Part shown: positions 1 to 59,109 of the stretch, piece by piece | How positions within the stretch are numbered: position 1 is the stretch's first letter | Layout: every line of letters starts with the position of its first letter | Assembly: GCA_031290195.1 (NCBI GenBank) | Contig: JAITOA010000018.1 | Span: 1 to 59,109, forward strand | DNA: 59,109 nucleotides | Source of the DNA: Puniceicoccales bacterium | GTDB taxonomy: Bacteria > Verrucomicrobiota > Verrucomicrobiia > Opitutales > JAIRLM01 | Direction: 5' to 3' | Made by a program: the position numbers and the translations under genes | Notes under the pieces: generated by a model | Database searches by the model: none | Told to the model about the DNA's origin: nothing | Seen by the model: only the letters and a program-made list of their open reading frames with translations

Positions 1-54
1 CTTTTGAAAAACGTCCTAAAAACGGACGTCGATTCTTTTGTCCATGCGGCTTGA
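1..54 (+). other. 3' end of a CDS that begins left of the window (..LLKNVLKTDVDSFVHAA, TGA stop at 52-54)
   Basis: Frame +1 is open from base 1 to TGA 52-54. Too short to classify. It is in the same frame as the next ORF. Confidence 0.3.
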
Positions 55-234
55 GGAGGGGGTGATATTTTTGCAAGAGGTCTATTTACCATCGCAGCAA
101 AGGATAGAGATGGTGTTGAAGTTAGAGAATCTCTCCGGGCATATTTTGAAAAAACAATTGAGGATGGAAATTCGCTTAGTTTTTCCGAAACTGACCCAGA
201 TAGCGAAGTCCTAAAGACCATTGTCGCCGTAGCA

Positions 235-1380
235 TTGTCCTGCTCAAAGGATGATATCACGGTCACGGCTCCCATCGCAAATCCTTCACAGGGGGAAAAT
301 TTTATTTTAGGCGGAGCCGTAATGCCGACTTTTCCAGAAAACAGAGGGCACGTGGTTTCTCTCCTCGGTGGCATTCAGAAAATGGGGAAGGAAATTGAAA
401 CCAAAAGAGACATCGCTTTTGCCCTTCAAGAAGGACGCCATGAAGATCTCGGTGAATATCTCGTGGACAATTCAATAAGGAATGGGAATGTCATGCGTCA
501 TTCAATCGAAATTTTTGAGGAAGAATTTGGAAAAATAAGGGAAAAATATACCACGGAATCTGGCGATGAAATGTATAATTTGATCGCGCATAACATTGCT
601 CTCAAGGCAGTAAAAGAAGCGGCGGAAAAGCAGGAAAAAATTCCTATTTTTGCAGACATATTGCATCCTACTTCCATAGAAAACTTTGGACATATGACGG
701 TTGAGCGATTTGCTAAATTACCTCTCGTCGATGGGATAATTTTCCCGATAGATGGCCATAAAGATGACGTTATTCCGAAAAATCTTTTGGCCGCATATAA
801 TGCGCTTGTTTTTGCGATTGGTGCAGTTGTCAATGGAACAAAAAAACATTCTGGCTTTCCCACACCGATACATGTCACACATGCAATTTTCGAATTGCGC
901 GTTGATCACGTGTTTGTCGGAAAAGGAAATCGATCGCTCTACGAAGAATGTAGTGAAAGCTGCATGGAAAACGAGGAGATATTTCGAAAAGTGTCCTGTG
1001 GCACGGATGACTTTGAATGGGATTTTTTTAATCTTGTAAAAAATGCCATTGGCCTATTTTTTTTGAGGAAACGGGAATTGGATCGCGATGAATTAAGTCG
1101 GGACCTAGATTTGGCGTTTCCAAATATAGAACTAGTTTCGGAAAGCACGGAAGTAATGGTGGAAAATGATTCCTTTCTTTCAAATACTCCATTTCTCGGC
1201 AGACTCCATTTTAGGGAGCCGCTTACTCCAAAGCAATGTAATGCTGTAATAGGGATAATGCAAATAATTTCCAAAACTGTGAAAGATGAAGCCCTCACAA
1301 TTGGACGACAGTGGAGAAATATTTCAGCAAAACCGCCACTCATCCGGCTAGAGCAGTACCCGATTGGTAGCATTTCCTAG
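235..1380 (+). CDS. hypothetical protein, no recognisable family
   Basis: 381-codon ORF from TTG 235. The frame is open back to base 55. An alternative ATG at 322 is preceded by GGAG. No signal peptide or TM segment, and no motif I recognise. The region is clearly more AT-rich than the rest of the window. Confidence 0.6.
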   Translation: MSCSKDDITVTAPIANPSQGENFILGGAVMPTFPENRGHVVSLLGGIQKMGKEIETKRDIAFALQEGRHEDLGEYLVDNSIRNGNVMRHSIEIFEEEFGKIREKYTTESGDEMYNLIAHNIALKAVKEAAEKQEKIPIFADILHPTSIENFGHMTVERFAKLPLVDGIIFPIDGHKDDVIPKNLLAAYNALVFAIGAVVNGTKKHSGFPTPIHVTHAIFELRVDHVFVGKGNRSLYEECSESCMENEEIFRKVSCGTDDFEWDFFNLVKNAIGLFFLRKRELDRDELSRDLDLAFPNIELVSESTEVMVENDSFLSNTPFLGRLHFREPLTPKQCNAVIGIMQIISKTVKDEALTIGRQWRNISAKPPLIRLEQYPIGSIS

Positions 1381-1522
1381 GGGTTGTCACTAAATCACGG
1401 ATCACACAAAAAGTGATCCGACCCGCCGGCGATGAAAAAACAAAATTGCCCTCGGGACTGCCATCTTTGCAGCGGACAGACAAAAGCCACCGGTAACGAC
1501 AATGCCAAATAGAGCAGCAACC

Positions 1523-1566
1523 AAGATTGCCGTCCGCCGCGGGTACCCGCGGCGGACGGCAATCTT
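1523..1566. terminator. 44-bp perfect GC-rich palindrome, probable bidirectional terminator between convergent genes
   Basis: AAGATTGCCGTCCGCCGCGGGT/ACCCGCGGCGGACGGCAATCTT is a perfect inverted repeat centred on GGTACC. It lies 19 nt downstream of the ppdK stop (minus strand) and about 140 nt downstream of the ORF ending at 1380. Confidence 0.6.
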
Positions 1567-1584
1567 CTCCATGTGTGTGAGGCC

Positions 1585-4305
1585 TTACTTTGACTTCGCC
1601 GCTTCCTGCTCTAGAGCGGCCTGGGCGGCTGCCAGCTTGGCAACGGGGACTCGGTTTGGTGAACAGCTCACGTAGGTCAAACCAATGGAATGGCAAAATT
1701 TCACCGACACCGGATCGCCGCCGTGCTCGCCGCAGATGCCGAGGACGATTTCCTTCCGCGTCCTCTGGGCCCTCTCAACGGCCATGGCCATGAGTTCCCC
1801 CACGCCTTCCCTGTCGATGGTGGCAAAGGGATTTTGGGAAAAAATTTCCAAACCATTGTAGTGGCCGAGAAAACTCCCCATATCGTCTCGACTCATACCA
1901 AGGGTTGTTTGGGTGAGATCATTGGAACCAAAGCTGCAGAACTGGGCGATCTCCGCAATCTCGCCGGCCCGCAGACAGGCCCTCGGCAATTCAATCATCG
2001 TCCCGACTAGGTAGTCGAAGTCCACCCCCGATTCTTCCTTCACAGCAGCGGCAACCTCATGGACGATGGTTACCTGGTGCCGCAGTTCCTTTACAAACCC
2101 CACCAGGGGAATCATTATCTCCGGATGGGTGGCCACGCCCTGCTTTTTACACTGGACAACGGCTTCGAAGATTGCCCGCGCCTGCATGCGACTCACCTCC
2201 GGATAGGAAATGCCCAGGCGGCAGCCCCGGTGGCCTAGCATTGGGTTAAATTCCCGTAGCGCCCCAACTCGGGCCCGCACTCTTTCAAAGGGAATAGATA
2301 ATTTTTTTGCTAGAGCTCTCTGGGTATCCTCGTCGTGGGGAACGAATTCGTGGAGAGGGGGATCCAGGAGGCGGATCGTTGCCGGGAGTCCCTTCAGTGC
2401 CTTGAAAATACCGATGAAATCCTCTCTTTGGAAGGGAAGAAGCTTTGCCACCGCCAATTCCCTCTCCTCGGCCGACTCCGCGAGAATCATTTCCCGCATG
2501 AAATCGATGCGGTTGCCTTCAAAGAACATATGCTCTGTCCGCGTTAGACCGATGCCTTCGCCGCCGTAGCGCAGTCCCGCCAGCGCCTGCTTCGGGGAAT
2601 CGGCGTTGAGATAGACCTTTAATTTTCGACATTCATCGCACCAGGACATCAACTTGGCATACATGGTATAGATGGAACTTTTCCCTGCAGCCAGGGTGCC
2701 TTCCAGTACCTGGTTTACTTCCGATGGAACCGTGGCAACGGAGCCCAAAAAAACTTCTCCCGCTGTCCCATCGATGGACAGCTCCTCTCCCTCGCCGATC
2801 GTCAAACCGCCAACACGCATGGAGTGGGACGCATAGTCGATTTCCAGAGCCGCCGCACCGACGATGCACACCTTCCCCATTTGCCTGGCCACCAGTGCCG
2901 CGTGGGAACTCACCCCTCCGCGACTTGTCAAAATTCCTTCCGAAACCAGCATGCCCCGGATGTCCTCCGGAGAAGTTTCCGCCCGGCAAAGCAGCGCCTT
3001 TTCTCCGCGGCCATGGACTTCCTCCGCCTTTTTGGCGGAAAAACACACCTTCCCGGAAGCCGCTCCCGGGCCCGCCGGCAATCCCCGCGCAATGAGTTTT
3101 ACTCGCTTTTTGTCCTCCCCATTAAAAATAGGCACTAGCAGAGAAGAAATGGAGTCGGCTGGAATCCTAGCAATGGCGGTTTTTTTATCAATGAGCCCAT
3201 CTCGCTCCATCTCCAGGGCGATGCGTACGGCGGCAAATCCGGTCCGCTTTCCGTTTCGGGTCTGCAGCATGTAGAGCTTATTCTGCTGTACGGTGAATTC
3301 AAAATCCTGCATGTCGCGGAAGTGATTTTCCAATTTCTGGCGCACGGCAACCAACTCTCCGTAGACGTCGGGCATGTCCTTTTCTAGCGCGGCAATTGGA
3401 TTCGGTGTGCGAATTCCAGCCACTACGTCCTCTCCCTGGGCATCGATAAGGTATTCCCCGTAAAAAATGTTTTCTCCACTGGCCGGATCCCGGGTGAAGG
3501 CCACGCCGGTGGCAGAATCAGAGCCCATGTTGCCAAACACCATAGACTGAACGTTGACCGCCGTTCCCCACTCCCCGGGAATGCCATATTTTTGCCGGTA
3601 GAGGATGGCCCGCTCGTTGTTCCAGGAACGGAAAACGGCGCCGATGGCCCCCAGCAGCTGCTCTCCGACATCCTGGGGAAAATTCCGTCCCGTTGCCGCC
3701 CGGATCAATTCCTTGTAGCCGACGATGATGCCCTGAAGCTGTTCCGCACTCAACTGATTGTCAAATTGCACACCGGCGGACTTTTTTGCGGCAACGAGAA
3801 TTTCTTCGAAGGGATCTACGGAATGCTCATCCTTTGCGTGGACTTCCATGACAACGTCGCCGTACATTTGGATGAAGCGACGGTAGGAGTCGTAGGCAAA
3901 GCGTGGGTTGCGGGTGACATTGGCGAGCCCCTGGACGCTGACATCGTTGAGACCGAGATTGAGGATGGTATCCATCATGCCGGGCATGGATTCCCGGGCT
4001 CCGGAGCGGACGGAAAATAGCAGGGGTTCCTTTCCATCGCCGAACCGACGGCCCACCTGCTCCTCCACCCGCTTTAGTGCCTCATTCTTCTGCCGATTGA
4101 CGGCGTCGGGAAGTTTTCCCCCTCCGGCAGCAAAGGCGGCGCAAACTTCCGTCGTAATGGTAAATCCCGGAGGAACCGGCAGACCGATGTTGGCCATTTC
4201 CGCCAAATTTGCCCCCTTTCCTCCAAGCAACTCCCGCATCTTTGCATTGCCGTCGGTGTGCGCACCGAATTCATAGACGAACTTTTTTTCCTGCATCATA
4301 GACAT
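1585..4305 (-). CDS. ppdK: pyruvate, phosphate dikinase
   Basis: 906 aa. Motifs: N-terminal [10 protein letters not shown], phospho-histidine loop [20 protein letters not shown]-terminal [10 protein letters not shown]. Length and domain order are typical of PPDK. Confidence 0.97.
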
Positions 4306-4336
4306 CTCCGGAGCTGGTTGTTTCTGAAAAATTCAG

Positions 4337-4891
4337 CTACTTACCCTTGTTCACTTCCTCGATGACATCTTTGGTAATATCCATGGACGATTTCGCGTGA
4401 ATCACTTCAATGCCGGAAGTATTCAGAACAAGGTCGACCTTTCGCCGTTCCGCAACGGACTTCGCCGCCGTTCGGATTTCTTCGATGTGCTTGGTCACGA
4501 GTTTCTCCCTCCGTTCCATGAGCTCTCGGTCCGTCTGCTGGCGAAAAGAATTTACCTCGACTTCTTTCTTGCGAATTTCCTCCGTTACTTCGTCGGCCTG
4601 CTTGCGAAATTTTGTTCGAGCCGTCTCACTCAGGGAGGGATTGTCCATTTTTTCCCGCAGTTCCTGCAGCTCCTTGGCCATCTTTACACCCTCATCGAGC
4701 ATGGCCCGCATCTCCCCCTGGGCCTTTTCCACGGCTTCCTGGAACTGTTCCTTGGAACGCTCTGCGCGGGCATATTTGTTGTAAACCTTCGCCATGTCGA
4801 CGGTCACAATTTTACTCTGCGTACAATTTTTCCCGCAGGCCACCAGTGCCAAGGAACATGCTACCATTCCAATCGCCAAAAATTTCCCCAT
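4337..4891 (-). CDS. OmpH/Skp-family periplasmic chaperone, possibly lipidated
   Basis: About 184 aa from ATG 4891. Signal peptide MGKFLAIGMVACSLALVAC has a lipobox-like LVAC, followed by a Lys/Glu-rich coiled coil typical of Skp. The longer ORF reaching 5206 overlaps the upstream gene and encodes Pro/Arg-rich non-protein-like sequence. Confidence 0.8.
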   Translation of the reverse strand: MGKFLAIGMVACSLALVACGKNCTQSKIVTVDMAKVYNKYARAERSKEQFQEAVEKAQGEMRAMLDEGVKMAKELQELREKMDNPSLSETARTKFRKQADEVTEEIRKKEVEVNSFRQQTDRELMERREKLVTKHIEEIRTAAKSVAERRKVDLVLNTSGIEVIHAKSSMDITKDVIEEVNKGK

Positions 4892-5027
4892 GACTACCCC
4901 GCCGGTATTTTGGGATCGGAAACGCAGCCTTTTCAACAAAATTCTGTCCAGAACTCCCTGAACTTTAAAGTTTTTGGCCGTAGGAGGCCGAGGGGAGGAA
5001 TGCATCGCACCAAATTCTCTCCCATTT

Positions 5028-6608
5028 TCACATACCCTTAGCAACCGCTGCAACCGATGGTATCGCGTCATTTGCGGTTTTCCCTTCGGGGCTGGAGGCA
5101 TTTTTCCACCCATCGGGCAAATCACGGAGCACGGGTAGCCCATAGCGCCTCTGGACGGCGAAGCGGAAGCTCCTAGCCTCCCCATCCTTGGCGTTGGGAA
5201 TGGCAAATCCGTCGACGTGCTCCGAGTTGGTTACTTTTGTTATCTCGGCAAAGTGGTCCGAAGTGGGCGAAAGGGGGACCTCCTTCAAAAAGGTGGGCGA
5301 CTGCTGGCCATAGGCGATGGAAATGCGGATTTTGTCGGGCGCATAGTCGATGAACAGGAAGCGTTCTTCGTAGATCCCCGTCTCCTTTTGCCTCAGGATG
5401 AGCAGGTGATCCAACTTTTGATCCATTACGACCACATTGTCGAAAATTTGCCCGGACATTTCCGCGCAGAAGAGTCCATCGCGGATGGCCTGCAGTTGGT
5501 TTTTGGCCCTGGAAGGATTGACCGATTGGATGTCATCGCCGAGCAGTTTGAGAATTAGAACGATGTAATCGTTGAATGGCATTGCATGGTGCTTCAGCAT
5601 GTAATTGTCGAAAAATTGGCTGGGGTTCTTTGTGTTGAGAACTTCGTCCCGATAATTGGAAGCCAGGTCCGTCCCGGTAACGCCGCCTTCCCCAATGGGC
5701 ATGTTGGCAACGACGAAATTCGCCTTGGGAATGAGATTGTAGCCGTCGTCGATGCGGGGACCATCCTTCTCCTTCATGGCACCCAAAATGGCGTCTAGCT
5801 GTCCTTTTAGAGATTTAGCCACCTTCATTTCCATGCGGATGGCTTCCAAATGTTTCCCCGTGCGTTCCAGTTTCTTTTGACTTTTCGCGTCCTTTTCATG
5901 GGAGAGCTTTTCAATTTGCTGATTCAGGACAGCCTCCTGGGCCAGATAGGTGTTAATGTCTTCTCCCATCTGCGCTTGTGCGTAGCTGAGTAGATTATAT
6001 TGCTCCGTCACGGACTTTGAATTGTCCATGGCCAATCGGAGTAATCTCTGCATGGGCTGCGGATAGGCGGAGAGATCTGTATCCTGCCCGGCAAGCGGTC
6101 TTGCCTCTCTCTCTTCCACCGGCGGCTGGGCCTCCCCATCGGCCTCGAAGGAATCCCCGCTGCCCTTCCCTTCTTGCCGTTCTCCGGCTCTTTCTTCCTC
6201 GCCTGTTGTCTCTTGGTCCGCTTCCGGACGACGCAGGGCATCGTCCCACAATTGTCGCTTGAAATTGACGTAGGAGGTGCCGTCGGCGTTCGGGTCCAGC
6301 CGCTGTGCGTAGGTTCTTGCTGCCCGTGTTGCCTTTGCCTCCTTTGCCATGTCCTCGGAGCGGACCGGTAATCCGCCACTGCCTCCGGAACCTCCGCCGC
6401 GAACGGACATTGGCCCATCCGAACCCTGGGTTGCCTTGGCCTGGGCTGCCTTCACCAGGGAGGCCGCGTTGGGCACAAAGGCACTCCTGTCATTGACTTC
6501 CCCTTCGGCGGCCGGAGCATCGCCGTCGGCTCCGACGCCCATTCTTTGCTGAAGAGACTGGATGGCGCTCTGCAGGTCCATGCGCCCCGTTGTTTCTCCG
6601 AAATCCAT
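5028..6608 (-). CDS. hypothetical protein with disordered acidic/Gly-rich N-terminal half and a YopN/SctW (HrpJ)-like C-terminal domain
   Basis: 526 aa from ATG 6608 (a TTG at 6629 is also possible). The segment NYRDEVLNT..FNDYIVLILKLLGDDIQSVNPSRAKNQLQAIRDGL aligns without gaps to my recollection of the YopN signature region. See findings. Confidence 0.75.
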   Translation of the reverse strand: MDFGETTGRMDLQSAIQSLQQRMGVGADGDAPAAEGEVNDRSAFVPNAASLVKAAQAKATQGSDGPMSVRGGGSGGSGGLPVRSEDMAKEAKATRAARTYAQRLDPNADGTSYVNFKRQLWDDALRRPEADQETTGEEERAGERQEGKGSGDSFEADGEAQPPVEEREARPLAGQDTDLSAYPQPMQRLLRLAMDNSKSVTEQYNLLSYAQAQMGEDINTYLAQEAVLNQQIEKLSHEKDAKSQKKLERTGKHLEAIRMEMKVAKSLKGQLDAILGAMKEKDGPRIDDGYNLIPKANFVVANMPIGEGGVTGTDLASNYRDEVLNTKNPSQFFDNYMLKHHAMPFNDYIVLILKLLGDDIQSVNPSRAKNQLQAIRDGLFCAEMSGQIFDNVVVMDQKLDHLLILRQKETGIYEERFLFIDYAPDKIRISIAYGQQSPTFLKEVPLSPTSDHFAEITKVTNSEHVDGFAIPNAKDGEARSFRFAVQRRYGLPVLRDLPDGWKNASSPEGKTANDAIPSVAAVAKGM

Positions 6609-6850
6609 GGGAAACCTTACAAAATCCAACGAAATTTGAAAAGCGCAATTTCCCCCAACGAATGACCAACCTCCTTTTTAGCTGACAAATGGCGCCCACC
6701 ATAGTGCTCCGCAGACAAAGGATCTCTCCGCAGCTCCGCGGGGACAATGATTGGCGATTGCGGTGGCGCATTGGCTTAGCAGTTTTTGCCAGAGTGATAT
6801 TTTCGTATTTCCTTTGACAGCCGAGGAGAACCATCGACAATTAATCCACC

Positions 6851-8164
6851 ATGGCAGATGGAATGGAAATTGTAAAAATTGTTGGCAGAGAAATTCTTGA
6901 TTCGCGTGGGAACCCAACGGTTGAGGTGGATGTTTGGCTGAAAGGCGGGGCCCGCGGAAGGGCCGCCGTCCCTTCCGGAGCAAGTACCGGGGAGCATGAA
7001 GCCGTTGAACTGCGGGACGCCGACGCCGATATTTCCTTCCTTCCGAAGGACGTGGATGCTGCCAGAAAACGCTATGGGGGTAAGGGAGTTTTGGCTGCGG
7101 TTTACTGCGTCAATCGATGTCTGGGACCGGCACTCATTGGATTTAATGCCGATGAGCAGTGGTCCATCGACCGAACCATGTTGGCCCTGGACGGCACTGC
7201 AACGAAGGGGAGACTTGGGGCCAATGGCATTTTAGGCATTTCCCTCGCCGTTGCCCGGGCGGCTGCGGAGGGTCACGGTCTTCCCCTTTACCGACATCTG
7301 GGGGGCATCCAGGCCCACGTTCTCCCGGTTCCCATGATGAACATTTTGAATGGAGGCGCCCACTCCGATGCACCGATCGATTTTCAAGAATTTATGATTG
7401 TTCCCCGGGGAGCAAAAAATTTTCCGGAGGCTGTACGCATGGGGGCAGAAATTTTTCACGAACTGAAAAAAGTTCTCCGTGCCAAAGGACTGTCGGCGGC
7501 GGTCGGCGATGAGGGCGGATTCGCTCCCATGCTGTCCTCTAACGAGGCTGTCCTCGACGCCATGGTGGCGGCCGTTCACGGAGCCGGCTATGCTCTTGGG
7601 GAGCAGGTATTTTTCGCCCTGGACGTTGCCGCTTCCGAGTTCTACGACAGGAAGAAGTCCCGCTATGTTTTCAAGAAATCGGACCGGTCGGAGCGTAGCG
7701 CCAGTGAGCTGATCAGCTACTACGGAGAGCTCTGTGGCCGCTATCCCATCGTTGCCATAGAAGATGGTTTGGATGAAAATGACTGGACAGGGTGGAAATT
7801 GCTCACGGAGAAACTTGGGGGAACCGTCCAACTGATAGGGGATGACCTCTTCGTTACAAACCCCCAATATCTATCCAGGGGCATCGGAGAAAAAACGGCC
7901 AACGCGATCCTCGTAAAGGTGAATCAAATTGGAACTCTAAGTGAAACTTTTGGAACCATTTCCATGGCAAAAAAAGCTGCATTTGGAACGATCATTTCCC
8001 ACCGCTCCGGGGAAACGGAAGACACAGCCATCGCAGACATTGCCGTGGCCACCAACGCTGGACAGATCAAAACTGGCTCCCTTTCTCGTACGGATCGCAC
8101 GGCCAAGTACAACCGACTCCTTCGCATCGGGGAAGAACTAGGTGCTAGCGCCACATTTGGGTAA
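6851..8164 (+). CDS. eno: enolase (phosphopyruvate hydratase)
   Basis: Motifs [39 protein letters not shown] and [10 protein letters not shown]. Full length at 437 aa. Confidence 0.97.
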
Positions 8165-8166
8165 GT

Positions 8167-9042
8167 TTAAACCTGTGATAGGCTACATAGGATGATATCC
8201 AGTAGCGCCGGAGCCAGGGGAAGGATCTCGGTGGGGTAGGGCGGCATTCGTCGGTGGACAAGATCTCCAATGGCGGTCGACCGTACGCAGGTCAACCGGG
8301 ACAGTGAGGAGAGTACGTTATCCGAGCAAAAGGCATAGGTAACACCGATGGAAATGGAAGCCACGTCGCCGCCATTGAGCTGTTTTGTGGCCATTTTCAG
8401 TGTTTTTCCAGTGACTACTTCATCGTCGAAGAGGAAGATGTGGCGACCCGCAATGGTTCTCGGAATATTGCTTTTTTCCGTTTTATCTAGGCACAGGTGA
8501 TCCGTAGATAGCAGCTCCGCAAGTCTTTGGACGAAGTTGCGGCGGCCTAGGTCTGGACTAACAAGGAGGTCAATTTTTGGGCGTAGCCTACGAACGTGGT
8601 CTGCCCAGAGGGATAGCGTAGAAATTTGCAGCGGTTGTTTCCGAAAATAATCCAAATAGTCCTCCCGGTGAAGGTCAAAGAGGACGATGCGGTCGGCGGG
8701 AATGGCCTCGAGCTGGCGAATGTAGGCGCGGACGCAGTGAGGTCGATTGGAGCGGCTGCAGTCGCCATAGGGTAGCACCAAAATGATGGGGCAGGCGTAT
8801 ATTTCCCGCAGAGATTCCACTGCAATGGCGATCTCTAGAAGCCGCCGTGGCGGCGGCGTGCGCGGCGACTTCGTGGCCCAGAGAAGGATTCGATCCGCCA
8901 TCCCAGAAAATATGGCATCCAGGCAAAAATTTCCTCCATAAAATCCCGTTCGCCGAAAAACTCCCTGCAAAACGCCGTCCGGAAGCACCTTTGGACGCTC
9001 TCCCCCCAAAGCAAAAAAAAGAGTGGTAGTCGATGATTCCAC
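8167..9042 (-). CDS. ribose-phosphate pyrophosphokinase (Prs)-like protein, divergent
   Basis: By-eye alignment to Prs: ILVLPYGDCSRSNR (cf. IPYFGYARQDR), DLHREDYLDYF (cf. DLHAxQIQGFF), LLVSPDLGRRN, PRPP loop IFLFDDEVVTGKT. GTG start lies 1 nt after the stop of the upstream gene. Confidence 0.75.
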   Translation of the reverse strand: MESSTTTLFFALGGERPKVLPDGVLQGVFRRTGFYGGNFCLDAIFSGMADRILLWATKSPRTPPPRRLLEIAIAVESLREIYACPIILVLPYGDCSRSNRPHCVRAYIRQLEAIPADRIVLFDLHREDYLDYFRKQPLQISTLSLWADHVRRLRPKIDLLVSPDLGRRNFVQRLAELLSTDHLCLDKTEKSNIPRTIAGRHIFLFDDEVVTGKTLKMATKQLNGGDVASISIGVTYAFCSDNVLSSLSRLTCVRSTAIGDLVHRRMPPYPTEILPLAPALLDIILCSLSQV

Positions 9043-9043
9043 G

Positions 9044-10063
9044 CTAAAATGCAGACTTAGAAACTTTTAACACCTCTACTCCAAAACTTTCCGCTATGGC
9101 CTTTGTGGTAGAGCCGACACTCCCGTCACCGACGTTATTTTCATCGATGGAGGTAATGGGTCTCACTTCCCCTAGGTTCGTCAAAAGAAAACACTCCGGG
9201 GCTGCGGTAAGATCTTGTATTTTTAGAACTTGGACGTTGCAAGAATATGCCAGCGCCGACAGAACATCGATGGCGGCCCGCTGCATTGGGGAGGAGGTAG
9301 CCATTTCCGGGGCCAGGATGGCTCCGTCGCGGCAGGCAAAAATTTCCCCGCCGGTGCAGGTGGTCACGGCGCCCTTTGTATCCAGCAGCAGTCCCTCTTC
9401 TCCCCCTTTTTCCCGTGCTCGATTCCGGGCCAGCACCGTTCCAACGAAAGACAATAAATTTCGCTCCAATGCGACCATTTCACCGGTGGTCGGCAGGTCG
9501 GACAGCGTTGATAGGCGGGTCGCGGGAAGTGGTTTTCCTTCAAAAACCTTTACGCCATGAGGAAAGATGATGAGTGAAGGAGCGATCTCCATTGCCTTTT
9601 CTTTTGGTTTTCCTTCGGCAATTTCCTTGGCGGGCGGTGCCTCCTTGGGAGCTTTTTCCTTCTCAGGAACTTCTTCTTTTTTCTTGGGAACCGGTGTTCC
9701 GGCACTGAAAATGACCCGCAGGACGGCATCCTTGCCGCCGTAGCCATTCATGTCATAGGTGACAGCCAGTGCTTCCTTGACGTCGTTGACCTCCCACGGG
9801 AAAGGCATGCCGAGGTCACCCGCAAGTTTTCGAAGGTATTCCAGCCGCTCGTCCAGACGGTAAAATTTTCCTTCCCGGCAACCGAAGCAATCACGCACGC
9901 CAATGGACCGCAAAAAACCTTCACCGCCCACGGAGATTTTCGCATCTTCCCAGTCGTAGAGTGCTCCGTTGACGTAGACCTTCACCGGAAGGAATGTAGC
10001 TGAAATTTTTGCGGAGGAAAATGTTTTTTTCCCGCCAACGGACCCTGGTTTTCCGAATTGCAT
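9044..10063 (-). CDS. aminotransferase class IV-fold protein (BCAT/PabC-like) with Lys/Glu/Pro-rich insertion
   Basis: The N-terminal region VYVNGALYDWEDAKISVGGEGFLRSIGVRDCF..GKFYRLDERLEYLRKLAGDLGM and the C-terminal region GLLLDTKGAVTTCTGGEIF..GAILAP match the class IV pattern. There is a roughly 37-aa insert PVPKKKEEVPEKEKAPKEAPPAKEIAEGKPKEK. Confidence 0.7.
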   Translation of the reverse strand: MQFGKPGSVGGKKTFSSAKISATFLPVKVYVNGALYDWEDAKISVGGEGFLRSIGVRDCFGCREGKFYRLDERLEYLRKLAGDLGMPFPWEVNDVKEALAVTYDMNGYGGKDAVLRVIFSAGTPVPKKKEEVPEKEKAPKEAPPAKEIAEGKPKEKAMEIAPSLIIFPHGVKVFEGKPLPATRLSTLSDLPTTGEMVALERNLLSFVGTVLARNRAREKGGEEGLLLDTKGAVTTCTGGEIFACRDGAILAPEMATSSPMQRAAIDVLSALAYSCNVQVLKIQDLTAAPECFLLTNLGEVRPITSIDENNVGDGSVGSTTKAIAESFGVEVLKVSKSAF

Positions 10064-10105
10064 GGCCGGGCTCGACTTTTGGCGAAAAAGTGCAACGCTC
10101 TTCCG

Positions 10106-10645
10106 GTGATTTCTAAAAGAATTTCCAGAAATTCTTCCGGGAACAATGGTGGATTTACGCTGATTGAGCTTCTTCTGGCGACGGGCATTTTCTCCGTTCT
10201 ATTTCTGTCGACGTTCCGCTTCATTGTCCACGGTTCCGGACGAATTGGGATGGAAATTTCCCATCTGAACGCCTCCCTCGAGCGCGCACGACTCCTCTAT
10301 GTTCTGGAACGGGACCTGCCGGCCGCCAAAAATTTTTCCCCGAAACAACTGCCGAACGGAGTCCGATGGGAATTTCCGGAAACCCCCGCGGAAGAGGCAT
10401 CGTCCAAAGTTTATATTTTCAATCCGGCGTCGGAGCGACTCCACCGAATTTCCCTGCCTCCGGCCGCAGAACTTCCTCCGGACTCCCAGAGCAACCGGAC
10501 GGTTCTCCTGGAAGGGATTGTTGAATTTTTCCTCGCCGCTGACCGTGAAGGTGAAAATTTTTCGGACTCCGTTGCCGTCACCACGCGGTTCCGCGGAGAA
10601 AAGAATTCCGTTCGCTCGGTAATTCCCCTGCGACAACGTTTTTAG
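10106..10645 (+). CDS. prepilin-type N-terminal cleavage/methylation domain protein (type II secretion/type IV pilus pseudopilin-like)
   Basis: Basic leader followed by G/FTLIELLLATGIFSVLFL, with Glu at +5. GTG 10106 gives a 16-aa leader. The ORF is open from TTG 10058, which would overlap the divergent gene. Confidence 0.75.
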   Translation: MISKRISRNSSGNNGGFTLIELLLATGIFSVLFLSTFRFIVHGSGRIGMEISHLNASLERARLLYVLERDLPAAKNFSPKQLPNGVRWEFPETPAEEASSKVYIFNPASERLHRISLPPAAELPPDSQSNRTVLLEGIVEFFLAADREGENFSDSVAVTTRFRGEKNSVRSVIPLRQRF

Positions 10646-10779
10646 GTGTCGTTTTTTACTTTCAGGCCAAGCAGTTCAGTGCCCGTAGTCGCAAATCCAT
10701 TGGAGATGGGTCAGCATCCTGGAAAATTGGAGGCGCCCTTTGTTCTTGAAATTTTTGAGAATTTTCACCCTCTAACTTT

Positions 10780-11631
10780 GTGGAAAAAGACGATCCTGGA
10801 AAAGGTTTGCGGCTCCAAAAATATCTCTCCATGGCCGGCGTCTGTTCCCGGCGCCACGGAGAAGAGGCAATTCTGCGCGGTGAAGTTTCCGTTGATGGAA
10901 AGCCAGCTGTCCTAGGGATGCGCATTTTTCCTGGCGGGCAAGTGGTGACCTTTTGCGGCGAAGAGGTGCGACCGGGGGCGGCGCGGCGGCGGACGGTTTT
11001 GGCTCTCAATAAACCCCGCGGGTATATCTGCACCCATTCCGACCCTCTACACCGTGCGGAGGAAACAATCTACGCCCTTCTTCCCCTCTACAACGGATGT
11101 AAACTTATCTGCTGTGGACGTTTAGATAAAGATAGCGAAGGACTTGTCCTTCTCACCGATGATGGAAACCTAGCAAGCCGGCTCATGCATCCCTCCTGCG
11201 GGGTTGGCAAGCATTATCGAGTAGCCATTGACCAGCCCCTGCAGGAAAGACACCGCGAAGTGCTCCTGAAAGGCATCCATGACCAAGGGGACTTGCTTAC
11301 TTTGGAGGCGCTGTCAACCCACTCCGGAGACCGAAAATTCCTCTCTATCACCCTGGGTTTTGGGAAAAAACGTCACATCCGGCGCATGCTAGGAGCACTT
11401 GGCTACGCGGTCGTGCGGCTAGAGAGAAATAAAATTGGGTCATTTTCTCTGGATGGCATCCGCCCAGGTCGCTACTTCCACTTGGAGGAGAAACACATAG
11501 CGAAATTGCTCACACCAGAAAGTAGGCCGCGGCGCAAAAAAAACCAGCCGTGGCGAAGTGCCTCACAAGTTCCGCGACACATCCAGCCCCTCCATGGAAG
11601 GATGCCGTCGAAAGAGCCATCACTTCGATGA
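10780..11631 (+). CDS. rRNA pseudouridine synthase, RsuA/RluB family
   Basis: S4-like N-terminus (RLQKYLSMAGVCSRRHGEEAILRGEVSVDG) and catalytic motif GRLDKDSEGLVLLTDDG. GTG start. Confidence 0.9.
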   Translation: MEKDDPGKGLRLQKYLSMAGVCSRRHGEEAILRGEVSVDGKPAVLGMRIFPGGQVVTFCGEEVRPGAARRRTVLALNKPRGYICTHSDPLHRAEETIYALLPLYNGCKLICCGRLDKDSEGLVLLTDDGNLASRLMHPSCGVGKHYRVAIDQPLQERHREVLLKGIHDQGDLLTLEALSTHSGDRKFLSITLGFGKKRHIRRMLGALGYAVVRLERNKIGSFSLDGIRPGRYFHLEEKHIAKLLTPESRPRRKKNQPWRSASQVPRHIQPLHGRMPSKEPSLR

Positions 11632-11988
11632 ACCGGAGTAGGCTTTTTCCTTTACCTGCATTGCTTTTTTGCCAATTCTCTTGCGCATGTAGTAGAGTTT
11701 GGCGCGCAAGATGACGCTGTGTCTCTCCACTTCGATTTTTTCGATGGTCGGGGAGTGGATTGGAAATATTTTTTCGACACCTTGTCCGAAGGAAATGCGC
11801 CGGACAGTAAAGGTTTCCGTCGGGCCCGTTCCCTTGCGGGCGATGACAATGCCCGGAAAAGTTTGAATTCTTTCCTTGTCCCCTTCCCGCACGCGCAGGT
11901 GCACACGGACCCCATCACCGATTTTGAAAGAATTTAACCTTTCCTCCTTCACGGAGCCTTCCAAAGCTTCCTTGATTTTCCTATTCAT
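11620..11988 (-). CDS. rplS: 50S ribosomal protein L19
   Basis: FKIGDGVRVHLRVREGDKERIQTFPGIVIARKG..FTVRRISFGQGVEKIFPIHSP is classic L19. Confidence 0.97.
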   Translation of the reverse strand: MNRKIKEALEGSVKEERLNSFKIGDGVRVHLRVREGDKERIQTFPGIVIARKGTGPTETFTVRRISFGQGVEKIFPIHSPTIEKIEVERHSVILRAKLYYMRKRIGKKAMQVKEKAYSGSSK

Positions 11989-12673
11989 GGCTCCCCATCT
12001 CCCAAAGGTCCCGGCGCCGACAGCGCGTCCTTTCTAGTTGTTGCTGCTTTCGCCAGTCGTCAATCCTTTTGTGATCCCCGGACAGCAAAATTTCCGGGAC
12101 CCGCCGTCCTTCGAATTCTGCGGGTCGCGTGTACTGGGGAAAGGTTAGTAAATTTTCATTGAAACTATCCTGTCGCAGAGATTGGCTGTTGCCCAGCACT
12201 CCGGGGACATGGCGCGCCACGGCGTCCAAAAGCACGGCCGCCGGCAGAACGCCGTTGGTTAGGACATAGTCGCCGATGGAAATTTCAAGGTCAACGGACC
12301 GTTCCCGAACCCGCTCGTCGATGCCCTCGTAGTGGCCACAGAGAAGAATCAAATGGCGCTCTTCGGCAAGCTTTTCAGCAAGTTGAGCGCGCAGAGGGAT
12401 TCCGTCGGGACAGAGATAGATGACCTTTGAACCTTCCCCGCGAAGGGCATCAATGGCACGGCAAACGGGTCCTGGCCTCAGTACCATCCCTGCGCCGCCC
12501 CCGAACGGACGGTCGTCCACAATTCCATGGCGATCCTCCGCCCACTCGCGGATGGAACGGGAAGAAAATTCCAAAACCCCGGAACGGATGGCCCTCCCCA
12601 GCACGCTCTCATCCACAAAACCAGCGAGCATCCTCGGAAAAAGGGAAAGGACATCCACGCGTAGCTGTGGCAT
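11981..12673 (-). CDS. trmD: tRNA (guanine37-N1)-methyltransferase
   Basis: Motifs LRVDVLSLFPRML, DDRPFGGGAGMVL and LLCGHYEGIDERV. ATG 12673 chosen because the longer ORF has no homologous N-terminus. Overlaps rplS by 8 nt. Confidence 0.95.
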   Translation of the reverse strand: MPQLRVDVLSLFPRMLAGFVDESVLGRAIRSGVLEFSSRSIREWAEDRHGIVDDRPFGGGAGMVLRPGPVCRAIDALRGEGSKVIYLCPDGIPLRAQLAEKLAEERHLILLCGHYEGIDERVRERSVDLEISIGDYVLTNGVLPAAVLLDAVARHVPGVLGNSQSLRQDSFNENLLTFPQYTRPAEFEGRRVPEILLSGDHKRIDDWRKQQQLERTRCRRRDLWEMGSHE

Positions 12674-12704
12674 GGCGGCACCTTCCACGGTGCAATCCTT
12701 TACC

Positions 12705-12968
12705 CTAGGCAGGCACCGCGTTTCCGGTCCGGGCCTCACGGATAAGTGCACGAACGGTATCCGTCGGCTTGGCTCCAACCCCTATCCAGTGTTCCACTCT
12801 TTCCAAGCGAATGGACAGCCGTTCTTCCTTGCCTCTGGGGCTCGGATTGTAGTTACCCAAATTTTCCACGAAGCGGCCGTCGCGCCGCGCACAAGCCTCC
12901 GCCACCACCAGGCGATAGAGAGGGCGATGCGTACGCCCCTGACGCTGCAATCGAATTTTTAGTGCCAT
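12705..12968 (-). CDS. rpsP: 30S ribosomal protein S16
   Basis: MALKIRLQRQGRTHRPLYRLVVAE..RDGRFVENLGNYNP. Start taken at ATG 12968. Confidence 0.96.
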   Translation of the reverse strand: MALKIRLQRQGRTHRPLYRLVVAEACARRDGRFVENLGNYNPSPRGKEERLSIRLERVEHWIGVGAKPTDTVRALIREARTGNAVPA

Positions 12969-13094
12969 TAAAGTTCTCCGAACATCCAGGGCCAGTGCTA
13001 GGACAAAGGATGAGCCCGTCAAGGAAGAAATATCCCTCGGAACCAGCGGCGAAATAAACTTGCCAATTAGTCGATCTTTTTTTCCAATAGCACC

Positions 13095-14006
13095 GTGCTG
13101 TCGGCCGAAGAGAGAAAGTGGTGGATTCTTCCATTGCTAGGACTTGTATTCGTTGCTCTTCTAATGAGCCGTTTGCTACCGACTACGGCTGCTGCGGTCC
13201 ACTGGGGAGCGACGGAGTTGTACTCCATCGGCGGCAAATTTCCGATAACCGACGCCATGGTGACAAATTGGGTCATTGCGTTGGCCGTCGTTTTCGCCGT
13301 TCGCCGCATCGTGGGCAGTGGATTCTCCGCAATTCCGACGCGCGGTCAGGCGGCGCTGGAGATTTTGGTGGAAAAACTACGGCCGATTCTTGAACCCGTC
13401 GTTGGCCGTCGGGCGTTTCCCCACGTATTTCCTTTTCTGCTCGTCCTCTTTGTTTATATTCTCATTGAAAATCTCAGCGGCCTGCTTCCCGGAGTTGGAA
13501 CCCTTGGTTTCGTCGATTCGGCCGGTCGGTTCCGTTATTTTTTTCGGCCGGCCAACGCGGACCTTAACGCTACACTGGGGTTAGCTCTTGCTTCCTTTTT
13601 TTCCTGGATTTACTTCGTCGGCCGCTATGCTGGCCCGGGCGCATTTTTCAGGGATACCTTTGGGAACAAGGCTAGGCACGGGGAAGTTCCAACCCCCGCC
13701 TACGCCGTCCTTACGGTCATCTTCGTTGGCGTTGGCATCATTGATATTATCTCCATTTTTTTCCGAATTGTTTCTCTCTCCTTTAGACTCTACGGCAACA
13801 TCTTCGGCGGAGAAAATCTCCTCGGCAATATGTCTGGATTGTTCGCCTATTTACTGCCCGTACCCTTCTATTTCCTAGAGCTCCTTATCGGCATTATCCA
13901 GGCGTTCGTATTCACTTTGTTGACGGCCGTGTACGTGGGGCTACTTACCAACCACGGAGGTGAAAATTTGCCACAAAATTCCAGCAAGGAACTCGTCGAA
14001 TCGTAA
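13095..14006 (+). CDS. atpB: F0F1 ATP synthase subunit a
   Basis: Multi-TM protein with the essential-Arg motif LSFRLYGNIFGGE and C-terminal LIGIIQAFVFTLLTAVY. GTG start. Confidence 0.9.
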   Translation: MLSAEERKWWILPLLGLVFVALLMSRLLPTTAAAVHWGATELYSIGGKFPITDAMVTNWVIALAVVFAVRRIVGSGFSAIPTRGQAALEILVEKLRPILEPVVGRRAFPHVFPFLLVLFVYILIENLSGLLPGVGTLGFVDSAGRFRYFFRPANADLNATLGLALASFFSWIYFVGRYAGPGAFFRDTFGNKARHGEVPTPAYAVLTVIFVGVGIIDIISIFFRIVSLSFRLYGNIFGGENLLGNMSGLFAYLLPVPFYFLELLIGIIQAFVFTLLTAVYVGLLTNHGGENLPQNSSKELVES

Positions 14007-14034
14007 AATTTTAGGCGACAGGTGCGCAATCGTC

Positions 14035-14071
14035 CCTCCGGAACCGGAGGCGTCCCGGGGGCCGGTTTTTT
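14035..14071 (+). terminator. probable rho-independent terminator after atpB
   Basis: GC-rich self-complementary segment CCTCCGGAACCGGAGG..CCCGGGGGCCGG followed by T6 (14066-14071), 29 nt after the atpB stop. Confidence 0.5.
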
Positions 14072-14204
14072 GTGTATGTTTTTTCTGCCATCATCATTTC
14101 TACGGGCCAGTGGTCGGAAAAATGACTCGAAGGGGACTTTCGAAGTCAGTGAGCTTGACAGTGCGCCTTCCACCGCAGTTAAATGAATGGTGGATCGCAT
14201 TTCT

Positions 14205-15083
14205 ATGAGACAAATTTTTCTTCTCTTGCCAATGGTTTTGCTGGCCGCCTGTGGTCACCTGGAGGTAAGGAACACGACACCGTCTACCATGGCTACCAAC
14301 GCAGCGGAGGTTTATCCTATCTCCATGCGACTCGACGGTCACAGCGGGGAAGTGATCAGGGAGTCGGTGAAGGCCCGGGTGGTTGTGGACGGGAAGGTAC
14401 GCCCCATGCGGAGAACAGGTGGAAATGAATTCCTCTACGAACATGCTCTCCCCCGGGAACGCAGCAGTACCTCCTACTACTTTGACGTGGATTATTTGCA
14501 AAAAAGCGATGTGGGGAATCGGAAAAAAAACATCAAAACGGACATCTACGGTCTTCGTCTCTGCAATCGCTATGTGCTTGGCTTGGACAGCACGCGCGGG
14601 ATACCCGGGACACAGATCACGGTCATTGGTCGAGGATTTGCCAAGGACGACGAAGTCCTTGTGGGCTCTCTGACAGCGGAGACCCGCTTTGAATCTCCGA
14701 CGGCACTGTGCTTTTTCGTCCCCATCTTGCCGGCAAATACAGTCTATGAGCTCTCTGTCGTCGACGATACGGGCCGCATTCCGGCGGGCAAGTTCCGCAT
14801 CGATGCGGGTTCCCTGAGCGCCGCCCCAATGAATCTGGATTTTCGAAGCGGTGAGAAGGCAAAGCTAGTCCTTTCGCTTCCCATTCCGGCGCCGGAGGGG
14901 GGAGTGCCCGTGGACATTACCACCAATATCCCCGACGCCATTTCCGTGGATGAAGTACAAATTCCCGCCGGGAAAAATTCTGTGACGCTGCACCTGGAGG
15001 GTTTGGAGCCGGCAGAGGGGAGTCTTTTTATCGCCGTTGACGGCTTCCGCACCCTTCGTCTGCCCCTCCACGTTAATCCATAG
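14205..15083 (+). CDS. lipoprotein with IPT/TIG-like Ig-fold domain, function unknown
   Basis: Lipoprotein signal MRQIFLLLPMVLLAAC. The segment GIPGTQITVIGRGFAKDDEVLVGSL..FESPTALCFFVP resembles an IPT/TIG domain. Confidence 0.7.
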   Translation: MRQIFLLLPMVLLAACGHLEVRNTTPSTMATNAAEVYPISMRLDGHSGEVIRESVKARVVVDGKVRPMRRTGGNEFLYEHALPRERSSTSYYFDVDYLQKSDVGNRKKNIKTDIYGLRLCNRYVLGLDSTRGIPGTQITVIGRGFAKDDEVLVGSLTAETRFESPTALCFFVPILPANTVYELSVVDDTGRIPAGKFRIDAGSLSAAPMNLDFRSGEKAKLVLSLPIPAPEGGVPVDITTNIPDAISVDEVQIPAGKNSVTLHLEGLEPAEGSLFIAVDGFRTLRLPLHVNP

Positions 15084-15099
15084 GGGTGCTTGGCAAGCC

Positions 15100-16863
15100 A
15101 TGGAGAATGGGCTATGGTCGTTCCTGTGGAGGAGACTGCGTCCCCACCGCTGGATGGTTATCCTTGGAATTTTTCTGACGATCCCAGTCGGATCCATGGA
15201 TGCGGCCATTGCCGCGTTCCTCGGTCCCTGCGTTGACCAGATCGCCCTCGGACGGGATCTGCATTTTTCCGCGCGACTTCCCTTCCTTATTGTTCTTTTT
15301 ACCGTCATACAGGGAGGCTTTATCTTTTTCTCCGCCTATGTAAACGGCTGGGTCGGCAATCGAGTCACCTATGACACAAAAAAGCAACTTTTCCACCGTC
15401 TCCTGGCCATGGACACGGATTACTTCGACCACAGTGATTCCGGCACGGTTCTGCTTCTCTTTTCTACGGATGCGGCAACGGCATTTTCCGGGCTCATGAA
15501 TCACATGCGCTTTTTTTTAACTAGATTTTTCTCCTCCATTTCCCTGGCTGTCGTTCTGCTATACACTTCCTGGTGGCTGGCCCTGGTGGCGCTTGGCACC
15601 GTTGCCGTCGCCTTTTATCCGCTGCGCCTGGTGCGGAAGAAAGTCCATGACCTTTCTAGAAAAAGCCAATTCGACGGCGCGAAGGAGGCATCCTTCTACA
15701 ACGAACACCACGCTGGAAATCGGACCGTTGCCGCTTATAATCTCCAAGGTCGGCAAAAAAAATGCCATTCTTCCCTTGCGGATGAAATGTTTCGTACCTC
15801 CATGCGGCTGGTGCGACACTCCAATTGGCCTTCCCCGGCAATGCACGCCATCGTTGCCGTCGGACTGGCCGGTGTCCTTATGCTGGGCGGCGTCTTGGTA
15901 TCGAGGGGCGTTATGGGTGGGGGAAATTTTGCCACGTTCATCGCCGCACTCCTCCTCCTTTACACGCCGATCAAGGGTCTGGGTGGCAACTTTTCTGCCA
16001 TCCAAGGGGCCATTGTGGCGGCGGAGCGCGTCCGAAAGACCCTCCAGCTGCAACCCCGTTTTCAGGATGTTTCCCCGGCTCCGGAGAAGACTCTGACCAT
16101 TCGAGAAGGAATCCGTTTTGAGTCCGTCACCTTTGCCTACCGGGGACAGGCTGCCGTCCTCAACGGCGTCGATTTTTTTGTCCCCGTCGGAAAATCCATT
16201 GGCATCGTTGGCCACTCCGGTAGCGGAAAGTCTACCCTAGCTCATCTACTTCTACGACTCTACGACGTCACAGGAGGACGCATCACCATCGATGGCCGTG
16301 ACCTTCGAGAAATTTCCATCGGGGATCTCCGCCGAAGCATTGCCATCGTTTTCCAGGATAATTTTCTCTTTTCCGGAACCATTCGGGACAACATTCTCCT
16401 AGGCAACGGCGGGGCAACGGATGGAGAATTGCGATGCGCCGTCCGGGCCGCACTGCTAGAGGAATTCATCGATTCGCTCCCCAAAGGCCTGGACACGGAA
16501 GTTGGCGAGCGAGGTACCCTTCTCTCCGGTGGGCAAAAACAGCGCATTGCCATCGCCAGGGCCATCCTCAAAAATGCCCCCATCGTCGTCCTGGACGAGG
16601 CAACCAGTGCCCTGGATAACCGATCCGAATCCCTGGTCCAGCGGGCCCTCGAAAATCTTACGGACAATAAAACCGTATTCACAATCGCCCACCGGCTTAG
16701 CACCATTGCCAGAGTTTCCGGCGTTGTTGTCCTAGAAAATGGGAAAATCATCGAAGCGGGGACCCCCGGAGAACTGCTCCGTAGGCCCTCCGGTGCCTAC
16801 GCCAAATTGCAAGCACACTCCGACGGAACGGGTGATGCCGACCCAACCGCGCCGAATTTCTAG
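15100..16863 (+). CDS. ABC transporter permease/ATP-binding protein, MsbA/lipid-export type
   Basis: Six-TM exporter domain plus NBD: Walker A GHSGSGKST, signature LSGGQKQRIAIARA, Walker B IVVLDEATSALD. ATG 15100 avoids overlap with the upstream lipoprotein gene. Confidence 0.9.
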   Translation: MENGLWSFLWRRLRPHRWMVILGIFLTIPVGSMDAAIAAFLGPCVDQIALGRDLHFSARLPFLIVLFTVIQGGFIFFSAYVNGWVGNRVTYDTKKQLFHRLLAMDTDYFDHSDSGTVLLLFSTDAATAFSGLMNHMRFFLTRFFSSISLAVVLLYTSWWLALVALGTVAVAFYPLRLVRKKVHDLSRKSQFDGAKEASFYNEHHAGNRTVAAYNLQGRQKKCHSSLADEMFRTSMRLVRHSNWPSPAMHAIVAVGLAGVLMLGGVLVSRGVMGGGNFATFIAALLLLYTPIKGLGGNFSAIQGAIVAAERVRKTLQLQPRFQDVSPAPEKTLTIREGIRFESVTFAYRGQAAVLNGVDFFVPVGKSIGIVGHSGSGKSTLAHLLLRLYDVTGGRITIDGRDLREISIGDLRRSIAIVFQDNFLFSGTIRDNILLGNGGATDGELRCAVRAALLEEFIDSLPKGLDTEVGERGTLLSGGQKQRIAIARAILKNAPIVVLDEATSALDNRSESLVQRALENLTDNKTVFTIAHRLSTIARVSGVVVLENGKIIEAGTPGELLRRPSGAYAKLQAHSDGTGDADPTAPNF

Positions 16864-17155
16864 AGAATGGGCTAGATTTGACCTTTTCCCCTAATTTTTA
16901 TCCCGTGCAATTTCCATCTTCCTCCTGGGAGGGCATCGGTAAATTTGTGCTTCCTGGCGGCTCCCGTGGCAAAATTTCCGTTGGCCTGGATCCCGCGGCT
17001 CCGGGAGATGGGCGCGAAAGCTCTTGCGAATGGGGAAAATTTTCCTATTCACGAATGGGGATTTCCTGGGGAAGCTAGCATGGGACCACGGGCCGTCGAT
17101 CTGCGGCGGCATGGTCTGGGGCATTCCTTCCCTATCGCGAGCTGAGGGTCTATCG

Positions 17156-19693
17156 ATGGAGTCTATGGAGGGGAAAAATCGATTTACGCCGCGGATGCAG
17201 CGGGTTTTGGACGGAGCCCGCAGGGAAGCGCTGCGGCTGCAGGATAATGTGGTGGCGTCGGAACACCTTCTTCTTGCCCTGCTGCGGCTGTCAGAAAGTA
17301 CGGCCGCAGAAGCGCTGGAAGCGTTTGGGATTGGTCCGGCCCAGGTACGAGACGTGCTTTTGCAGCGAATGTGGACATCTGGAGGTCACTCATCCGGAGC
17401 CATAGAAATGCCTCCGGATGGACCGACAAACGTTGCCCCGGATGCCCAGACCGCCGTAATGCTGGCATCGGCGGAATCCAGCGCCATGGGCCACGAATAC
17501 ATCGGTACGGAACACTTGCTGCTCGGCTTTCTTCGGGAAATGGAGGGTCTTGCCGGAAAAGTTCTCCGGAGCATGGGTCTCGAAGCAGATGCGTGTCGGG
17601 CGGAAATGTTGGAGATGTTTTCCCAAGACGGTGATGGGGACAGCGAAGACGATGGGGAAGAACAATTTTCCAGCCATGGGCTGATGTCTACGGGTACGGG
17701 CGCCGGTTCCCTCAATGTCCTAAAGACCTTTGGCAGCAATCTGACGGATGCAGCCCGCAATGGCGCCCTGGATCCGGTCATCGGCCGGGGAATGGAGATG
17801 GAACGCTGCGTTCAAATTCTCTGCCGGAGGACAAAAAATAATCCGGTCCTGCTGGGAGATGCCGGGGTTGGGAAGACGGCCATCGTGGAGGGATTGGCCC
17901 AGGCCATCGTCGCCGGGACGGTTCCAGAAATATTGCGAAGCCGACAGATCTATGCCCTAGATCTTCCCCTCATGGTGGCCGGAACGAAATTTCGTGGCCA
18001 ATTCGAAGAACGGCTGAAGGCGGTCATGGGGGAATTAAAGCGGCACGGCGAGATAATTCTCTTTCTCGATGAGCTGCATACCATCGTTGGGGCAGGCAAC
18101 GGAGAAGGGTCCATGGACGCTGCCAATATTTTGAAGCCGGCCCTGGCCCGTGGGGAAATTCAGTGCCTCGGGGCAACAACCCATGCGGAATTTCGAAAAT
18201 TTATGGAGAGAGATGCAGCCTTGGAACGCCGCTTCCAGCCCGTGATCGTCGGAGAGCCCACCGTCGGAGATGCCCTGGCCATGCTGCGAGGAATTAGCAA
18301 AAAATATGAGGAGCACCACGGCATTATTTACGGACCGAGGACCTTGGAAGCTTGTGTTCAGTTGTCCGAGCGGTACATCGGGGATCGGCAGCTACCGGAT
18401 AAGGCCATTGACATTATGGATGAGGCCGGTTCCCGGGTACGCCTCCGGGGTCTGGAGGAGCCGAAGGTCATGCGGAAACTAAAAGTGCGCCGGGAATTGG
18501 TCCGGAAGGAAAAATTGGATGCGGTGCAATTGCAGGATTTTGAAAGGGCAGCCCTTCTGAGGGACGAAGAACGATTTTTGGTTGCCAGCTACGAACAAAG
18601 AGAAAAAAAATGGAAACGGGAACGGGAGCGGAAAGTTCCGGTGGTCCGCGAGGAGGATATCCGGGAGGTAGTCAGTGCCTGGGCCAAAGTTCCCCTCCAG
18701 CATCTTAATCGGAAGCAGGCGGAGCGTCTTTTGAATCTGCGTGACATTTTACAGGAGTCTGTTCTTGGCCAGGAGGAGTCCATTGCTGCCCTTGCCCGGG
18801 CCATTCGCCGTTCCCAGGCCCAGCTGCGGGATCCACGCCGTCCCATCGGCTCTTTTCTCTTTCTTGGCCCGACGGGAGTTGGAAAAACGCTGCTTGCCCG
18901 CAAATTGGCGGAGCAGCTTTTCGGCCACGAGGAGGACGTAATTCAAATTGACATGTCCGAGTACATGGAAAAATTTTCCGTGAGTCGATTGGTTGGTTCC
19001 CCGCCCGGCTACATCGGTCACGGAGAGGGTGGACAGTTGACGGAGCAGGTGCGGCGCCGGCCCTACTCCGTGGTGCTCTTCGATGAAATAGAAAAAGCCC
19101 ACCCGGAGATGGTGCAAATTCTGTTGCAAGTTTTGGAAGATGGACGGCTGACGGATAGCCTTGGGAAGATCGCCAATTTTCGCAATTCGCTGATCATCAT
19201 GACGTCCAACATTGGAGCCGACTATTTCCTAAAGGATTCCACCGTGGGTTTTGGCGCGGACATGGGTGCGGGAAGCTTCGATCGAGTTCGAGAGCGGGTT
19301 TTGGAGGAGGCCCGCCGGGCCCTCAAGCCGGAATTCCTCAACCGCTTCACGGACATCCTGGTCTTTCGTCCCCTCGGAGGTGACCAAATGCGTGGAATTC
19401 TTCACCTGGAGCTTGATAAGCTGCGGCGGCGCATGGCCGGGGAAAACTTTTCTCTGAAACTGACGGAGGCAGCGGAGAGATTTCTCATCGACCGCGGCTT
19501 TGACCTCCGCTACGGCGCGCGCACTCTCCGCCGAGTCCTGGAGGAATTTTTAGAAGACCCGCTGGCGGAGCAAATTTTGCCAATGAAAGATGAAGGTACT
19601 GGCGGCACTTTTTCCGTGGATGCAGAGTCCGGAGGACTTCGAGTGCACTTTTCGCCGAAGAAGCGGGCTGGCACCGTCTCAAGAGTTCACTGA
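17156..19693 (+). CDS. clpC: ATP-dependent Clp protease ATP-binding subunit ClpC
   Basis: Two Clp_N repeats, two AAA+ modules ([15 protein letters not shown]; [15 protein letters not shown]), and a short middle domain with UVR-like [13 protein letters not shown], which is typical of ClpC rather than ClpB. Confidence 0.93.
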
Positions 19694-19714
19694 TCGACCG
19701 CTGACGGACCACGG

Positions 19715-20962
19715 ATGGGTGGCCTGTCCGGTATTTTTTCCCGTCTTCTTCTTTTCCGTCTTGTGAATTTTAGACGGAAAAATGTCTGTCCATGGGCTAT
19801 TTTTCCAAGATCAAATTTTTTCATTGCAACAAACTCCATTGACACAATTAGGTCCTCCGTAAAATTTCCTGATCCGGTGCCTGAAATTCTAATAGTCTTA
19901 GCCGTCATGATGGCCCTTTCCTTTGTGGCTTCCCTCCTGGACGGTGTCATCATTGGAGCAACCGTTGCGGAGGTGGAATCCCTCAAGGAGAAGTCGCCGT
20001 GGGCTGGGAATCTCTTTGAATCCTTCCAAGCCAACACGGACAGGGTTCTTTCCGCAGTTCTTGCCATCGACACCGGAGCTGCCTGCATCTGTTCGATGTT
20101 GTTGGGTTCCTTGGTGGAAAATAAATACGGTGTTCGGATGATTTTGCCGTTTTCCTGTTTTGTAACTGTCCTCTGTTTTGTATTCACGGACATTCTGCCA
20201 AAGGTGCTTGGAATCTACTACCGAAAAAAATTGCTTTATTGGTCTGTTTTCCCCCTCCGCATTATTACCTGGATTATGTTTCCCATTTCCTATGTTTGCG
20301 CGAAAATTGTGGACATTTTTCTCCCCAAAAAGAAAAATAATGGGGCTCTCTCCGACGAAGCCATCATCCTCACTGCCCGCCGCGGAGTCCGGGACGGCAT
20401 TCTTAGTAGTATCGAGGGAGATATGGTGGAGCATACGCTTACCTTGGACGATGTTGAGGTGGAAATAATTACCCAGAAGAAGATTTTTTCCATAGGAGCG
20501 GCCCAGACAATCGGGCAAGTTTTCCGAAGATATCCGGAAATTCCCTACGGTCGCATCCCCGTCTTCGAAGGGGAGCGGAGCAATGTTATTGGCATTGTCC
20601 ACCGACGGGAGCTGCTCAGGGCCCTCGCCGCCGACGAGCATGAAAGAACGGTGAAATCCATGGTTCGAAAAATAGTTCGCGTCCCAAAAAATGCGAAGAT
20701 TTCCAGCGTTCTGGAAATTCTTTTGCAGCATTTTCAACAAATTGCCCTCGTCGAAGGGGAAAATTGTGCCGTCGTCGGAGTTGTCACCATCGAAGACATC
20801 TTCGAGTACATCATCGGTCGCGACATCTTCGAATACGATGACCTTTCCAATCTTTCCCGGAATGATGCCAGAAAGCTACGCCTCCTCCGGAAGAAAAGAG
20901 TCGCTGCGGAATCGCCGCCACGACCCACACGGAGGCGCCGCGGCGAAGGCGGCGCCTCCTAG
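19715..20962 (+). CDS. CNNM/CorC-family transporter (DUF21 membrane domain + CBS pair)
   Basis: TM region ILIVLAVMMALSFVASLLDG..VLAIDTGAACICS is followed by two CBS-like repeats (..YGRIPVFEGERSNVIGIVHRRELL.., ..VVGVVTIEDIFEYIIG). The start codon is uncertain and is probably downstream of 19715. Confidence 0.85.
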   Translation: MGGLSGIFSRLLLFRLVNFRRKNVCPWAIFPRSNFFIATNSIDTIRSSVKFPDPVPEILIVLAVMMALSFVASLLDGVIIGATVAEVESLKEKSPWAGNLFESFQANTDRVLSAVLAIDTGAACICSMLLGSLVENKYGVRMILPFSCFVTVLCFVFTDILPKVLGIYYRKKLLYWSVFPLRIITWIMFPISYVCAKIVDIFLPKKKNNGALSDEAIILTARRGVRDGILSSIEGDMVEHTLTLDDVEVEIITQKKIFSIGAAQTIGQVFRRYPEIPYGRIPVFEGERSNVIGIVHRRELLRALAADEHERTVKSMVRKIVRVPKNAKISSVLEILLQHFQQIALVEGENCAVVGVVTIEDIFEYIIGRDIFEYDDLSNLSRNDARKLRLLRKKRVAAESPPRPTRRRRGEGGAS

Positions 20963-21044
20963 GTCGAGACGGATCCATTTTTAATGGGAGCAAATTGGGA
21001 AATTTTTCCCTTTACAGGGCTTCTGCCGGTCCAAGGATTGCCCC

Positions 21045-21788
21045 GTGGAATTTTCCATAGCTATTCCGGCGCGCCTTGGGTCTATCCGTTTGCCGGGAAA
21101 GGTGTTGGCTGATCTTTGCGGAAAACCGGTGCTACGTCACGTATGGGAAAGGGCCATTGGGATCAGCGGCGTCGGTGAGGTCGTCGTCCTCACGGAGTCG
21201 GAGAAGGTGCAGCGGGCCGTTGAATCGTGGGGAGGCGTGTGCCACATGACTCCGGAGACCTGTGGCAGTGGAACGGAACGCATTGGAACGGCAATCGGGA
21301 AGCTGCGAGGTGATTACATATTTAATGTGCAAGGGGATGAGCCCTTTTTTGACGGGGAACTCATCGGCCTCATGGTCCAACGGACCCGTAAAAGGCAGGA
21401 CTTCGACGTCCTCACCCCGATTTTCCCCATCCGGGATAACAAATTGTTGGAAAGTTCCAACGTGGTTAAGGTAATAACAGATTACTCCGACCGTGCCCTG
21501 TACTTTTCCCGCTGTCCCGTTCCGTTCATTCGGGATTGTCCACAGGAGCAATGGTTGTCACGCGACCTACACCGAGGTCACCTGGGAATCTACCTCTACC
21601 GTCGGGAAATTTTAGAGAAATTTTGCCAATTGCCGCCGAGTCCCCTCGCGGCGGCGGAGAGCCTGGAGCAGCTGCGGCTGCTCCAGATGGGACATTGCAT
21701 CCGGACAATTGTTGCCGAAAAGTTTGCTCCGGCCATCGACGTTCCGGAGGACCTCATTTTTGCCAGGAAAATTCTTTCCCGGAGATAG
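21045..21788 (+). CDS. kdsB: 3-deoxy-manno-octulosonate cytidylyltransferase (CMP-Kdo synthetase)
   Basis: Motifs AIPARLGSIRLPGKVLADLCGKP, NVQGDEPF and LEQLRLLQMG. GTG start. Confidence 0.92.
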   Translation: MEFSIAIPARLGSIRLPGKVLADLCGKPVLRHVWERAIGISGVGEVVVLTESEKVQRAVESWGGVCHMTPETCGSGTERIGTAIGKLRGDYIFNVQGDEPFFDGELIGLMVQRTRKRQDFDVLTPIFPIRDNKLLESSNVVKVITDYSDRALYFSRCPVPFIRDCPQEQWLSRDLHRGHLGIYLYRREILEKFCQLPPSPLAAAESLEQLRLLQMGHCIRTIVAEKFAPAIDVPEDLIFARKILSRR

Positions 21789-21833
21789 AATGGAGGATTT
21801 TTTTCGGAATTCCGGTAAAATTTAAGGGTTGTC

Positions 21834-22733
21834 ATGGTGGATTTTCTTCTCGTCGACGGCCATCACCTTGCCTTTCGAAGTTTCTATGGCATTGGCGACC
21901 TCACCCGCAGCGACGGTTTCCCAACGGGTGCCCTCTACGGCTTCATAAAGGCTATCTGGCATCTGCAAGACTTGCTTGTTCCCTGCCACACCGTAGTATT
22001 TTTTGACAATGGCCGCTCCGCCAAGCGTCGGGAACTTTTCCCAGAGTATAAGGCCCATCGGAGTCCCATGCCGGAGGAATTGCGCCTGCAACTCCCCCAC
22101 ATCCGGGAGGTAGTCCAGGTTCTTGGTGCCATAAAAATCGAAGAATTGGAGGTGGAGGCCGACGATCTCCTGGCGTCCCTGGCTGTCCGGGAGGCCAATC
22201 GGGGAAAATCCGTCGCCATCGCCAGTTCCGACAAGGATTTTGCACAGATTATCTCCGGTCGCATTACCCTCTGGTATCCTCCAACGTCCTACGGCAATTC
22301 CGCCAAATGGATTCCCGTGGACAGTGCTGCCGCTAAAGAAAAATTCGGCGTCGAGCCCCCATCTATGGTGGACTACCTGTGCCTCGTCGGCGACGCGGCA
22401 GACAACATCCGGGGCGTTGCCGGCATCGGAGTAAAGACCGCGGCAAAGTGGCTACAAGCCTACGGCTCCATCGAGGAAATTGGTCGGCATCTTTCGGAAC
22501 TCCCTCCGCGGCTCGCGAAAAATTTTTCCGAGTCGGCAGCATTGCTGGAACGTAATCGACGTCTCATCCGTTTCGATCTTTCGCTTCCAATCCAGGAAAT
22601 TTTCGACTGCACCATCGACAGGGAAAGACTTTTGGAATTTCTCCGCCAATTCGAATTCAATGGCCTCCTTCGAAAGGCCATGGGGCGCCGCGGCACTCGG
22701 AAGCAAGTGCAAATGACGCTAGGTTCTCAGTAG
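21834..22733 (+). CDS. stand-alone 5'-3' exonuclease (Pol I N-terminal/FEN-like domain)
   Basis: Motifs LLVDGHHLAFRSFY, DKDFAQI, and the H3TH motif LVGDAADNIRGVAGIGVKTAAKWL. 299 aa with no polymerase domain. Confidence 0.9.
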   Translation: MVDFLLVDGHHLAFRSFYGIGDLTRSDGFPTGALYGFIKAIWHLQDLLVPCHTVVFFDNGRSAKRRELFPEYKAHRSPMPEELRLQLPHIREVVQVLGAIKIEELEVEADDLLASLAVREANRGKSVAIASSDKDFAQIISGRITLWYPPTSYGNSAKWIPVDSAAAKEKFGVEPPSMVDYLCLVGDAADNIRGVAGIGVKTAAKWLQAYGSIEEIGRHLSELPPRLAKNFSESAALLERNRRLIRFDLSLPIQEIFDCTIDRERLLEFLRQFEFNGLLRKAMGRRGTRKQVQMTLGSQ

Positions 22734-23743
22734 ACGTCTTTCTGGTAGTGGCGGCTACGGCGCAGTTCCTCCACCCGGGCAAGTGCAGTTTCCCGGGTAA
22801 GTCCTCCGTGGAGGGCGAAGATGGCGACGAGGGCCATTTCCACATCCTTTGCCATGCGATCTGCGTTTCCGCAGACGTAAAAGTGGGCGCCGGTCTCTAT
22901 CCAGCGGTACAATTCTGCTCCATTCTCCAGAATGCGGTCCTGCACATAGATTTTTTGTTCCTGGTCGCGGGAAAATGCAAGATCGAGACGGGAAAGAAGT
23001 CCTTCGCGGAGATAATCTTCCAAGGTTTCCCGAAAGATAAAGTCCGTTCTTTGGTGCCGATCTCCAAAGAAAAGCCAGCTGCGCCCCACCTTTTTACCGC
23101 CGCTCCGTTCCCTCCACCGCTGTCCTAGAAACCCCACGAACGGAGCAATCCCGGTACCAGGGCCGACCATGATAATATCCACTTCACCTTTCTCTGGCAG
23201 CCGGAAGCGGGATTTTACCGGATAGCAGCGCAGGGAATCCCCCACCCGAAGGCGGCGATTGAGGTAACCCGATGCTACTCCAAAAATTTTTTCACCATCA
23301 GTGTTTTGGTAAGTCTCCGTTGCCACTACCAATTGCACGGAATTTGGGTCGGTGAGTGGACTCGAAGCAATGGAATACATGCGGGGTTGCAGCGATTTCA
23401 GTGTAGGTAGTAGAGTTTCAATTACCCCTGCCAGATTGCCACATTCTGGGTTTACCCGACCAATCTCCCAGTGGTCGGCGAGGGCCGCGCGCAGGGGTAT
23501 TTTTCCGTCCATTCCACGAACGGCCACCGGTTCCTCCCCGGACGCGCCGAGTTGTTTTAAAAATTTCTCCACGAACTCCGGTGAATTTTTTGGCAAAATT
23601 CCCAGCCAATCCCCCGGTTCATAGTCAAAAGGTACCGGTGCCGTGATGGTGAGTTGGCAAATTTCCCTATCACTTTCCTTCCCGGAAAGACGTTTTCGTT
23701 CGGCTAGCTCGGCGACGATAGGTGTATCTTTCCCAGGTCCCAT
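22727..23743 (-). CDS. CysJ/diflavin-reductase-like FAD/NADPH-binding oxidoreductase (no flavodoxin domain)
   Basis: Motifs RMYSIASSP, GVASGYL, MVGPGTGIAPFVGF, FYVCGNADRMAKDV and the C-terminal RYQKDVY. ATG 23743 is preferred, but the ORF is open to 23857. Confidence 0.88.
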   Translation of the reverse strand: MGPGKDTPIVAELAERKRLSGKESDREICQLTITAPVPFDYEPGDWLGILPKNSPEFVEKFLKQLGASGEEPVAVRGMDGKIPLRAALADHWEIGRVNPECGNLAGVIETLLPTLKSLQPRMYSIASSPLTDPNSVQLVVATETYQNTDGEKIFGVASGYLNRRLRVGDSLRCYPVKSRFRLPEKGEVDIIMVGPGTGIAPFVGFLGQRWRERSGGKKVGRSWLFFGDRHQRTDFIFRETLEDYLREGLLSRLDLAFSRDQEQKIYVQDRILENGAELYRWIETGAHFYVCGNADRMAKDVEMALVAIFALHGGLTRETALARVEELRRSRHYQKDVY

Positions 23744-23928
23744 GGAATAAAGCTGCAGGAAAAAAATAGCCAATGGCAAACAATAAGGTCCATTTTGGGC
23801 CATTTCTCTGGAAAATATGATGGGAAAATTCTTGACGAGGGGCCCGGTGAAACTCAAATGCCAGCCTCAAAATGTTAATTTCCCCACCTTCTCCTCCGGA
23901 GCCACGGTGCCAGTGCAAAAAAGGTCCG

Positions 23929-24429
23929 ATGGAGATCCGCCACTTTGGGGCGCGGGTTTTTCTCTACGATCCTGTGACAGCGGCGTTTCTGCTAGTCCGC
24001 CACCGGAGGCATGGTTTTTGGGTGGAACCGGGGGGGCACGTGGATGGGAATGAGCGCCCCGATGGGGCTGCCGTGAGGGAGGTCCGCGAAGAAACGGGGA
24101 TGGAAGTTCAACTCATCGGCGCATCGCTGCCAAAATTTCCCAGTGATTGTGAAGATTTTCTTACCCAGCCACTGGCCATCCGCAATTGCCCCATTGCTCC
24201 CGGCCACGTGCACATGGACTTCATCTATGCAGGAATTCCCGTTGGTGGCTCCCTGAATTTTTCCGAGAGAAAGCCGGAAGACGTTGGATGGTTTCCATTG
24301 GAAGAAATTGTACGGGAATCTTTTTTGGCACCTGCGAATGTGCGCCTCTGGTGTCGCTATTGCGCCCAACATGTGCTACTCTACCTCCAATCACCGCTAG
24401 ACAGGAAAAATAGGGACGATGGAAAATAG
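23929..24429 (+). CDS. NUDIX hydrolase
   Basis: Nudix box GGHVDGNERPDGAAVREVREETGMEV. Confidence 0.88.
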   Translation: MEIRHFGARVFLYDPVTAAFLLVRHRRHGFWVEPGGHVDGNERPDGAAVREVREETGMEVQLIGASLPKFPSDCEDFLTQPLAIRNCPIAPGHVHMDFIYAGIPVGGSLNFSERKPEDVGWFPLEEIVRESFLAPANVRLWCRYCAQHVLLYLQSPLDRKNRDDGK

Positions 24430-25114
24430 CGTAGATCTGCGCCGACTGCAAAAATCGATCGGTTACCACTTTCATCAAAAGAAACTTCTCGAAGCGGCAA
24501 TCACACACCCCTCCTTCGATGGGGCGGTGTCCAACTACGAACGCTTGGAATTTTTCGGAGATTCCGTTCTCTCCACCATCCTCTCCGAGGAACTATATCG
24601 GCGCTATCCGGAAAAATCCGACGGCGATCTGTCCATGTACCGCACGGCTCTCACCAATGGGCGTTTTCTAGCGGAATTGGCACGGGAATTGGAGTTAGGG
24701 ACATTCATTCGCACGAAGGCCATCATTAACCCTCAGCAGCGAGATTCTATCCATGAAAATGCCTTGGAGGCCATCATAGGTGCCATGTTTTTGGATTCCA
24801 AGTACTCTAAGGTGCGAAAGACCGTTCTGCGCTGGTATGATCCCTTCGCCGAACGACTGGAACGGGAACTGAAACGCACGAATCCCAAGGGGCGCATCCA
24901 GGAACTAATCTGTTCCCTACGACCAAATTCCGTCCTTGATTACCGACTCATTGCAGAGACAGGAGAGGACCATGAACGGGTCTATAGCATTGCTCTCTAC
25001 TGCGAAAATGAACTTCTTGGAATTGGCTCCGGGTCCAGCAAAAAGGTCGCTGAGAAAAATGCCGCCTTCCACGCCCTGGAGGTCATTTTCCAGCGGGCAA
25101 AGCTGCAAATTTGA
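24419..25114 (+). CDS. rnc: ribonuclease III
   Basis: Signature ERLEFFGDSVL plus a C-terminal dsRBD (GSGSSKKVAEKNAAFHAL). Overlaps the NUDIX gene by 11 nt. Confidence 0.95.
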   Translation: MENSVDLRRLQKSIGYHFHQKKLLEAAITHPSFDGAVSNYERLEFFGDSVLSTILSEELYRRYPEKSDGDLSMYRTALTNGRFLAELARELELGTFIRTKAIINPQQRDSIHENALEAIIGAMFLDSKYSKVRKTVLRWYDPFAERLERELKRTNPKGRIQELICSLRPNSVLDYRLIAETGEDHERVYSIALYCENELLGIGSGSSKKVAEKNAAFHALEVIFQRAKLQI

Positions 25115-25140
25115 TAATCTCCCGTGATCAGTGAAAGGGC

Positions 25141-25734
25141 TTACGGGAAGCAGGGACGTGCCCAGTCAAAAACGCACTGGCAAAGGACGGGAATGACGGC
25201 AATGCGCTCCAGGGGAGCTGCGGCCTGGAGGGAAGTAACTTTTTGGGAACACTGACCCTGCAGCGTATTATCGTGGACAAGATTGAGCCCAATGCCAACG
25301 GCAAGGCCGTCCCCATCTGTTTCGAGAAGGATGCCGCCCACTTTGGCCCCATCCAACAAAAGATCGTTGGGCAGCTTGACCTTCAGGACTATGGAGAATT
25401 GACGGGCAAATGCATCGGCAATGGCCATAGCCAACTCCGTGGACAGGGGCCCAATGTCCCTGTCTGGGGCAAAATTTGGGAGCCCCAATGTGAGGTAGAT
25501 GTTGCCTGTCTGCGAACTAATCCAGCGGCGACCGTGCCGACCCCGTCCCGCCGTCTGCCTTTCTGCCAGTACGAAAATAGGACATTTTTTCCGACGAAGG
25601 AGGTCCCTTGCCACATCCATGGTACTACCCGTTTCATCGAGAAAATAAAAATCCCAATTCACCGGTCCCGTTGACAAAATTTTCTTCAGTTGCTCCGAAA
25701 AATCCCCTCCAGCAGCATCTTGATCCATTGACAT
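25141..25734 (-). CDS. birA: biotin-[acetyl-CoA-carboxylase] ligase (no HTH domain)
   Basis: LDETGSTMDVA and RQTAGRGRHGRRWIS form the BPL signature. The start is chosen among ATGs at 25728, 25734 and 25764; the longer ORF is Arg-rich and overlaps the divergent gene. Confidence 0.88.
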   Translation of the reverse strand: MSMDQDAAGGDFSEQLKKILSTGPVNWDFYFLDETGSTMDVARDLLRRKKCPIFVLAERQTAGRGRHGRRWISSQTGNIYLTLGLPNFAPDRDIGPLSTELAMAIADAFARQFSIVLKVKLPNDLLLDGAKVGGILLETDGDGLAVGIGLNLVHDNTLQGQCSQKVTSLQAAAPLERIAVIPVLCQCVFDWARPCFP

Positions 25735-26395
25735 GAACCCCAATGCCGGCTTTATTGCCTCCATGTCAACGGAAAATGTTTCGAAAAGCGAGACCGTCGG
25801 CGAAACCTCCTGGGTTGATCGAACGTTCCTGTTTGTCTGCGCGCACCGGCGAATTTTTCTACGGACTTTAATTTTGGTCCTATTCCTACTTCTGGGTGTT
25901 GGGGGGAGCGCCCACTGGAAAAAATATCGGATGGGCCGCATGCAGGAAAAATTTTTGGCGGCATTGGAATCTCCGGATGCGTTGCAGCGCTTTGCCGGCC
26001 ACTATCGCACCAAACCTCTGGGAGCGCTGGCGGCCTACATGCTAGGGAATAGGGCTCTGCGCATGGGGGAGTTTGCCGCCGCCGCCCATCACTTTTTTGC
26101 TGCCTCGGGAATTCTGTCTAACACGGAATTCGACGGCGTGGCCACCCTCGCCGCCGCCGTTGCTTCCATCCGGGATGGAGAAACCCAGTGGGCCCGGGAA
26201 AAACTCACCCGTCTGGCCTCCGATGAGGATCAAATCTCCGTCGTGCGGGCCGGGGCCGTTTACATGCAGGCATTGCTAGCCTACGAGGAAGGGGACCTGG
26301 AGTCTGCACGCACCTCTGCAGATAGCATTGCCCATCTACCATCTTCAGGAATTTGGGGTACGAAGGCTGCCATTCTTGCGGCCGCCCTCCGGTAA
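25733..26395 (+). CDS. membrane-anchored helical-repeat (TPR/YfgM-like) protein, hypothetical
   Basis: A single N-terminal TM segment (LRTLILVLFLLLGVGG) is followed by an Ala-rich helical-repeat region. Only a weak family impression. Confidence 0.55.
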   Translation: MNPNAGFIASMSTENVSKSETVGETSWVDRTFLFVCAHRRIFLRTLILVLFLLLGVGGSAHWKKYRMGRMQEKFLAALESPDALQRFAGHYRTKPLGALAAYMLGNRALRMGEFAAAAHHFFAASGILSNTEFDGVATLAAAVASIRDGETQWAREKLTRLASDEDQISVVRAGAVYMQALLAYEEGDLESARTSADSIAHLPSSGIWGTKAAILAAALR

Positions 26396-26425
26396 TTAAA
26401 AAAGTGTCCCGCATAGGTTTTGCCC

Positions 26426-27526
26426 ATGAAAGTTGGCATCGTCGGTCTTCCCAATGTTGGAAAAAGCACACTGTTCAATGCCCTGACGCGCACTCGAAAG
26501 GCGGAAGCTCGCAACTACCCTTTCTGCACCATTGACCCCAATGTCGGCATCGTGCAGGTGCCGGACGAACGGCTTGAATTTCTCAAGGCTATGACGGGAA
26601 CAGAGGTGGTCATCCCGGCGGCCATAGAATTTGTCGACATTGCCGGATTGGTAGCCGGAGCGAGCCGCGGAGAAGGGCTGGGAAACCAATTTTTGGCCAG
26701 CATCCGAGAAATGGATGCTTTGGTCCACGTGGTTCGTTGCTTTGAGGGAGGAGATGTCCTCCACACCATGGGGGAGGTGAATGCGGAACGAGATATGGAA
26801 GTAATTCAGACGGAATTGCTTCTGGCAGACCTTGAGTCCCTTCGGACTCAGTTGGATCGGCAAAAAAAGCGTGCAAAGGCCATGGATAAGGAGGCGCTGC
26901 TTTCCTGCTCCCTGGCGGAACGACTAATTGTTCACCTGGACGAAGGGAGACCCGCCCACGGCCTACCCGTGACGGAAACGGAGGAACCGCTGCTGAAAAA
27001 ATTTTGTCTCCTCAGCGCAAAGCCCGTCCTCTACGCCTGCAACGTCGGGACCGAGGAGCTGGCTGATTCTAGGAAAAATCCCCACGTGGCCGCCGTCATT
27101 GCCCATAGCCGGGCCAATCCTCCGGCGGAAATCTGTGTCATTGGCGCCCAGCTAGAGGAAGAATTGGGAGACTTTCCTCCCGAGGAAGCTAAAAAATTTA
27201 TTGTCTCCCTGGGGATTGGTGGAAGCGGCGTCGAAGAACTTATCCGAAAGGCCTACAAATTGCTTCATCTGGCATCATTTTTCACGGCTGGAATCCAGGA
27301 GGTGCGGGCGTGGACGTTCCGCGAGGGCATGCGGGCACCGGCCTGTGCGGGGGTGATCCACGGCGACTTCGAGCGGGGGTTTATCAAAGCGGAAATCGTT
27401 TCCTTTGGGGACCTCCGCCGCCACGGAACCGTCGCCGAGGCACGGGCCGCCGGCCGCTACCGCATGGAGGGCCGCGACTATGTTTTTCAGGACGGAGACG
27501 TGGTCCATTTTCGCTTTTCCAAGTAA
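26426..27526 (+). CDS. ychF: redox-regulated ATPase YchF (Obg-like)
   Basis: MKVGIVGLPNVGKSTLFNALT, DIAGLVAGASRGEGLGNQFL and the C-terminal TGS-like GDVVHFRF. Confidence 0.96.
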   Translation: MKVGIVGLPNVGKSTLFNALTRTRKAEARNYPFCTIDPNVGIVQVPDERLEFLKAMTGTEVVIPAAIEFVDIAGLVAGASRGEGLGNQFLASIREMDALVHVVRCFEGGDVLHTMGEVNAERDMEVIQTELLLADLESLRTQLDRQKKRAKAMDKEALLSCSLAERLIVHLDEGRPAHGLPVTETEEPLLKKFCLLSAKPVLYACNVGTEELADSRKNPHVAAVIAHSRANPPAEICVIGAQLEEELGDFPPEEAKKFIVSLGIGGSGVEELIRKAYKLLHLASFFTAGIQEVRAWTFREGMRAPACAGVIHGDFERGFIKAEIVSFGDLRRHGTVAEARAAGRYRMEGRDYVFQDGDVVHFRFSK

Positions 27527-27653
27527 CTTTTCAGTCAAATACTTTGCATCCGAATGCCAACGACCAATGGAAAATAAATAGCGGATAACCGGGAAACTTT
27601 TGCCCCCATTTCGCACTTGCCTTCCGCGGTCACCGGAGCCATCTAGGGTTCGG

Positions 27654-27725
27654 GCTTCCATAGTTCAACGGACAGAATGCCGGTCTCCGGAACCGGCGAT
27701 TTGGGTTCGAATCCCAATGGGAGCG
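27654..27725 (+). tRNA. tRNA-Arg (anticodon CCG)
   Basis: Hand-folded cloverleaf. Acceptor GCTTCCA/TGGGAGC (one G-U pair), D stem GTTC/GAAT, anticodon stem CCGGT/ACCGG with loop CTCCGGA, T arm TTGGG-TTCGAAT-CCCAA, discriminator G. CCA is not encoded. Confidence 0.9.
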
Positions 27726-27807
27726 CCGGTGGAGGAATTTACCGCCGCCGGATGCGGAGGGGTGTTGCCATTGGCATGTGTCCGCCGGGCGATGTTGGGG
27801 AGACGCC

Positions 27808-29157
27808 ATGAAACTTTTGACGAAGCATGCGCACGGTTCCGTGCGGGAGCTGTGGACCATTGCGTGGCCGCTGGTTTTATCGGCGGCGGCCAATATGTTT
27901 ATGCTGCTGGGAGACCGCATTGTGCTGTCCCGCTACTCCACGGAAGCCTTCAACGCAAATGTCGGTGCTCTGCCCTGGGTTTGGACGGCCTATTTCCCAT
28001 TATTTTCCATCGTTTTTATTGCCAATGTTTTCGTCGGCCGTCACAATGGTGCCGGTGACTTTAAGAAAATTGGGCCCACCGTCTGGCAAATGCTGTGGTT
28101 TTCCCTTGCCCTTCTAGTTCCCTTACTGCCACTCTCCTACTTCCTTGCACCCCATTTGCTCGCCCATGATCTTCGCGGGCTCGGGGTTCCCTATTTGCGC
28201 ATCCTGCTGCCATCGGTGCCCATTTCCCTGGCCTCTTTCGGGGCGTTGGCTGCTTTTTTTACGGGTCGTGGGGAGACCCGCCTCGTTTCCGCCGTATCCC
28301 TATTTTGCAACGTGCTCAATTTTGCCTTGGATACGCTGCTGGTTTTCGGCATCGGCCCCTTTCCTGAAATGGGTATCTGCGGTGCCGCCTGGGGAACGGT
28401 CATTGCCCAGCTGATTGCTCTTTGTCTTTTCGGATTTTTTTTCCTCGACCGGCGTCACCGGGAGAAGTACGGGGTCAATGACTGCCGTTTCAATGGCCGC
28501 ATTTTTTGGCAATGCTTCCGCGTTGGCGGCCCCAATGCCTTTAGTGCGACGATCAATTTTATCCTGTGGAGCTGGATCGTTCAGGTGATGGCCCACTACG
28601 TCAGTTCGGAAAATTTTACCGCCTTCGGGGTCAGCAATACGCTCTTTTACTTTCTGCTATTCTTTGTCGAAGGGGTGAGTTTGGCTACGGGAACCATTGC
28701 CTCCAACGCCTACGGTGCCGGTGCCTGGGAGGTCATCGGAAGGAACGCACGTTCCTGGCTAAAATTATCCATTTCCTTCAGTATTTTTGCTTTTTTTGTG
28801 ATGGTGATTTACCCGCGCCCCCTCCTGTTTTTCTTCGTCGACGGACCGATGACCGATGGCTTCCGGTCAAATCTAAAGACCATGCTTTTTCTTACCTGGC
28901 TTGCCATCGCCAACACCGGCATAGAATTCAATCAGCGGCAAACTCTAACTGCCTTCGGGGACACTCTTTTTACCATGGGGGCCAGCCTGTTCGGCTACGC
29001 CGGGATGGTCATTATCCCGGGATTCATTGCCCTCCGAATGACCCACAACGGCGCCTCCTTCCTCGTTGTGGAGGCCATCAGTCAGATTTTTTTCATCATC
29101 ACTTTTTACCTGCGCTACCGTTTCCACTGGATGCGGCATCGGTCCCCGTCGCCGTGA
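27808..29157 (+). CDS. MATE family efflux transporter
   Basis: 12-TM profile with N-terminal VRELWTIAWPLVLSAAANMFMLLGDRIVLSRYS, typical of NorM/DinF-like MATE proteins. Confidence 0.9.
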   Translation: MKLLTKHAHGSVRELWTIAWPLVLSAAANMFMLLGDRIVLSRYSTEAFNANVGALPWVWTAYFPLFSIVFIANVFVGRHNGAGDFKKIGPTVWQMLWFSLALLVPLLPLSYFLAPHLLAHDLRGLGVPYLRILLPSVPISLASFGALAAFFTGRGETRLVSAVSLFCNVLNFALDTLLVFGIGPFPEMGICGAAWGTVIAQLIALCLFGFFFLDRRHREKYGVNDCRFNGRIFWQCFRVGGPNAFSATINFILWSWIVQVMAHYVSSENFTAFGVSNTLFYFLLFFVEGVSLATGTIASNAYGAGAWEVIGRNARSWLKLSISFSIFAFFVMVIYPRPLLFFFVDGPMTDGFRSNLKTMLFLTWLAIANTGIEFNQRQTLTAFGDTLFTMGASLFGYAGMVIIPGFIALRMTHNGASFLVVEAISQIFFIITFYLRYRFHWMRHRSPSP

Positions 29158-30120
29158 CGGATGCACAGTTCCATGGATCGTTAAATTTTTCCCATCGGAG
29201 GAACATTGCCAATGTGCGGCCAGGGAATGGCAAAATTTTTTACCGCACTCTATGTTTTCTAGAAAAATTGCCATCTGCCGCCGGCTAACAGTGAATTTTT
29301 GTTCCGAAAAGAAACGGTGAAGGACCCGCCTCCGCAGGGCCCGGGGGGCGCCTTTGAGAGGTTCTAGTCGCAGGAAGGAGCCCGCCACGGAAATTTCATG
29401 GAGGTCACTGGCCAGCGATTCCAGGGCATCGGAGTCTTCGAGGAGCAATTCCCGACTGTGGAGCAGTGACCTTTCAAAGTTCCGCAGCGGTTCGAAGGAG
29501 CGCCAGAGGGGCAGCAGTTCCAGACGGACACGGTTTCTGGTGTGGACAGGCTGGCCGTTGGTTTCGTCCTCGCACCAGGGCTGACCAATGGCCACCAAAT
29601 ATTGTTTCAAGTTCTCCTTCGTTAGGTGCAATAGGGGGCGCAGGTGCACGCTTCCATCCAGAAATCGCTGGACTTCACGGGGTGCCGTAAGTCCCTCCAA
29701 ATTAGCTCCGCGGGCCAGCCGCAGCAGAAAAGTTTCCAGGGCGTCGTCCCGATGGTGGGCGGTGAGCAGGTAGGGCGTGTGATAGTCGGCCATGACACGG
29801 CGGAAAAATGCCATCCGGTGCCGCCGAAGGTCCGCCTCATTGAGTCCGCCCCCATTCTCCAGGGAGGACCGGTGAAAGGGAAGTTCCAGCTCCGAAGTCA
29901 GATTTTCCACAAATTTTTGATCCCGCCGGGAAGTTATTGGCCGAACGCCGTGGTCAAAGTGGAGAACGGCGAGCCGACTCCGCAGCTGCGGAGTCGTTCC
30001 GTGGAGAAGACGGAGGAGGGCGACGGAGTCGGCGCCGCCGGAGCAGGCGACACAGAGGACTTCCCCGGGAAATTCTCCGGTGGCGGCGAGCGCGTTTTCG
30101 GAGAGAAAAACTCCTTCCAC
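28945..30120 (-). CDS. tilS: tRNA(Ile)-lysidine synthase
   Basis: PP-loop VACSGGADSVALL lies about 25 aa after GTG 30120. The ORF is open to 30399, but that extension has no homology and overlaps the divergent gene. The last ~70 codons run antisense to the MATE gene. Confidence 0.88.
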   Translation of the reverse strand: MEGVFLSENALAATGEFPGEVLCVACSGGADSVALLRLLHGTTPQLRSRLAVLHFDHGVRPITSRRDQKFVENLTSELELPFHRSSLENGGGLNEADLRRHRMAFFRRVMADYHTPYLLTAHHRDDALETFLLRLARGANLEGLTAPREVQRFLDGSVHLRPLLHLTKENLKQYLVAIGQPWCEDETNGQPVHTRNRVRLELLPLWRSFEPLRNFERSLLHSRELLLEDSDALESLASDLHEISVAGSFLRLEPLKGAPRALRRRVLHRFFSEQKFTVSRRQMAIFLENIECGKKFCHSLAAHWQCSSDGKNLTIHGTVHPSRRRGPMPHPVETVAQVKSDDEKNLTDGLHNEEGGAVVGHSEGNESRDNDHPGVAEQAGPHGKKSVPEGS

Positions 30121-30251
30121 CGACGCAGGACAAAAAAAATTCAGAGGGAAGCAAGAATTTCGACCGGGAAAAATGGAATGGAAAATGTGAAGAAGATCCT
30201 TTTTTGCAAAAAACCCTTGCGCAGAAAGAAAAAAGTTTGGAAAATCCGACC

Positions 30252-33200
30252 GTGATCTACTGGAAACGGCGACGGGTGTTATCAAATTGCAGCGGCATTT
30301 CAGGGAAGAAAGGAAGCGGTGGGTCGGCCGGAGCGGACAAATCCGGGCCATCACTACGGAAAAATCTTCTTTTCGGTCTGATCGCCGCAGTAACGGCATT
30401 TTTCCCGGTCCAGTCTGCCACCGCGGCCGTTTACAGCTACACTGATAGCATAGGAGCCCGCGTCGAAGCTGAGGAGTCTTTGGCCATTTTCGGAAATGAA
30501 ATCGTTGTTGAGGGTGAGTACTATTTTACTCCGGACAGCAGTACATGTGATAACAAGGTGCAAGTAAACTACGGTAGCGCGAAAGCCGATCCGGACCATA
30601 TTTTTGGTGGCCTGTCCATCGGAATCGGCAATGTCCATGGCAATGAAGTTGAAGTCATAAATGACAATGACTGTGAAACCGTGAATATCCACGGAGGATT
30701 TGCTTTCTACGGGGACGCGTATGGGAATGAGCTGATGATTGGTGCATCCGCCTCCGCCAATGGAGCCATGGGGGGATCCGCTTACCTGGGGAATGCCCAT
30801 GGCAATATCCTCACATTTCGGGGAATTTTTGCGGACTTCCTCTGTGGAGGTTGCGTTGGTTCCAGGGGAAATGCCTACGAAAATGAAGTGATCATTTCTG
30901 CGGACGACGACAGCACCATCGAGAAAGTTCACGGCGGAAGAACCTTCTGGGGAGATGCCTGTAGCAACGTTGTGTCTGTTTTCGGTGGAACTATTTCCGA
31001 AGAAATCCACGGCGGCGAAGTCATGAACGACGGCAATGCCCATGGAAATTCGGTAAAAATTTTTGCGTCCTCTGATGAGTGCGATGTGACCATATTTGGC
31101 GGCAGCGTCGCGGGAATGGGTGATGCCTACGGAAATGTCGTTGGGGTTGTTGGTGAGAACGATGACGGTGACCTCTTCTCCGTTGGCGCTATTCAGACGT
31201 CCGTCGGCGACATCCATGGAGGCTACGCGAACAGCGGAGATGCCTACGGGAATAACGTTTACTTTTCCGGGGGTTCCGGAGGAAATTTCTACGGCGGCAC
31301 ATCCATGGCCAATGGGTGTATCGGAAATGCATATAATAACAGAGTAAAAGTTTTTTCCGGGGAAGTTGGGGATGTCCACGGGGGATACTGCGCCGGATCT
31401 GGAAATGTGTATGGCAATGGGGTGGAAATTTCCGGATCCGACACCGAAGTGGGATCCGTTTTCGGAGGCTATGTCCAATTGGTATGTAGAGAGATAGAAT
31501 ATGAGGATGAGGATGGAGATATAGAGGAAGTGGAAGATGAAGTTCCCGCCGCCCCCGCCGGAGTCGCATCCGGCAAATATGAAGTTATCGGCGGCTTCGG
31601 AGACGCATCCGGCAATTTTGTATCTTTTTCGGGTGCCCATTCCGCCGATGTCTTCGGCGGGAAAACTTCTTTCGGCGATTCCTGCGGCAATGTGGTGTCA
31701 ATTTCCTCCGGAGAAATTTCCGATTCCGTCATCGGTGGATGTAGCTTTAAGGGTCATTCCTGCAACAATGTTGTGAATATTTCCGGTGATAGTACGTCCG
31801 TTGCATACTGCATTGTAGGCGGCTGCGTTGACCTATGGCTCCCCGACGAACCTACGGTGTACGATGATGGGACCGAATTTTCCTACGGAACCTATTGGGA
31901 CTACGAAGACCGCGGTGGTATCGGAAATGCATGTGGAAATAGTGTGAATTTTTCCGGTCAATGGTGCAGCGAGATCTATGGGGGGTACACGTTCTTTGGA
32001 AATGCGAGCGGCAATGCGGTAACCATTTCCGGCGGTGGAATTGATTATGTGTACGGTGGTTACACGGAAAGGGGCGACGCCGATGGCAACACCGTTAATC
32101 TTTCCAATTGCTCAGTTAGAGCAGCCGGTGGTGGCTTGACGGATATCTGGGGTAATGCGCGGAACAATGTCGTCCATGTGAAGGATTCCTCTGTTTGGGG
32201 TCAAGGAGTTTGGGGAGGCAGTGCGGAATTTGGCATAGTCAAAGGCAATAGTGTGTGCATTGAAAACTCCTATGTTTCGGGTTCAATCGTTGGCGGTGAG
32301 GCCGTGGATGCTCGGAGCCACGTGTGCAATAACTCGGTAACTATCGCCGGCACCTCTGACATTTCCAGCGCGACGCTGCTCGGCTGGTCGTCGCTTTCCG
32401 GAGGAACTTTGGCGATGCACGGCGGAAACGCCCTCCATTTGAAGGGTTGGAGAGGAAGCGTTGCCAGCATTCAAAATTTTGAAATTCTCCGCTTCACTCT
32501 ACCTCGAGGAATCGAAAATGGAGAAACCATCGCAACCGTTGCTACCCCTGGCCCACTTAAGGTAGTAGTCTCTGACTGCGGATTAATCCTCCAGGATGAT
32601 TTTCTGGTCGAGATTGCCATCGACGCAACGCCGAAGCTCGTTGGAAACGACGAAATTTGCCTGATCGACGCTTCCGAGTGCGTATCAGGAGACTATGTCG
32701 TGGCCGATTTTGCCAATGACGACGACCAAACCACCTGCCGCTACGGCTGCAGCAATTACACCTTTGACCTGAGCGAAAGAAGTAACTGTCTCTACGCGAA
32801 ACTTACCAACGTCGAGCTCGTTCGCTCCTACCTGCATGGCGTTGCGGCGCGGACCAATGTGATCAATTCCAGCGGCGACCACATTTCCGGGCTCATTGAA
32901 AATTGGCAATTCGAAGAAGATTTCCTCGTGGCCAATAAAAAATTCAGCTGGTTCATCTCCGCCTTCGGAGAAAAAATGCACGCGAAGACAACTCCGGCCG
33001 TGACGAACCGGCGGGGATTGTTTGTTCTTGGCGGTGCCCTGGAGGGAGTTACGGCGACCGGTCAGCTGGTGGCCGGCCTGGCCACGGAGTGGGGCCTGGA
33101 TAGGTACAGTGTCATCGACGACTACGGAGGAGGGGATGGGAAAATTATCCATGCCGGATTAAATCTCTTCGCCATGCACCAGTGCGCCGGCGGGGTCATG

Positions 33201-33716
33201 GCCAGCGTTGCTGCCCGGTTCGGTGCTGGAAAAATTGAAGATGACGACGGCATTGGGGGGGGCTATGAGAATCGGAGCGCCTACTGTGGGACCCGAGTAG
33301 CCATCGGCTACGACCTGAGAGTTTCGCCAAAGGGAACCGTCGAAGGCCTAACAAAGCTCCTTTGGAACCGTCAATTCGATAAAAACTTACTCTCGCGAGC
33401 CGGAGAAGATCTGCGATTCGACGCCGTAAATTCTCTGAGAACCCAACTATGTCTGCGCTACGTGCATAGTACCCCAGAAGGATCCAATCTATTCGCCGGA
33501 ATTGCCTGGGAGAGGGAATTTGACGGAAAGATATCCGGCGGCGTCGGCGCCATCCACTATGGCGGGGACCATCTTGAACGGAAAGACAGTGCTCTTTTTG
33601 AACTTGGCCTGGAAGTCAAAACCGCAGAGCGCTGGGTCCTACAATGCGGCGCCCAGGGTTCAATTGGCGCCAGAGACGGCGTATCCGCAAGCCTGAAATT
33701 CTGCAAGAGCTTCTAG
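30252..33716 (+). CDS. large autotransporter-like outer-membrane repeat protein (paralogue 1)
   Basis: Signal-like LLFGLIAAVTAFFPVQSATA, a passenger of roughly 750 aa built from G(D/N)AxGNxV...GG repeats, and a C-terminal beta-barrel-like ~280 aa ending KFCKSF. Start is GTG 30252 or 30276; the ORF open from 29937 is antisense to tilS. Confidence 0.85.
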   Translation: MIYWKRRRVLSNCSGISGKKGSGGSAGADKSGPSLRKNLLFGLIAAVTAFFPVQSATAAVYSYTDSIGARVEAEESLAIFGNEIVVEGEYYFTPDSSTCDNKVQVNYGSAKADPDHIFGGLSIGIGNVHGNEVEVINDNDCETVNIHGGFAFYGDAYGNELMIGASASANGAMGGSAYLGNAHGNILTFRGIFADFLCGGCVGSRGNAYENEVIISADDDSTIEKVHGGRTFWGDACSNVVSVFGGTISEEIHGGEVMNDGNAHGNSVKIFASSDECDVTIFGGSVAGMGDAYGNVVGVVGENDDGDLFSVGAIQTSVGDIHGGYANSGDAYGNNVYFSGGSGGNFYGGTSMANGCIGNAYNNRVKVFSGEVGDVHGGYCAGSGNVYGNGVEISGSDTEVGSVFGGYVQLVCREIEYEDEDGDIEEVEDEVPAAPAGVASGKYEVIGGFGDASGNFVSFSGAHSADVFGGKTSFGDSCGNVVSISSGEISDSVIGGCSFKGHSCNNVVNISGDSTSVAYCIVGGCVDLWLPDEPTVYDDGTEFSYGTYWDYEDRGGIGNACGNSVNFSGQWCSEIYGGYTFFGNASGNAVTISGGGIDYVYGGYTERGDADGNTVNLSNCSVRAAGGGLTDIWGNARNNVVHVKDSSVWGQGVWGGSAEFGIVKGNSVCIENSYVSGSIVGGEAVDARSHVCNNSVTIAGTSDISSATLLGWSSLSGGTLAMHGGNALHLKGWRGSVASIQNFEILRFTLPRGIENGETIATVATPGPLKVVVSDCGLILQDDFLVEIAIDATPKLVGNDEICLIDASECVSGDYVVADFANDDDQTTCRYGCSNYTFDLSERSNCLYAKLTNVELVRSYLHGVAARTNVINSSGDHISGLIENWQFEEDFLVANKKFSWFISAFGEKMHAKTTPAVTNRRGLFVLGGALEGVTATGQLVAGLATEWGLDRYSVIDDYGGGDGKIIHAGLNLFAMHQCAGGVMASVAARFGAGKIEDDDGIGGGYENRSAYCGTRVAIGYDLRVSPKGTVEGLTKLLWNRQFDKNLLSRAGEDLRFDAVNSLRTQLCLRYVHSTPEGSNLFAGIAWEREFDGKISGGVGAIHYGGDHLERKDSALFELGLEVKTAERWVLQCGAQGSIGARDGVSASLKFCKSF
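33255..33262 (+). repeat. G8 homopolymer inside the barrel-coding part of autotransporter paralogue 1
   Basis: cattGGGGGGGGctat encodes GIGGGY. Confidence 0.95.
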
Positions 33717-33839
33717 GGGAGAAGCAGTCTTCGTCTTCGGTCGGTTAGCCCCATGGACGGGAATGACATCGAAGACTGGAACGCCGAAGCAACCACGCCA
33801 ACGTCGGAGTGGGAACTTCATCGGGAAGCCACAAAATTC

Positions 33840-34466
33840 TTAGATTATTCCCCTGATAGGCATCGGATCCAACGCCGGAGACCCCTCTTCGGCAAAGTCT
33901 TCCTCGAAGATGACCTGTAGGAAAATTTTACAAACGGCGTAGCAGGCTCGCTCGTAGATGAGATTTCTCTGGGTGGCATAGGAAGAAAAATCCAGCCTTT
34001 GGACAATTTCCCTGGTGGGCGTATGGATGGCAACCCAGACCAGGCCAACGGGCTGCGACGGAGAGCTGCCGGCGCGGGAACCAATGCCGACAACGGCAAT
34101 GGAAAAATCGGAAAACAATCTCCGCCGGAGGCCCTGCGCCATGGCGCCGGCAACCTCTCTGCTGGCCCAGTTGAAGTTTTGCAAAAAAATTTCCGGGATG
34201 TCCAGCAGGGACGCCATGGCCTTCTCCCCCCATACCACCACACTACCCGAAAAAACAGTCGCAATGTCCGGTTCGTTGGACCACAGATTGGACAGCATGC
34301 CCCCGGTCACGGCCTCGGCGATGGCAACGGTTTGCTTCCGCCGCCGCAGAATGGAGTGACACAGAGAAATGAGCGAATAGATATCCGTACCGCAGTCACG
34401 ACCCTGGAATGCGTAGTGGGACTCATCCAGAGACCCGTCTACCGCGTGCACACCACCCGTTGTCAT
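33840..34466 (-). CDS. pncC: CinA-C-terminal-domain / nicotinamide-nucleotide amidohydrolase (PncC-like)
   Basis: TVAIAEAVTGGMLSNLWS..GSVVVWGEKAMASLLDIP..REVAGAMAQG..IAVVGIGSRAGSSPSQPVGLVWVAI matches the CinA_C pattern (ESCTGG..VtYsneaK..GiAGP..kPvGtV). Confidence 0.85.
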   Translation of the reverse strand: MTTGGVHAVDGSLDESHYAFQGRDCGTDIYSLISLCHSILRRRKQTVAIAEAVTGGMLSNLWSNEPDIATVFSGSVVVWGEKAMASLLDIPEIFLQNFNWASREVAGAMAQGLRRRLFSDFSIAVVGIGSRAGSSPSQPVGLVWVAIHTPTREIVQRLDFSSYATQRNLIYERACYAVCKIFLQVIFEEDFAEEGSPALDPMPIRGII

Positions 34467-34529
34467 TTTTACCTTGACAGGGACGGTTATAGGGATGCAT
34501 TTGCATTGTCAAAGCGAAAGTTTTGCTGA

Positions 34530-34920
34530 GGGGGCGCATTGGATTCGATTCCGCGAAGCAGAACGGCGCTGCATGCCGGAGAAGGGTGGTTGGCTCCGTT
34601 ATCAATCCATTCATTGTCACTAAATGGCAAAAATAACATCGTTGGTGGTGTTCAGTTCCGCGGAAGCGGGCTGAAGGCTGCCTAGGCAATGCCGCCCAAT
34701 GAGGCGGCACGGCGTGGGGCTGTTCGCCCACCGGGCTCCACGCCGGTTGTCGGTGGGCAAGGCTTCGGAGGAGTGCGGACCCGGAGCCGAGATTACGCGC
34801 TCGCCGAAGGCATTCTAGGCTGCACCGGAATCCTTTGGTTAAATCCAAGGCACAGCTAAGCATGTAGACGCACCGTTCGAGGGCACGGAAGACGTGGGTT
34901 CAACTCCCACCGCCTCCACC
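34530..34920 (+). ncRNA. ssrA: tmRNA (ssrA)
   Basis: The 5' GGGGGCGCATTGGATTCGA and the 3' GGAAGACGTGGGTTCAACTCCCACCGCCTCCACC form a tRNA-Ala-like acceptor with G3-U and a T arm. Internal tag ORF 34626-34685 encodes GKNNIVGGVQFRGSGLKAA-stop. The terminal CCA is only partly encoded (CC). Confidence 0.93.
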
Positions 34921-35138
34921 GAATCTTTTCCCGGACCCTCAATTTCCGGGGCTGCTTCCGTTGGCGTTGCATTGGACTACGCCTTCCAATTGCCTTTTCA
35001 TTTGCCCGACCCTTCAATTCCACCGGATCCGGCAGTGAACTTCGATTTGTCGGAGGGAGGTTGGGCGCCCAAACAAATCCTGCCTTCGAACATCTTCGTG
35101 GCTTGTCCTTTGGGGAATTGCAGTTTCTTTTTCACGCC

Positions 35139-36029
35139 ATGCCGTTCTCGAGTCTTCCATTGCCGCTGTTTGCCCTTGCCATCTTCCTCGGAGGTGGAAC
35201 TGCCGGAGCCTTCCCATTCTCTACGGTCGAAGCACTGGCGTCTGGAGCGATGCAGGGAATTACGGAATTTTTGCCAATTTCTTCGTCGGCACACCTGCTT
35301 CTTCTGGAAAGGGTTCTGACCGGTGAAAACCTTTCTAGGAGTGGCCGAGGGGTAGTTTTGACGAATTACCACCTTCTGCTGCAGTTGGCATCCATTTTCC
35401 CAGTTTTTTGGATTTACCGGCGGCGTATTGGTCAAATCCTCTCCGCTGTCATCCTTCGCTCCTCCCGGGCGCATCTGCGGCCGCTGGGGCTACTCCTCGT
35501 GGCGTTTTTTCCGTCTGCGGCGATGGGGCTTTTCGTGGACCGTCATTTTTGTGCCGCCGCCGTTGCTACTCCCCTAATGGGATCGTTCCTCTTTGCCGGA
35601 GGTGTGGGCATCCTCCTCTTCGAAAGGCTCCGCGGAAATCGCGGCCGTGGGAACATCGAAAATCTTTCCTGGCGCTCCGCTTGGACCATTGGACTGCTGC
35701 AAACCTTTGCTTTATTCCCCGGGGTAAGCCGTTCCCTGCTTTCCATCGTTGGTGGGTTGTGGATGGGACTTTCTCCGGCCTCCGCCGTAGAATTTAGCTT
35801 TCTTCTCGGGAGTGGGACAATCTGTGCCGCGGTTGCCCATAGACTACTTACTAGACAAATGGCCAGCATTCTTCCCCTTCCTGTTTTTCCCCTTACCGTC
35901 GGAATTTTTACCGCCTTTTTCTGCTCGGCGCTGTCCATTTCCTTCCTGCTCCATTGGCTGCAACGGCATTCGCTGCGTATCTTTGGCGTCTATCGCATTG
36001 GGCTGGGAATTTTTCTCCTCTTCCTTTGA
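35139..36029 (+). CDS. uppP: undecaprenyl-diphosphate phosphatase
   Basis: GITEFLPISSSAHLLL motif, multi-TM profile, and a second motif PGVSRSLLSIVGG. Confidence 0.93.
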   Translation: MPFSSLPLPLFALAIFLGGGTAGAFPFSTVEALASGAMQGITEFLPISSSAHLLLLERVLTGENLSRSGRGVVLTNYHLLLQLASIFPVFWIYRRRIGQILSAVILRSSRAHLRPLGLLLVAFFPSAAMGLFVDRHFCAAAVATPLMGSFLFAGGVGILLFERLRGNRGRGNIENLSWRSAWTIGLLQTFALFPGVSRSLLSIVGGLWMGLSPASAVEFSFLLGSGTICAAVAHRLLTRQMASILPLPVFPLTVGIFTAFFCSALSISFLLHWLQRHSLRIFGVYRIGLGIFLLFL

Positions 36030-36273
36030 AGCCCGGCCCTGGAACTTTTAGGATCCGCCCTCCATCCCAGTTACCTATGAAAGATTTTGAAATTTTCTAC
36101 AATTTAGGAATTTCGTGCTTGCAATTGACCCGATGATTTTTGGAGTAGGCCCCACGTGAGGGTGAGTGTACCCCATGGCTCTTCTAAGGAAGTTAAACGG
36201 GGTTATCGGCGGGGGTCGCTGGGTCTGCAGAGTCTGTGAGGGTCTCTAAAAGTCATGTGTTGATGGAATATTT

Positions 36274-36537
36274 ATGTCGCAAGTTGATAAAGCTCGGGTC
36301 ATTGAAGAATTTCGGCTCAATGGGAAGGATACGGGTTCCTGCGAGGTGCAGGCGGCCCTTTTGACAGCGCGCATTCAGCAGCTGACCAATCATCTCAAGG
36401 AACATCGAAAGGATTTCCATTCGCGGAGAGGACTGATCGCCATGGCCAATCGCCGGCGGCGACTCCTTTCCTACGTTAAGGCAAAGGATGCGGAAGCTTA
36501 TACGTGCCTCATTAGGGCACTTGGTCTGCGAAAGTGA
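36274..36537 (+). CDS. rpsO: 30S ribosomal protein S15
   Basis: [36 protein letters not shown] is classic S15. Confidence 0.97.
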
Positions 36538-36647
36538 TTGAATTCGCGTCGTTTTAATTAACAAACCGGAAAAATGTTGGCCATTGGGACGGCGTGGGCC
36601 GGACAGGCGGAGACGCCGGGAGTTTGAAAAAGTGGAAAGAGTAGATA

Positions 36648-39032
36648 ATGGAAGAAGATAAGCAGCGGGTGGCTTCGGTGCAGACGCATTTGGAGACGGC
36701 CGAAGGGTTGGGCATTGATATTTCGACGGGAAATCTTGCCGGACAGGCCAATGGGGCGGTCACCGTCCAGCTGGGAGAAACCGTCGTTTTTGTTGCCGTG
36801 ACCGCAGCGGAAAAAGTTTCCTCGGAGCAGGATTACTTTCCTCTTGGGGTAGAGTATCGGGAAAAATTTTGCGCCGCCGGTCGCTTCCCGGGTGGCTACG
36901 TACGCCGGGAAGGCCGCCCCTCCGAAAAGGAAATTCTTACGGCACGGCTTTGTGACCGCCCACTTCGGCCGCTATTTCCTAGGGGGTTTCGCAATGAGGT
37001 GCAGGTGGTTGGCATGGTCCTCGCCGCTGACCTTGGAAACGAGCCGGACGTGCTCATGGTAAACGGTGCCTCTGCGGCCCTCCTCTGTTCGGATATTCCC
37101 TGGAATGGCCCCATTGGCTGTGTGCGCATCGGAGAAGTAAAGGGTGAGTTCGTTATAAATCCGACCAATGGAGAGCTTTTTGAGTCTAACCTCGACCTTC
37201 TCTACGTGGGAAATGAGCGGGACATGCTGATGATCGAAGGGAGCGCAGACCAAATCTCCGAATCCCGCTTTCTGGAGGCACTAACCTTTGCCCAGGAACA
37301 AATCCAGAGCGTCATTGCTGCCCAGCGCCGGCTCGCCGCAAAGGCTGGGAAAGCAAAGCGAACATTCCCACTATTTGCGGTTCCGCAGGACATTCTGGCC
37401 CACTGCGCCATGGTCTACGGACAGGACCTGGCGGCGGCGGTTGCCCTGGCGACAAAACCAACCAGGGAAGCCGCCATACGGGAAATTCAGGGAAAAGCGC
37501 TTGTTTCCGTGCGGGAAAAATTCGGAGAATCCGTTCAATCCCATGCCGTTGCCATGGCCTTTGAGGAATTGCAGGAAAATTTGTACCGCAAGGCAATTTT
37601 GGAAGGAAAGCAGCGGGTGGATGGCCGTTCCGCCGAAGACCTTCGGGCCATTACCTGCGCAGCGGGCTTTTTACCCCGCGTCCATGGAGTTTCTCTATTC
37701 CAAAGAGGAGAAACTCAGGCCATGGTGTCGGTAACGCTAGGGACAGGCCGAGATGCCCAGGCGTTGGAAGGAATCACGGGTGGGGTTAATGAAAAGTCCT
37801 TCATTCTACACTACAATTTCCCGCCATTTTCCGTCGGCGAAACGGGGCGTTTTGGGTCACCGGGACGCAGGGAAGTTGGCCATGGGGCCCTTGCCGAACG
37901 GGCTCTCCTTCCCGTCATCCCCGATGCGGAAACCTTTCCCTATTCCCTACGCGTGGTGTCGGAAGTTTTGGAATCCAACGGTTCCTCTTCCATGGCAACG
38001 GTCTGCGGAGGATCACTGGCTCTCATGGATGCGGGAGTTCCTCTGCTGGCTCCGGTTTCGGGAATTTCCACGGGCTTGATTACGGAAAGGGACAGTGAGG
38101 GAAACATTACGAAGTACGTAGTTCTCACGGACATCCTCGGTTCAGAGGATCACTACGGGGACATGGACTTCAAAATTGCCGGAACGAATGAGGGGATCAC
38201 TGGCTTTCAGTTGGATCTGAAAATTGCTGGCCTTCCCTTCGCCATTGCCGAGGAGGCCGTCCGTTGCAATACGAGGGCGCGGAGTCACATTGCAAAAATT
38301 ATGGAAGAAACCCTTGCCGAACCGCGGACGGACCTAAAGCCCTGGGCGCCCCGCATGCGGCAAATTCAAATCCCCGCGGATAAGATTGGTGCGCTCATCG
38401 GTCCCGGCGGAAAAAACATTCGGCGCATCGCCGAAGAAACGGGCGCTAAAATTGACGTGGATTCGAATAATAGCGGTCGCGTTATGGTATTTGCATCTTC
38501 CGCTGCGGCATTGGATGCGGCGATACGGGAAATTGGACTTATGAACTGTGAAATTGAAGTTGGGAAAACCTACCGCGGCGTCGTGCGCGGCATTAAGGAA
38601 TTCGGTGTTTTTGTGGAGTGCCTACCAGGAAAGGAGGGGTTGGTGCACATTTCCGAGCTGGACGAAGGTCGCGTGGAAAATGCGGAGGATATTTGCCGTA
38701 TCGGAGACGAAATGGTTGTCCGCTGCATTGGTTCCGACGAAAGAGGTCGCGTGAAATTAAGTCGAAGGGCCGCCCTTTGCGATGCTCGCGGGGTACCCTA
38801 TGAGCCAGCGAGAGCTCCGGCGTTTCGTCCCTCCGGGGGTGGATTCGGCGGTCCCCGCAGGGATTTTCCTTCGGGCGGCGATAGGGGGCGCGGCGGACCA
38901 CCGAGGGGAAGGCCCGGAGAAAATCGTCCCTTTGGCGGCGGTGACCGCCGCGGCGGAGGAAGAGACAGCGGAGGAGGAGCACGCCGCGGCGGCTCGGACC
39001 GCGGATGGCAGCGGGGTGGCCGCGACTACTGA
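36648..39032 (+). CDS. pnp: polyribonucleotide nucleotidyltransferase (PNPase) with Arg/Gly-rich C-terminal tail
   Basis: Two RNase PH domains, KH ([15 protein letters not shown]), S1 ([19 protein letters not shown]), then a tail of roughly 75 aa rich in RGG/GGR. Confidence 0.97.
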
Positions 39033-39059
39033 TGATGGCATCCTAGCCGGGACTAGGAC

Positions 39060-39956
39060 ATGGGTCAGGCGGTAATGTTCAGTGGCCAAGGTGCCCAGTT
39101 TGTTGGCATGGGCCAGGCTCTCCAAGGTCGTTCCCGGAAAATGTGGGAATGCTTCGAGCGAGCCGGCGCCCTCCTTGGCTATGATATTTCGCGCATCTGT
39201 TTCCAGGGACCACCGGAGTTACTTGCGGAGACTATCATCTGCCAGCCGGCTCTCTTCACGGTCGGTTGGGGGGCTTTTTTAACGCTCCAGGAGGGTGGTT
39301 TTCTGGATGGTCTCACTGTTTGCTGCGGCCAGAGCCTCGGGGAGTGGGTTGCCTTGGTTGCAACTGGGATTGTCACCTTTGAGGATGGGCTCCACGCCGT
39401 TTCCCAGAGGGCTCGCTTCATGCAGGATGCCTGCGAGGGAGAAGAGGGTGCCATGGCCGCATTTATTGGGGGGCAACGTCCGAGAGTTCTGGAGCTTTGC
39501 GCGCTAGCGTCTGTCACCATTTCCAATTTCAATGCGCCGGACCAGGTCGTTATTTCTGGGAAAAGAGAAAATGTGGCGGAAGCCATTACCATGGCGGAAA
39601 AATTCGGAATTCGCCGCGCCGTAGCCCTTAATGTTGCTGGGGCCTACCACTGCTCCATGATGGCAACTGCAAAGGAGCGCTTCGCCGAAGTTGTGGAGTC
39701 TCTGCCAATGAAATGTCCGTGCGTCCCTTTTATTTCCAATGTTACCGGAAAGGTGGTTGAGGATCCGGAGGAAATTCGCCGGCTGATTATTGAACAGATT
39801 GTGTCCCCCGTGCGCTGGGAGGACTGCATGAAAACGGCCTGGGAACTTGGCGCCAGAACATTCTACGAGTGCGGGGCTGGAAAAGTTCTCGTCGGACTCT
39901 GCCGAAAAAATTTACCTGATGCCAGGGCAATTTCCGCCGAGGAACTGCCAGTCTGA
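39060..39956 (+). CDS. fabD: malonyl CoA-ACP transacylase
   Basis: MFSGQGAQFVGMG, active-site GQSLGEW, and NVAGAYHCSMM. Confidence 0.95.
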   Translation: MGQAVMFSGQGAQFVGMGQALQGRSRKMWECFERAGALLGYDISRICFQGPPELLAETIICQPALFTVGWGAFLTLQEGGFLDGLTVCCGQSLGEWVALVATGIVTFEDGLHAVSQRARFMQDACEGEEGAMAAFIGGQRPRVLELCALASVTISNFNAPDQVVISGKRENVAEAITMAEKFGIRRAVALNVAGAYHCSMMATAKERFAEVVESLPMKCPCVPFISNVTGKVVEDPEEIRRLIIEQIVSPVRWEDCMKTAWELGARTFYECGAGKVLVGLCRKNLPDARAISAEELPV

Positions 39957-39962
39957 TACCGT

Positions 39963-41294
39963 TCAACCGATGTCCAAATTCAACGCTCCCATGGTCTTGC
40001 CAACGAGGTGTAGGGAACCGGCAACGAGAACAAAATCACAGGAAATGGTATCGGGGAGTTTGCCCAAATCCTCTTCCGGGAAGATGATGACTTTTCCAGA
40101 AAAATCATCGGGGACGAGGGAGCGGAGGGTGTCAACCGGCGTTGCCCGCTCCTCATCCAGGGAAACGAGGACCAATTCCGAGGCAACGGAGCAGAAAAAA
40201 GGCATGAGGTCTTCGGCCCGGCGTTGGCCCAGCATGGCGGCCACGACGGTGGGACGGCGGCGAAAATCGGAGGGCAAATTCTCCCAATTTTTCTTCAACA
40301 TGTTCAACCCATGCACGTTGTGTGTACCATCGAAGATCCAAGATTTCCCCTGAATTTCCCTCCGATCCCAGCGCCCCGACCAGCGGGCCTGGGTCATTCC
40401 GTGGATGCAGCGGTGCCATGTATCTCCGTCGAACTTCTTCAGACCACACAGCCAATGGCGAGCGATGGCACGGGCAAGTTGAAAATTTTCCTCCTGTTCA
40501 ACGCCATGGAGAAATTGCAGCGGAGGCAAAATAAACTCCCCTGGGCGTAGAACCAAAACGCCGACGGCCTCGGCAACCTTTTCAATGACACTAAACGCGG
40601 ACGGAGATACGTTGCCAACGAAGACGGGAACGCCACCCTTGAGGATGCCCGCCTTCTCCCAGGCAATATCTGCTTCGCCCTCGCCAAAAAACTCTGTGTG
40701 GTCCAGTCCTATTGTGGTAATGGCGCAAATCTCGGGGTAAACGGCGTTGGTTGCGTCCCATCGGCCGCCGAACCCCGTTTCCAGGATAGAAACGTCCACG
40801 GCAAGCCGCTGGAAATAGTCCAGTGCCGCTGCGGTCAAAATTTCAAAACTTGATGGCACAGTTAGTGGATCCTCCGTTGCAATGGACCTTGCCAGCTGAT
40901 CCCAGTGTGCAATTAGTTCAATAAAATCTTCATTGGGAATCGGTTGACCATTTATGCGAATGCGTTCGTTCCAGTGGACAAGGTGGGGAGAAGAATAGAA
41001 GCCAGTGCGAAGCCCAATTTCCCGAAATCCGCGTTCCAACATCGCGCAAACGGAGCCTTTCCCATTGGTTCCCGCCACATGGAGGAAGGGACCGGCGCAG
41101 CACACTCCGCCGGCTGCCATTAGTCGGTACATACGATTGAAACTTCCCGTTTTCCTTTCCCGCCATGGAGGGCAACTCGCATCCGCAGACCGGCTGTTAT
41201 AATTCCCCAATATCCCCATTGGAACCCTGGGGATCCTACTAAAAAAATTTTTTCTCCGTTCAACATCATTTCCAAAAAGACGCGACCATTTCAC
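39963..41294 (-). CDS. folC: folylpolyglutamate synthase / dihydrofolate synthase
   Basis: Mur-ligase P-loop HVAGTNGKGS and FDGTHNVHGL. Size is typical of FolC. Confidence 0.9.
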   Translation of the reverse strand: MKWSRLFGNDVERRKNFFSRIPRVPMGILGNYNSRSADASCPPWRERKTGSFNRMYRLMAAGGVCCAGPFLHVAGTNGKGSVCAMLERGFREIGLRTGFYSSPHLVHWNERIRINGQPIPNEDFIELIAHWDQLARSIATEDPLTVPSSFEILTAAALDYFQRLAVDVSILETGFGGRWDATNAVYPEICAITTIGLDHTEFFGEGEADIAWEKAGILKGGVPVFVGNVSPSAFSVIEKVAEAVGVLVLRPGEFILPPLQFLHGVEQEENFQLARAIARHWLCGLKKFDGDTWHRCIHGMTQARWSGRWDRREIQGKSWIFDGTHNVHGLNMLKKNWENLPSDFRRRPTVVAAMLGQRRAEDLMPFFCSVASELVLVSLDEERATPVDTLRSLVPDDFSGKVIIFPEEDLGKLPDTISCDFVLVAGSLHLVGKTMGALNLDIG

Positions 41295-41529
41295 GGTCCA
41301 CTCTGGTTGTAGAAGTCAAAATGGCAGTCCTAGAACCTACATTAATGGTGGACGCCTCCGGGGCTAAAAATTAGCTTTTTTGGCAAGCTTGTTTTTGAAA
41401 GGGGGCAATGTGGTTGGCCGCACCCGTTGAAGATTGGAAGGCCCAGTCCCGCGAAGTTCTCCCCAAAAAAAATAGCAACGTAGCTTGACACTGACGGCCG
41501 TGGCCGTAGATGAAAGTCAAGCAGAGTGT

Positions 41530-42825
41530 ATGAGCCAGCAGATCTTGACGGTTTTGGATTACATGGAAAAGGAGAAAGGTATTCCCAGGACCGAGATGGT
41601 CCGCGCCATCTCCAGCGCCATCATATTCGCCGCCCAGCGGAGTGTCAATGCGGGTCAAGACCTGGAGGTTTCCATTAATCCGAAGACGGGTGCTTTGAAG
41701 GCGTTTGCCAGGCTCTGCGTGGTAGATTCCGTGGGGGACCCCAACAGGGAAATTCACATTCAAAAAGCTAGGGAAACGGATCAAAACATAAAAATCGGCG
41801 ACACGCTACGCCGGGAGATTGATCCGACGGTCCTCGGACGCATTGCCGCCCAGGCCGCCCGCCATGCCATCGGCCAGAGCGTCCGTGAACACGAGCGTAA
41901 TCGGGTCACGGGCCAGTATGAACGACTCGTAGGCACCATCGTCGGCGGAACGATTATTCGTCGGGAACTTCGAGAAAACAGATATACGGACAAAGGACCA
42001 ATGGTGGACTTCGTCGTAGACATCAGCGGCGATGAGGGTGTGCTGGCCCAGCGGGACGTCATTCCCGGTGAAGAACTGCGGACGGGGGGCGGTGTGCGTG
42101 CACTGCTGGTTGGGCTCAACGGAAATAATTCCGGGCCTCTTCTCACTCTTTCCCGTACGTCTCCCCGCTTCATTGCTGCGCTTTTACAGTTGGAAATCGC
42201 CGAGTTGGCTGACGGCACCATAGAAATCGTGCGCCTTGTCCGCGACGCCGGTTACAGGACGAAGATAGCCGTCCGTAGCCGAGATAGGCGGGTGGATGCG
42301 GTGGGGGCTTGCATCGGTGCCCACGGGGCTCGCATTAAAAATATTTTGAAGGAACTTGGCGGGGAAAAAATTGATATCATGGCCTATGATGATGACCTGG
42401 AAAAATTTTTTCACGAAGCATTGCGTCCAGCAGTTCCACAAAATATTCAAGTCGACGCGGCCAATCAGCGCATCCGCTTCGAAGTCCCCGAAGGAGATTT
42501 GGCCCTTGTCATTGGACGCGGCGGCAAAAACGCCCGTCTGACTTCCCGTCTGCTTAACTGGCGCCTGGATATCGCAACGGCAAGTTCCGGACAGGTCAAA
42601 TTTGACCTCAATGTACAAAAGGCCGTGGAGGTCCTCAATGCGCACATCGGGTTGCCCGAGGAATGCGCCGCCAGGCTTATCACCATCGGCATAACGACTC
42701 CTGAGGCATTGGATGGGGTGACCGTCGGAGATCTCGTGGATGCGGGACTGGAAATGAAAGATGCCGTGCTGACCGTGGATGCGTACAAGCTGTACCTGAA
42801 ACGACGGGATACTGGGGAAATTTAA
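41530..42825 (+). CDS. nusA: transcription termination/antitermination factor NusA
   Basis: N-terminal ILTVLDYMEKEKGIPRTEMVRAISSAI, S1 domain, and two KH domains (CIGAHGARIKNI; VIGRGGKNARL). ATG 41530 preferred over TTG 41485. Confidence 0.95.
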   Translation: MSQQILTVLDYMEKEKGIPRTEMVRAISSAIIFAAQRSVNAGQDLEVSINPKTGALKAFARLCVVDSVGDPNREIHIQKARETDQNIKIGDTLRREIDPTVLGRIAAQAARHAIGQSVREHERNRVTGQYERLVGTIVGGTIIRRELRENRYTDKGPMVDFVVDISGDEGVLAQRDVIPGEELRTGGGVRALLVGLNGNNSGPLLTLSRTSPRFIAALLQLEIAELADGTIEIVRLVRDAGYRTKIAVRSRDRRVDAVGACIGAHGARIKNILKELGGEKIDIMAYDDDLEKFFHEALRPAVPQNIQVDAANQRIRFEVPEGDLALVIGRGGKNARLTSRLLNWRLDIATASSGQVKFDLNVQKAVEVLNAHIGLPEECAARLITIGITTPEALDGVTVGDLVDAGLEMKDAVLTVDAYKLYLKRRDTGEI

Positions 42826-42863
42826 ATTTTTTGGCGGTCGCATGCCGACATATGGTAATAGTA

Positions 42864-45539
42864 ATGAGTACGCGCGTTTATTTGCTTTCGAAAAGACTGG
42901 GAATTTCCAATAGGGAACTGATAGATCTCCTACAGGCGAAGGGCTTCGACGTCAGTAGCGCTTCCAGCTCCGTCGCGGACATCTACGCGGAAGACATCTT
43001 GAAGGAATTCGGCCAAAGAGACGTTGCCTCCGGAGAAGAGGAGGAGAACGTTTTGAAAACCGGCTCATCACCTAAAAGTGCGGCAACTGAAAATTTCAGT
43101 GGGCTCGGTGATGTGGATGTCGCCGGCGTAAATTCCCGGGGAAATGTTGGCAAGGGAAGTGATTTTGTCCAGGATGGAGGAGTGCGGCAACGGAGCGGGG
43201 AAATGCCCGAAACAAAGGCCCCCCCCCCAGTTCCATCGCCTCCGGAAAAAGTTCAGGGATCACGACCTCCGCAGCGGGAAAGAATCATGCCTCAGCTCCT
43301 GAAGGTTCCTTCCAAGGAATCGCCGGTGGAACGTCCTCGAATGATTCCACTGGAGAGGCTGCAGTCTTCCATAAGAGCACAGTATAATCGCTTCAACGGA
43401 CGCAATGAAAGGCATAGTGGAGAGAAATTTCCCTTCCATGATCGGAGAGGACCGCAGCAGCAGTTGGGTGGTGGAGATGGTCGTAGTGGACGAGACTTTC
43501 ACGGCGGACGGACGGACCGATTCGGTGAAAATCGACCCTTTTCTCCCGGATTGAGCCGGCCGGGCATTCCAGGAAGTGGAGGCCAGGAATTGCGCCGCGG
43601 GGACTTCCGCGCTCCCGCTCGGCAAGTTCCCGCGGCGCCGAAACCAATGGAAAGCGATGTCTTTCGTCCGCGCCCCGCGCCCGTTGTTCCCGCGCAGCAG
43701 TTTGCAATACCGATGGCGGCAGAATTCCCAAGTTTAGCAGCCAAAAAAATTCTGCCGATGAAATTTCCGGTCAGCGTCCGTGAGTTTGCTCCGGAAATTG
43801 GATTAAAACCCTTCCAGCTCATCTCGGAACTGATGCAAATGGGTATTTTTGCCTCCATGAACTACCTGATGGATGAGCCTATTGCCCAAAAAGTTGCAGG
43901 GAAATTTGGCTTTTCCGTTGAGGTGCGGCGCGATCCCATTGCCGCGGCACCGGTCCAACGCGTGGCAAGAGCCAAGCGAATTTCCCCGGACATCACTCTG
44001 GAAGAACGTCCTCCCATCGTCTGCGTCCTAGGCCACGTTGACCATGGCAAGACAACCTTGCTCGATGCCATCCGTCGGACCAGCGTCGCAGCTGGGGAAG
44101 CGGGTGGAATTACCCAGCACATTGGTGCCTATGGGGTGGAGTGTGGTGGGCGCAAAATTACCTTCATCGACACCCCCGGACATGCGGCGTTTTCCAAGAT
44201 GCGGGAGCGGGGCGCCAATTTGACGGACATCGCTATTCTCGTGGTAGCCGCGGATGATGGGTTCATGCCTCAAACCGATGAAGCTCTCAAATTCGCTCAG
44301 AAAGCCGGGGTTCCCGTCGTGGTGGCCATCAATAAAATGGACGCCAAGGGTGCCAATTTAGACCGAGTTAAGCAGCAAATGCAGCAGAGAGGAATTGCCT
44401 CGGAAGATTGGGGCGGTGAGACTCTTTGCACAATAATTTCTGCCCTGAAGGGCGAGGGAATCCAGGCGCTTCTAGAATTAATTCTCGTGCAGGCAGAGAT
44501 GTTGGCGCTGCAGGCCGATTACCACGGTCCGGTACAGGGAGTCGTCGTGGAGTCTCAAGTCGAAGTCGGCCGGGGACCAACCGCCTCTGCCATCGTGCAG
44601 GAAGGAACTCTCAAAGTGGGCGATGCACTGGTCTGCGGTGTTCAGTTTTGCAAGGTGCGATCGCTGGTCGGGGACCGTGGCCAAACGCTCGAGGAAGCAT
44701 CGCCGTCGACTCCGGTGAAAATTTCCGGATGGAGCGGACCACTGGAAGTAGGTGCGGTGTTCGTTCGGGCGGAAAGTGAAAAGGTCGCTCGGGCCCAAGC
44801 CGATGAAAACCGATTGGCGGAAGAAGCTCCCGCGGGTGATAGCCTTCCACAGGAGAGAGGCCGACGGAGGCAGGATGCTGCCAAGGGGAGTTTGGATGTC
44901 CTCTTTGCGGCCATAAATGCCAAGCAAAAGAAGACCCTGCGCGTAGTTCTACGGGCGGATGTGAGGGGTAGCGCTGAGGCTCTTTCGGCCTGTTTGAATG
45001 CGCTACCCCAGGAAAAAATTGAATTGGAGATTCTTCAGGAAGAAGTGGGACTTGTCTCCAAGGGAGACGTAGAATTTTCCGTATCTTCCGGAGCCGTCAT
45101 TGTCGCCTTTAACACAAAGATGGAAAATGGGGTGCAGGCATTGCTTAAGCAGCACGGAGTGCGGCTTCTCCAACACAATATCATCTACATGATCATCGAA
45201 CAGGTACGCGACGCCATGGCGGACTTGCTGGAACCGGAAATCCAGGAAGAAAAGCTAGGGGTTGCCCAGGTGCGACAGGTGTTTACTCTCTCCAAGGGGG
45301 TCATCGCCGGCTGCATGGTAACCGAAGGAAAAATCATCCGCGATGCTCTGGCTCGAATTCATAGGGAGGGGAAGCAAATTTCCGAGGGGAAAATTACTTC
45401 CCTGCGGAGGACCAAGGAAGATGCGACGGAAGTGCGGGCGGGCTATGAATGTGGAATTTCCCTTTCAAACTATGAATTTTACCAGGTCGGTGATTCCGTT
45501 GAGTGCTACAAAATTAACAAAATTCGACCCAATCTTTAG
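42864..45539 (+). CDS. infB: translation initiation factor IF-2
   Basis: N-terminal [24 protein letters not shown] domain [14 protein letters not shown] / DTPGHAAF / NKMD, and a low-complexity Pro/Arg/Gly linker. Confidence 0.96.
43219..43228 (+). repeat. C10 homopolymer inside infB linker region
   Basis: ggCCCCCCCCCCag encodes APPP. Confidence 0.95.
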
Positions 45540-45541
45540 CC

Positions 45542-45883
45542 ATGGCCGACAGAATTTCCCGTCTCAGTGAACTGTTGCAGAGAGAATTGAGCATTTTACT
45601 GCACGGAAGGTTTTGCAGCGAAGCCGAGGCGATAACCATAACAAAAGTGAAAGTTACTTCCGACTTACACAGTGCGGAGGTATTTTTTTCTACTCACACC
45701 GACGGCGGAGAGACCGCGTGTTTGGAATTTTTGAACCGCCGGAGAGGGGAGCTGAAGCGTTTCCTTGCCCGACGCATTCGCATTCGCCAGTTCCCAGAGC
45801 TGCACTTTCACTTCGATCGGGGGCAGGTACATGAGCTGCGCGTCTACGCTATCCTCGATGGGCTGGCCGCGGAGAAGAAGTAA
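45542..45883 (+). CDS. rbfA: ribosome-binding factor A
   Basis: RLSELLQRELSILL..ITITKVKVTSDLHSAEVFFS..RIRQFPELHF. Located immediately after infB. Confidence 0.92.
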   Translation: MADRISRLSELLQRELSILLHGRFCSEAEAITITKVKVTSDLHSAEVFFSTHTDGGETACLEFLNRRRGELKRFLARRIRIRQFPELHFHFDRGQVHELRVYAILDGLAAEKK

Positions 45884-45913
45884 TTCATTTTTTTTTGCTC
45901 TTTGGGGCGGTGA

Positions 45914-50476
<4,563 letters not shown>

Positions 50477-50552
50477 TGGGGATTTTGGCAATGGAATTTT
50501 CAGAAAAGGGCATCCCCTTGACAGATGTTTTTTCAATGCACAAAATGTCCAG

Positions 50553-51089
50553 ATGGCAAGGGAGGGGCAGCGTGGATTTACTCTGCTGGAGATGGTGGTG
50601 GTCCTTACTCTCCTGGCGATGGCGTCGGCATTTACTTTTCACTTTCCGCAGCGTGCCACCCACGGATCCGTCGCATCCAAAGTACTTCAGTCCTATCTGC
50701 AGAGCGTGGTTGACCACGGCCTCTCCCACGGCACTTCTAACCGAAAATTACTCATTGGCAATTCGAAGCAGAGGGAAGGAGCCCTCTGTGAATTTCTTCT
50801 GGCAATCGAAGGGGAAGGAGAATTCGAAATCAGAGCAGATCTACGCTGTGACCTGAGCAACTTTGGCACCATTGCCCCGCCCGGTGACGGTCTCTGGGAT
50901 AGCCATTTCCCGGCTGTTCCACTGGAAATCAAGAACACCATGGCGGGGCGATGGCTTGCCGTTCCTTTGGAAAATTTTTTACCAACAACCGCCGATTCAC
51001 TGCGCATCGTCTTTCTCCCTCGGAACGGGAGTCGACCCACCCAATTCTCCATTTCCGCCAATGGAAAAGTTATCGCAGAAAAAATGTGA
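50553..51089 (+). CDS. prepilin-type N-terminal cleavage/methylation domain protein (pseudopilin)
   Basis: MAREGQRG/FTLLEMVVVLTLLAMASAF. Confidence 0.75.
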   Translation: MAREGQRGFTLLEMVVVLTLLAMASAFTFHFPQRATHGSVASKVLQSYLQSVVDHGLSHGTSNRKLLIGNSKQREGALCEFLLAIEGEGEFEIRADLRCDLSNFGTIAPPGDGLWDSHFPAVPLEIKNTMAGRWLAVPLENFLPTTADSLRIVFLPRNGSRPTQFSISANGKVIAEKM

Positions 51090-51456
51090 GGGATTTACCC
51101 TCATCGAAGTTGCGGCGGCTCTGGTACTTTTGCTGCCAGTGCTACTTCTGGCCAATGAAATGTTCCTCTACCTGCAACGCCAATTTGCCCTCCAGGTGGC
51201 CCGGGCAGAACTGCCGGAACTCCGTAGGACCCTCGAAGATTTTTTGGAAAAAACAAGTCGCACGCCACACGGCGGAGAGTCTACCGTAGGCGTCACCTGG
51301 CATCGGAACGATGCCGGAACGATTCAAATTGAAGAATTGCAGGACGAAAAATTGCCAAAAAAATACCTGCAACTCACTCCCGTGGCCGGCATCGACCTCT
51401 GGCGCTGCGAATGGCAAAATGGAGAACTGTTCCGTGCCTTCTTCCTGGCTCCCTAG
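51061..51456 (+). CDS. prepilin-type N-terminal cleavage/methylation domain protein (pseudopilin)
   Basis: MEKLSQKKCEG/FTLIEVAAALVLLLPVLLLA. Overlaps the preceding pseudopilin gene by 29 nt. Confidence 0.7.
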   Translation: MEKLSQKKCEGFTLIEVAAALVLLLPVLLLANEMFLYLQRQFALQVARAELPELRRTLEDFLEKTSRTPHGGESTVGVTWHRNDAGTIQIEELQDEKLPKKYLQLTPVAGIDLWRCEWQNGELFRAFFLAP

Positions 51457-51650
51457 GCGGGACAGGGGGTCTACTTGCGCCGAAAACGTCTTACCAAACT
51501 CCGACTCTCCTCGAAGAGCCAGCACCCGAACGTGGTGAATTTCATGGCAACGGGGAGTTGCCATCGTTAAAAATTTATTGCGCATCCGTGTGTTTTTTTA
51601 GAAAATTAAGAACCATGGGTAAAAAAGTCTTTGCGGATACCTCCTTGGGA

Positions 51651-51659
51651 GGGGGGGGG
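51651..51659 (+). repeat. G9 homopolymer at the translation start of autotransporter paralogue 2
   Basis: ttGGGAGGGGGGGGGATG. The tract fills the spacer between an SD-like GGGAGG and ATG 51660. If ATG 51615 is used instead, it encodes Gly-Gly-Gly. Confidence 0.95.
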
Positions 51660-54068
51660 ATGAGTCTCCTCCGGAAAATTCAACGGCGGTCGCGGATAGG
51701 ACAATCTCTACGGAGAAAAGCACTGGCCATCCTGCTGGTCGCCGCGGTGCCACTGCTTCCCCAGCAAGTGGTGGCTGAACCGGTTTCACTTAGCGGTAGT
51801 ATGCTTTCTAATTACTACTATGGAGTGAAAGCGGAGGGTGCGGATGAAGCGGCCACCGGCGGTGAACTGATGGTCAATGGTTGTACTTTTCCTAGCACTG
51901 GTTACCTTTCCGCTGGATACAGCGCTGAAAGTTATGCAACAGGCAACTCGGTAACATTTACCGGTGATTCGACGAGCTTTGAAGGTTCAGGCAATAGCAT
52001 TCGCGGTGGATGCTCAGATCATTTCCATGCCCAGGACAATGCCATCACATTCAGCGCCAATGTAACTTACACCAATAGTTTAAGCGAAGAAGAAATCTGT
52101 GGTGGCGATGCCGGCTTGAAAGCAACGGGCAATGGGGTGACCATTGACGACGGAGTGGTACTGAACTTTCTTAATGCCAGAGGCAGAATCTATGGCGCGG
52201 AGGCTGCCTACGCCAATGGCAATTGGGTTGCCGTGTTGGGAAAGGTGGATGTCACAGATGGTTGGGTCGAACTCGCTGGAGCTTGCGGTTATTACTCTGC
52301 TTCCTGGAACACCGTGACAGTCTCCGGTGGCTCCGTCAAAGCTAACATTTTTGGGGGATGCAGTGAAGGGTCTGTAAGCTGTAACAGCGTCATTGTCACC
52401 GGAGGTGCCGAAGTGGCAAAAGGGAAAGAAAGGGAAGGTCTACCAAATGGTATTTCTGGAGGTTTCTCTATGGTCAATTCTGCTGCCGGCAACAAAGTTT
52501 GCATTTCCGGAGAGGAAACGACCGTCGGTTCTGTTGCAGAGAGAATTAATGTCTACGGTGGTTTTATATACACGTATGGAGACTTGGACATTCCTTGCAT
52601 CGGGAACGCCGTTGAAATCAGCGGCGGAACCATTGCAGCGGACATCTTCGGTGGCTATGCATTGAACTTTGGAGGCAATGGCTACGCGGTAGTTTCCAAT
52701 AACACCCTGTGGATTCGCGGTGGGTCTGATACTATAAATCTGGAGGAGTCAAATTTATATGGTTGGGGAGGAGAAGGATACATAATTCACAGCAACAACA
52801 CACTACACGTGGACAATTGGCGCGGAACGGTGAAGTCCATTCAAAATTTTGACAGGTTTCACTTTACCCTTCCCGAAGACGTTGCCGACGGCGACCTTCT
52901 ACTCCAGGTTTCCGGAACCGCTTCCTGGCCAGACGGCACATTGGCGACAATCGACTTCGCCGGAGACGAGACCGGCCTCGAATTCGGGGACAGCATTACG
53001 CTAATCCAAGCGGACGAGTTGACCGCGGGAACCCTCTGCGCCGATCGGGTAGTTGCTTTTCTGGACGGCAACCCGTTTGCCTTCACGCTTTCCGTGGATG
53101 GGAATAGCCTCCTTGCCACGCTGGAAAATATCCTCTCCGTTCCGTCGGGAAGTAGCCACCTTGCCGCCATAGACCGCTCCTACTTCCACGGCATCGCGGC
53201 CGCGGTGGCCGGAGAAAATGCCGGCGGCGACTCCATTTCCCGGGTCATTGACAATTGGCAATTCGGTGAAGCCAAGGACCTTGGCCGATTCCTCTGGTTC
53301 GGGTCTTTCCAGGGAGACAAAGTCCTCATGCGGGCGGCACCGGTGGTGGAAAATAAGTCCTGCCACTTCAATGTCGGCGGCGCCGTTGAATATAAATCCT
53401 ACCACGGCAACTTCCTCACCGGCGTCGCCGCTGAAAGCAGTTGGAGCGACTACGACGTGGAGCAATCCCTCGGCGGCGGCGGCGGAAAAGTGCGCCACCA
53501 CGGGGCCAATTTCTTCGCGAAGCAGCGCTTCGCCTCCGGGACCGACCTTGCACTCATTGTCCGCGGCGGCAGGGGGAAAGTCCGCGACGATTCCGGCACC
53601 GATTGCTGCCGCAGCTACGACGGCCGGTCCAGCTACCACGGCGTCCAGGGGTCTCTCGGACGGCAGTTTCGAATCTCCGCGGAGGAATCCCTCGAGGGCT
53701 ACGGAAAATTTTCCTGGAACCGGAGAACCCGGAGTGACCTTCCGACGGCCGGAGGCGGAGAGCTGCACGTCGACGCGGTGAATTCCCTCCGGGGCCAGCT
53801 GGGTCTGCGCTATTGCAGCGAGTTAAAAGTCGACGGAAACATCTTCTGCGGCATCGGCTTCGAACACGAGTTCGACGGCCGAATCGGAGGAACGATCGGA
53901 GCAACGGCCCTTCCAAAGGTCGGCGATGACCGGCGCAATTGCGGCTTCGCCGAGGTCGGTGTGGACCGAAGGATCTCCGGCCGCTGGGTCCTCAGCGGCG
54001 GCATCCGGGCAATGGCGGGCGCCAGGGACGGCTGGTCGGGCGGCATCCGCATCGGCGCGGCCTTCTGA
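51660..54068 (+). CDS. autotransporter-like outer-membrane repeat protein (paralogue 2)
   Basis: Signal MSLLRKIQRRSRIGQSLRRKALAILLVAAVPLLPQQVVA, the same GNxV..GG repeats as paralogue 1, and a C-terminal barrel-like domain ending IRIGAAF. An alternative start at ATG 51615 has no SD. Confidence 0.85.
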   Translation: MSLLRKIQRRSRIGQSLRRKALAILLVAAVPLLPQQVVAEPVSLSGSMLSNYYYGVKAEGADEAATGGELMVNGCTFPSTGYLSAGYSAESYATGNSVTFTGDSTSFEGSGNSIRGGCSDHFHAQDNAITFSANVTYTNSLSEEEICGGDAGLKATGNGVTIDDGVVLNFLNARGRIYGAEAAYANGNWVAVLGKVDVTDGWVELAGACGYYSASWNTVTVSGGSVKANIFGGCSEGSVSCNSVIVTGGAEVAKGKEREGLPNGISGGFSMVNSAAGNKVCISGEETTVGSVAERINVYGGFIYTYGDLDIPCIGNAVEISGGTIAADIFGGYALNFGGNGYAVVSNNTLWIRGGSDTINLEESNLYGWGGEGYIIHSNNTLHVDNWRGTVKSIQNFDRFHFTLPEDVADGDLLLQVSGTASWPDGTLATIDFAGDETGLEFGDSITLIQADELTAGTLCADRVVAFLDGNPFAFTLSVDGNSLLATLENILSVPSGSSHLAAIDRSYFHGIAAAVAGENAGGDSISRVIDNWQFGEAKDLGRFLWFGSFQGDKVLMRAAPVVENKSCHFNVGGAVEYKSYHGNFLTGVAAESSWSDYDVEQSLGGGGGKVRHHGANFFAKQRFASGTDLALIVRGGRGKVRDDSGTDCCRSYDGRSSYHGVQGSLGRQFRISAEESLEGYGKFSWNRRTRSDLPTAGGGELHVDAVNSLRGQLGLRYCSELKVDGNIFCGIGFEHEFDGRIGGTIGATALPKVGDDRRNCGFAEVGVDRRISGRWVLSGGIRAMAGARDGWSGGIRIGAAF

Positions 54069-54341
54069 TTTTGCTAGAAGCACTACCCGATTTAGGCCCT
54101 CCCCCTCCAAGCCGCACGGACGCTGAAATCAACGGCCATTAAAAATGAGCTCGCTTTGCGTATTCCTGTCCTAGAGAGTCGCTTAAGAAATGTGGTGATA
54201 CTTTGAAAGAGGTCTACTGAAAATTTCACAAAATATTAGCGGAAAATCGTAGAATCTACCACACTCCTAAAAAATTTAATGGAAGTCCTTCCTTGGAAAT
54301 GCGTTGCCGCAATTGGGGAAATTGCCCAATAGGACTGTTCC

Positions 54342-56219
54342 ATGGCTAAATTTTTTTTGACGGTCATCGGCTTTCTGATCTTCCTCCTCCCCAGATGGTT
54401 CCTGTGCAGCTTCTGCCACTGTCTCGGCGCCGTATTTTTTTACGGAGTGCCGCGGAGGCGCCGCTCCATGCTAAATAATTTGCTCCATGTTTATCCAAAT
54501 TTGGACGGGAAGGAGCTACGCTCCATCGCACGGAAAAGCGCCGATCGGCTCATCGAAATGGGTCTCTTCGCCTTGGCATCTCCCCGTTTTTCTCCTCGGT
54601 ACATCCTCCGGCAATTTTCCCTGCGAGGACCCTGGGAGGAGGTGTTCCGCTGCGATCGTCCTCAGCTAATTCTCGTTCCCCACCAAACATTGACGGAGGC
54701 TCTGACATTCGTTCCCCTTTTTCTGCGCATTCCCCGGGAGGAACTACGGGTGGGGGTTCTCTACAGGCCATTCGACGGCATGGGTTTGGAGAAATTTGTT
54801 AAAAAAACCCGCGAACGCTTCGGCATCCGACTGCTCTCCCGGAAAGACGGATTGGTCACCTCTGCCAATTTTTTGCGGCACAATGGCTGCGTCGGGCTGC
54901 TTTTCGACCAGCATGCTGGAGCATCCGGCGTGCAGACATTTCTCTGCGGGAAAGTAACTTCAACGACCCAATTGCCGGAAATTCTCCTCAAGCACAGTGG
55001 AGCGCAGGTCTCCGTGGCCTCCGTAGAACGGACGGCATTCTGGAAAGGCACCCTGGTCATTGAGCCTTTTCCCGTGACCGCGGAGACCGTTGGCGGCGCC
55101 ATGGATAGCTGGTTGGAGGAGCAACTTCTTGGCAGCAAAAACTTCCGCGATAACTGGCTCTGGGCCCACAATCGCTGGAAGCGACCCATAAATCAACTGC
55201 TTAACCTCGGCGCTCGGAAAAATAGACTTCCCGGGGCCCTTCGGAGGGACCGATCGGGCGACCTTCCCAGAAAAACGGAGTTCTATGTCCGCATGCCCAA
55301 CCGACTTGGAGAGACAATTCTGGCTCTGCCCATCCTTAGAGCCCTCCACGCGGGCCGCCCGGATGCCCGCATCACAGCTCTCTGCCCTATCCCCCATGCC
55401 AAATGGCTCACATCGCTCCCCTTCATCGACGGGGCACTTCCTCTCCCCGAGGGAAAATTTGGCTATTTCCGCCACATGCGGAAAAATTTTCGGAAATTTC
55501 CAGATCTGCACCTCCTTTTCACCGACTCCCTCCGCGGGGATCTGGAGGCATTTTTTCTAGGGGCAACCGTCCGCATCGGATTTTCTCGGAACCATTTTCA
55601 CCGCCGCCCGCTGCTTACCCACCGTCTTCCCCTGGAACGGGCGCCAACCTTGCATTGGACGGAAGTCCGCCATCGGGCGCTAAAAAAACTAGGTCTTTCG
55701 GAGGAGCTTTCCTTGGAGCCACTCCTGGAGCCGAGATCACAGGCCCTTCCCCGGCGCATCGGCCTGCTTTTCAATTCTCGGCAAAGTCGAAAAATTTTTG
55801 GGTCGGAAGAACGCTGGAATTTTCTGATTCAACGACTGCTGGAATGGGATCCGGAAGTGCACATCCTTCTCTGCGGTGTCCGGGAAGATGCCGCCGCCGC
55901 GGAAAAAATTTTGAAAAATTTCCCCCTGGACCGCGTTTCCAATGGGACGAGTAGGAGCTCTCTTCCGGCTCTCGCGGAGGAATTGCACGGCTGCGGCGCC
56001 GCGGTGGTCGCCGATTTTGATGGACTGCACCTGGCCAATGCTCTGGGTGTGCCCGCTGTCGCCCTCCCGGGGCTTGTAAACTCACCCTCCAACGACCCCA
56101 TTTTTTCTTCTCCGAAAGTAATTTTTCGCCCACCTGCCCTCGACGCCCCGATGGAAAAAATTACAGCGGAAGCCGTTTTCACTGCCCTCCAAGACCTCCT
56201 GGAAAAAACGCCGTCATAG
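54342..56219 (+). CDS. fusion protein: lipid A late acyltransferase (LpxL/HtrB family) + glycosyltransferase family 9 (LPS heptosyltransferase-like)
   Basis: N-terminal half: TM anchor, NLLHVYPNLDGKEL, LLFDQHAGASGVQTFLCGKVTSTT, NWLWAHNRWK (cf. DQd..G.fv.FFG..a.t and QYlWlHrRwK). C-terminal half: YVRMPNRLGETILALPILRALHAGRPDARI and ADFDGLHLANALGVPAVAL, which are GT9 hallmarks. Confidence 0.85.
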   Translation: MAKFFLTVIGFLIFLLPRWFLCSFCHCLGAVFFYGVPRRRRSMLNNLLHVYPNLDGKELRSIARKSADRLIEMGLFALASPRFSPRYILRQFSLRGPWEEVFRCDRPQLILVPHQTLTEALTFVPLFLRIPREELRVGVLYRPFDGMGLEKFVKKTRERFGIRLLSRKDGLVTSANFLRHNGCVGLLFDQHAGASGVQTFLCGKVTSTTQLPEILLKHSGAQVSVASVERTAFWKGTLVIEPFPVTAETVGGAMDSWLEEQLLGSKNFRDNWLWAHNRWKRPINQLLNLGARKNRLPGALRRDRSGDLPRKTEFYVRMPNRLGETILALPILRALHAGRPDARITALCPIPHAKWLTSLPFIDGALPLPEGKFGYFRHMRKNFRKFPDLHLLFTDSLRGDLEAFFLGATVRIGFSRNHFHRRPLLTHRLPLERAPTLHWTEVRHRALKKLGLSEELSLEPLLEPRSQALPRRIGLLFNSRQSRKIFGSEERWNFLIQRLLEWDPEVHILLCGVREDAAAAEKILKNFPLDRVSNGTSRSSLPALAEELHGCGAAVVADFDGLHLANALGVPAVALPGLVNSPSNDPIFSSPKVIFRPPALDAPMEKITAEAVFTALQDLLEKTPS

Positions 56220-57605
56220 CAATAGCCAACAGCCGAGCCGGAGGAAAATGTACATGCCAACTGTATCCGTAACCATGGTGAGGAAAATGTAGGCGCTCTG
56301 GGCCGGATCGAAGTTCATTTTTTGAAGGACGTAGGGGATGAGGGCACCCGACAGTCCGCAGAGGGCCATGTTGAGGACCATGGCAAGAAAAATAGCTAGC
56401 CCAACGAAAGAGTTGTGAGTGAGAATTCCACTGGCAACGGCCGCGACAAGTCCCGTCAAAATTCCGCTAAAAAGACCCTTAAATGTCTCCCGAATACAAA
56501 TTCCCAGCGTATCTCCGCGACGCCACTCTCCCAGAGCCAAACTGCGAATTGCAACGGCCAAGGTTTGGCCACCGGCATTGCCGCCGAGACTGGTGATTAG
56601 CGTCATGAAGACGGCGAGAATTGTCAATTCTTCGATCTGCTTCTGGAAGAAGGAAACGACCAGAGCTCCGACGGCAGCGGTGAGAAGATTAATGAGAAGC
56701 CAGGGATTTCGCTTGATGACACTGTAGCGGACGGGGTCATGGATGTTTTCCTCGGCACCGGCACCGTGAAGAATTTGCATGTCCCGGGTAGCGCTCTCCT
56801 GGAGGATATCAATGACGTCGTCGTGGGTAACAATGCCGACTAGTCGCCCCATGGCATCGAGAATAGGAACGCTATGGCAGTCGCAGTCGGCCATCGTTTG
56901 GGCCACCTGGGCCGCTGAATCGTCGGCGTGGCAGGATCCGTGGACATCCGGATTGAGGATTTGGGAAATTTTTTGATTCCCCTGGGCCTGGATAAGCCGG
57001 TGCAACGTGACGCTTCCCACGAGGCGGCCCTGGCCGTCGATGGCATAGAGGACGTCAAGATTTTCCCTTTCCTCCCCCTCCCGGCGGAGAGTGGCAATGG
57101 CCTCATCCACGGTCCAATCGACGTTGACTCTGTTGACGTGGGGAGTCATAACCCCTCCGGCCGTGTCCTTGTCGTAGGAGAGAAGATCGTAGAGAGTTTT
57201 CGCCGATTGAGCAGGCAATTTTCCAAGCAATCTGTCCCTGTCGATGTCGTCGAGCTGGCGGACGATGTAGGCGGCATCATCGGGTTCCAGCTGCGATAAA
57301 ATGCGAAGAGCCCGCATGTCCTTTAGCTGGACAAGCACTTCGGCGGAATCCTCCGAGGGAAGGTCCGAAAGAATTTCGCCGGCCAATTTGTCGGAAAGTT
57401 TTTTGAGAAAACCCGACTGGTCCTCGGGGGCAAGGCGCACCAGCACCTGACCCAATTCGTGGGGGGAAGTGCGGGAAAGCTTCAGACGGTCAAGTCCTCT
57501 GAAATCATTGCCATAGAGCTCCATGAGCTCGTCGAAACCATAGTTGTCCGACGGCGCCGCATCTCCGCCAGCCTCCTTTTCCCTTTCCGCTTCTCCGTCC
57601 CCCAT
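56214..57605 (-). CDS. mgtE: magnesium transporter MgtE
   Basis: MgtE_N domain, CBS pair, and TM domain with TSLGGNAGGQTLAVAIRSLALGE. Confidence 0.95.
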   Translation of the reverse strand: MGDGEAEREKEAGGDAAPSDNYGFDELMELYGNDFRGLDRLKLSRTSPHELGQVLVRLAPEDQSGFLKKLSDKLAGEILSDLPSEDSAEVLVQLKDMRALRILSQLEPDDAAYIVRQLDDIDRDRLLGKLPAQSAKTLYDLLSYDKDTAGGVMTPHVNRVNVDWTVDEAIATLRREGEERENLDVLYAIDGQGRLVGSVTLHRLIQAQGNQKISQILNPDVHGSCHADDSAAQVAQTMADCDCHSVPILDAMGRLVGIVTHDDVIDILQESATRDMQILHGAGAEENIHDPVRYSVIKRNPWLLINLLTAAVGALVVSFFQKQIEELTILAVFMTLITSLGGNAGGQTLAVAIRSLALGEWRRGDTLGICIRETFKGLFSGILTGLVAAVASGILTHNSFVGLAIFLAMVLNMALCGLSGALIPYVLQKMNFDPAQSAYIFLTMVTDTVGMYIFLRLGCWLLL

Positions 57606-57650
57606 CTTCCCGCCCCTCTCCGCTGTGTACCCCGATATGCAGATGGACCC

Positions 57651-59102
57651 CTAAAGTTCGTAGGTCTCCTGCGGTTCTGGATTGAGAATTTTTACTCCGG
57701 GCAAAACCGCCCGGAGGGCGCCATCGAAGCGGGCTCGAGAGTCGGCATCCCCGTGGGTTAGTATGATGTTGGAAGGCTGCAATTCCTTGGCCATGTAAAC
57801 AATATCATCCCTATCGGCATGGCCACTAAGGTCAAACTTCTCCACGCGAGCCCGGATGGGCGTATCAAATTCCAGGGCGTGGAAGGAAAAAAGATCTCCC
57901 TTCTCCAAGGTCAAGAGTTCTCCTCCCGGTGTCGTTGGATCGCAAAATCCCGTAAACGCGATGAGATTGTGTCCGAAGGGGAGCAGGGAAGCTGCCACCT
58001 GGTAGGCGGGAGTGTTTTCCACCAGCATGCCGCTGCTTGTGATGAACATGCTGGGTCGGCGGATATCGATGCCTGGACGAATGCGACTCCTTGGAAGAGG
58101 ACGCACATTGAGAGCGTTTAGCACACGTTTACGGAAACCAATTTCGGTTCCTGGAGCCAATCGATGTTTGGGATCCTGCCGCACATTGGGTGGACGCACG
58201 AAGTCTTTGGCCAGGTAGTCCAGTCCGTACTTCCTACGATCCCGACAAATTTTTTCAAAGACGTCGACGATGGCCAGGCCAAGGCCGGAGCAGTAGATGG
58301 GAAAATCCCTCGGGAGTAGGCTCCGCCGCCGCGCCTCGTGAATCAGAGTCACAATCTCCTGCATGCGGCCAAGGGCAAAGACCGGCAAAAGACAAGACCC
58401 GCCGCTTTTTAGCGTCTTTTCAATGGAGCCAAGCAGCCGCGTCATTTCCCCCTCGTAGGAAAAGCCTTCCGGATGCTCCACTTGACCGCGGGTCGTCTCC
58501 GTAATCAGCGTATCTACCTTCACATTGGGAACCTGTGCGCCCTCCAGGGTGTGCTGTCGGCGGAAAAGAATATCCCCCGTGAAAAAATACTTTTTCCCTT
58601 GGTGCTCCAGGAGAACGCAGGCGGCCCCCAAGACATGTCCCGCCGGATAGAAGGTGATGCGCAGGCGGTCGTTGTTTTTGATAAATTCCCTGGGTCTTCC
58701 GTAGTGCATCGGGAAAACGTCGTCGCCGACGGCATCCGCCTCCGGTCGGGAAAATAGCGGATACTCCTCCACATTTTTTTCATCCCGCTGCCGCAGCATG
58801 ACCGTATAGGAATTTTGCAACATGACAGGAAGAATTTCGCTGGAAGCCAACGTCATCAAAACCCTCGCCGATGGTTGTTCCCGGTGGATGCAGGGCAAGG
58901 AGCCGATGTGATCCAAATGGCAGTGGGTTAGGAGAATGAGATCTATGGAGTTCTTCGGAATACGCGTATAATCCGGCAAGCTGGCCAGACCCAGATCCCT
59001 GGGACTCATGCCGCCATCCACAAGAAGGCGAAATTCTCCAATTTCAACGAATAGGCTGTGAGCCCCAATCTCCTGTTTCGGATTTAAATCTGTAAATTTC
59101 AT
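57651..59102 (-). CDS. MBL-fold metallo-hydrolase of the beta-CASP (RNA-metabolising, CPSF/RNase J-like) family
   Basis: HxHxDH motif LLTHCHLDHIGSLP, GHVLGAA, beta-CASP insertion, and C-terminal LSGHADRDD / LTHGD. Confidence 0.9.
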   Translation of the reverse strand: MKFTDLNPKQEIGAHSLFVEIGEFRLLVDGGMSPRDLGLASLPDYTRIPKNSIDLILLTHCHLDHIGSLPCIHREQPSARVLMTLASSEILPVMLQNSYTVMLRQRDEKNVEEYPLFSRPEADAVGDDVFPMHYGRPREFIKNNDRLRITFYPAGHVLGAACVLLEHQGKKYFFTGDILFRRQHTLEGAQVPNVKVDTLITETTRGQVEHPEGFSYEGEMTRLLGSIEKTLKSGGSCLLPVFALGRMQEIVTLIHEARRRSLLPRDFPIYCSGLGLAIVDVFEKICRDRRKYGLDYLAKDFVRPPNVRQDPKHRLAPGTEIGFRKRVLNALNVRPLPRSRIRPGIDIRRPSMFITSSGMLVENTPAYQVAASLLPFGHNLIAFTGFCDPTTPGGELLTLEKGDLFSFHALEFDTPIRARVEKFDLSGHADRDDIVYMAKELQPSNIILTHGDADSRARFDGALRAVLPGVKILNPEPQETYEL

Positions 59103-59109
59103 ACTAAAA

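Follow-up and report, generated by a model that had tools for sequence, protein, structure and literature searches.

An orphan homologue of type III secretion gatekeepers with a predicted RNase H-like domain in the TyeA position in termite-gut Puniceicoccales

The gene and its product

The window (the whole stretch of DNA that was analysed, 59,109 nucleotides) comes from a Puniceicoccales bacterium of the lower-termite gut, within the Verrucomicrobiota, and carries on its minus strand an intact coding sequence (6608→5028) that starts with ATG and encodes 526 aa followed by a stop codon. Candidate alternative starts are a TTG further upstream (6629) and an ATG within the frame (6581, 'MDLQSAIQ'), the latter being the point where the closest homologues begin. 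Neither a Sec signal nor a transmembrane segment is found in the protein. The peptides quoted from it in the original prediction are all present in the translation, and the neighbours named there are indeed skp/OmpH, ppdK and eno, with skp as the downstream gene. The protein belongs to a family of at least 19 clusters at 50 % identity, with intact ORFs of similar lengths. About 57 residues are invariant over nine members that are 37-48 % identical, and they concentrate in the folded parts of the protein, while the linkers vary. Today, databases annotate the family only as 'hypothetical protein', and it is invisible to Pfam. The gene of one member adjoins that of a eukaryote-type UCH deubiquitinase. 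The features of the locus are as follows:

5028..6608, minus strand: whole CDS, member of a family of about 20 clusters confined to termite-gut Puniceicoccales
6228..6608, minus strand: residues 1-127, N-terminal region (hhalign to sister-clade gatekeepers from residue 43, conserved residues, pLDDT profile)
6084..6227, minus strand: residues 128-175, acidic/Gly-rich disordered insertion (composition, pLDDT <50, length varying among members, unaligned)
5373..6083, minus strand: residues 176-412, SctW/HrpJ-like helical domain corresponding to gatekeeper X-bundles 1 and 2 (hhalign, hmmsearch, BopN match, Foldseek)
5826..5957, minus strand: residues 218-261, helical-hairpin ('coiled-coil') insertion of about 44 residues (hhalign gap against Pfam-HrpJ proteins)
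5481..5756, minus strand: residues 285-376, family signature RIxDGYNxxPK ... LAxxYRxxVL ... LLGDDxxSxNPSR ... R (invariant columns)
5118..5372, minus strand: residues 413-497, C-terminal β-β-β-α-β-α domain, predicted RNase H-like (YqgF/RuvX-like; AF2 model, Foldseek)
5031..5117, minus strand: residues 498-526, variable disordered C-terminal tail (pLDDT <50, unaligned among members)

In the AF2 model, pLDDT falls below 50 at residues 1-10, 22-82, 128-174 and 503-526. The first ~190 aa had been read as one disordered extension, which holds for the acidic and Gly-rich residues 128-175 (25 % E, 15 % G, net charge -10), for the low-complexity, Gly/Ser-rich residues 60-85 and for the stretches of low pLDDT, but the region is not uniform. 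Residues 1-127, although mostly disordered, include a conserved PNAASL motif, helices at 82-102 and 111-125 and the invariant Y113, F116 and R126, in blocks with pLDDT of 62-90. Moreover, hhalign of the family against its sister clade shows them to be homologous to the N-terminal (secretion-signal/chaperone-binding) region of the gatekeepers found there, so that most of the supposed extension corresponds to the N-terminal region that gatekeepers themselves have, with an acidic/Gly-rich insertion added. The coiled-coil-like block that had been claimed next is modelled as two very long helices (200-236 and 241-288). In this region, the hairpin insertion at 218-261 is absent from classical SctW and common to the sister-clade gatekeepers, as judged by hhalign. 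The last ~250 aa do not form the single helical domain originally proposed: the helices stop at ~410, and residues 413-497 are predicted to adopt a β-β-β-α-β-α arrangement.

Homology to the SctW/HrpJ gatekeepers

Direct searches give little hint of what this protein is. The hmmscan of the 526-aa protein returned no match to Pfam HrpJ (PF07201) at E ≤ 10. The curated threshold of this profile was missed by all nine first-found members, the best value being that of one member at E = 0.058. Pfam and NCBIfam searches with the protein and these nine homologues produced only noise (BRE1, TuaF), and phmmer against the PDB no relevant match. The original prediction had itself named the lack of a significant HrpJ hit as evidence against it, and this is what direct hmmscan yields, but more sensitive profile tests overturn that outcome. 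Searched against a library of 1.84 billion proteins, the family profile retrieved 83 proteins, including 40 Pfam-HrpJ proteins at E values from 1e-10 to 1e-3. Among the retrieved proteins of ~370 aa, Pfam HrpJ is matched by 40/42 and TyeA also by 34/42, and a profile built from them matches BopN (1e-78), YopN, MxiC, CopN, TyeA and InvE. The alignment of the family with these Pfam-HrpJ proteins by hhalign reached 99.6 % and E 8.8e-24. By sequence, BopN is matched at E = 0.008, and a bridging clade leads to BopN at 1.6e-9.

Structure comparison points the same way. Foldseek searches with the AF2 model recovered all solved gatekeepers, namely InvE, BopN, YopN, MxiC and CopN (4nrh, 4p3z), with 206-259 aligned columns and TMt of 0.35-0.49 for the helical part (184-410); the comparison of the model with MxiC and YopN, proposed as a check at the outset, thus favours the relationship. 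Altogether, the claim of a gatekeeper homologue holds for the helical core: the central part (~185-405) is homologous to the SctW/HrpJ gatekeepers. The original alignment with YopN is borne out in its motif, since YRD...LLGDDxxSxNPS fits the classical-gatekeeper signature (consensus LRDFYRxxVL...GxDLxSxGPS), and the signature at 285-376 aligns with IRAGxN / YRD / LGxDLxSxxPS of BopN and the HrpJ consensus; it is not borne out for YopN itself, which is not significant by sequence, the sole match being BopN at the value given above.

As in the SctW family (YopN-TyeA, MxiC, InvE, SepL, CopN, BopN, HrpJ, PopN-Pcr1; PF07201 + PF09059), the chain begins with a disordered region ahead of the helical bundles, the helical core carries IRxGxN ... 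YRD ... LGxDxxSxxPS and the predicted fold matches that of InvE, BopN, YopN, MxiC and CopN. In contrast with that family, the 526-aa protein scores below the Pfam threshold, bears the 44-residue hairpin insertion and a long acidic linker, and keeps two X-bundles, the third being absent: homology stops at ~407, and a predicted α/β domain follows.

A predicted RNase H-like domain in the place of TyeA

The original prediction had seen a possible fused TyeA-like module in the C-terminal tail. This candidate is ruled out by profile searches with TyeA (PF09059), negative for every one of the nine members, and by the AF2/Foldseek result, which indicates an RNase H-like α/β fold instead; the downstream gene, skp, is not TyeA either. 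The family has thus exchanged its last domain, gatekeeper homology ending ~12 residues short of where the TyeA domain of gatekeepers starts. Residues 413-497 were modelled with pLDDT 90 and pTM 0.79. In Foldseek searches they matched YqgF (1nmn_B) at E 1.8e-5 and RuvX (7ess_A) with TMq 0.64 and rmsd 2.8 Å, and the model therefore assigns an RNase H-like fold to the position of TyeA and the third X-bundle. The β-β-β-α-β-α topology is common to YqgF/RuvX and other RNase H-like folds (Pelota/eRF1 central domain, uS11, ASKHA half-domains), with TMq of 0.60-0.64 and 2.8 Å rmsd over 87 columns. Unlike YqgF/RuvX, the domain is fused to a gatekeeper domain. It is only 11-17 % identical to them, with no sequence similarity; its profile found no match among PDB sequences, nor did Pfam with the protein or its members.

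The conserved residues of the domain are only G411, Y413, I444, D466 and R488-Y489-G490, the last belonging to an RYG(L)P motif kept across the family. No conserved acidic residue is present in β1, and neither the catalytic Asp nor the other carboxylates are conserved among members. An active RuvX-like nuclease was rejected because these carboxylates are missing, and from its sequence the domain is apparently non-catalytic.

A sister clade with canonical gatekeepers and a complete-looking injectisome

The family of the 526-aa protein (tier i) has its nearest relatives in the canonical gatekeepers of termite-gut Puniceicoccales/Opitutales (tier ii; P0020-P0037, loci L013-L051), which also possess its N-terminal region and coiled-coil insertion. 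Both groups align by hhalign at E 2e-43 over the core and E 6e-44 with the N-terminus included (residues 43-407). Neighbour-joining bootstraps of 99 for tier i, 88 for tier ii and 100 for the two together indicate that they are sister clades. Tier i is about as diverse (mean distance 1.08) as tier ii (1.16), and the family has accordingly been conserved over a long time.

In the tier-ii lineage, the gatekeeper gene lies within a Ysc-type injectisome cluster that looks complete, with the order sctD-sctI-sctF and sctW-chaperone-sctX-TPR (sctY-like)-sctV, and TyeA is fused to the gatekeeper or encoded by a second ORF; tier i has neither TyeA nor this gene order. The identity of SctV between MAGs might have reflected cross-bin contamination, which was ruled out: the genes are only 85-95 % identical as nucleotides, against 96-99 % for the proteins. 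For Puniceicoccales, literature searches turned up neither a described T3SS nor orphan gatekeepers.

The two types of gatekeeper also follow the organisms. NusA of the window is 66-77 % identical to that of five tier-i MAGs, 46-49 % to that of MAGs with a T3SS and no more than 42 % to that of other Opitutae, so that the split between gatekeeper types matches the NusA grouping and the gene tree mirrors the organisms. Tier i is confined to lower termites harbouring flagellates. The chlamydial context evoked in the original prediction does not apply, as the organism is a termite-gut member of the Puniceicoccales, and a chlamydial origin is ruled out by the lineage evidence, NusA included.

An orphan gene

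The absence of T3SS apparatus genes from the 59 kb, noted at the outset, was confirmed, with no T3SS or flagellar Pfam domain in any of the ~45 large ORFs and no tblastn match to eight sister-clade T3SS proteins, either there or in 12 tier-i loci. The 13 tier-i contexts likewise show no T3SS gene and no conserved neighbour, the loci totalling ~250 kb in addition to the window, and neither a conserved operon partner nor a chaperone gene lies beside the family in 10+3 loci. Moreover, SctV was detected in 37/39 tier-ii MAGs and in 0/9 tier-i MAGs of the same study, a result that rests on incomplete MAGs and two SctV peptide patterns, which a very divergent or foreign T3SS or a flagellar export apparatus could escape; of the target genome itself, these 59 kb were covered. 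The patterns do reach divergent targets, having picked up SctV from other PVC classes at identities of 53-56 %, and sctV was still recovered in 14/16 tier-ii cases where the two genes sctV and sctW are on separate contigs. The NCBI locus-tag prefixes of the two tiers are disjoint. The orphan status originally proposed is in this way upheld, the family being set apart from the rest of the SctW family by a gene without a detectable injectisome in its locus or in the (incomplete) MAGs that bear it.

CopN is encoded apart from most apparatus genes of its genome and has a second role as an effector. It resembles the present protein as a gatekeeper homologue of the PVC superphylum lying away from most apparatus genes, but CopN has all three X-bundles in a genome with a full T3SS, whereas the 526-aa protein lacks the third and SctV was not found in the related genomes.

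Origin and possible role

In classical systems, the gatekeeper is held to be linked to the export gate SctV through the TyeA/third-bundle module; the association of SctW with SctV has been described (PMC13231503). The explanation that we favour, with a probability of roughly 0.6, is that of a vertically inherited gatekeeper that was kept and remodelled after its injectisome was lost, or after the T3SS ceased to be detectable. The ancestor would have been the SctW gatekeeper of a termite-gut Puniceicoccales injectisome, whose apparatus would have disappeared, at least from detection, in the tier-i lineage. The N-terminal region and the first two X-bundles with the family signature have been retained, the TyeA/third-bundle module lost, and both the long acidic disordered linker and, in the TyeA position, the predicted RNase H-like α/β domain without catalytic carboxylates gained. 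Survival without detectable needle machinery, together with the replacement of the machine-docking end, suggests reuse for another job. Rather than gating secretion, the protein would probably now act as a cytoplasmic adaptor. Binding of a partner would still fall to its N-terminal region and to the conserved surfaces of its X-bundles, in the way that gatekeepers engage chaperones or chaperone-substrate complexes, and the new C-terminal domain would link the resulting complex to a different target, which may be a protein or perhaps a nucleic acid. As no neighbour is conserved, this mechanism stays generic. Against the explanation, the retained region resembling a secretion signal or chaperone-binding site would fit a protein still secreted or chaperone-bound, and direct scoring with Pfam HrpJ failed.

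A still working gatekeeper, or a secreted substrate, of a T3SS missed in the MAGs or too divergent for the SctV patterns, with the C-terminal domain as a lineage-specific replacement of TyeA, would account for that conserved N-terminal region, for the invariant signature motifs and for the lack of a Sec signal or transmembrane segment, as in T3SS substrates; the T3SS genes of chlamydiae are, after all, scattered over the genome too. Against it stand the SctV contrast between the tiers, including its recovery from separate contigs, the reach of the patterns down to 53 % identity, the T3SS-free ~250 kb and window and the missing SctV-docking module, and we regard it as quite unlikely. CopN acts on tubulin and BopN in the host cell, and a similar host-directed effector might be released through a flagellar T3SS, outer-membrane vesicles or lysis into a termite-gut flagellate. 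That gatekeepers such as CopN and BopN double as effectors is documented (PMC10269732), the lineage is confined to flagellate-harbouring termites, relatives of these bacteria live as endosymbionts of gut protists (PMC8204192), the long acidic linker is effector-like and one family member adjoins the UCH deubiquitinase gene. This proposal is nevertheless unlikely in our view, with no signal peptide or export route found, no flagellar genes in the window, a helical domain without ties to a host target and a symbiotic lifestyle that is only putative for the lineage.

The blank Pfam and NCBIfam searches, and the spurious matches that helical and coiled-coil proteins are prone to give (e.g., BRE1, Ndc80), could suggest a decaying, functionless remnant (a pseudogene in the making) or a chance likeness. 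Such an outcome is very improbable in view of the intact ORFs of similar length over a deep radiation, the invariant motifs in both folded domains and the convergence of hmmsearch, hhalign, Foldseek (five gatekeeper structures) and the sister-clade T3SS operons on gatekeepers.

Implications

Gatekeepers are regarded as dedicated injectisome parts. A possible parallel for a second occupation is Scc4, a chaperone of chlamydial CopN that doubles as an RNA-polymerase regulator. Building on the remodelling explanation, a bolder proposal, which we advance tentatively and at somewhat less than an even chance, is that the family would represent the first case of a gatekeeper exapted to a role independent of the T3SS: its scaffold would have persisted over a time span no shorter than that of the entire sister radiation, with TyeA exchanged for a non-catalytic RNase H-like (YqgF/uS11-like) domain and the bundles maybe rewired to a nucleic-acid- or ribosome-linked target, in a lineage that is probably protist-associated. 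If this is true, the X-bundle scaffold would be reusable outside secretion, and the family would offer a natural 'separation-of-function' variant for finding out which activities of a gatekeeper, the binding of partners or chaperones or the docking to SctV, can stand alone. Moreover, the analysis uncovered an extremely conserved and apparently undescribed Ysc-type T3SS in many lower-termite-gut Puniceicoccales, which bears on the interaction of these bacteria with gut flagellates; the two neighbouring lineages provide a clean contrast between loss and retention of the T3SS.

The reading frame and its neighbourhood

The gene that the original prediction had likened to the YopN/CopN (SctW) gatekeepers of type III secretion systems (T3SS) is intact, and all the peptides quoted from its product are present in it. 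It lies among the following neighbours:

6608 (ATG) to 5028, minus strand, target ORF, 526 aa
4337-4891, minus strand, skp/OmpH
1585-4305, minus strand, ppdK
6851-8164, plus strand, eno

Alternative starts exist at TTG 6629 and ATG 6581, the latter corresponding to the N-terminus 'MDLQSAIQ' of the closest homologues. A low-complexity, Gly/Ser-rich stretch spans residues ~60-85, and a strongly acidic one residues 128-175 (25 % Glu, 15 % Gly, net charge -10). An AlphaFold2 prediction that took the family alignment as input gave pLDDT <50 at residues 1-10, 22-82, 128-174 and 503-526, and was confident at helices 82-102 and 111-125, a helical block (184-410) and a β/α unit (416-489). The protein lacks hydrophobic segments (the Kyte-Doolittle mean over 19 residues peaks at 0.96), and therefore has neither a Sec signal peptide nor a membrane anchor.

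The remaining large ORFs in the window encode housekeeping proteins (among them ClpB, PNPase, NusA, IF-2, Obg, DnaE, TrmD, ATP synthase a, RNase III, TilS and MgtE), with no type III secretion or flagellar gene among them. Several window ORFs lack a significant Pfam family: 51411-54068 (plus, 885 aa), 235-1380 (plus, 381 aa), 8167-9042 (minus, 291 aa), which carries a faint phosphoribosyltransferase signal and nothing more, and 29937-33716 (plus, at most 1259 aa), whose true start is probably further in, since its 5' end overlaps tilS (28945-30399, minus). Two small proteins, 10058-10645 and 50454-51089 (both plus), show a pseudopilin-like prepilin-type N-terminal methylation motif.

Homology of the helical core to SctW gatekeepers

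Single-sequence searches of Pfam, NCBIfam and PDB with the target returned no HrpJ (the SctW family) or TyeA match at E ≤ 10, and an indexed protein search found eight relatives only (37-48 % identity), all 'hypothetical', the named ones coming from Puniceicoccales metagenome-assembled genomes (MAGs). The family alignment (A1, with its core A2) contains ~57 invariant positions, including RIxDGYNxxPK, LAxxYRxxVL and LLGDDxxSxNPSR. The sole PDB sequence match of the core profile was the Bordetella gatekeeper BopN (7yyg_A, E = 0.008), covering exactly the stretch originally aligned to YopN. An exhaustive HMMER search of 1.84 billion representatives then retrieved 83 proteins, which sort into three tiers:

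Tier i: full-length family members
Tier ii: sister-clade gatekeepers, 340-450 aa, matched in the helical part only, E 1e-42 to 1e-12
Tier iii: ~370 aa, E 1e-10 to 1e-3

Pfam HrpJ was found in 40 of the 42 tier-iii proteins (best E 2e-30), with TyeA as well in 34, and the tier-iii profile matched BopN (1e-78), YopN (8.5e-45), MxiC, CopN, TyeA and InvE in PDB; these matches to solved gatekeepers identify tier iii as classical SctW. Compared profile against profile with tier iii, the target family reached 99.6 % probability (E 8.8e-24, 173 columns); the one insertion on the target side, 44 residues long (218-261), is the 'coiled-coil block' of the original prediction. Independently, Foldseek with the full AlphaFold2 model retrieved InvE (9y93), BopN (7yyg), YopN (1xl3_B), MxiC (2vix, 2vj4) and CopN (4nrh_C) over 206-259 columns. 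Together, the profile search, the profile-profile comparison and the structural matches provide good support for residues ~185-405 being homologous to the SctW/HrpJ domain, although the protein falls below the Pfam threshold, and the gatekeeper-like assignment was thus substantially right.

The two ends of the protein

In gatekeepers, the TyeA module occupies the third X-bundle position and mediates the association of SctW with the export gate SctV. The tail of the target had been proposed to be TyeA-like, which proved wrong: no family member matches TyeA, and homology with tier ii stops at residue ~407, ~12 residues before TyeA starts in those proteins. Modelled alone, residues 400-505 (pLDDT 90, pTM 0.79) adopt a β-β-β-α-β-α topology whose best structural matches are YqgF/RuvX proteins (1nmn_B, E 1.8e-5; 7ess_A, TMq 0.64, 2.8 Å over 87 columns), followed by other RNase H-like folds such as the Pelota/eRF1 central domain, ASKHA half-domains, RuvC and uS11. 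Across 19 diverse members only G411, Y413, I444, D466 and R488-Y489-G490 are conserved, with no conserved carboxylate in β1, and the domain has no sequence match to any PDB chain, so that it is most likely a non-catalytic binding module. A 128-aa protein from the exhaustive search (P0047) matches this domain in its C-terminal half and resembles the start of an RluA-type pseudouridine synthase at its N-terminus, 'LLYEDPEIMVVDKPAGLL'; a chimeric or frameshifted gene call is the probable explanation.

The N-terminus is indeed unusual, but it is not merely an added extension, since in hhalign the full-length family could be aligned to tier ii over residues 43 to 407 (E 5.9e-44), including the PNAASL motif and two conserved helices. 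The acidic segment 128-175 is an insertion whose length varies among members. The family has lost the TyeA module and acquired an acidic linker as well as an RNase H-like domain.

The injectisome of the sister clade

Tier ii comes from 39 loci of termite-gut Puniceicoccales/Opitutales, where the genes form a conserved operon. SctD, SctI, the needle protein SctF and a TPR chaperone are encoded divergently upstream of sctW; on its downstream side follow a 130-aa class I chaperone-like protein, YscX, a small TPR protein and SctV (FHIPEP, E 6e-233). TyeA is either fused to the gatekeeper or a second ORF. The operon content and TyeA show that this clade possesses a Ysc-type injectisome, with a gatekeeper of its own; we found no description of this injectisome in the searchable literature, whose coverage is incomplete.

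L013-L093 (e.g. L046 8896-14789, L030 6791-9804), cluster sctD-sctI-sctF-TPR / sctW(+TyeA)-chaperone-sctX-TPR-sctV, in at least 39 species-level termite-gut Puniceicoccales/Opitutales MAGs
L046 9932-10831 and 10869-11414, split gatekeeper ORFs, the second carrying TyeA (E 1.7e-9)

Within the clade SctV is 82-99.7 % identical. Between species-level MAGs from different termite hosts (L021, L024, L027, L033, L040, L042, L043, L046) it keeps 96-99 % amino-acid against only 85-95 % nucleotide identity, and the adjoining gatekeeper is only 51-86 % identical, a pattern which suggests that the export gate is under extreme purifying selection and that the gatekeeper evolves fast. Several T3SS-bearing MAGs encode the gatekeeper as two ORFs, split inside X-bundle 2 between YRD and LGxDxxSxNPSR, a point different from that of Yersinia yopN/tyeA; this may reflect a frameshift, recoding or a genuine split.

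Carriers and evolutionary placement

Nine target-family loci occur in GTDB species-representative genomes, all of them 'Puniceicoccales bacterium' MAGs. The sample codes (Nm470, Gsp477, Cc175, Ct408, Iy174, Roe453) identify their source as lower-termite gut metagenomes, Nm470 being Neotermes meruensis and Gsp477 Glyptotermes (PMC11707648), so the chlamydial framing of the original prediction has to be abandoned. The neighbourhood differs at every one of the nine loci, with no conserved neighbour, and deeper-branching members have none either. One of the latter adjoins a gene for a 485-aa eukaryote-type ubiquitin C-terminal hydrolase (PF00443 UCH; L174 12119-13576, minus), which hints at interaction with a eukaryotic host.

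Two SctV C-domain patterns, run against the genome collection, were positive in 37 of 39 tier-ii MAGs, a count that takes in 14 of the 16 with sctV and sctW on separate contigs, and also matched Victivallales, Lentisphaeria and Kiritimatiellae MAGs at 53-56 % identity. In target-family MAGs they found SctV in none of nine, an absence known from MAGs only, and tblastn with eight T3SS proteins had no match in the window or twelve family loci; the protein was therefore rightly called an orphan in substance. NCBI locus-tag prefixes of tier i (LBC42, LBB14, LBF26, LBI34) and tier ii (LBB20, LBH49, LBF42, LBG98, LBB16, LBD34, LBC68, LBE98) do not overlap.

When the shared helical domain was placed in a neighbour-joining tree (53 sequences, 178 columns, 100 bootstraps), monophyly was supported for tier i (99), for tier ii (88) and for the two together against classical SctW (100), with diversity inside tier i similar to that inside tier ii. 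For the window NusA, identity was 66-77 % with five tier-i MAGs and 46-49 % with thirteen T3SS-bearing termite MAGs, and did not exceed 42 % with other Opitutae/Verrucomicrobiota, so that gene tree and organism grouping agree. To judge from these sequences, the target family descends from the clade's gatekeeper much as an orthologue would, in a lineage that is old and separate. In the simplest history, an ancestor possessed an injectisome, the apparatus was lost in the target lineage, and the gatekeeper gene was kept and remodelled; ancient duplication with reciprocal loss may also lie behind the two groups.

Proposed function

We propose, with a probability of roughly 0.6, that the protein no longer gates a secretion channel and works as a cytoplasmic adaptor with a new docking specificity. 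Gating would be gone because the target lacks the portion that in gatekeepers is associated with the SctV export gate, an SctW-SctV association having been described (PMC13231503). Partner binding would fall to the N-terminal region and X-bundles that it has kept, much as gatekeepers bind chaperone heterodimers and chaperone-translocator complexes, and the new C-terminal domain would supply the different docking specificity.

Other readings are less probable. That the protein is an exported, host-directed effector like CopN or BopN, leaving by another route, is unlikely, although it would suit both the lower-termite/flagellate habitat, in which relatives are protist endosymbionts (PMC8204192), and the UCH deubiquitinase gene beside one family member. 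Similarly unlikely, with SctV missing from the family MAGs, is a divergent or undetected T3SS of which the target would be gatekeeper or substrate. Decay or chance similarity is very improbable, being contradicted by the invariant motifs, the full-length relatives, the matches to HrpJ proteins, hhalign and the tree; the gene has been under long-term purifying selection.

Like SctW, then, the adaptor candidate is an evolutionary member of the superfamily; unlike SctW, it scores below the Pfam threshold and lacks both the third X-bundle/TyeA and a T3SS context. Since several defining gatekeeper features failed, it should not be annotated as SctW. The searchable literature, incompletely covered, yielded no description of an orphan, domain-swapped gatekeeper. 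The target family is a clear and well-supported evolutionary oddity, and provides a testable hypothesis of exaptation.

Follow-up and report, generated by a model that had tools for sequence, protein, structure and literature searches.

What is encoded by the long, repeat-bearing open reading frame at positions 30252–33716 of contig JAITOA010000018.1 (59,109 nucleotides analyzed, hereafter the window), and what part do its many cysteines play? Initial annotation of the DNA described a giant, unusually cysteine-rich autotransporter-like protein built from an unassigned repeat. The frame is open from 29937 to 33716 on the plus strand, with an uninterrupted stretch of 3.4 kb, and contains no in-frame ATG start. 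Translation from TTG 30237 yields the 1159-aa product of database entry P0001, and GTG 30252 gives the 1154-aa product whose numbering is used for all aa positions below. No clear Shine-Dalgarno sequence was found at the candidate starts and, depending on the codon chosen, an unusually long segment of 27–40 aa precedes the hydrophobic core of the signal peptide. With 1154 aa the protein is mid-sized rather than giant, since relatives of up to 3103 aa occur among the matches listed.

The neighboring gene is a probable tilS on the minus strand, which encodes a TilS domain and probably starts at GTG 30120, 26 aa upstream of the SGGADS PP-loop. No sigma-70-like site was identified in the region between the two genes; the sole one revealed by a scan of 29900–34000 falls elsewhere. 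An independent assembly (Logan contigs, from a termite-gut metagenome run) is identical over 29900–34000 (0 differences, depth 12–13x), with an interruption of the contigs at 31021–31147, and reproduces the intact frame. The sequence features described initially were confirmed. The run contains 99% of the sampled words of the gene. The PNPase shares 58–62% identity with those of Verrucomicrobiota, Opitutae and Puniceicoccales metagenome-assembled genomes. Features of the locus are summarized in Table 1.

Table 1. Predicted features of the autotransporter locus (nucleotide positions refer to the window; aa positions are counted from GTG 30252)
Feature	Position	Strand	Residues and remarks
Divergent intergenic region	30121..30236	.	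separates the probable tilS start from the autotransporter start
Candidate start codons	30237..30278	+	TTG 30237, GTG 30252, GTG 30276; candidates only
N-terminal region and predicted Sec-type signal peptide	30252..30425	+	aa 1–58; read from sequence
N-terminal cap, ~2–3 degenerate rungs	30426..30626	+	aa 59–125; FGNEIVVEG, CDNKVQVNYG...IFGG
LOFI-type beta-solenoid array (predicted)	30627..32429	+	aa 126–726; 19 rungs of 25–29 aa
Loop insert 1, NDDGDLFSVGAIQ	31158..31196	+	aa 303–315; in a 39-aa unit; pLDDT <50
Acidic loop insert 2, REIEYEDEDGDIEEVEDEV	31488..31544	+	aa 413–431; purine-rich DNA
Acidic/aromatic loop insert 3, VDLWLPDEPTVYDDGTEFSYGTYWDYEDRGGI	31827..31922	+	aa 526–557; in a 57-aa unit; pLDDT <50 at 530–552
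Conserved junction GGNALHLKGWRGSVASIQNFEILRFTLP, then beta-rich stalk/cap domain	32421..32819	+	aa 724–856
Alpha-helical linker (predicted)	32826..32933	+	aa 859–894; barrel-pore location expected
12-stranded outer-membrane beta-barrel translocator (predicted)	32943..33713	+	aa 898–1154; C-terminal Phe; stop 33714–33716

The signal-like segment reported initially, LLFGLIAAVTAFFPVQSATA/AVYSY (aa 39–58/59–63, counted from GTG 30252), was found to comprise a basic n-region (..SLRKN, with RK), a 13-residue h-region (LLFGLIAAVTAFF) and the c-region PVQSATA. Putative cleavage would occur at ATA/AV, an A-T-A motif with Ala at −3 and −1. Read from sequence, the segment is a probable Sec signal peptide of the kind expected in a type Va autotransporter. 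In the AF2 model pLDDT stays below 50 over aa 1–84 and climbs from 47 to 86 across the N-terminal cap. Some relatives (P0002, P0027, P0029 and P0037) carry an ESPR domain (PF13018, an MNKIYKVVW-type extension), for which no match was found in the query.

The passenger consists of about 19–22 rungs of the form G(D/N)AxGNxVx(I/V/F)...(V/I)(H/F/Y)GG, among which all example units quoted in the initial annotation were located. The motif G.[AVS]..N.[VILF].[VILF] matches 18 times in aa 59–730, whereas 5000 composition-preserving shuffles yielded 0.15 matches on average and never more than 3. Units are spaced 25–29 aa apart, with exceptions of 39, 66 and 57 aa where the three loops are inserted. The array proper covers ~600 aa and is preceded by ~65 aa of degenerate rungs, so the extent of ~750 aa proposed earlier was an overestimate. 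Insert 2 is the 19-aa acidic interruption already noted; its DNA coincides with a weak (AGATGA)n microsatellite (31492–31542), and residues 427–440 beside it have a pLDDT below 50. Mean pLDDT is 79.2 for the full-length model and 84.3 for the passenger modeled alone; the rungs mostly exceed 90. The passenger model has ~3 strand segments per ~26-aa unit, which agrees with the suggested period of one beta-helix rung and predicts the beta-solenoid passenger typical of type Va proteins. A Foldseek search with this model returned mostly parallel beta-helices, including all best-ranked matches; these were weak (Ag43 best, E 6e-3), and no solved passenger structure matched at E≤1e-3.

The repeat could be assigned to a described family, contrary to the first impression and in line with one of the outcomes that the initial annotation had named as refuting it. 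With 30.5 bits (E 2.3e-7) the query scores above the curated cut-off of 25 bits for NCBIfam NF038205, the ‘LOFI repeat’, its best stretch (aa 599–619) aligning with profile positions 4–23 of 23. Single repeats score weakly (2 stretches at E≤1, 0 at E≤0.01), in the register of the family consensus. NF038205 is matched by 12 of the 23 rows of alignment A2 (best 1.2e-16). The wider family, with the consensus unit GGxxxxGxAxxNxVxIxGG, includes at least 1458 representative clusters at 50% identity. Among the matches listed the nearest relative is P0042 (39% identity, E 1.8e-68). Both P0042 and P0046, the closest relatives examined, carry PF03797 and were named autotransporters by their sources. Judged by sequence comparison, the query is a very divergent member (≤39% identity) of this large, mostly Cys-poor family. 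No Pfam family was detected in the query at E≤1 (whole protein) or E≤10 (thirds). This holds for the PATR (PF12951), pertactin (PF03212) and filamentous-haemagglutinin repeats and for Chlam_PMP (PF02415), as had been stated from inspection; PF02415 was reported for none of the retrieved relatives either. Autotransporters with the ~26-aa ‘LOFI’ rung form a very large family, for which a Pfam repeat model is absent, and no publication with the term ‘LOFI repeat’ was found.

At its C-terminal end the array meets a conserved junction (family consensus GNTLN...NFxxxNFxLP, with N726 and F743 invariant), which is also present in the closest relatives P0042, P0045, P0048 and P0056. The stalk/cap domain that follows is predicted to form strands at 727–856 (pLDDT about 70–85) and contains 6 Cys. 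The linker is modeled as helices 859–884 and 886–894; the top Foldseek matches are pre-cleavage EspP structures, in which the helix sits inside the barrel. About 12 long strands were predicted at 898–1153, with block-mean pLDDT mostly 75–92 (lowest 68). With the full model, each of the top 18 PDB matches is either a type Va beta-domain or an entire autotransporter; they include AaaA as well as EspP, EstA, BrkA, NalP, AIDA-I and Hbp (the latter six with E 8.5e-11 to 9e-8 and TM 0.67–0.81 on target), and identity to solved barrels is 12–17%. These matches identify the last ~295 aa as a type Va translocator, as initially suspected, and the model combines a predicted 12-stranded barrel with the preceding helical linker characteristic of such proteins.

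Neither PF03797 nor TIGR01414 matched the query, even when the C-terminal 338 aa were searched alone at E≤10. The evidence for the barrel therefore consists of transitive homology and a predicted structure. The C-terminal 330 aa of the query align end to end with those of 19 relatives (alignment A1, 20 rows); PF03797 detects 11 of the 20 rows (best 7.6e-22), and the profile of the alignment matches the BrkA barrel 3qq2 (E 7.5e-4). The PF03797 check advised earlier thus failed for the query itself and succeeded for these 11 rows and for the two closest relatives examined. The protein ends in ...SLKFCKSF, with the terminal Phe already recognized, Phe at −5 and Leu at −7. On sequence grounds this is a likely, if atypical, beta-signal, as position −3 is Lys and relatives carry Trp, Tyr or Phe there.

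The protein contains 31 Cys, of which 25 lie in the passenger (aa 59–856), exactly the approximate number counted earlier, and 5 in the barrel. The resulting content of 2.67% is ~13 times the family median (0.20%, maximum 1.27% in 187 relatives), so that the claimed Cys richness holds relative to the family. The other 37 ORFs of the window contain 1.48% Cys, and Opitutae PNPases 1.3–2.1% against a median of 0.74% (80 PNPases); the proteome of this lineage is generally Cys-rich. Recurrence of Cys at a fixed repeat position was confirmed: it occupies x of G(D/N)AxGN in 5 of 19 units, where random placement expects 0.58 (P = 1.5e-4). Altogether x is Y (6), H (3) or C (5) in 14 of 19 rungs, compared with mostly T, N or S in relatives (1 Cys among 305 units). 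The codons used at this position, TAY for Tyr, CAT for His and TGY for Cys, are single-nucleotide neighbors. Cys478, Cys504 and Cys561 share the same register on three successive rungs, Cys497 and Cys525 each follow the GG turn of successive rungs, and at aa 198–201 cysteines on either side of the conserved GG turn make up a CGGC motif. Cys pairs at close spacing show no enrichment (6 observed, 7.2 expected).

We consider the protein to be a classical monomeric type Va autotransporter of an uncultured, Opitutae-like termite-gut Verrucomicrobiota, and assign a probability of roughly 85% to this explanation as a whole, including the secretion pathway, the adhesin role and the tolerance of the cysteines. 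The precursor would reach the periplasm by means of its Sec signal peptide. BAM would then insert the C-terminal ~255 aa as a 12-stranded barrel with the aa 859–894 helix in its pore, and the passenger would be threaded outward with its C-terminus leading. Outside the cell it would fold into a three-faced beta-solenoid of about 21 ‘LOFI’ rungs of ~26 aa, capped by the GNxLx...NFxxxxFxLP junction domain and decorated by the three acidic or aromatic loops. Most probably it serves as a surface adhesin or aggregation factor. The 25 passenger cysteines are most economically read as tolerated, because the proteome of the lineage is Cys-rich in general and conditions in the termite gut are largely anoxic; the Tyr/His/Cys stripe at x of GDAxGN may be favored by selection. 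Of all this, the analysis establishes the architecture, fold class, family membership and Cys statistics; export, adhesin function and the redox state and role of the cysteines are inferred. Tolerance leaves the register-specific Cys (P 1.5e-4) unaccounted for, as well as a Cys content twice that of the average ORF of the window despite the presumed export. The gene is a divergent addition to a known family, and its one oddity is compositional, with at most a putative function.

Alternatively, the cysteines could be functional, forming intra- and/or intermolecular disulfides after export that would staple adjacent rungs together and link adhesin molecules into oligomers or a disulfide-bonded surface layer, as the Cys-rich Pmp autotransporters of the chlamydial outer membrane complex do. 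We regard this as unlikely. The contrast between 25 passenger cysteines and almost none in 187 relatives speaks for it, as do the shared register of Cys478, Cys504 and Cys561, the position of Cys497 and Cys525 after GG turns and the odd passenger count, which would leave at least one Cys free for an intermolecular bond. Moreover, the host belongs to the Verrucomicrobiota, which are part of the PVC superphylum, as are the Chlamydiae. There is a precedent for a type V passenger rich in cysteines: in a passenger fragment of C. trachomatis PmpD, disulfide bonds involve all 18 Cys, and these drive oligomerisation (PMC6005502). The query, on the other hand, has no sequence kinship to Pmp repeats (PF02415 without match), its close Cys pairs are not in excess, no orthologues were found by which Cys conservation could be judged and no Dsb-type gene was seen within the 59-kb window. 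The oxidant for surface disulfides is also uncertain, because the termite gut is largely anoxic. The stronger proposition that an ordinary Cys-free LOFI-type autotransporter was converted in a gut Verrucomicrobiota into a thiol-studded surface rod with a Tyr/His/Cys ladder and 25 Cys, disulfide cross-linked within itself, between copies or to other envelope proteins in parallel to the chlamydial Pmp proteins, appears to us rather improbable.

Metal binding or surface redox chemistry by a solvent-exposed stripe, formed by the Tyr/His/Cys ladder and the CGGC, Cx4C and Cx6C pairs, is very unlikely. The departure of 14 of 19 rungs from the residues usual in relatives would fit such a stripe, as would the CGGC beside a GG turn, which recurs in the unrelated family members P0030 and P0031. 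The basis is compositional alone, though; no metal-binding family matched, side-chain orientation is deduced, and the pattern could reflect drift around an ancestral Tyr ladder because Y, H and C are single-nucleotide neighbors. It is extremely improbable that the frame is non-functional, whether as a chimera created when repeats were assembled, as a pseudogene in decay or as the shadow cast by an opposite-strand 428-aa ORF (30354..31640). The missing ATG, the absence of any Pfam domain, the long antisense ORF and the break in the Logan contigs might raise this suspicion, but the independent assembly is identical at even 12–13x depth, the 3.4-kb frame is uninterrupted, plus-strand homology reaches E 1.8e-68, confidence in the AF2 model extends from the cap through to the final residue, family-invariant residues are kept, and a Gly-rich frame can be expected to cast an antisense ORF as its shadow.

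Here the Pfam and TIGRFAM beta-domain models wholly missed a genuine type Va translocator, which was recovered by profile, transitive and structure-based evidence; autotransporters of poorly sampled phyla, such as those of termite-gut Verrucomicrobiota, are therefore probably under-annotated. The protein is also a natural extreme for an old question in type V secretion, the number of cysteines that a passenger can carry. Studies in E. coli indicate that closely spaced disulfides alone are tolerated in passengers (PMC3546941), in contrast to the 25 Cys spread along this passenger with no excess of close pairs. Were they cross-linked in vivo, the verrucomicrobial envelope would be linked to chlamydial envelope biology, and if the passenger were a disulfide rod, redox-cross-linked envelopes would be a wider PVC trait rather than a chlamydial speciality.

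Compared with known systems, the predicted order of parts (signal peptide, solenoid, junction, helix and 12-stranded barrel with Phe) is that of EspP, BrkA, AIDA-I, Ag43 and pertactin. The barrel model superposes on those of EspP, BrkA, NalP and AIDA-I (TM 0.67–0.81 on target), and Ag43 is the best structural match of the passenger. The query differs from classical type Va proteins in being unscored by PF03797, in its 12–17% identity to solved barrels, in its ~26-aa rungs, whose sequence is of another type, in the Lys at −3 and in its 25 passenger Cys. With NF038205 (Campy_LoFi_RPT) and the wider family it shares the consensus, the ~26-aa period and the GNTLN...NFxxxNFxLP junction; the match to NF038205 is weak, and the query comes from a termite-gut Verrucomicrobiota instead of Campylobacter. 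Unlike the wider LOFI family, it carries Y, H or C instead of T, N or S at x, and 13 times the median Cys content. As regards chlamydial Pmp proteins, the 25 Cys and the PNPase-based placement in Verrucomicrobiota are consistent with a Cys-rich, beta-rich type V passenger in a PVC bacterium, from which the query is set apart by the lack of a PF02415 match and of the GGA(ILV)/FxxN repeat system.

The gene product belongs to an already known kind of protein, the type Va autotransporters with LOFI-type passengers, of which it is a very divergent example. Four independent lines of evidence establish its type Va architecture. Pfam searches of the whole protein and of its thirds gave no match at E ≤ 10 other than a chance zinc-ribbon one, and the C-terminal 338 aa searched alone gave none; phmmer found no match among PDB sequences. 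Standard HMMs are blind to this barrel. The C-terminal 330 aa could be aligned along their full length with the C-terminal ends of 19 relatives (alignment A1). PF03797 is matched by 11 of the 20 rows of A1 (best 7.6e-22), and the A1 profile matches the BrkA barrel 3qq2 (E 7.5e-4). A full-length AlphaFold2 model built on a 23-sequence alignment (mean pLDDT 79.2) places helices at aa 859-894, followed by about twelve long strands at aa 898-1153. In Foldseek searches the modelled translocator superposes on those of EspP (pre-cleavage), EstA, BrkA, NalP, AIDA-I, Hbp and AaaA (E 8.5e-11 to 4e-7; TM 0.67-0.81 on target, barrel-only entries). Between the array and the barrel lies the junction GGNALHLKGWRGSVASIQNFEILRFTLP, which corresponds to the family signature GNTLN...NFxxxNFxLP with its invariant residues N726 and F743.

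The wider family was recovered by word-indexed and exhaustive HMMER searches: it numbers at least 1458 representative clusters at E ≤ 1e-3, of which 644 remain at E ≤ 1e-10 and 44 at E ≤ 1e-30. The best matches are 33-39% identical across aa ~560-1150; the search of 5.8 billion clusters and 1.84 billion representatives gave no relative exceeding 39% identity, and no close relative turned up in 185,579 GTDB species genomes. Several of the best matches are named autotransporters by their sources (e.g. MDR1826717.1, from a Methylobacteriaceae MAG), and the two that were looked up (P0042 and P0046) both carry PF03797. With relatives of up to 3103 aa, the 1154-aa protein does not merit the term "giant" used in the initial annotation.

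The family-consensus motif G.[AVS]..N.[VILF].[VILF] occurs 18 times within aa 59-730, against an average of 0.15 and a maximum of 3 in 5000 composition-preserving shuffles. Its copies are spaced 25-29 aa apart, save at three loop insertions (39, 66 and 57 aa). A looser anchor distinguished 19 units (aa 126-718), preceded by two or three degenerate rungs, which puts the length of the array at about 600-660 aa instead of the 750 aa first estimated. The rungs are fully diverged at the DNA level. Their origin by recent DNA duplication was ruled out, as Tandem Repeats Finder gave no repeat of the rung period (about 75-87 nt); the only repeat reported was a weak (AGATGA)n at 31492-31542, coinciding with the acidic insert noticed earlier (REIEYEDEDGDIEEVEDEV, aa 413-431, nt 31488-31544).

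The repeat, at first described as unassigned, is not new. NCBIfam model NF038205 ("LOFI repeat protein", Campy_LoFi_RPT) scores the protein at 30.5 bits (E 2.3e-7; curated cut-off 25) and also matches 12 of the 23 rows of a second family alignment (A2), up to 1.2e-16. By the standard that the initial annotation set for itself, such a match counts against its reading of the repeat. The protein shares with LOFI proteins both a score above the cut-off and the repeat register, its ..GG....GNA.GN.V.ISG aligning with the family consensus VYGGxxxxGxAxxNxVxIxGG. The lack of PATR, pertactin, haemagglutinin or Chlam_PMP matches was confirmed by the Pfam searches. A literature search found no paper using the name "LOFI repeat".

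The passenger is modelled as a three-faced beta-solenoid. AlphaFold2 placed the rungs mostly at pLDDT >90, with three strand segments per ~26-aa unit, in agreement with the proposed single beta-helix rung per repeat; the three inserts form loops modelled with low confidence. When the passenger was modelled alone (pLDDT 84.3), its PDB matches in Foldseek were for the most part parallel beta-helices, with Ag43 ranking first, followed by PL6 lyases, SepA, TibA, UpaB, Hbp, pertactin, VacA and tailspikes. These matches are without exception weak (best E 6e-3, none at E ≤ 1e-3). The fold class is clear and the rung type is without a solved representative; the repeat, by which at least 1458 clusters are defined, has neither a Pfam model nor a solved structure.

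Possible starts of the gene are TTG 30237, GTG 30252 and GTG 30276. The protein's own database entry (1159 aa) corresponds to TTG 30237; the initial annotation began at GTG 30252, yielding 1154 aa, and residues are numbered from there. The signal-like segment is present as described, with a basic n-region, the core LLFGLIAAVTAFF and A-T-A preceding AVYSY, as read from the sequence. The only public run listed with this gene is a termite-gut metagenome. Its independent Logan contigs match 29900-34000 fully, with 0 differences and an even depth of 12-13x, which rules out an assembly artefact or a misassembled locus. The Logan assembly is split into three contigs at 31021-31147, inside the repeat array (middle piece 127 nt, overlaps 30 nt, no base differences seen), which suggests a graph branch arising from strain variation or a repeated k-mer. 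A promoter and terminator scan gave no signal exceeding shuffle expectation.

By gene content the window is core chromosome. The autotransporter gene is preceded by genes for PPDK, enolase, ClpB, RNase III, YchF, tRNA-Arg, a MATE pump and tilS, and followed by cinA/pncC, tmRNA, uppP, pnp, fabD, nusA, infB, obg and dnaE. The PNPase is 58-62% identical to those of Verrucomicrobiota, Opitutae and Puniceicoccales MAGs and at most 52% to those of other fetched loci. The autotransporter is missing at all 80 pnp-flanking loci compared, and the locus shows no synteny with Verrucomicrobiota relatives.

tilS and the autotransporter gene are divergent. The most likely tilS start, GTG 30120, lies 26 aa ahead of the SGGADS PP-loop and leaves 115-155 bp between the two genes. 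Translation of the upstream extension, which would run into the 5′ part of the autotransporter gene on the other strand, is improbable. At its 3′ end tilS overlaps the MATE ORF by ~210 nt in the raw listing of ORFs. The tmRNA gene lies ~800 nt 3′ of the autotransporter gene, directly past cinA/pncC. The 376-aa ORF covers positions ~313-539 and 372-597 of sulfite reductase flavoprotein CysJ profiles and is a stand-alone reductase module rather than a full CysJ. The 298-aa ORF, which overlaps the beginning of an ABC transporter ORF at 15037, may encode another surface protein. The 533-aa ORF encodes just 1 Cys (0.19%), in contrast to the rest of the window.

Features of the autotransporter locus and of selected ORFs in the window
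Feature	Position	Strand	Remark
ORF, 381 aa	235-1380	+	no credible Pfam family
ORF, 533 aa	5028-6629	-	no credible Pfam family
ORF, 298 aa	14187-15083	+	marginal IPT/TIG domain, 21.6 bits (cut-off 20.9)
ORF, 376 aa	22727-23857	-	matches only C-terminal FAD/NADPH (FNR-like) half of CysJ
MATE ORF	27778-29157	+	
tilS ORF as listed	28945-30399	-	93 codons beyond probable start
Autotransporter open frame	29937-33716	+	no in-frame ATG
tmRNA gene	34530-34921	+	Rfam 118 bits; predicted tag peptide GKNNIVGGVQFRGSGLKAA
pnp	36648-39032		PNPase, 13 Cys (1.6%)
fabD	39060-39956		FabD, 13 Cys (4.4%)
ORF, 885 aa	51411-54068	+	no credible Pfam family

From what is known of type Va systems we infer that the precursor would be exported by the Sec pathway and that BAM would help to insert the barrel, with the linker helix within its pore. 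The unfolded passenger would then be threaded out C-to-N, and the solenoid would fold vectorially outside the cell. By analogy with what beta-helical autotransporter passengers generally do, the protein may act as an adhesin or aggregation factor; an anaerobic gut or oral commensal provides an example (PMC7549365), the likeness being one of role.

The one unusual feature of the protein is its cysteine load. It contains 31 Cys, of which the passenger (aa 59-856) accounts for exactly 25, in line with the original count. The Cys fraction is 2.67% overall and 3.05% in the passenger. In 187 relatives (40 word-index matches and the best 150 from the exhaustive search) the median is 0.20%, the 95th percentile 0.65% and the highest value 1.27%. 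Each of the eight closest relatives has 0-5 Cys. The fixed repeat position proposed for some cysteines also held: the x of G(D/N)AxGN (the +3 position of the rung) is Cys in 5 of 19 units (0.58 expected, P = 1.5e-4). In relatives it is Cys in 1 of 305 units and mostly T, N or S. The series in this protein reads H Y H Y C H Y Y Y Y S C C C S D R K C, and the Tyr (TAY), His (CAT) and Cys (TGY) codons used differ by single nucleotides. Cys478, Cys504 and Cys561 lie on three successive rungs, and Cys497 and Cys525 each follow the GG turn of successive rungs. Enrichment of closely spaced Cys pairs was ruled out (6 pairs at ≤11 aa, 7.2 expected, P 0.81). A C-G-G-C surrounds the conserved GG turn at aa 198-201 (LCGGCVGSRGNAYEN) and recurs as ICGGCSGHGNAYGN in P0030 and P0031, distant family members from other metagenomes that form the next most Cys-rich group (passenger 1.4-1.6%).

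This excess is tempered by a lineage that is generally Cys-rich, cytoplasmic housekeeping proteins included. Cys makes up 1.48% on average of the other 37 ORFs in the window, and PNPases of related Opitutae/Verrucomicrobiota MAGs (L001-L008) contain 1.3-2.1%, against a median of 0.74% for all 80 fetched PNPases. We favour the reading that the cysteines are tolerated, in what would be a reducing periplasm and habitat and within a proteome rich in Cys; the +3 stripe may have been under selection. That this stripe serves a metal or redox role is very improbable.

C. trachomatis, the host of PmpD, belongs to the same superphylum as the host of this protein. Its PmpD passenger fragment contains 18 Cys, all disulfide-bonded and driving oligomerisation (PMC6005502), and is a precedent for a Cys-rich type V passenger; it also speaks for a disulfide network formed after export and resembling that of the Pmps, a reading that we consider unlikely here and place behind simple tolerance of the cysteines. 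Work in E. coli found closely spaced Cys pairs alone to be compatible with autotransporter export (PMC3546941). As a second caveat on the excess, the cysteines described here depart from that rule, showing no arrangement in closely spaced pairs. Their number makes this protein a natural case in which to test how disulfides constrain autotransporter secretion.

Follow-up and report, generated by a model that had tools for sequence, protein, structure and literature searches.

The closest analogues of the locus described here are NalP and MspA of Neisseria meningitidis, BapC and TcfA of Bordetella pertussis, and chlamydial PmpG, and the kind of mechanism that we propose is already known from them. 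In N. meningitidis, expression is ON with 7, 10 or 13 Cs in the case of NalP and with 6, 9 or 12 Cs in the case of MspA (PMC3723659). At our locus as we read it, as in these two genes, a type Va autotransporter has a G/C homopolymer within its coding sequence, and the lengths that stay in frame here are G6, G9 and G12. However, the behaviour of NalP and MspA was shown by immunoblot and strain surveys, whereas switching at the present locus is predicted. Furthermore, unlike the neisserial tracts, this one is followed directly by an in-frame ATG, it belongs to a leader that is common to several paralogues, and its host is a termite-gut bacterium of the Verrucomicrobiota.

In the bapC and tcfA genes of Bordetella pertussis, G/C tracts that reach about 9 or more differ from strain to strain and also inside a single culture (PMC1891110). 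Again, the likeness is that of a G/C tract in autotransporter coding sequence; in the fim genes of B. pertussis, by contrast, C-stretches act in promoters, a role that is not supported for the tract described here. The PVC superphylum, as usually drawn, takes in both Chlamydiae and Verrucomicrobiota. In the chlamydial PmpG subfamily, the length of poly-G tracts of at least 8 changes from one paralogue or strain to another, frameshifts occur at these tracts, and they have been read as the outcome of phase variation plus gene conversion (bioRxiv 10.1101/506121; PMC3323650). The family described below resembles PmpG in its large size, in consisting of autotransporter paralogues and in having poly-G lengths that differ between copies. 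However, the gene that carries the tract, autotransporter paralogue 2, is not a Pmp and has a different passenger repeat pattern; Pmp membership was rejected as there was no Pfam Pmp match and only one GGA[ILV] and three FxxN motifs in 802 aa.

Two further systems resemble this locus in having a conserved 5′ cassette with a repeat that is common to many members of a family. In the opa genes of Neisseria, CTCTT repeats lie in the signal-peptide coding region of a leader conserved across the gene family, and in the vlp genes of Mycoplasma hyorhinis a poly-A tract lies in a promoter that is conserved across the family. Where many members carry such a cassette, as in opa, vlp and the present family, each copy could switch independently. 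However, the type and position of the repeat differ from those in opa and vlp, and independent switching is only a prediction here.

The G tract and its autotransporter gene

The window, that is, the whole 59,109-nt stretch of DNA analysed, is a contig of a Puniceicoccales (Verrucomicrobiota) MAG from a termite gut. Its relevant features are these:

51615–54068, + strand: autotransporter paralogue 2, 817 aa from ATG 51615 or 802 aa from ATG 51660
51615–51617, + strand: upstream ATG, after an AT-rich stretch; the start in the source annotation, giving the 817-aa product
51647–51652, + strand: SD-like GGGAGG, 7 nt before ATG 51660
51651–51659, + strand: uninterrupted G9 homopolymer, the candidate slippage tract, seen in the sequence and in a homopolymer census
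51660–51662, + strand: tract-adjacent ATG, abutting G9; a possible second or internal start
51660–51776, + strand: signal peptide MSLLRKIQRRSRIGQSLRRKALAILLVAAVPLLPQQVVA, read by eye
53100–54068, + strand: translocator domain, a linker helix and β-barrel ending in ...GAAF (AlphaFold2, Foldseek and alignment to a PF03797 domain)
30276–33716, + strand: autotransporter paralogue 1, of uncertain start (GTG 30276 or 30252, with no in-frame ATG)

On re-reading the sequence across the tract (...ACCTCCTTGGGAGGGGGGGGGATGAGTCTCC...), we found the layout given by the first-pass annotation to be correct, with GGGAGG at 51647–51652, G9 at 51651–51659 and ATG at 51660–51662. GGGA and G9 together make a 13-nt G-rich run (51647–51659), and the SD-like GGGAGG is probably merely the 5′ part of this run. 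The upstream ATG has no SD ahead of it and is in frame with ATG 51660 (MGKKVFADTSLGGGGMSLL...). When reading frames were computed from ATG 51615, tracts of G6, G9 and G12 kept the frame into the signal peptide, G8 led to a stop at codon 16 and G10 to a stop at codon 55. The length of the tract is sufficient for a candidate contingency homopolymer (about 7–9 nt; threshold taken from PMC1891110 and bioRxiv 10.1101/506121). A homopolymer at the head of a gene is also an arrangement by which many bacteria turn surface proteins on and off through replication slippage.

Locus DNA was present in the Logan contigs of a single run (X1, SRR14710898), and queries with the whole 5′ region, the leader alone or the C-terminal part retrieved no other run. 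Logan's independent assembly of the source run agrees with the window base for base at 51300–51728 (0 mismatches, 0 gaps), which makes G9 the dominant allele in that run. Both assemblies give G9, and no contig with an indel variant of the locus was found, which is weak evidence against switching because contigs drop rare variants. It is highly improbable that the length of the tract, or the join between leader and gene body, is an artefact of sequencing or assembly. The leader exists in several copies, as does the C-terminal 1.3 kb, and just 59% of the sampled window words for 52800–54068 were present in Logan's contigs, so that assembly may have collapsed copies, or made a chimera, in the 3′ part. 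However, two assemblers agree over 51300–51728 and 51709–52719 with 0 mismatches, and a sister MAG has a G-run at the same place.

Paralogue 2 is a genuine type Va autotransporter. The AlphaFold2 model of its translocator (pLDDT 80, pTM 0.78) consists of a helix at 19–51 followed by a barrel of strands, which is the linker helix and C-terminal β-barrel of this type, and the best Foldseek matches to it were EspP, EstA, BrkA, Hbp, AIDA-I and NalP (E 6e-14 to 7e-9), with EspP at 6e-14 and BrkA at a TM-score of 0.86, normalised to target length. Pfam gave no direct PF03797 match for paralogue 2, even at E 10; nevertheless, residues 545–794 align to the PF03797 domain of P0001, its nearest database homologue (28% identity; pairwise E 8e-59), and a profile built from the alignment matches the β-domains of Hbp and BrkA (E about 3e-3). 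By inspection, the protein has a Sec signal peptide, with an n-region containing 8 K/R, a hydrophobic core ALAILLVAAVPLL and VVA before E, and its C-terminal residue is an aromatic one, F. The passenger repeat pattern N.V.I.GG....YGG is common to paralogue 2 and its homologues. Surface exposure, a property of the products of contingency loci, is indicated both by the autotransporter identity and by the large, multi-copy family to which the gene belongs.

The presence of two autotransporter paralogues in the window, as reported by the first-pass annotation, is real, as paralogues 1 and 2 share 32% identity over 716 aa (E 1e-74). Paralogue 1 has a G8 at 33255–33262, within its C-terminal domain, and no homopolymer at its 5′ end. 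The 5′ end of P0001 is also without one, and the idea that poly-G characterises the autotransporter family more widely was therefore rejected. The leaders of paralogues 1 and 2 align too weakly to tell whether paralogue 1 has the remains of such a tract in its purine-rich GGGAAGAAAGGAAG.

Sister copies of the leader and the choice of start codon

The tract lies in a leader that recurs in the source metagenome:

51584–51765, + strand: shared leader, comprising the AT-rich upstream stretch, the N-terminal extension, the G tract and the signal peptide, as judged by word depth and distinct contigs

Word depth is 27–80x in the leader versus about 8–12x in its flanks; along the gene, it goes from 34–50x in the leader to about 8x in the passenger and 48–259x in the C-terminal 1.3 kb. 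The source run contains at least five versions of the leader, on five or more distinct contigs, and each has a G-run at the same spot (GGGAG9, G8, G12 and two contigs that start with 8 Gs). Copy (b), which reads CCCCCCT-G8-TGAGT, has a 6-nt in-frame deletion that removes 51647–51652, and its tract-adjacent ATG is a GTG; this copy is NCBI protein MDR3316628.1 (P0013, from the sister MAG), annotated from the same upstream ATG. In copy (c), known from one 153-nt contig, the sequence is CCCCCTCC-G12-ATGTCTCC, with Gs in place of 51647–51652. All visible copies keep 8–12 uninterrupted Gs in flanks that diverge by 7–19%, and the indels reported in the leader comparisons are all at or beside the tract. 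The differences in G-run length between copies may nonetheless be ordinary paralogue divergence rather than hypermutation.

The first-pass annotation had proposed two layouts, one in which the tract is coding sequence read from ATG 51615 and one in which it is the spacer between an SD and ATG 51660; the former stands up better than the latter. We favour a coding tract within an N-terminal extension for four reasons: GGGAGG and the adjacent ATG are not kept in the sister copies; in each of the three copies with a readable upstream part, no stop interrupts the frame that runs from an upstream ATG across the tract to the signal peptide; the source annotations of the gene and of one sister copy begin at the upstream ATG; and few of the likely gene starts in the window are preceded by an SD motif, most having none. 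In copy (c), the adjacent ATG does not share the frame of the signal peptide, so that the tract there can only be coding. An exact-sequence look-up likewise found the 817-aa form alone in the collection (start 51615), annotated starts being the choices of gene finders and not experiments. An ESPR-type extension (PF13018) was rejected, as neither the 132-aa N-terminus nor P0013 gave a match at E 10.

If translation began at ATG 51660, with GGGAGG as the Shine–Dalgarno sequence, slippage would tune translation through the spacing of the two, as a form of volume control. This we consider unlikely. A conventional signal peptide, with an n-region of 20 residues (the n-region from ATG 51615 is long, at 35 residues), does begin at the ATG that has GGAGG 7 nt ahead of it, and this GGAGG is the only canonical, well-spaced SD ahead of a likely gene start in the window. 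However, control by spacing presupposes a conserved SD at a distance set by the repeat, and among the copies both elements vary: the positions of GGGAGG are deleted in copy (b) and occupied by Gs in copy (c), and the ATG is replaced in the one and out of frame in the other. The general lack of SDs and the upstream starts of the source annotations also tell against it. In addition, a slip would turn the 7-nt spacer into one of 6 or 8 nt, which is still within the workable range, so that only a small effect would be expected.

It is very unlikely that the tract acts instead at the level of RNA or transcription, whether through promoter clearance, if it lies near the transcription start, through slippage of RNA polymerase on G9 that yields mixed transcripts, or through pairing with CCUCC or CUCCUCC that hides the start. 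Just upstream is an AT-rich block (51570–51612), which copy (b) shares without change from 51584 on, and the G-run can pair with 51640–51644 or 51666–51672, which would leave the AUG in a loop. However, no sigma-70-like promoter passed a scan of 51000–52000. A structured RNA or riboswitch at the tract was rejected, since the fold is no stabler than that of shuffled sequence (z = 0.48) and there is no Rfam match.

Possible slippage at the tract and the case for a static leader

The reading that we put forward, tentatively and at a little below even confidence, is that G9 is a slippage-prone coding tract in the leader of a type Va autotransporter, where a slip of ±1 would frameshift the gene. 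The tract would lie within the first 45 bases of the coding sequence, in a leader common to several family members; translation would begin at ATG 51615, and the tract would encode the glycines of MGKKVFADTSLGGGG, which extends the signal peptide at its N-terminal side. If one G were then gained or lost in replication, the frame would shift. G9, like G6 and G12, would be the ON state, and with G10 ribosomes would run out of frame for 54 codons over the signal-peptide region, giving OFF. With G8, a short ORF would end at a TGA that overlaps ATG 51660 (ATGA, in the −1 slip frame), and re-initiation at this ATG might yield a protein with a shorter signal peptide. As such re-initiation is possible, the switch in this copy could be graded or leaky rather than clean. 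Indeed, although the tract is sited where a ±1 change would alter the frame in the 5′ coding region, ATG 51660, with its well-spaced GGAGG, could rescue expression in any tract state and so blunt a switch, and it may make the switch of the window copy leaky. The start at ATG 51615, hypermutability and any effect on expression are what we infer from this arrangement. The first-pass description of G9 as a candidate phase-variation tract is thus reasonable, given the true autotransporter, the length of the tract and the G-run lengths in the sister copies, and its ON/OFF switching stands as a prediction.

The tract could also be static, an inherited, G-rich piece of a poly-glycine leader in which slippage is too infrequent to matter or is made ineffective by ATG 51660, which can start the protein whatever the frame state; we regard this as possible, at clearly lower confidence than the slippage reading. 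The first-pass annotation had called long G/C runs rare and had counted three of 8 or more in the window, two of them in the autotransporter paralogues. That census is right: the 59,109 nt hold C10 at 43219–43228 in infB, the G8 of paralogue 1 and the G9 that heads paralogue 2. The rarity, however, holds as a raw count and not as an enrichment, because the number is at chance level; the numbers of runs of at least 8 and of at least 9 expected from base composition are 2.6 and 0.7, those expected under a third-order Markov model are 1.7 and 0.4, and those observed are 3 and 2. Both paralogues are also glycine-rich (15–16% Gly), which favours G-runs. Furthermore, the C10 of infB is the longest run of all, in an essential gene that was recovered as one clean contig, so long G/C runs are tolerated here without obvious switching. 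Only G9 was seen at the locus in contigs, and paralogue 1 and the distant homologue P0001 do without a 5′ homopolymer. If the tract is static, the leader is an ordinary G-rich one.

What is non-random is not the number of runs in the window but the place of this tract and its presence in the sister copies. A static tract is harder to reconcile with the retention of unbroken Gs in every visible leader copy despite the divergence of the flanks, with the concentration of indels at or beside the tract, and with the finding that G/C runs of 8–9 or more are length-variable in culture or between strains in other bacteria (PMC1891110, PMC3723659).

The slippage reading can be extended to the family as a whole. 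The poly-G leader would then be a portable switch cassette, carried by several copies within a very large autotransporter family, each of which could switch independently, an idea that we hold to be doubtful at present, though not far-fetched. In the window copy, the short signal peptide produced by re-initiation at the ATGA overlap would amount to a third state.

Distribution of the leader and possible significance

A switch of this kind, if real, would be, as far as the literature was searched, the first repeat-based contingency system to be demonstrated in the Verrucomicrobiota; the Akkermansia genome paper lists only candidate homopolymers (PMC3048395). It would provide combinatorial surface variation to a non-pathogenic symbiont of the gut or of protists, possibly directed at phages, protist hosts or host immunity. 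Work on homopolymer phase variation has been almost confined to pathogens and human commensals, and a working switch would mean that symbionts of invertebrate guts use contingency loci too. The parallel with chlamydial Pmp proteins would, in addition, offer a second lineage in which to ask how such families arise. There is also a consequence for annotation, as the start codon and the frame of such MAG genes hinge on a tract with which assemblers and gene finders have difficulty.

JGI metagenomes gave 0 matches to the conserved 25-mer of the leader and to a degenerate 24-mer. In a search of 1.84 billion representatives with the leader, P0013 was the sole real match; P0017 and P0018 were rejected as unrelated repeat proteins. 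When GTDB genomes were scanned with the downstream neighbour gene, the one match was in a distant MAG of the Puniceicoccales (45% aa identity), where no autotransporter is syntenic with that gene. The sister MAG, from which P0013 comes and which also has the proteins MDR3316640.1 and MDR3316801.1 and locus LBS68_03170, contains two further barrels that are at least 90% identical.

The tract and the gene it heads

The nine-G tract stands at the head of paralogue 2, an autotransporter gene that ends at 54068 (plus strand). Direct reading of positions 51640-51669 gives CCTCCTTGGGAGGGGGGGGGATGAGTCTCC, with these features:

51647-51652, plus strand: SD-like GGGAGG
51651-51659, plus strand: uninterrupted run of nine Gs (G9)
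51660, plus strand: tract-adjacent ATG

Re-reading bears out the first-pass annotation, which had placed G9 between GGGAGG and ATG 51660, and its census of G/C runs of at least 8 nt was also correct: the whole window holds three, of which G9 and a G8 inside the autotransporter gene paralogue 1 (33255-33262; DDGIGGGYENRS) lie in the two paralogues and the third, C10 (43219-43228), in infB. It had further called such runs rare; only three are indeed present, but their number is no more than chance, with 2.6 expected from composition (window G+C 54.3%) and 1.7 from a third-order Markov model. For runs of at least 9, the expectations are 0.7 and 0.4, respectively, and 2 are observed. Furthermore, glycine accounts for 15-16% of both paralogues, which favours G runs. 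With run number at chance level and glycine so abundant, the case rests on the position of the tract and on its other copies, not on rarity. C10, the window's longest G/C run, encodes prolines (KAPPPV) in the N-terminal part of the essential gene infB (IF-2), and as a control it gave a single clean contig in the termite gut metagenome run SRR14710898. G8 lies in the C-terminal domain of paralogue 1, where a ±1 slip would cut the translocator short, and is a second candidate tract.

The description of paralogue 2 as an autotransporter is justified. The Pfam autotransporter model gave no direct match for either paralogue. The PF03797 domain of the nearest database homologue (P0001) aligns with paralogue 2 residues 545-794, a profile built from the alignment matches the Hbp and BrkA beta-domains, and AlphaFold2 models the last 322 residues as a beta-barrel preceded by a long helix (pLDDT 80, pTM 0.78); the model's best structural matches are EspP, EstA, BrkA, Hbp, AIDA-I and NalP. 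The paralogues are 32% identical to each other over 716 residues. Paralogue 1 (30276-33716) also matches the NCBIfam 'LOFI repeat' NF038205 (E 2e-7), a name taken from Campylobacter proteins.

A leader present in several versions

Contigs of SRR14710898, the only public run in which the window's DNA is present, were placed on the locus and word depth was compared along the gene. Depth was ~8 over the passenger (51788-52466), 34-50 over the leader (51594-51787) and 48-259x over the last 1.3 kb of paralogue 2 (52758-54115). Paralogue 2 is therefore in a large family with a common 5′ leader and a common C-terminal part. Of the words sampled from the window at 52800-54068, just 59% occur in the Logan contigs, an independent assembly of the run, so the assembled 3′ part may be chimeric or several copies collapsed into one; taken with the depth there, this recovery points to a very large family. 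An assembly artefact in the 5′ part is unlikely, as its sequence is identical in two assemblies, both of which give G9. The leader occurs in the run in at least five versions.

Leader versions in SRR14710898
Copy (a): the window's own leader; GGGAG9-ATG
Copy (b): 158-nt contig; 6-nt deletion at 51647, T>C at 51642 and 51645, A>G at 51660; CCCCCCT-G8-TGAGT
Copy (c): 153-nt contig; ...TACGGATGCCCCCTCC-G12-ATGTCTCC
Copies (d) and (e): two contigs starting at 51652; exactly eight Gs at the start

At the level of protein sequence, copy (b) is independently confirmed by a sister MAG, as its reconstructed translation equals the first 39 residues of MDR3316628.1 (P0013; MGKKVFADTPLGGVSLLRK...). The same MAG encodes two barrels with 90% or more identity to that of paralogue 2 and another fragment at 89%. 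Among 15 billion proteins, no other has the leader, and it was not found in JGI metagenomes. Homopolymers are absent from the 5′ ends of paralogue 1 and of P0001, a more distant homologue, and thus the tract is a feature of the leader and not of autotransporters generally. At the corresponding place the paralogue 1 leader is purine-rich (GGGAAGAAAGGAAG).

The G-run differences could reflect ordinary paralogue divergence; against this, the indels reported in leader comparisons fall only at or beside the tract. No contig of the run carries a length variant of copy (a), but contigs drop rare variants, so this speaks neither for nor against hypermutability. G9 is a genuine tract at a well-suited position on a true autotransporter, and it belongs to a leader cassette that differs in its G run from copy to copy.

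Several sister-MAG family members (P0013, P0019 and P0015) may be frameshifted or assembly-broken. The ORF that bears the leader is 87 aa long, yet its sequence goes on to resemble a passenger start, and the annotation of another copy begins at an internal Met and includes no signal peptide.

Start codon and predicted effect of slippage

Two layouts had been proposed: the tract as SD spacer, with the start at ATG 51660, or as coding sequence, with the start at ATG 51615. The two ATGs share a frame, which is open upstream as far as 51411; the preceding gene ends at 51456. GGGAGG is absent in copy (b) and replaced by Gs in copy (c), and the tract-adjacent ATG is GTG in (b) and out of frame with the signal peptide in (c), where two bases are missing just after it. 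The upstream-ATG frame runs open through the tract into the signal peptide in copies (a), (b) and (c), reading MGKKVFADTSLGGGGMSLL, MGKKVFADTPLGGVSLL and MPPPGGGGCLL, respectively, and the start-codon position lies 15, 9 and 15 bases from the C-rich motif, a multiple of three in each case. In the source annotation, paralogue 2 starts at 51615 (817 aa, the sole form in the protein collection), and P0013 is likewise annotated from the upstream ATG. Few of the likely starts of ~36 long ORFs in the whole window are preceded by a canonical SD motif, GGAGG ahead of 51660 being the only well-placed one; this scarcity suggests that the organism makes little use of SD motifs. Together, these observations disfavour the spacer layout and favour ATG 51615 with a coding tract, with the caveats that annotated starts are gene-finder choices rather than experiments and that copy (c) is one short contig. 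The paralogue 1 signal peptide has no in-frame ATG upstream (29937-30440); its options are GTG 30252, GTG 30276 and TTGs further upstream.

Frames were computed in silico for each tract length from ATG 51615. G6, G9 and G12 keep the frame, whereas G7, G10 and G13 give 54 codons out of frame over the signal-peptide region, and G8 and G11 stop at the TGA overlapping ATG 51660 (ATGA). As such overlaps often permit re-initiation, copy (a) may be leaky or three-state.

Other roles for the region were considered. A structured RNA is not supported, as shuffled sequences fold about equally well (z = 0.48); Rfam gave no match at the tract region, and a scan found no sigma-70-like promoter overlapping it. 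An ESPR search ruled out that identity for the N-terminal extension.

Known switches and neighbouring genes

Coding homopolymer switches of other autotransporters have the same layout as the paralogue 2 tract. The ON states of NalP and MspA fall at tract lengths that differ by three (PMC3723659), and BapC and TcfA vary inside single cultures (PMC1891110). In the chlamydial PmpG family, poly-G tracts, paralogue expansion and frameshifts occur together (bioRxiv 10.1101/506121; PMC3323650); unlike these proteins, that of paralogue 2 is not a Pmp, membership having been ruled out. In Verrucomicrobiota, the only case found is Akkermansia, for which candidate homopolymers have been listed (PMC3048395). 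The tract is credible as a candidate contingency locus: the kind is known, the lineage is new, and switching is putative.

The window is an entire 59,109-nt MAG contig, present in both NCBI and IMG. Close relatives of the window's proteins carry the label Puniceicoccales bacterium. For a neighbouring gene, the nearest GTDB genome is a Puniceicoccales MAG (45% protein identity), which has no autotransporter in synteny. These relationships place the organism in Verrucomicrobiota. Directly upstream of paralogue 2 lies a tandem gene pair (50454-51456), both members of which have prepilin-type N-terminal methylation motifs (PF07963); the second probably starts at ATG 51061. Downstream, a lipid A acyltransferase domain (PF03279) and a GT9 heptosyltransferase-like domain (PF01075) are fused in one 625-aa ORF (54342-56219), and a GTDB Puniceicoccales MAG (L002) has the same fusion at 45% identity.
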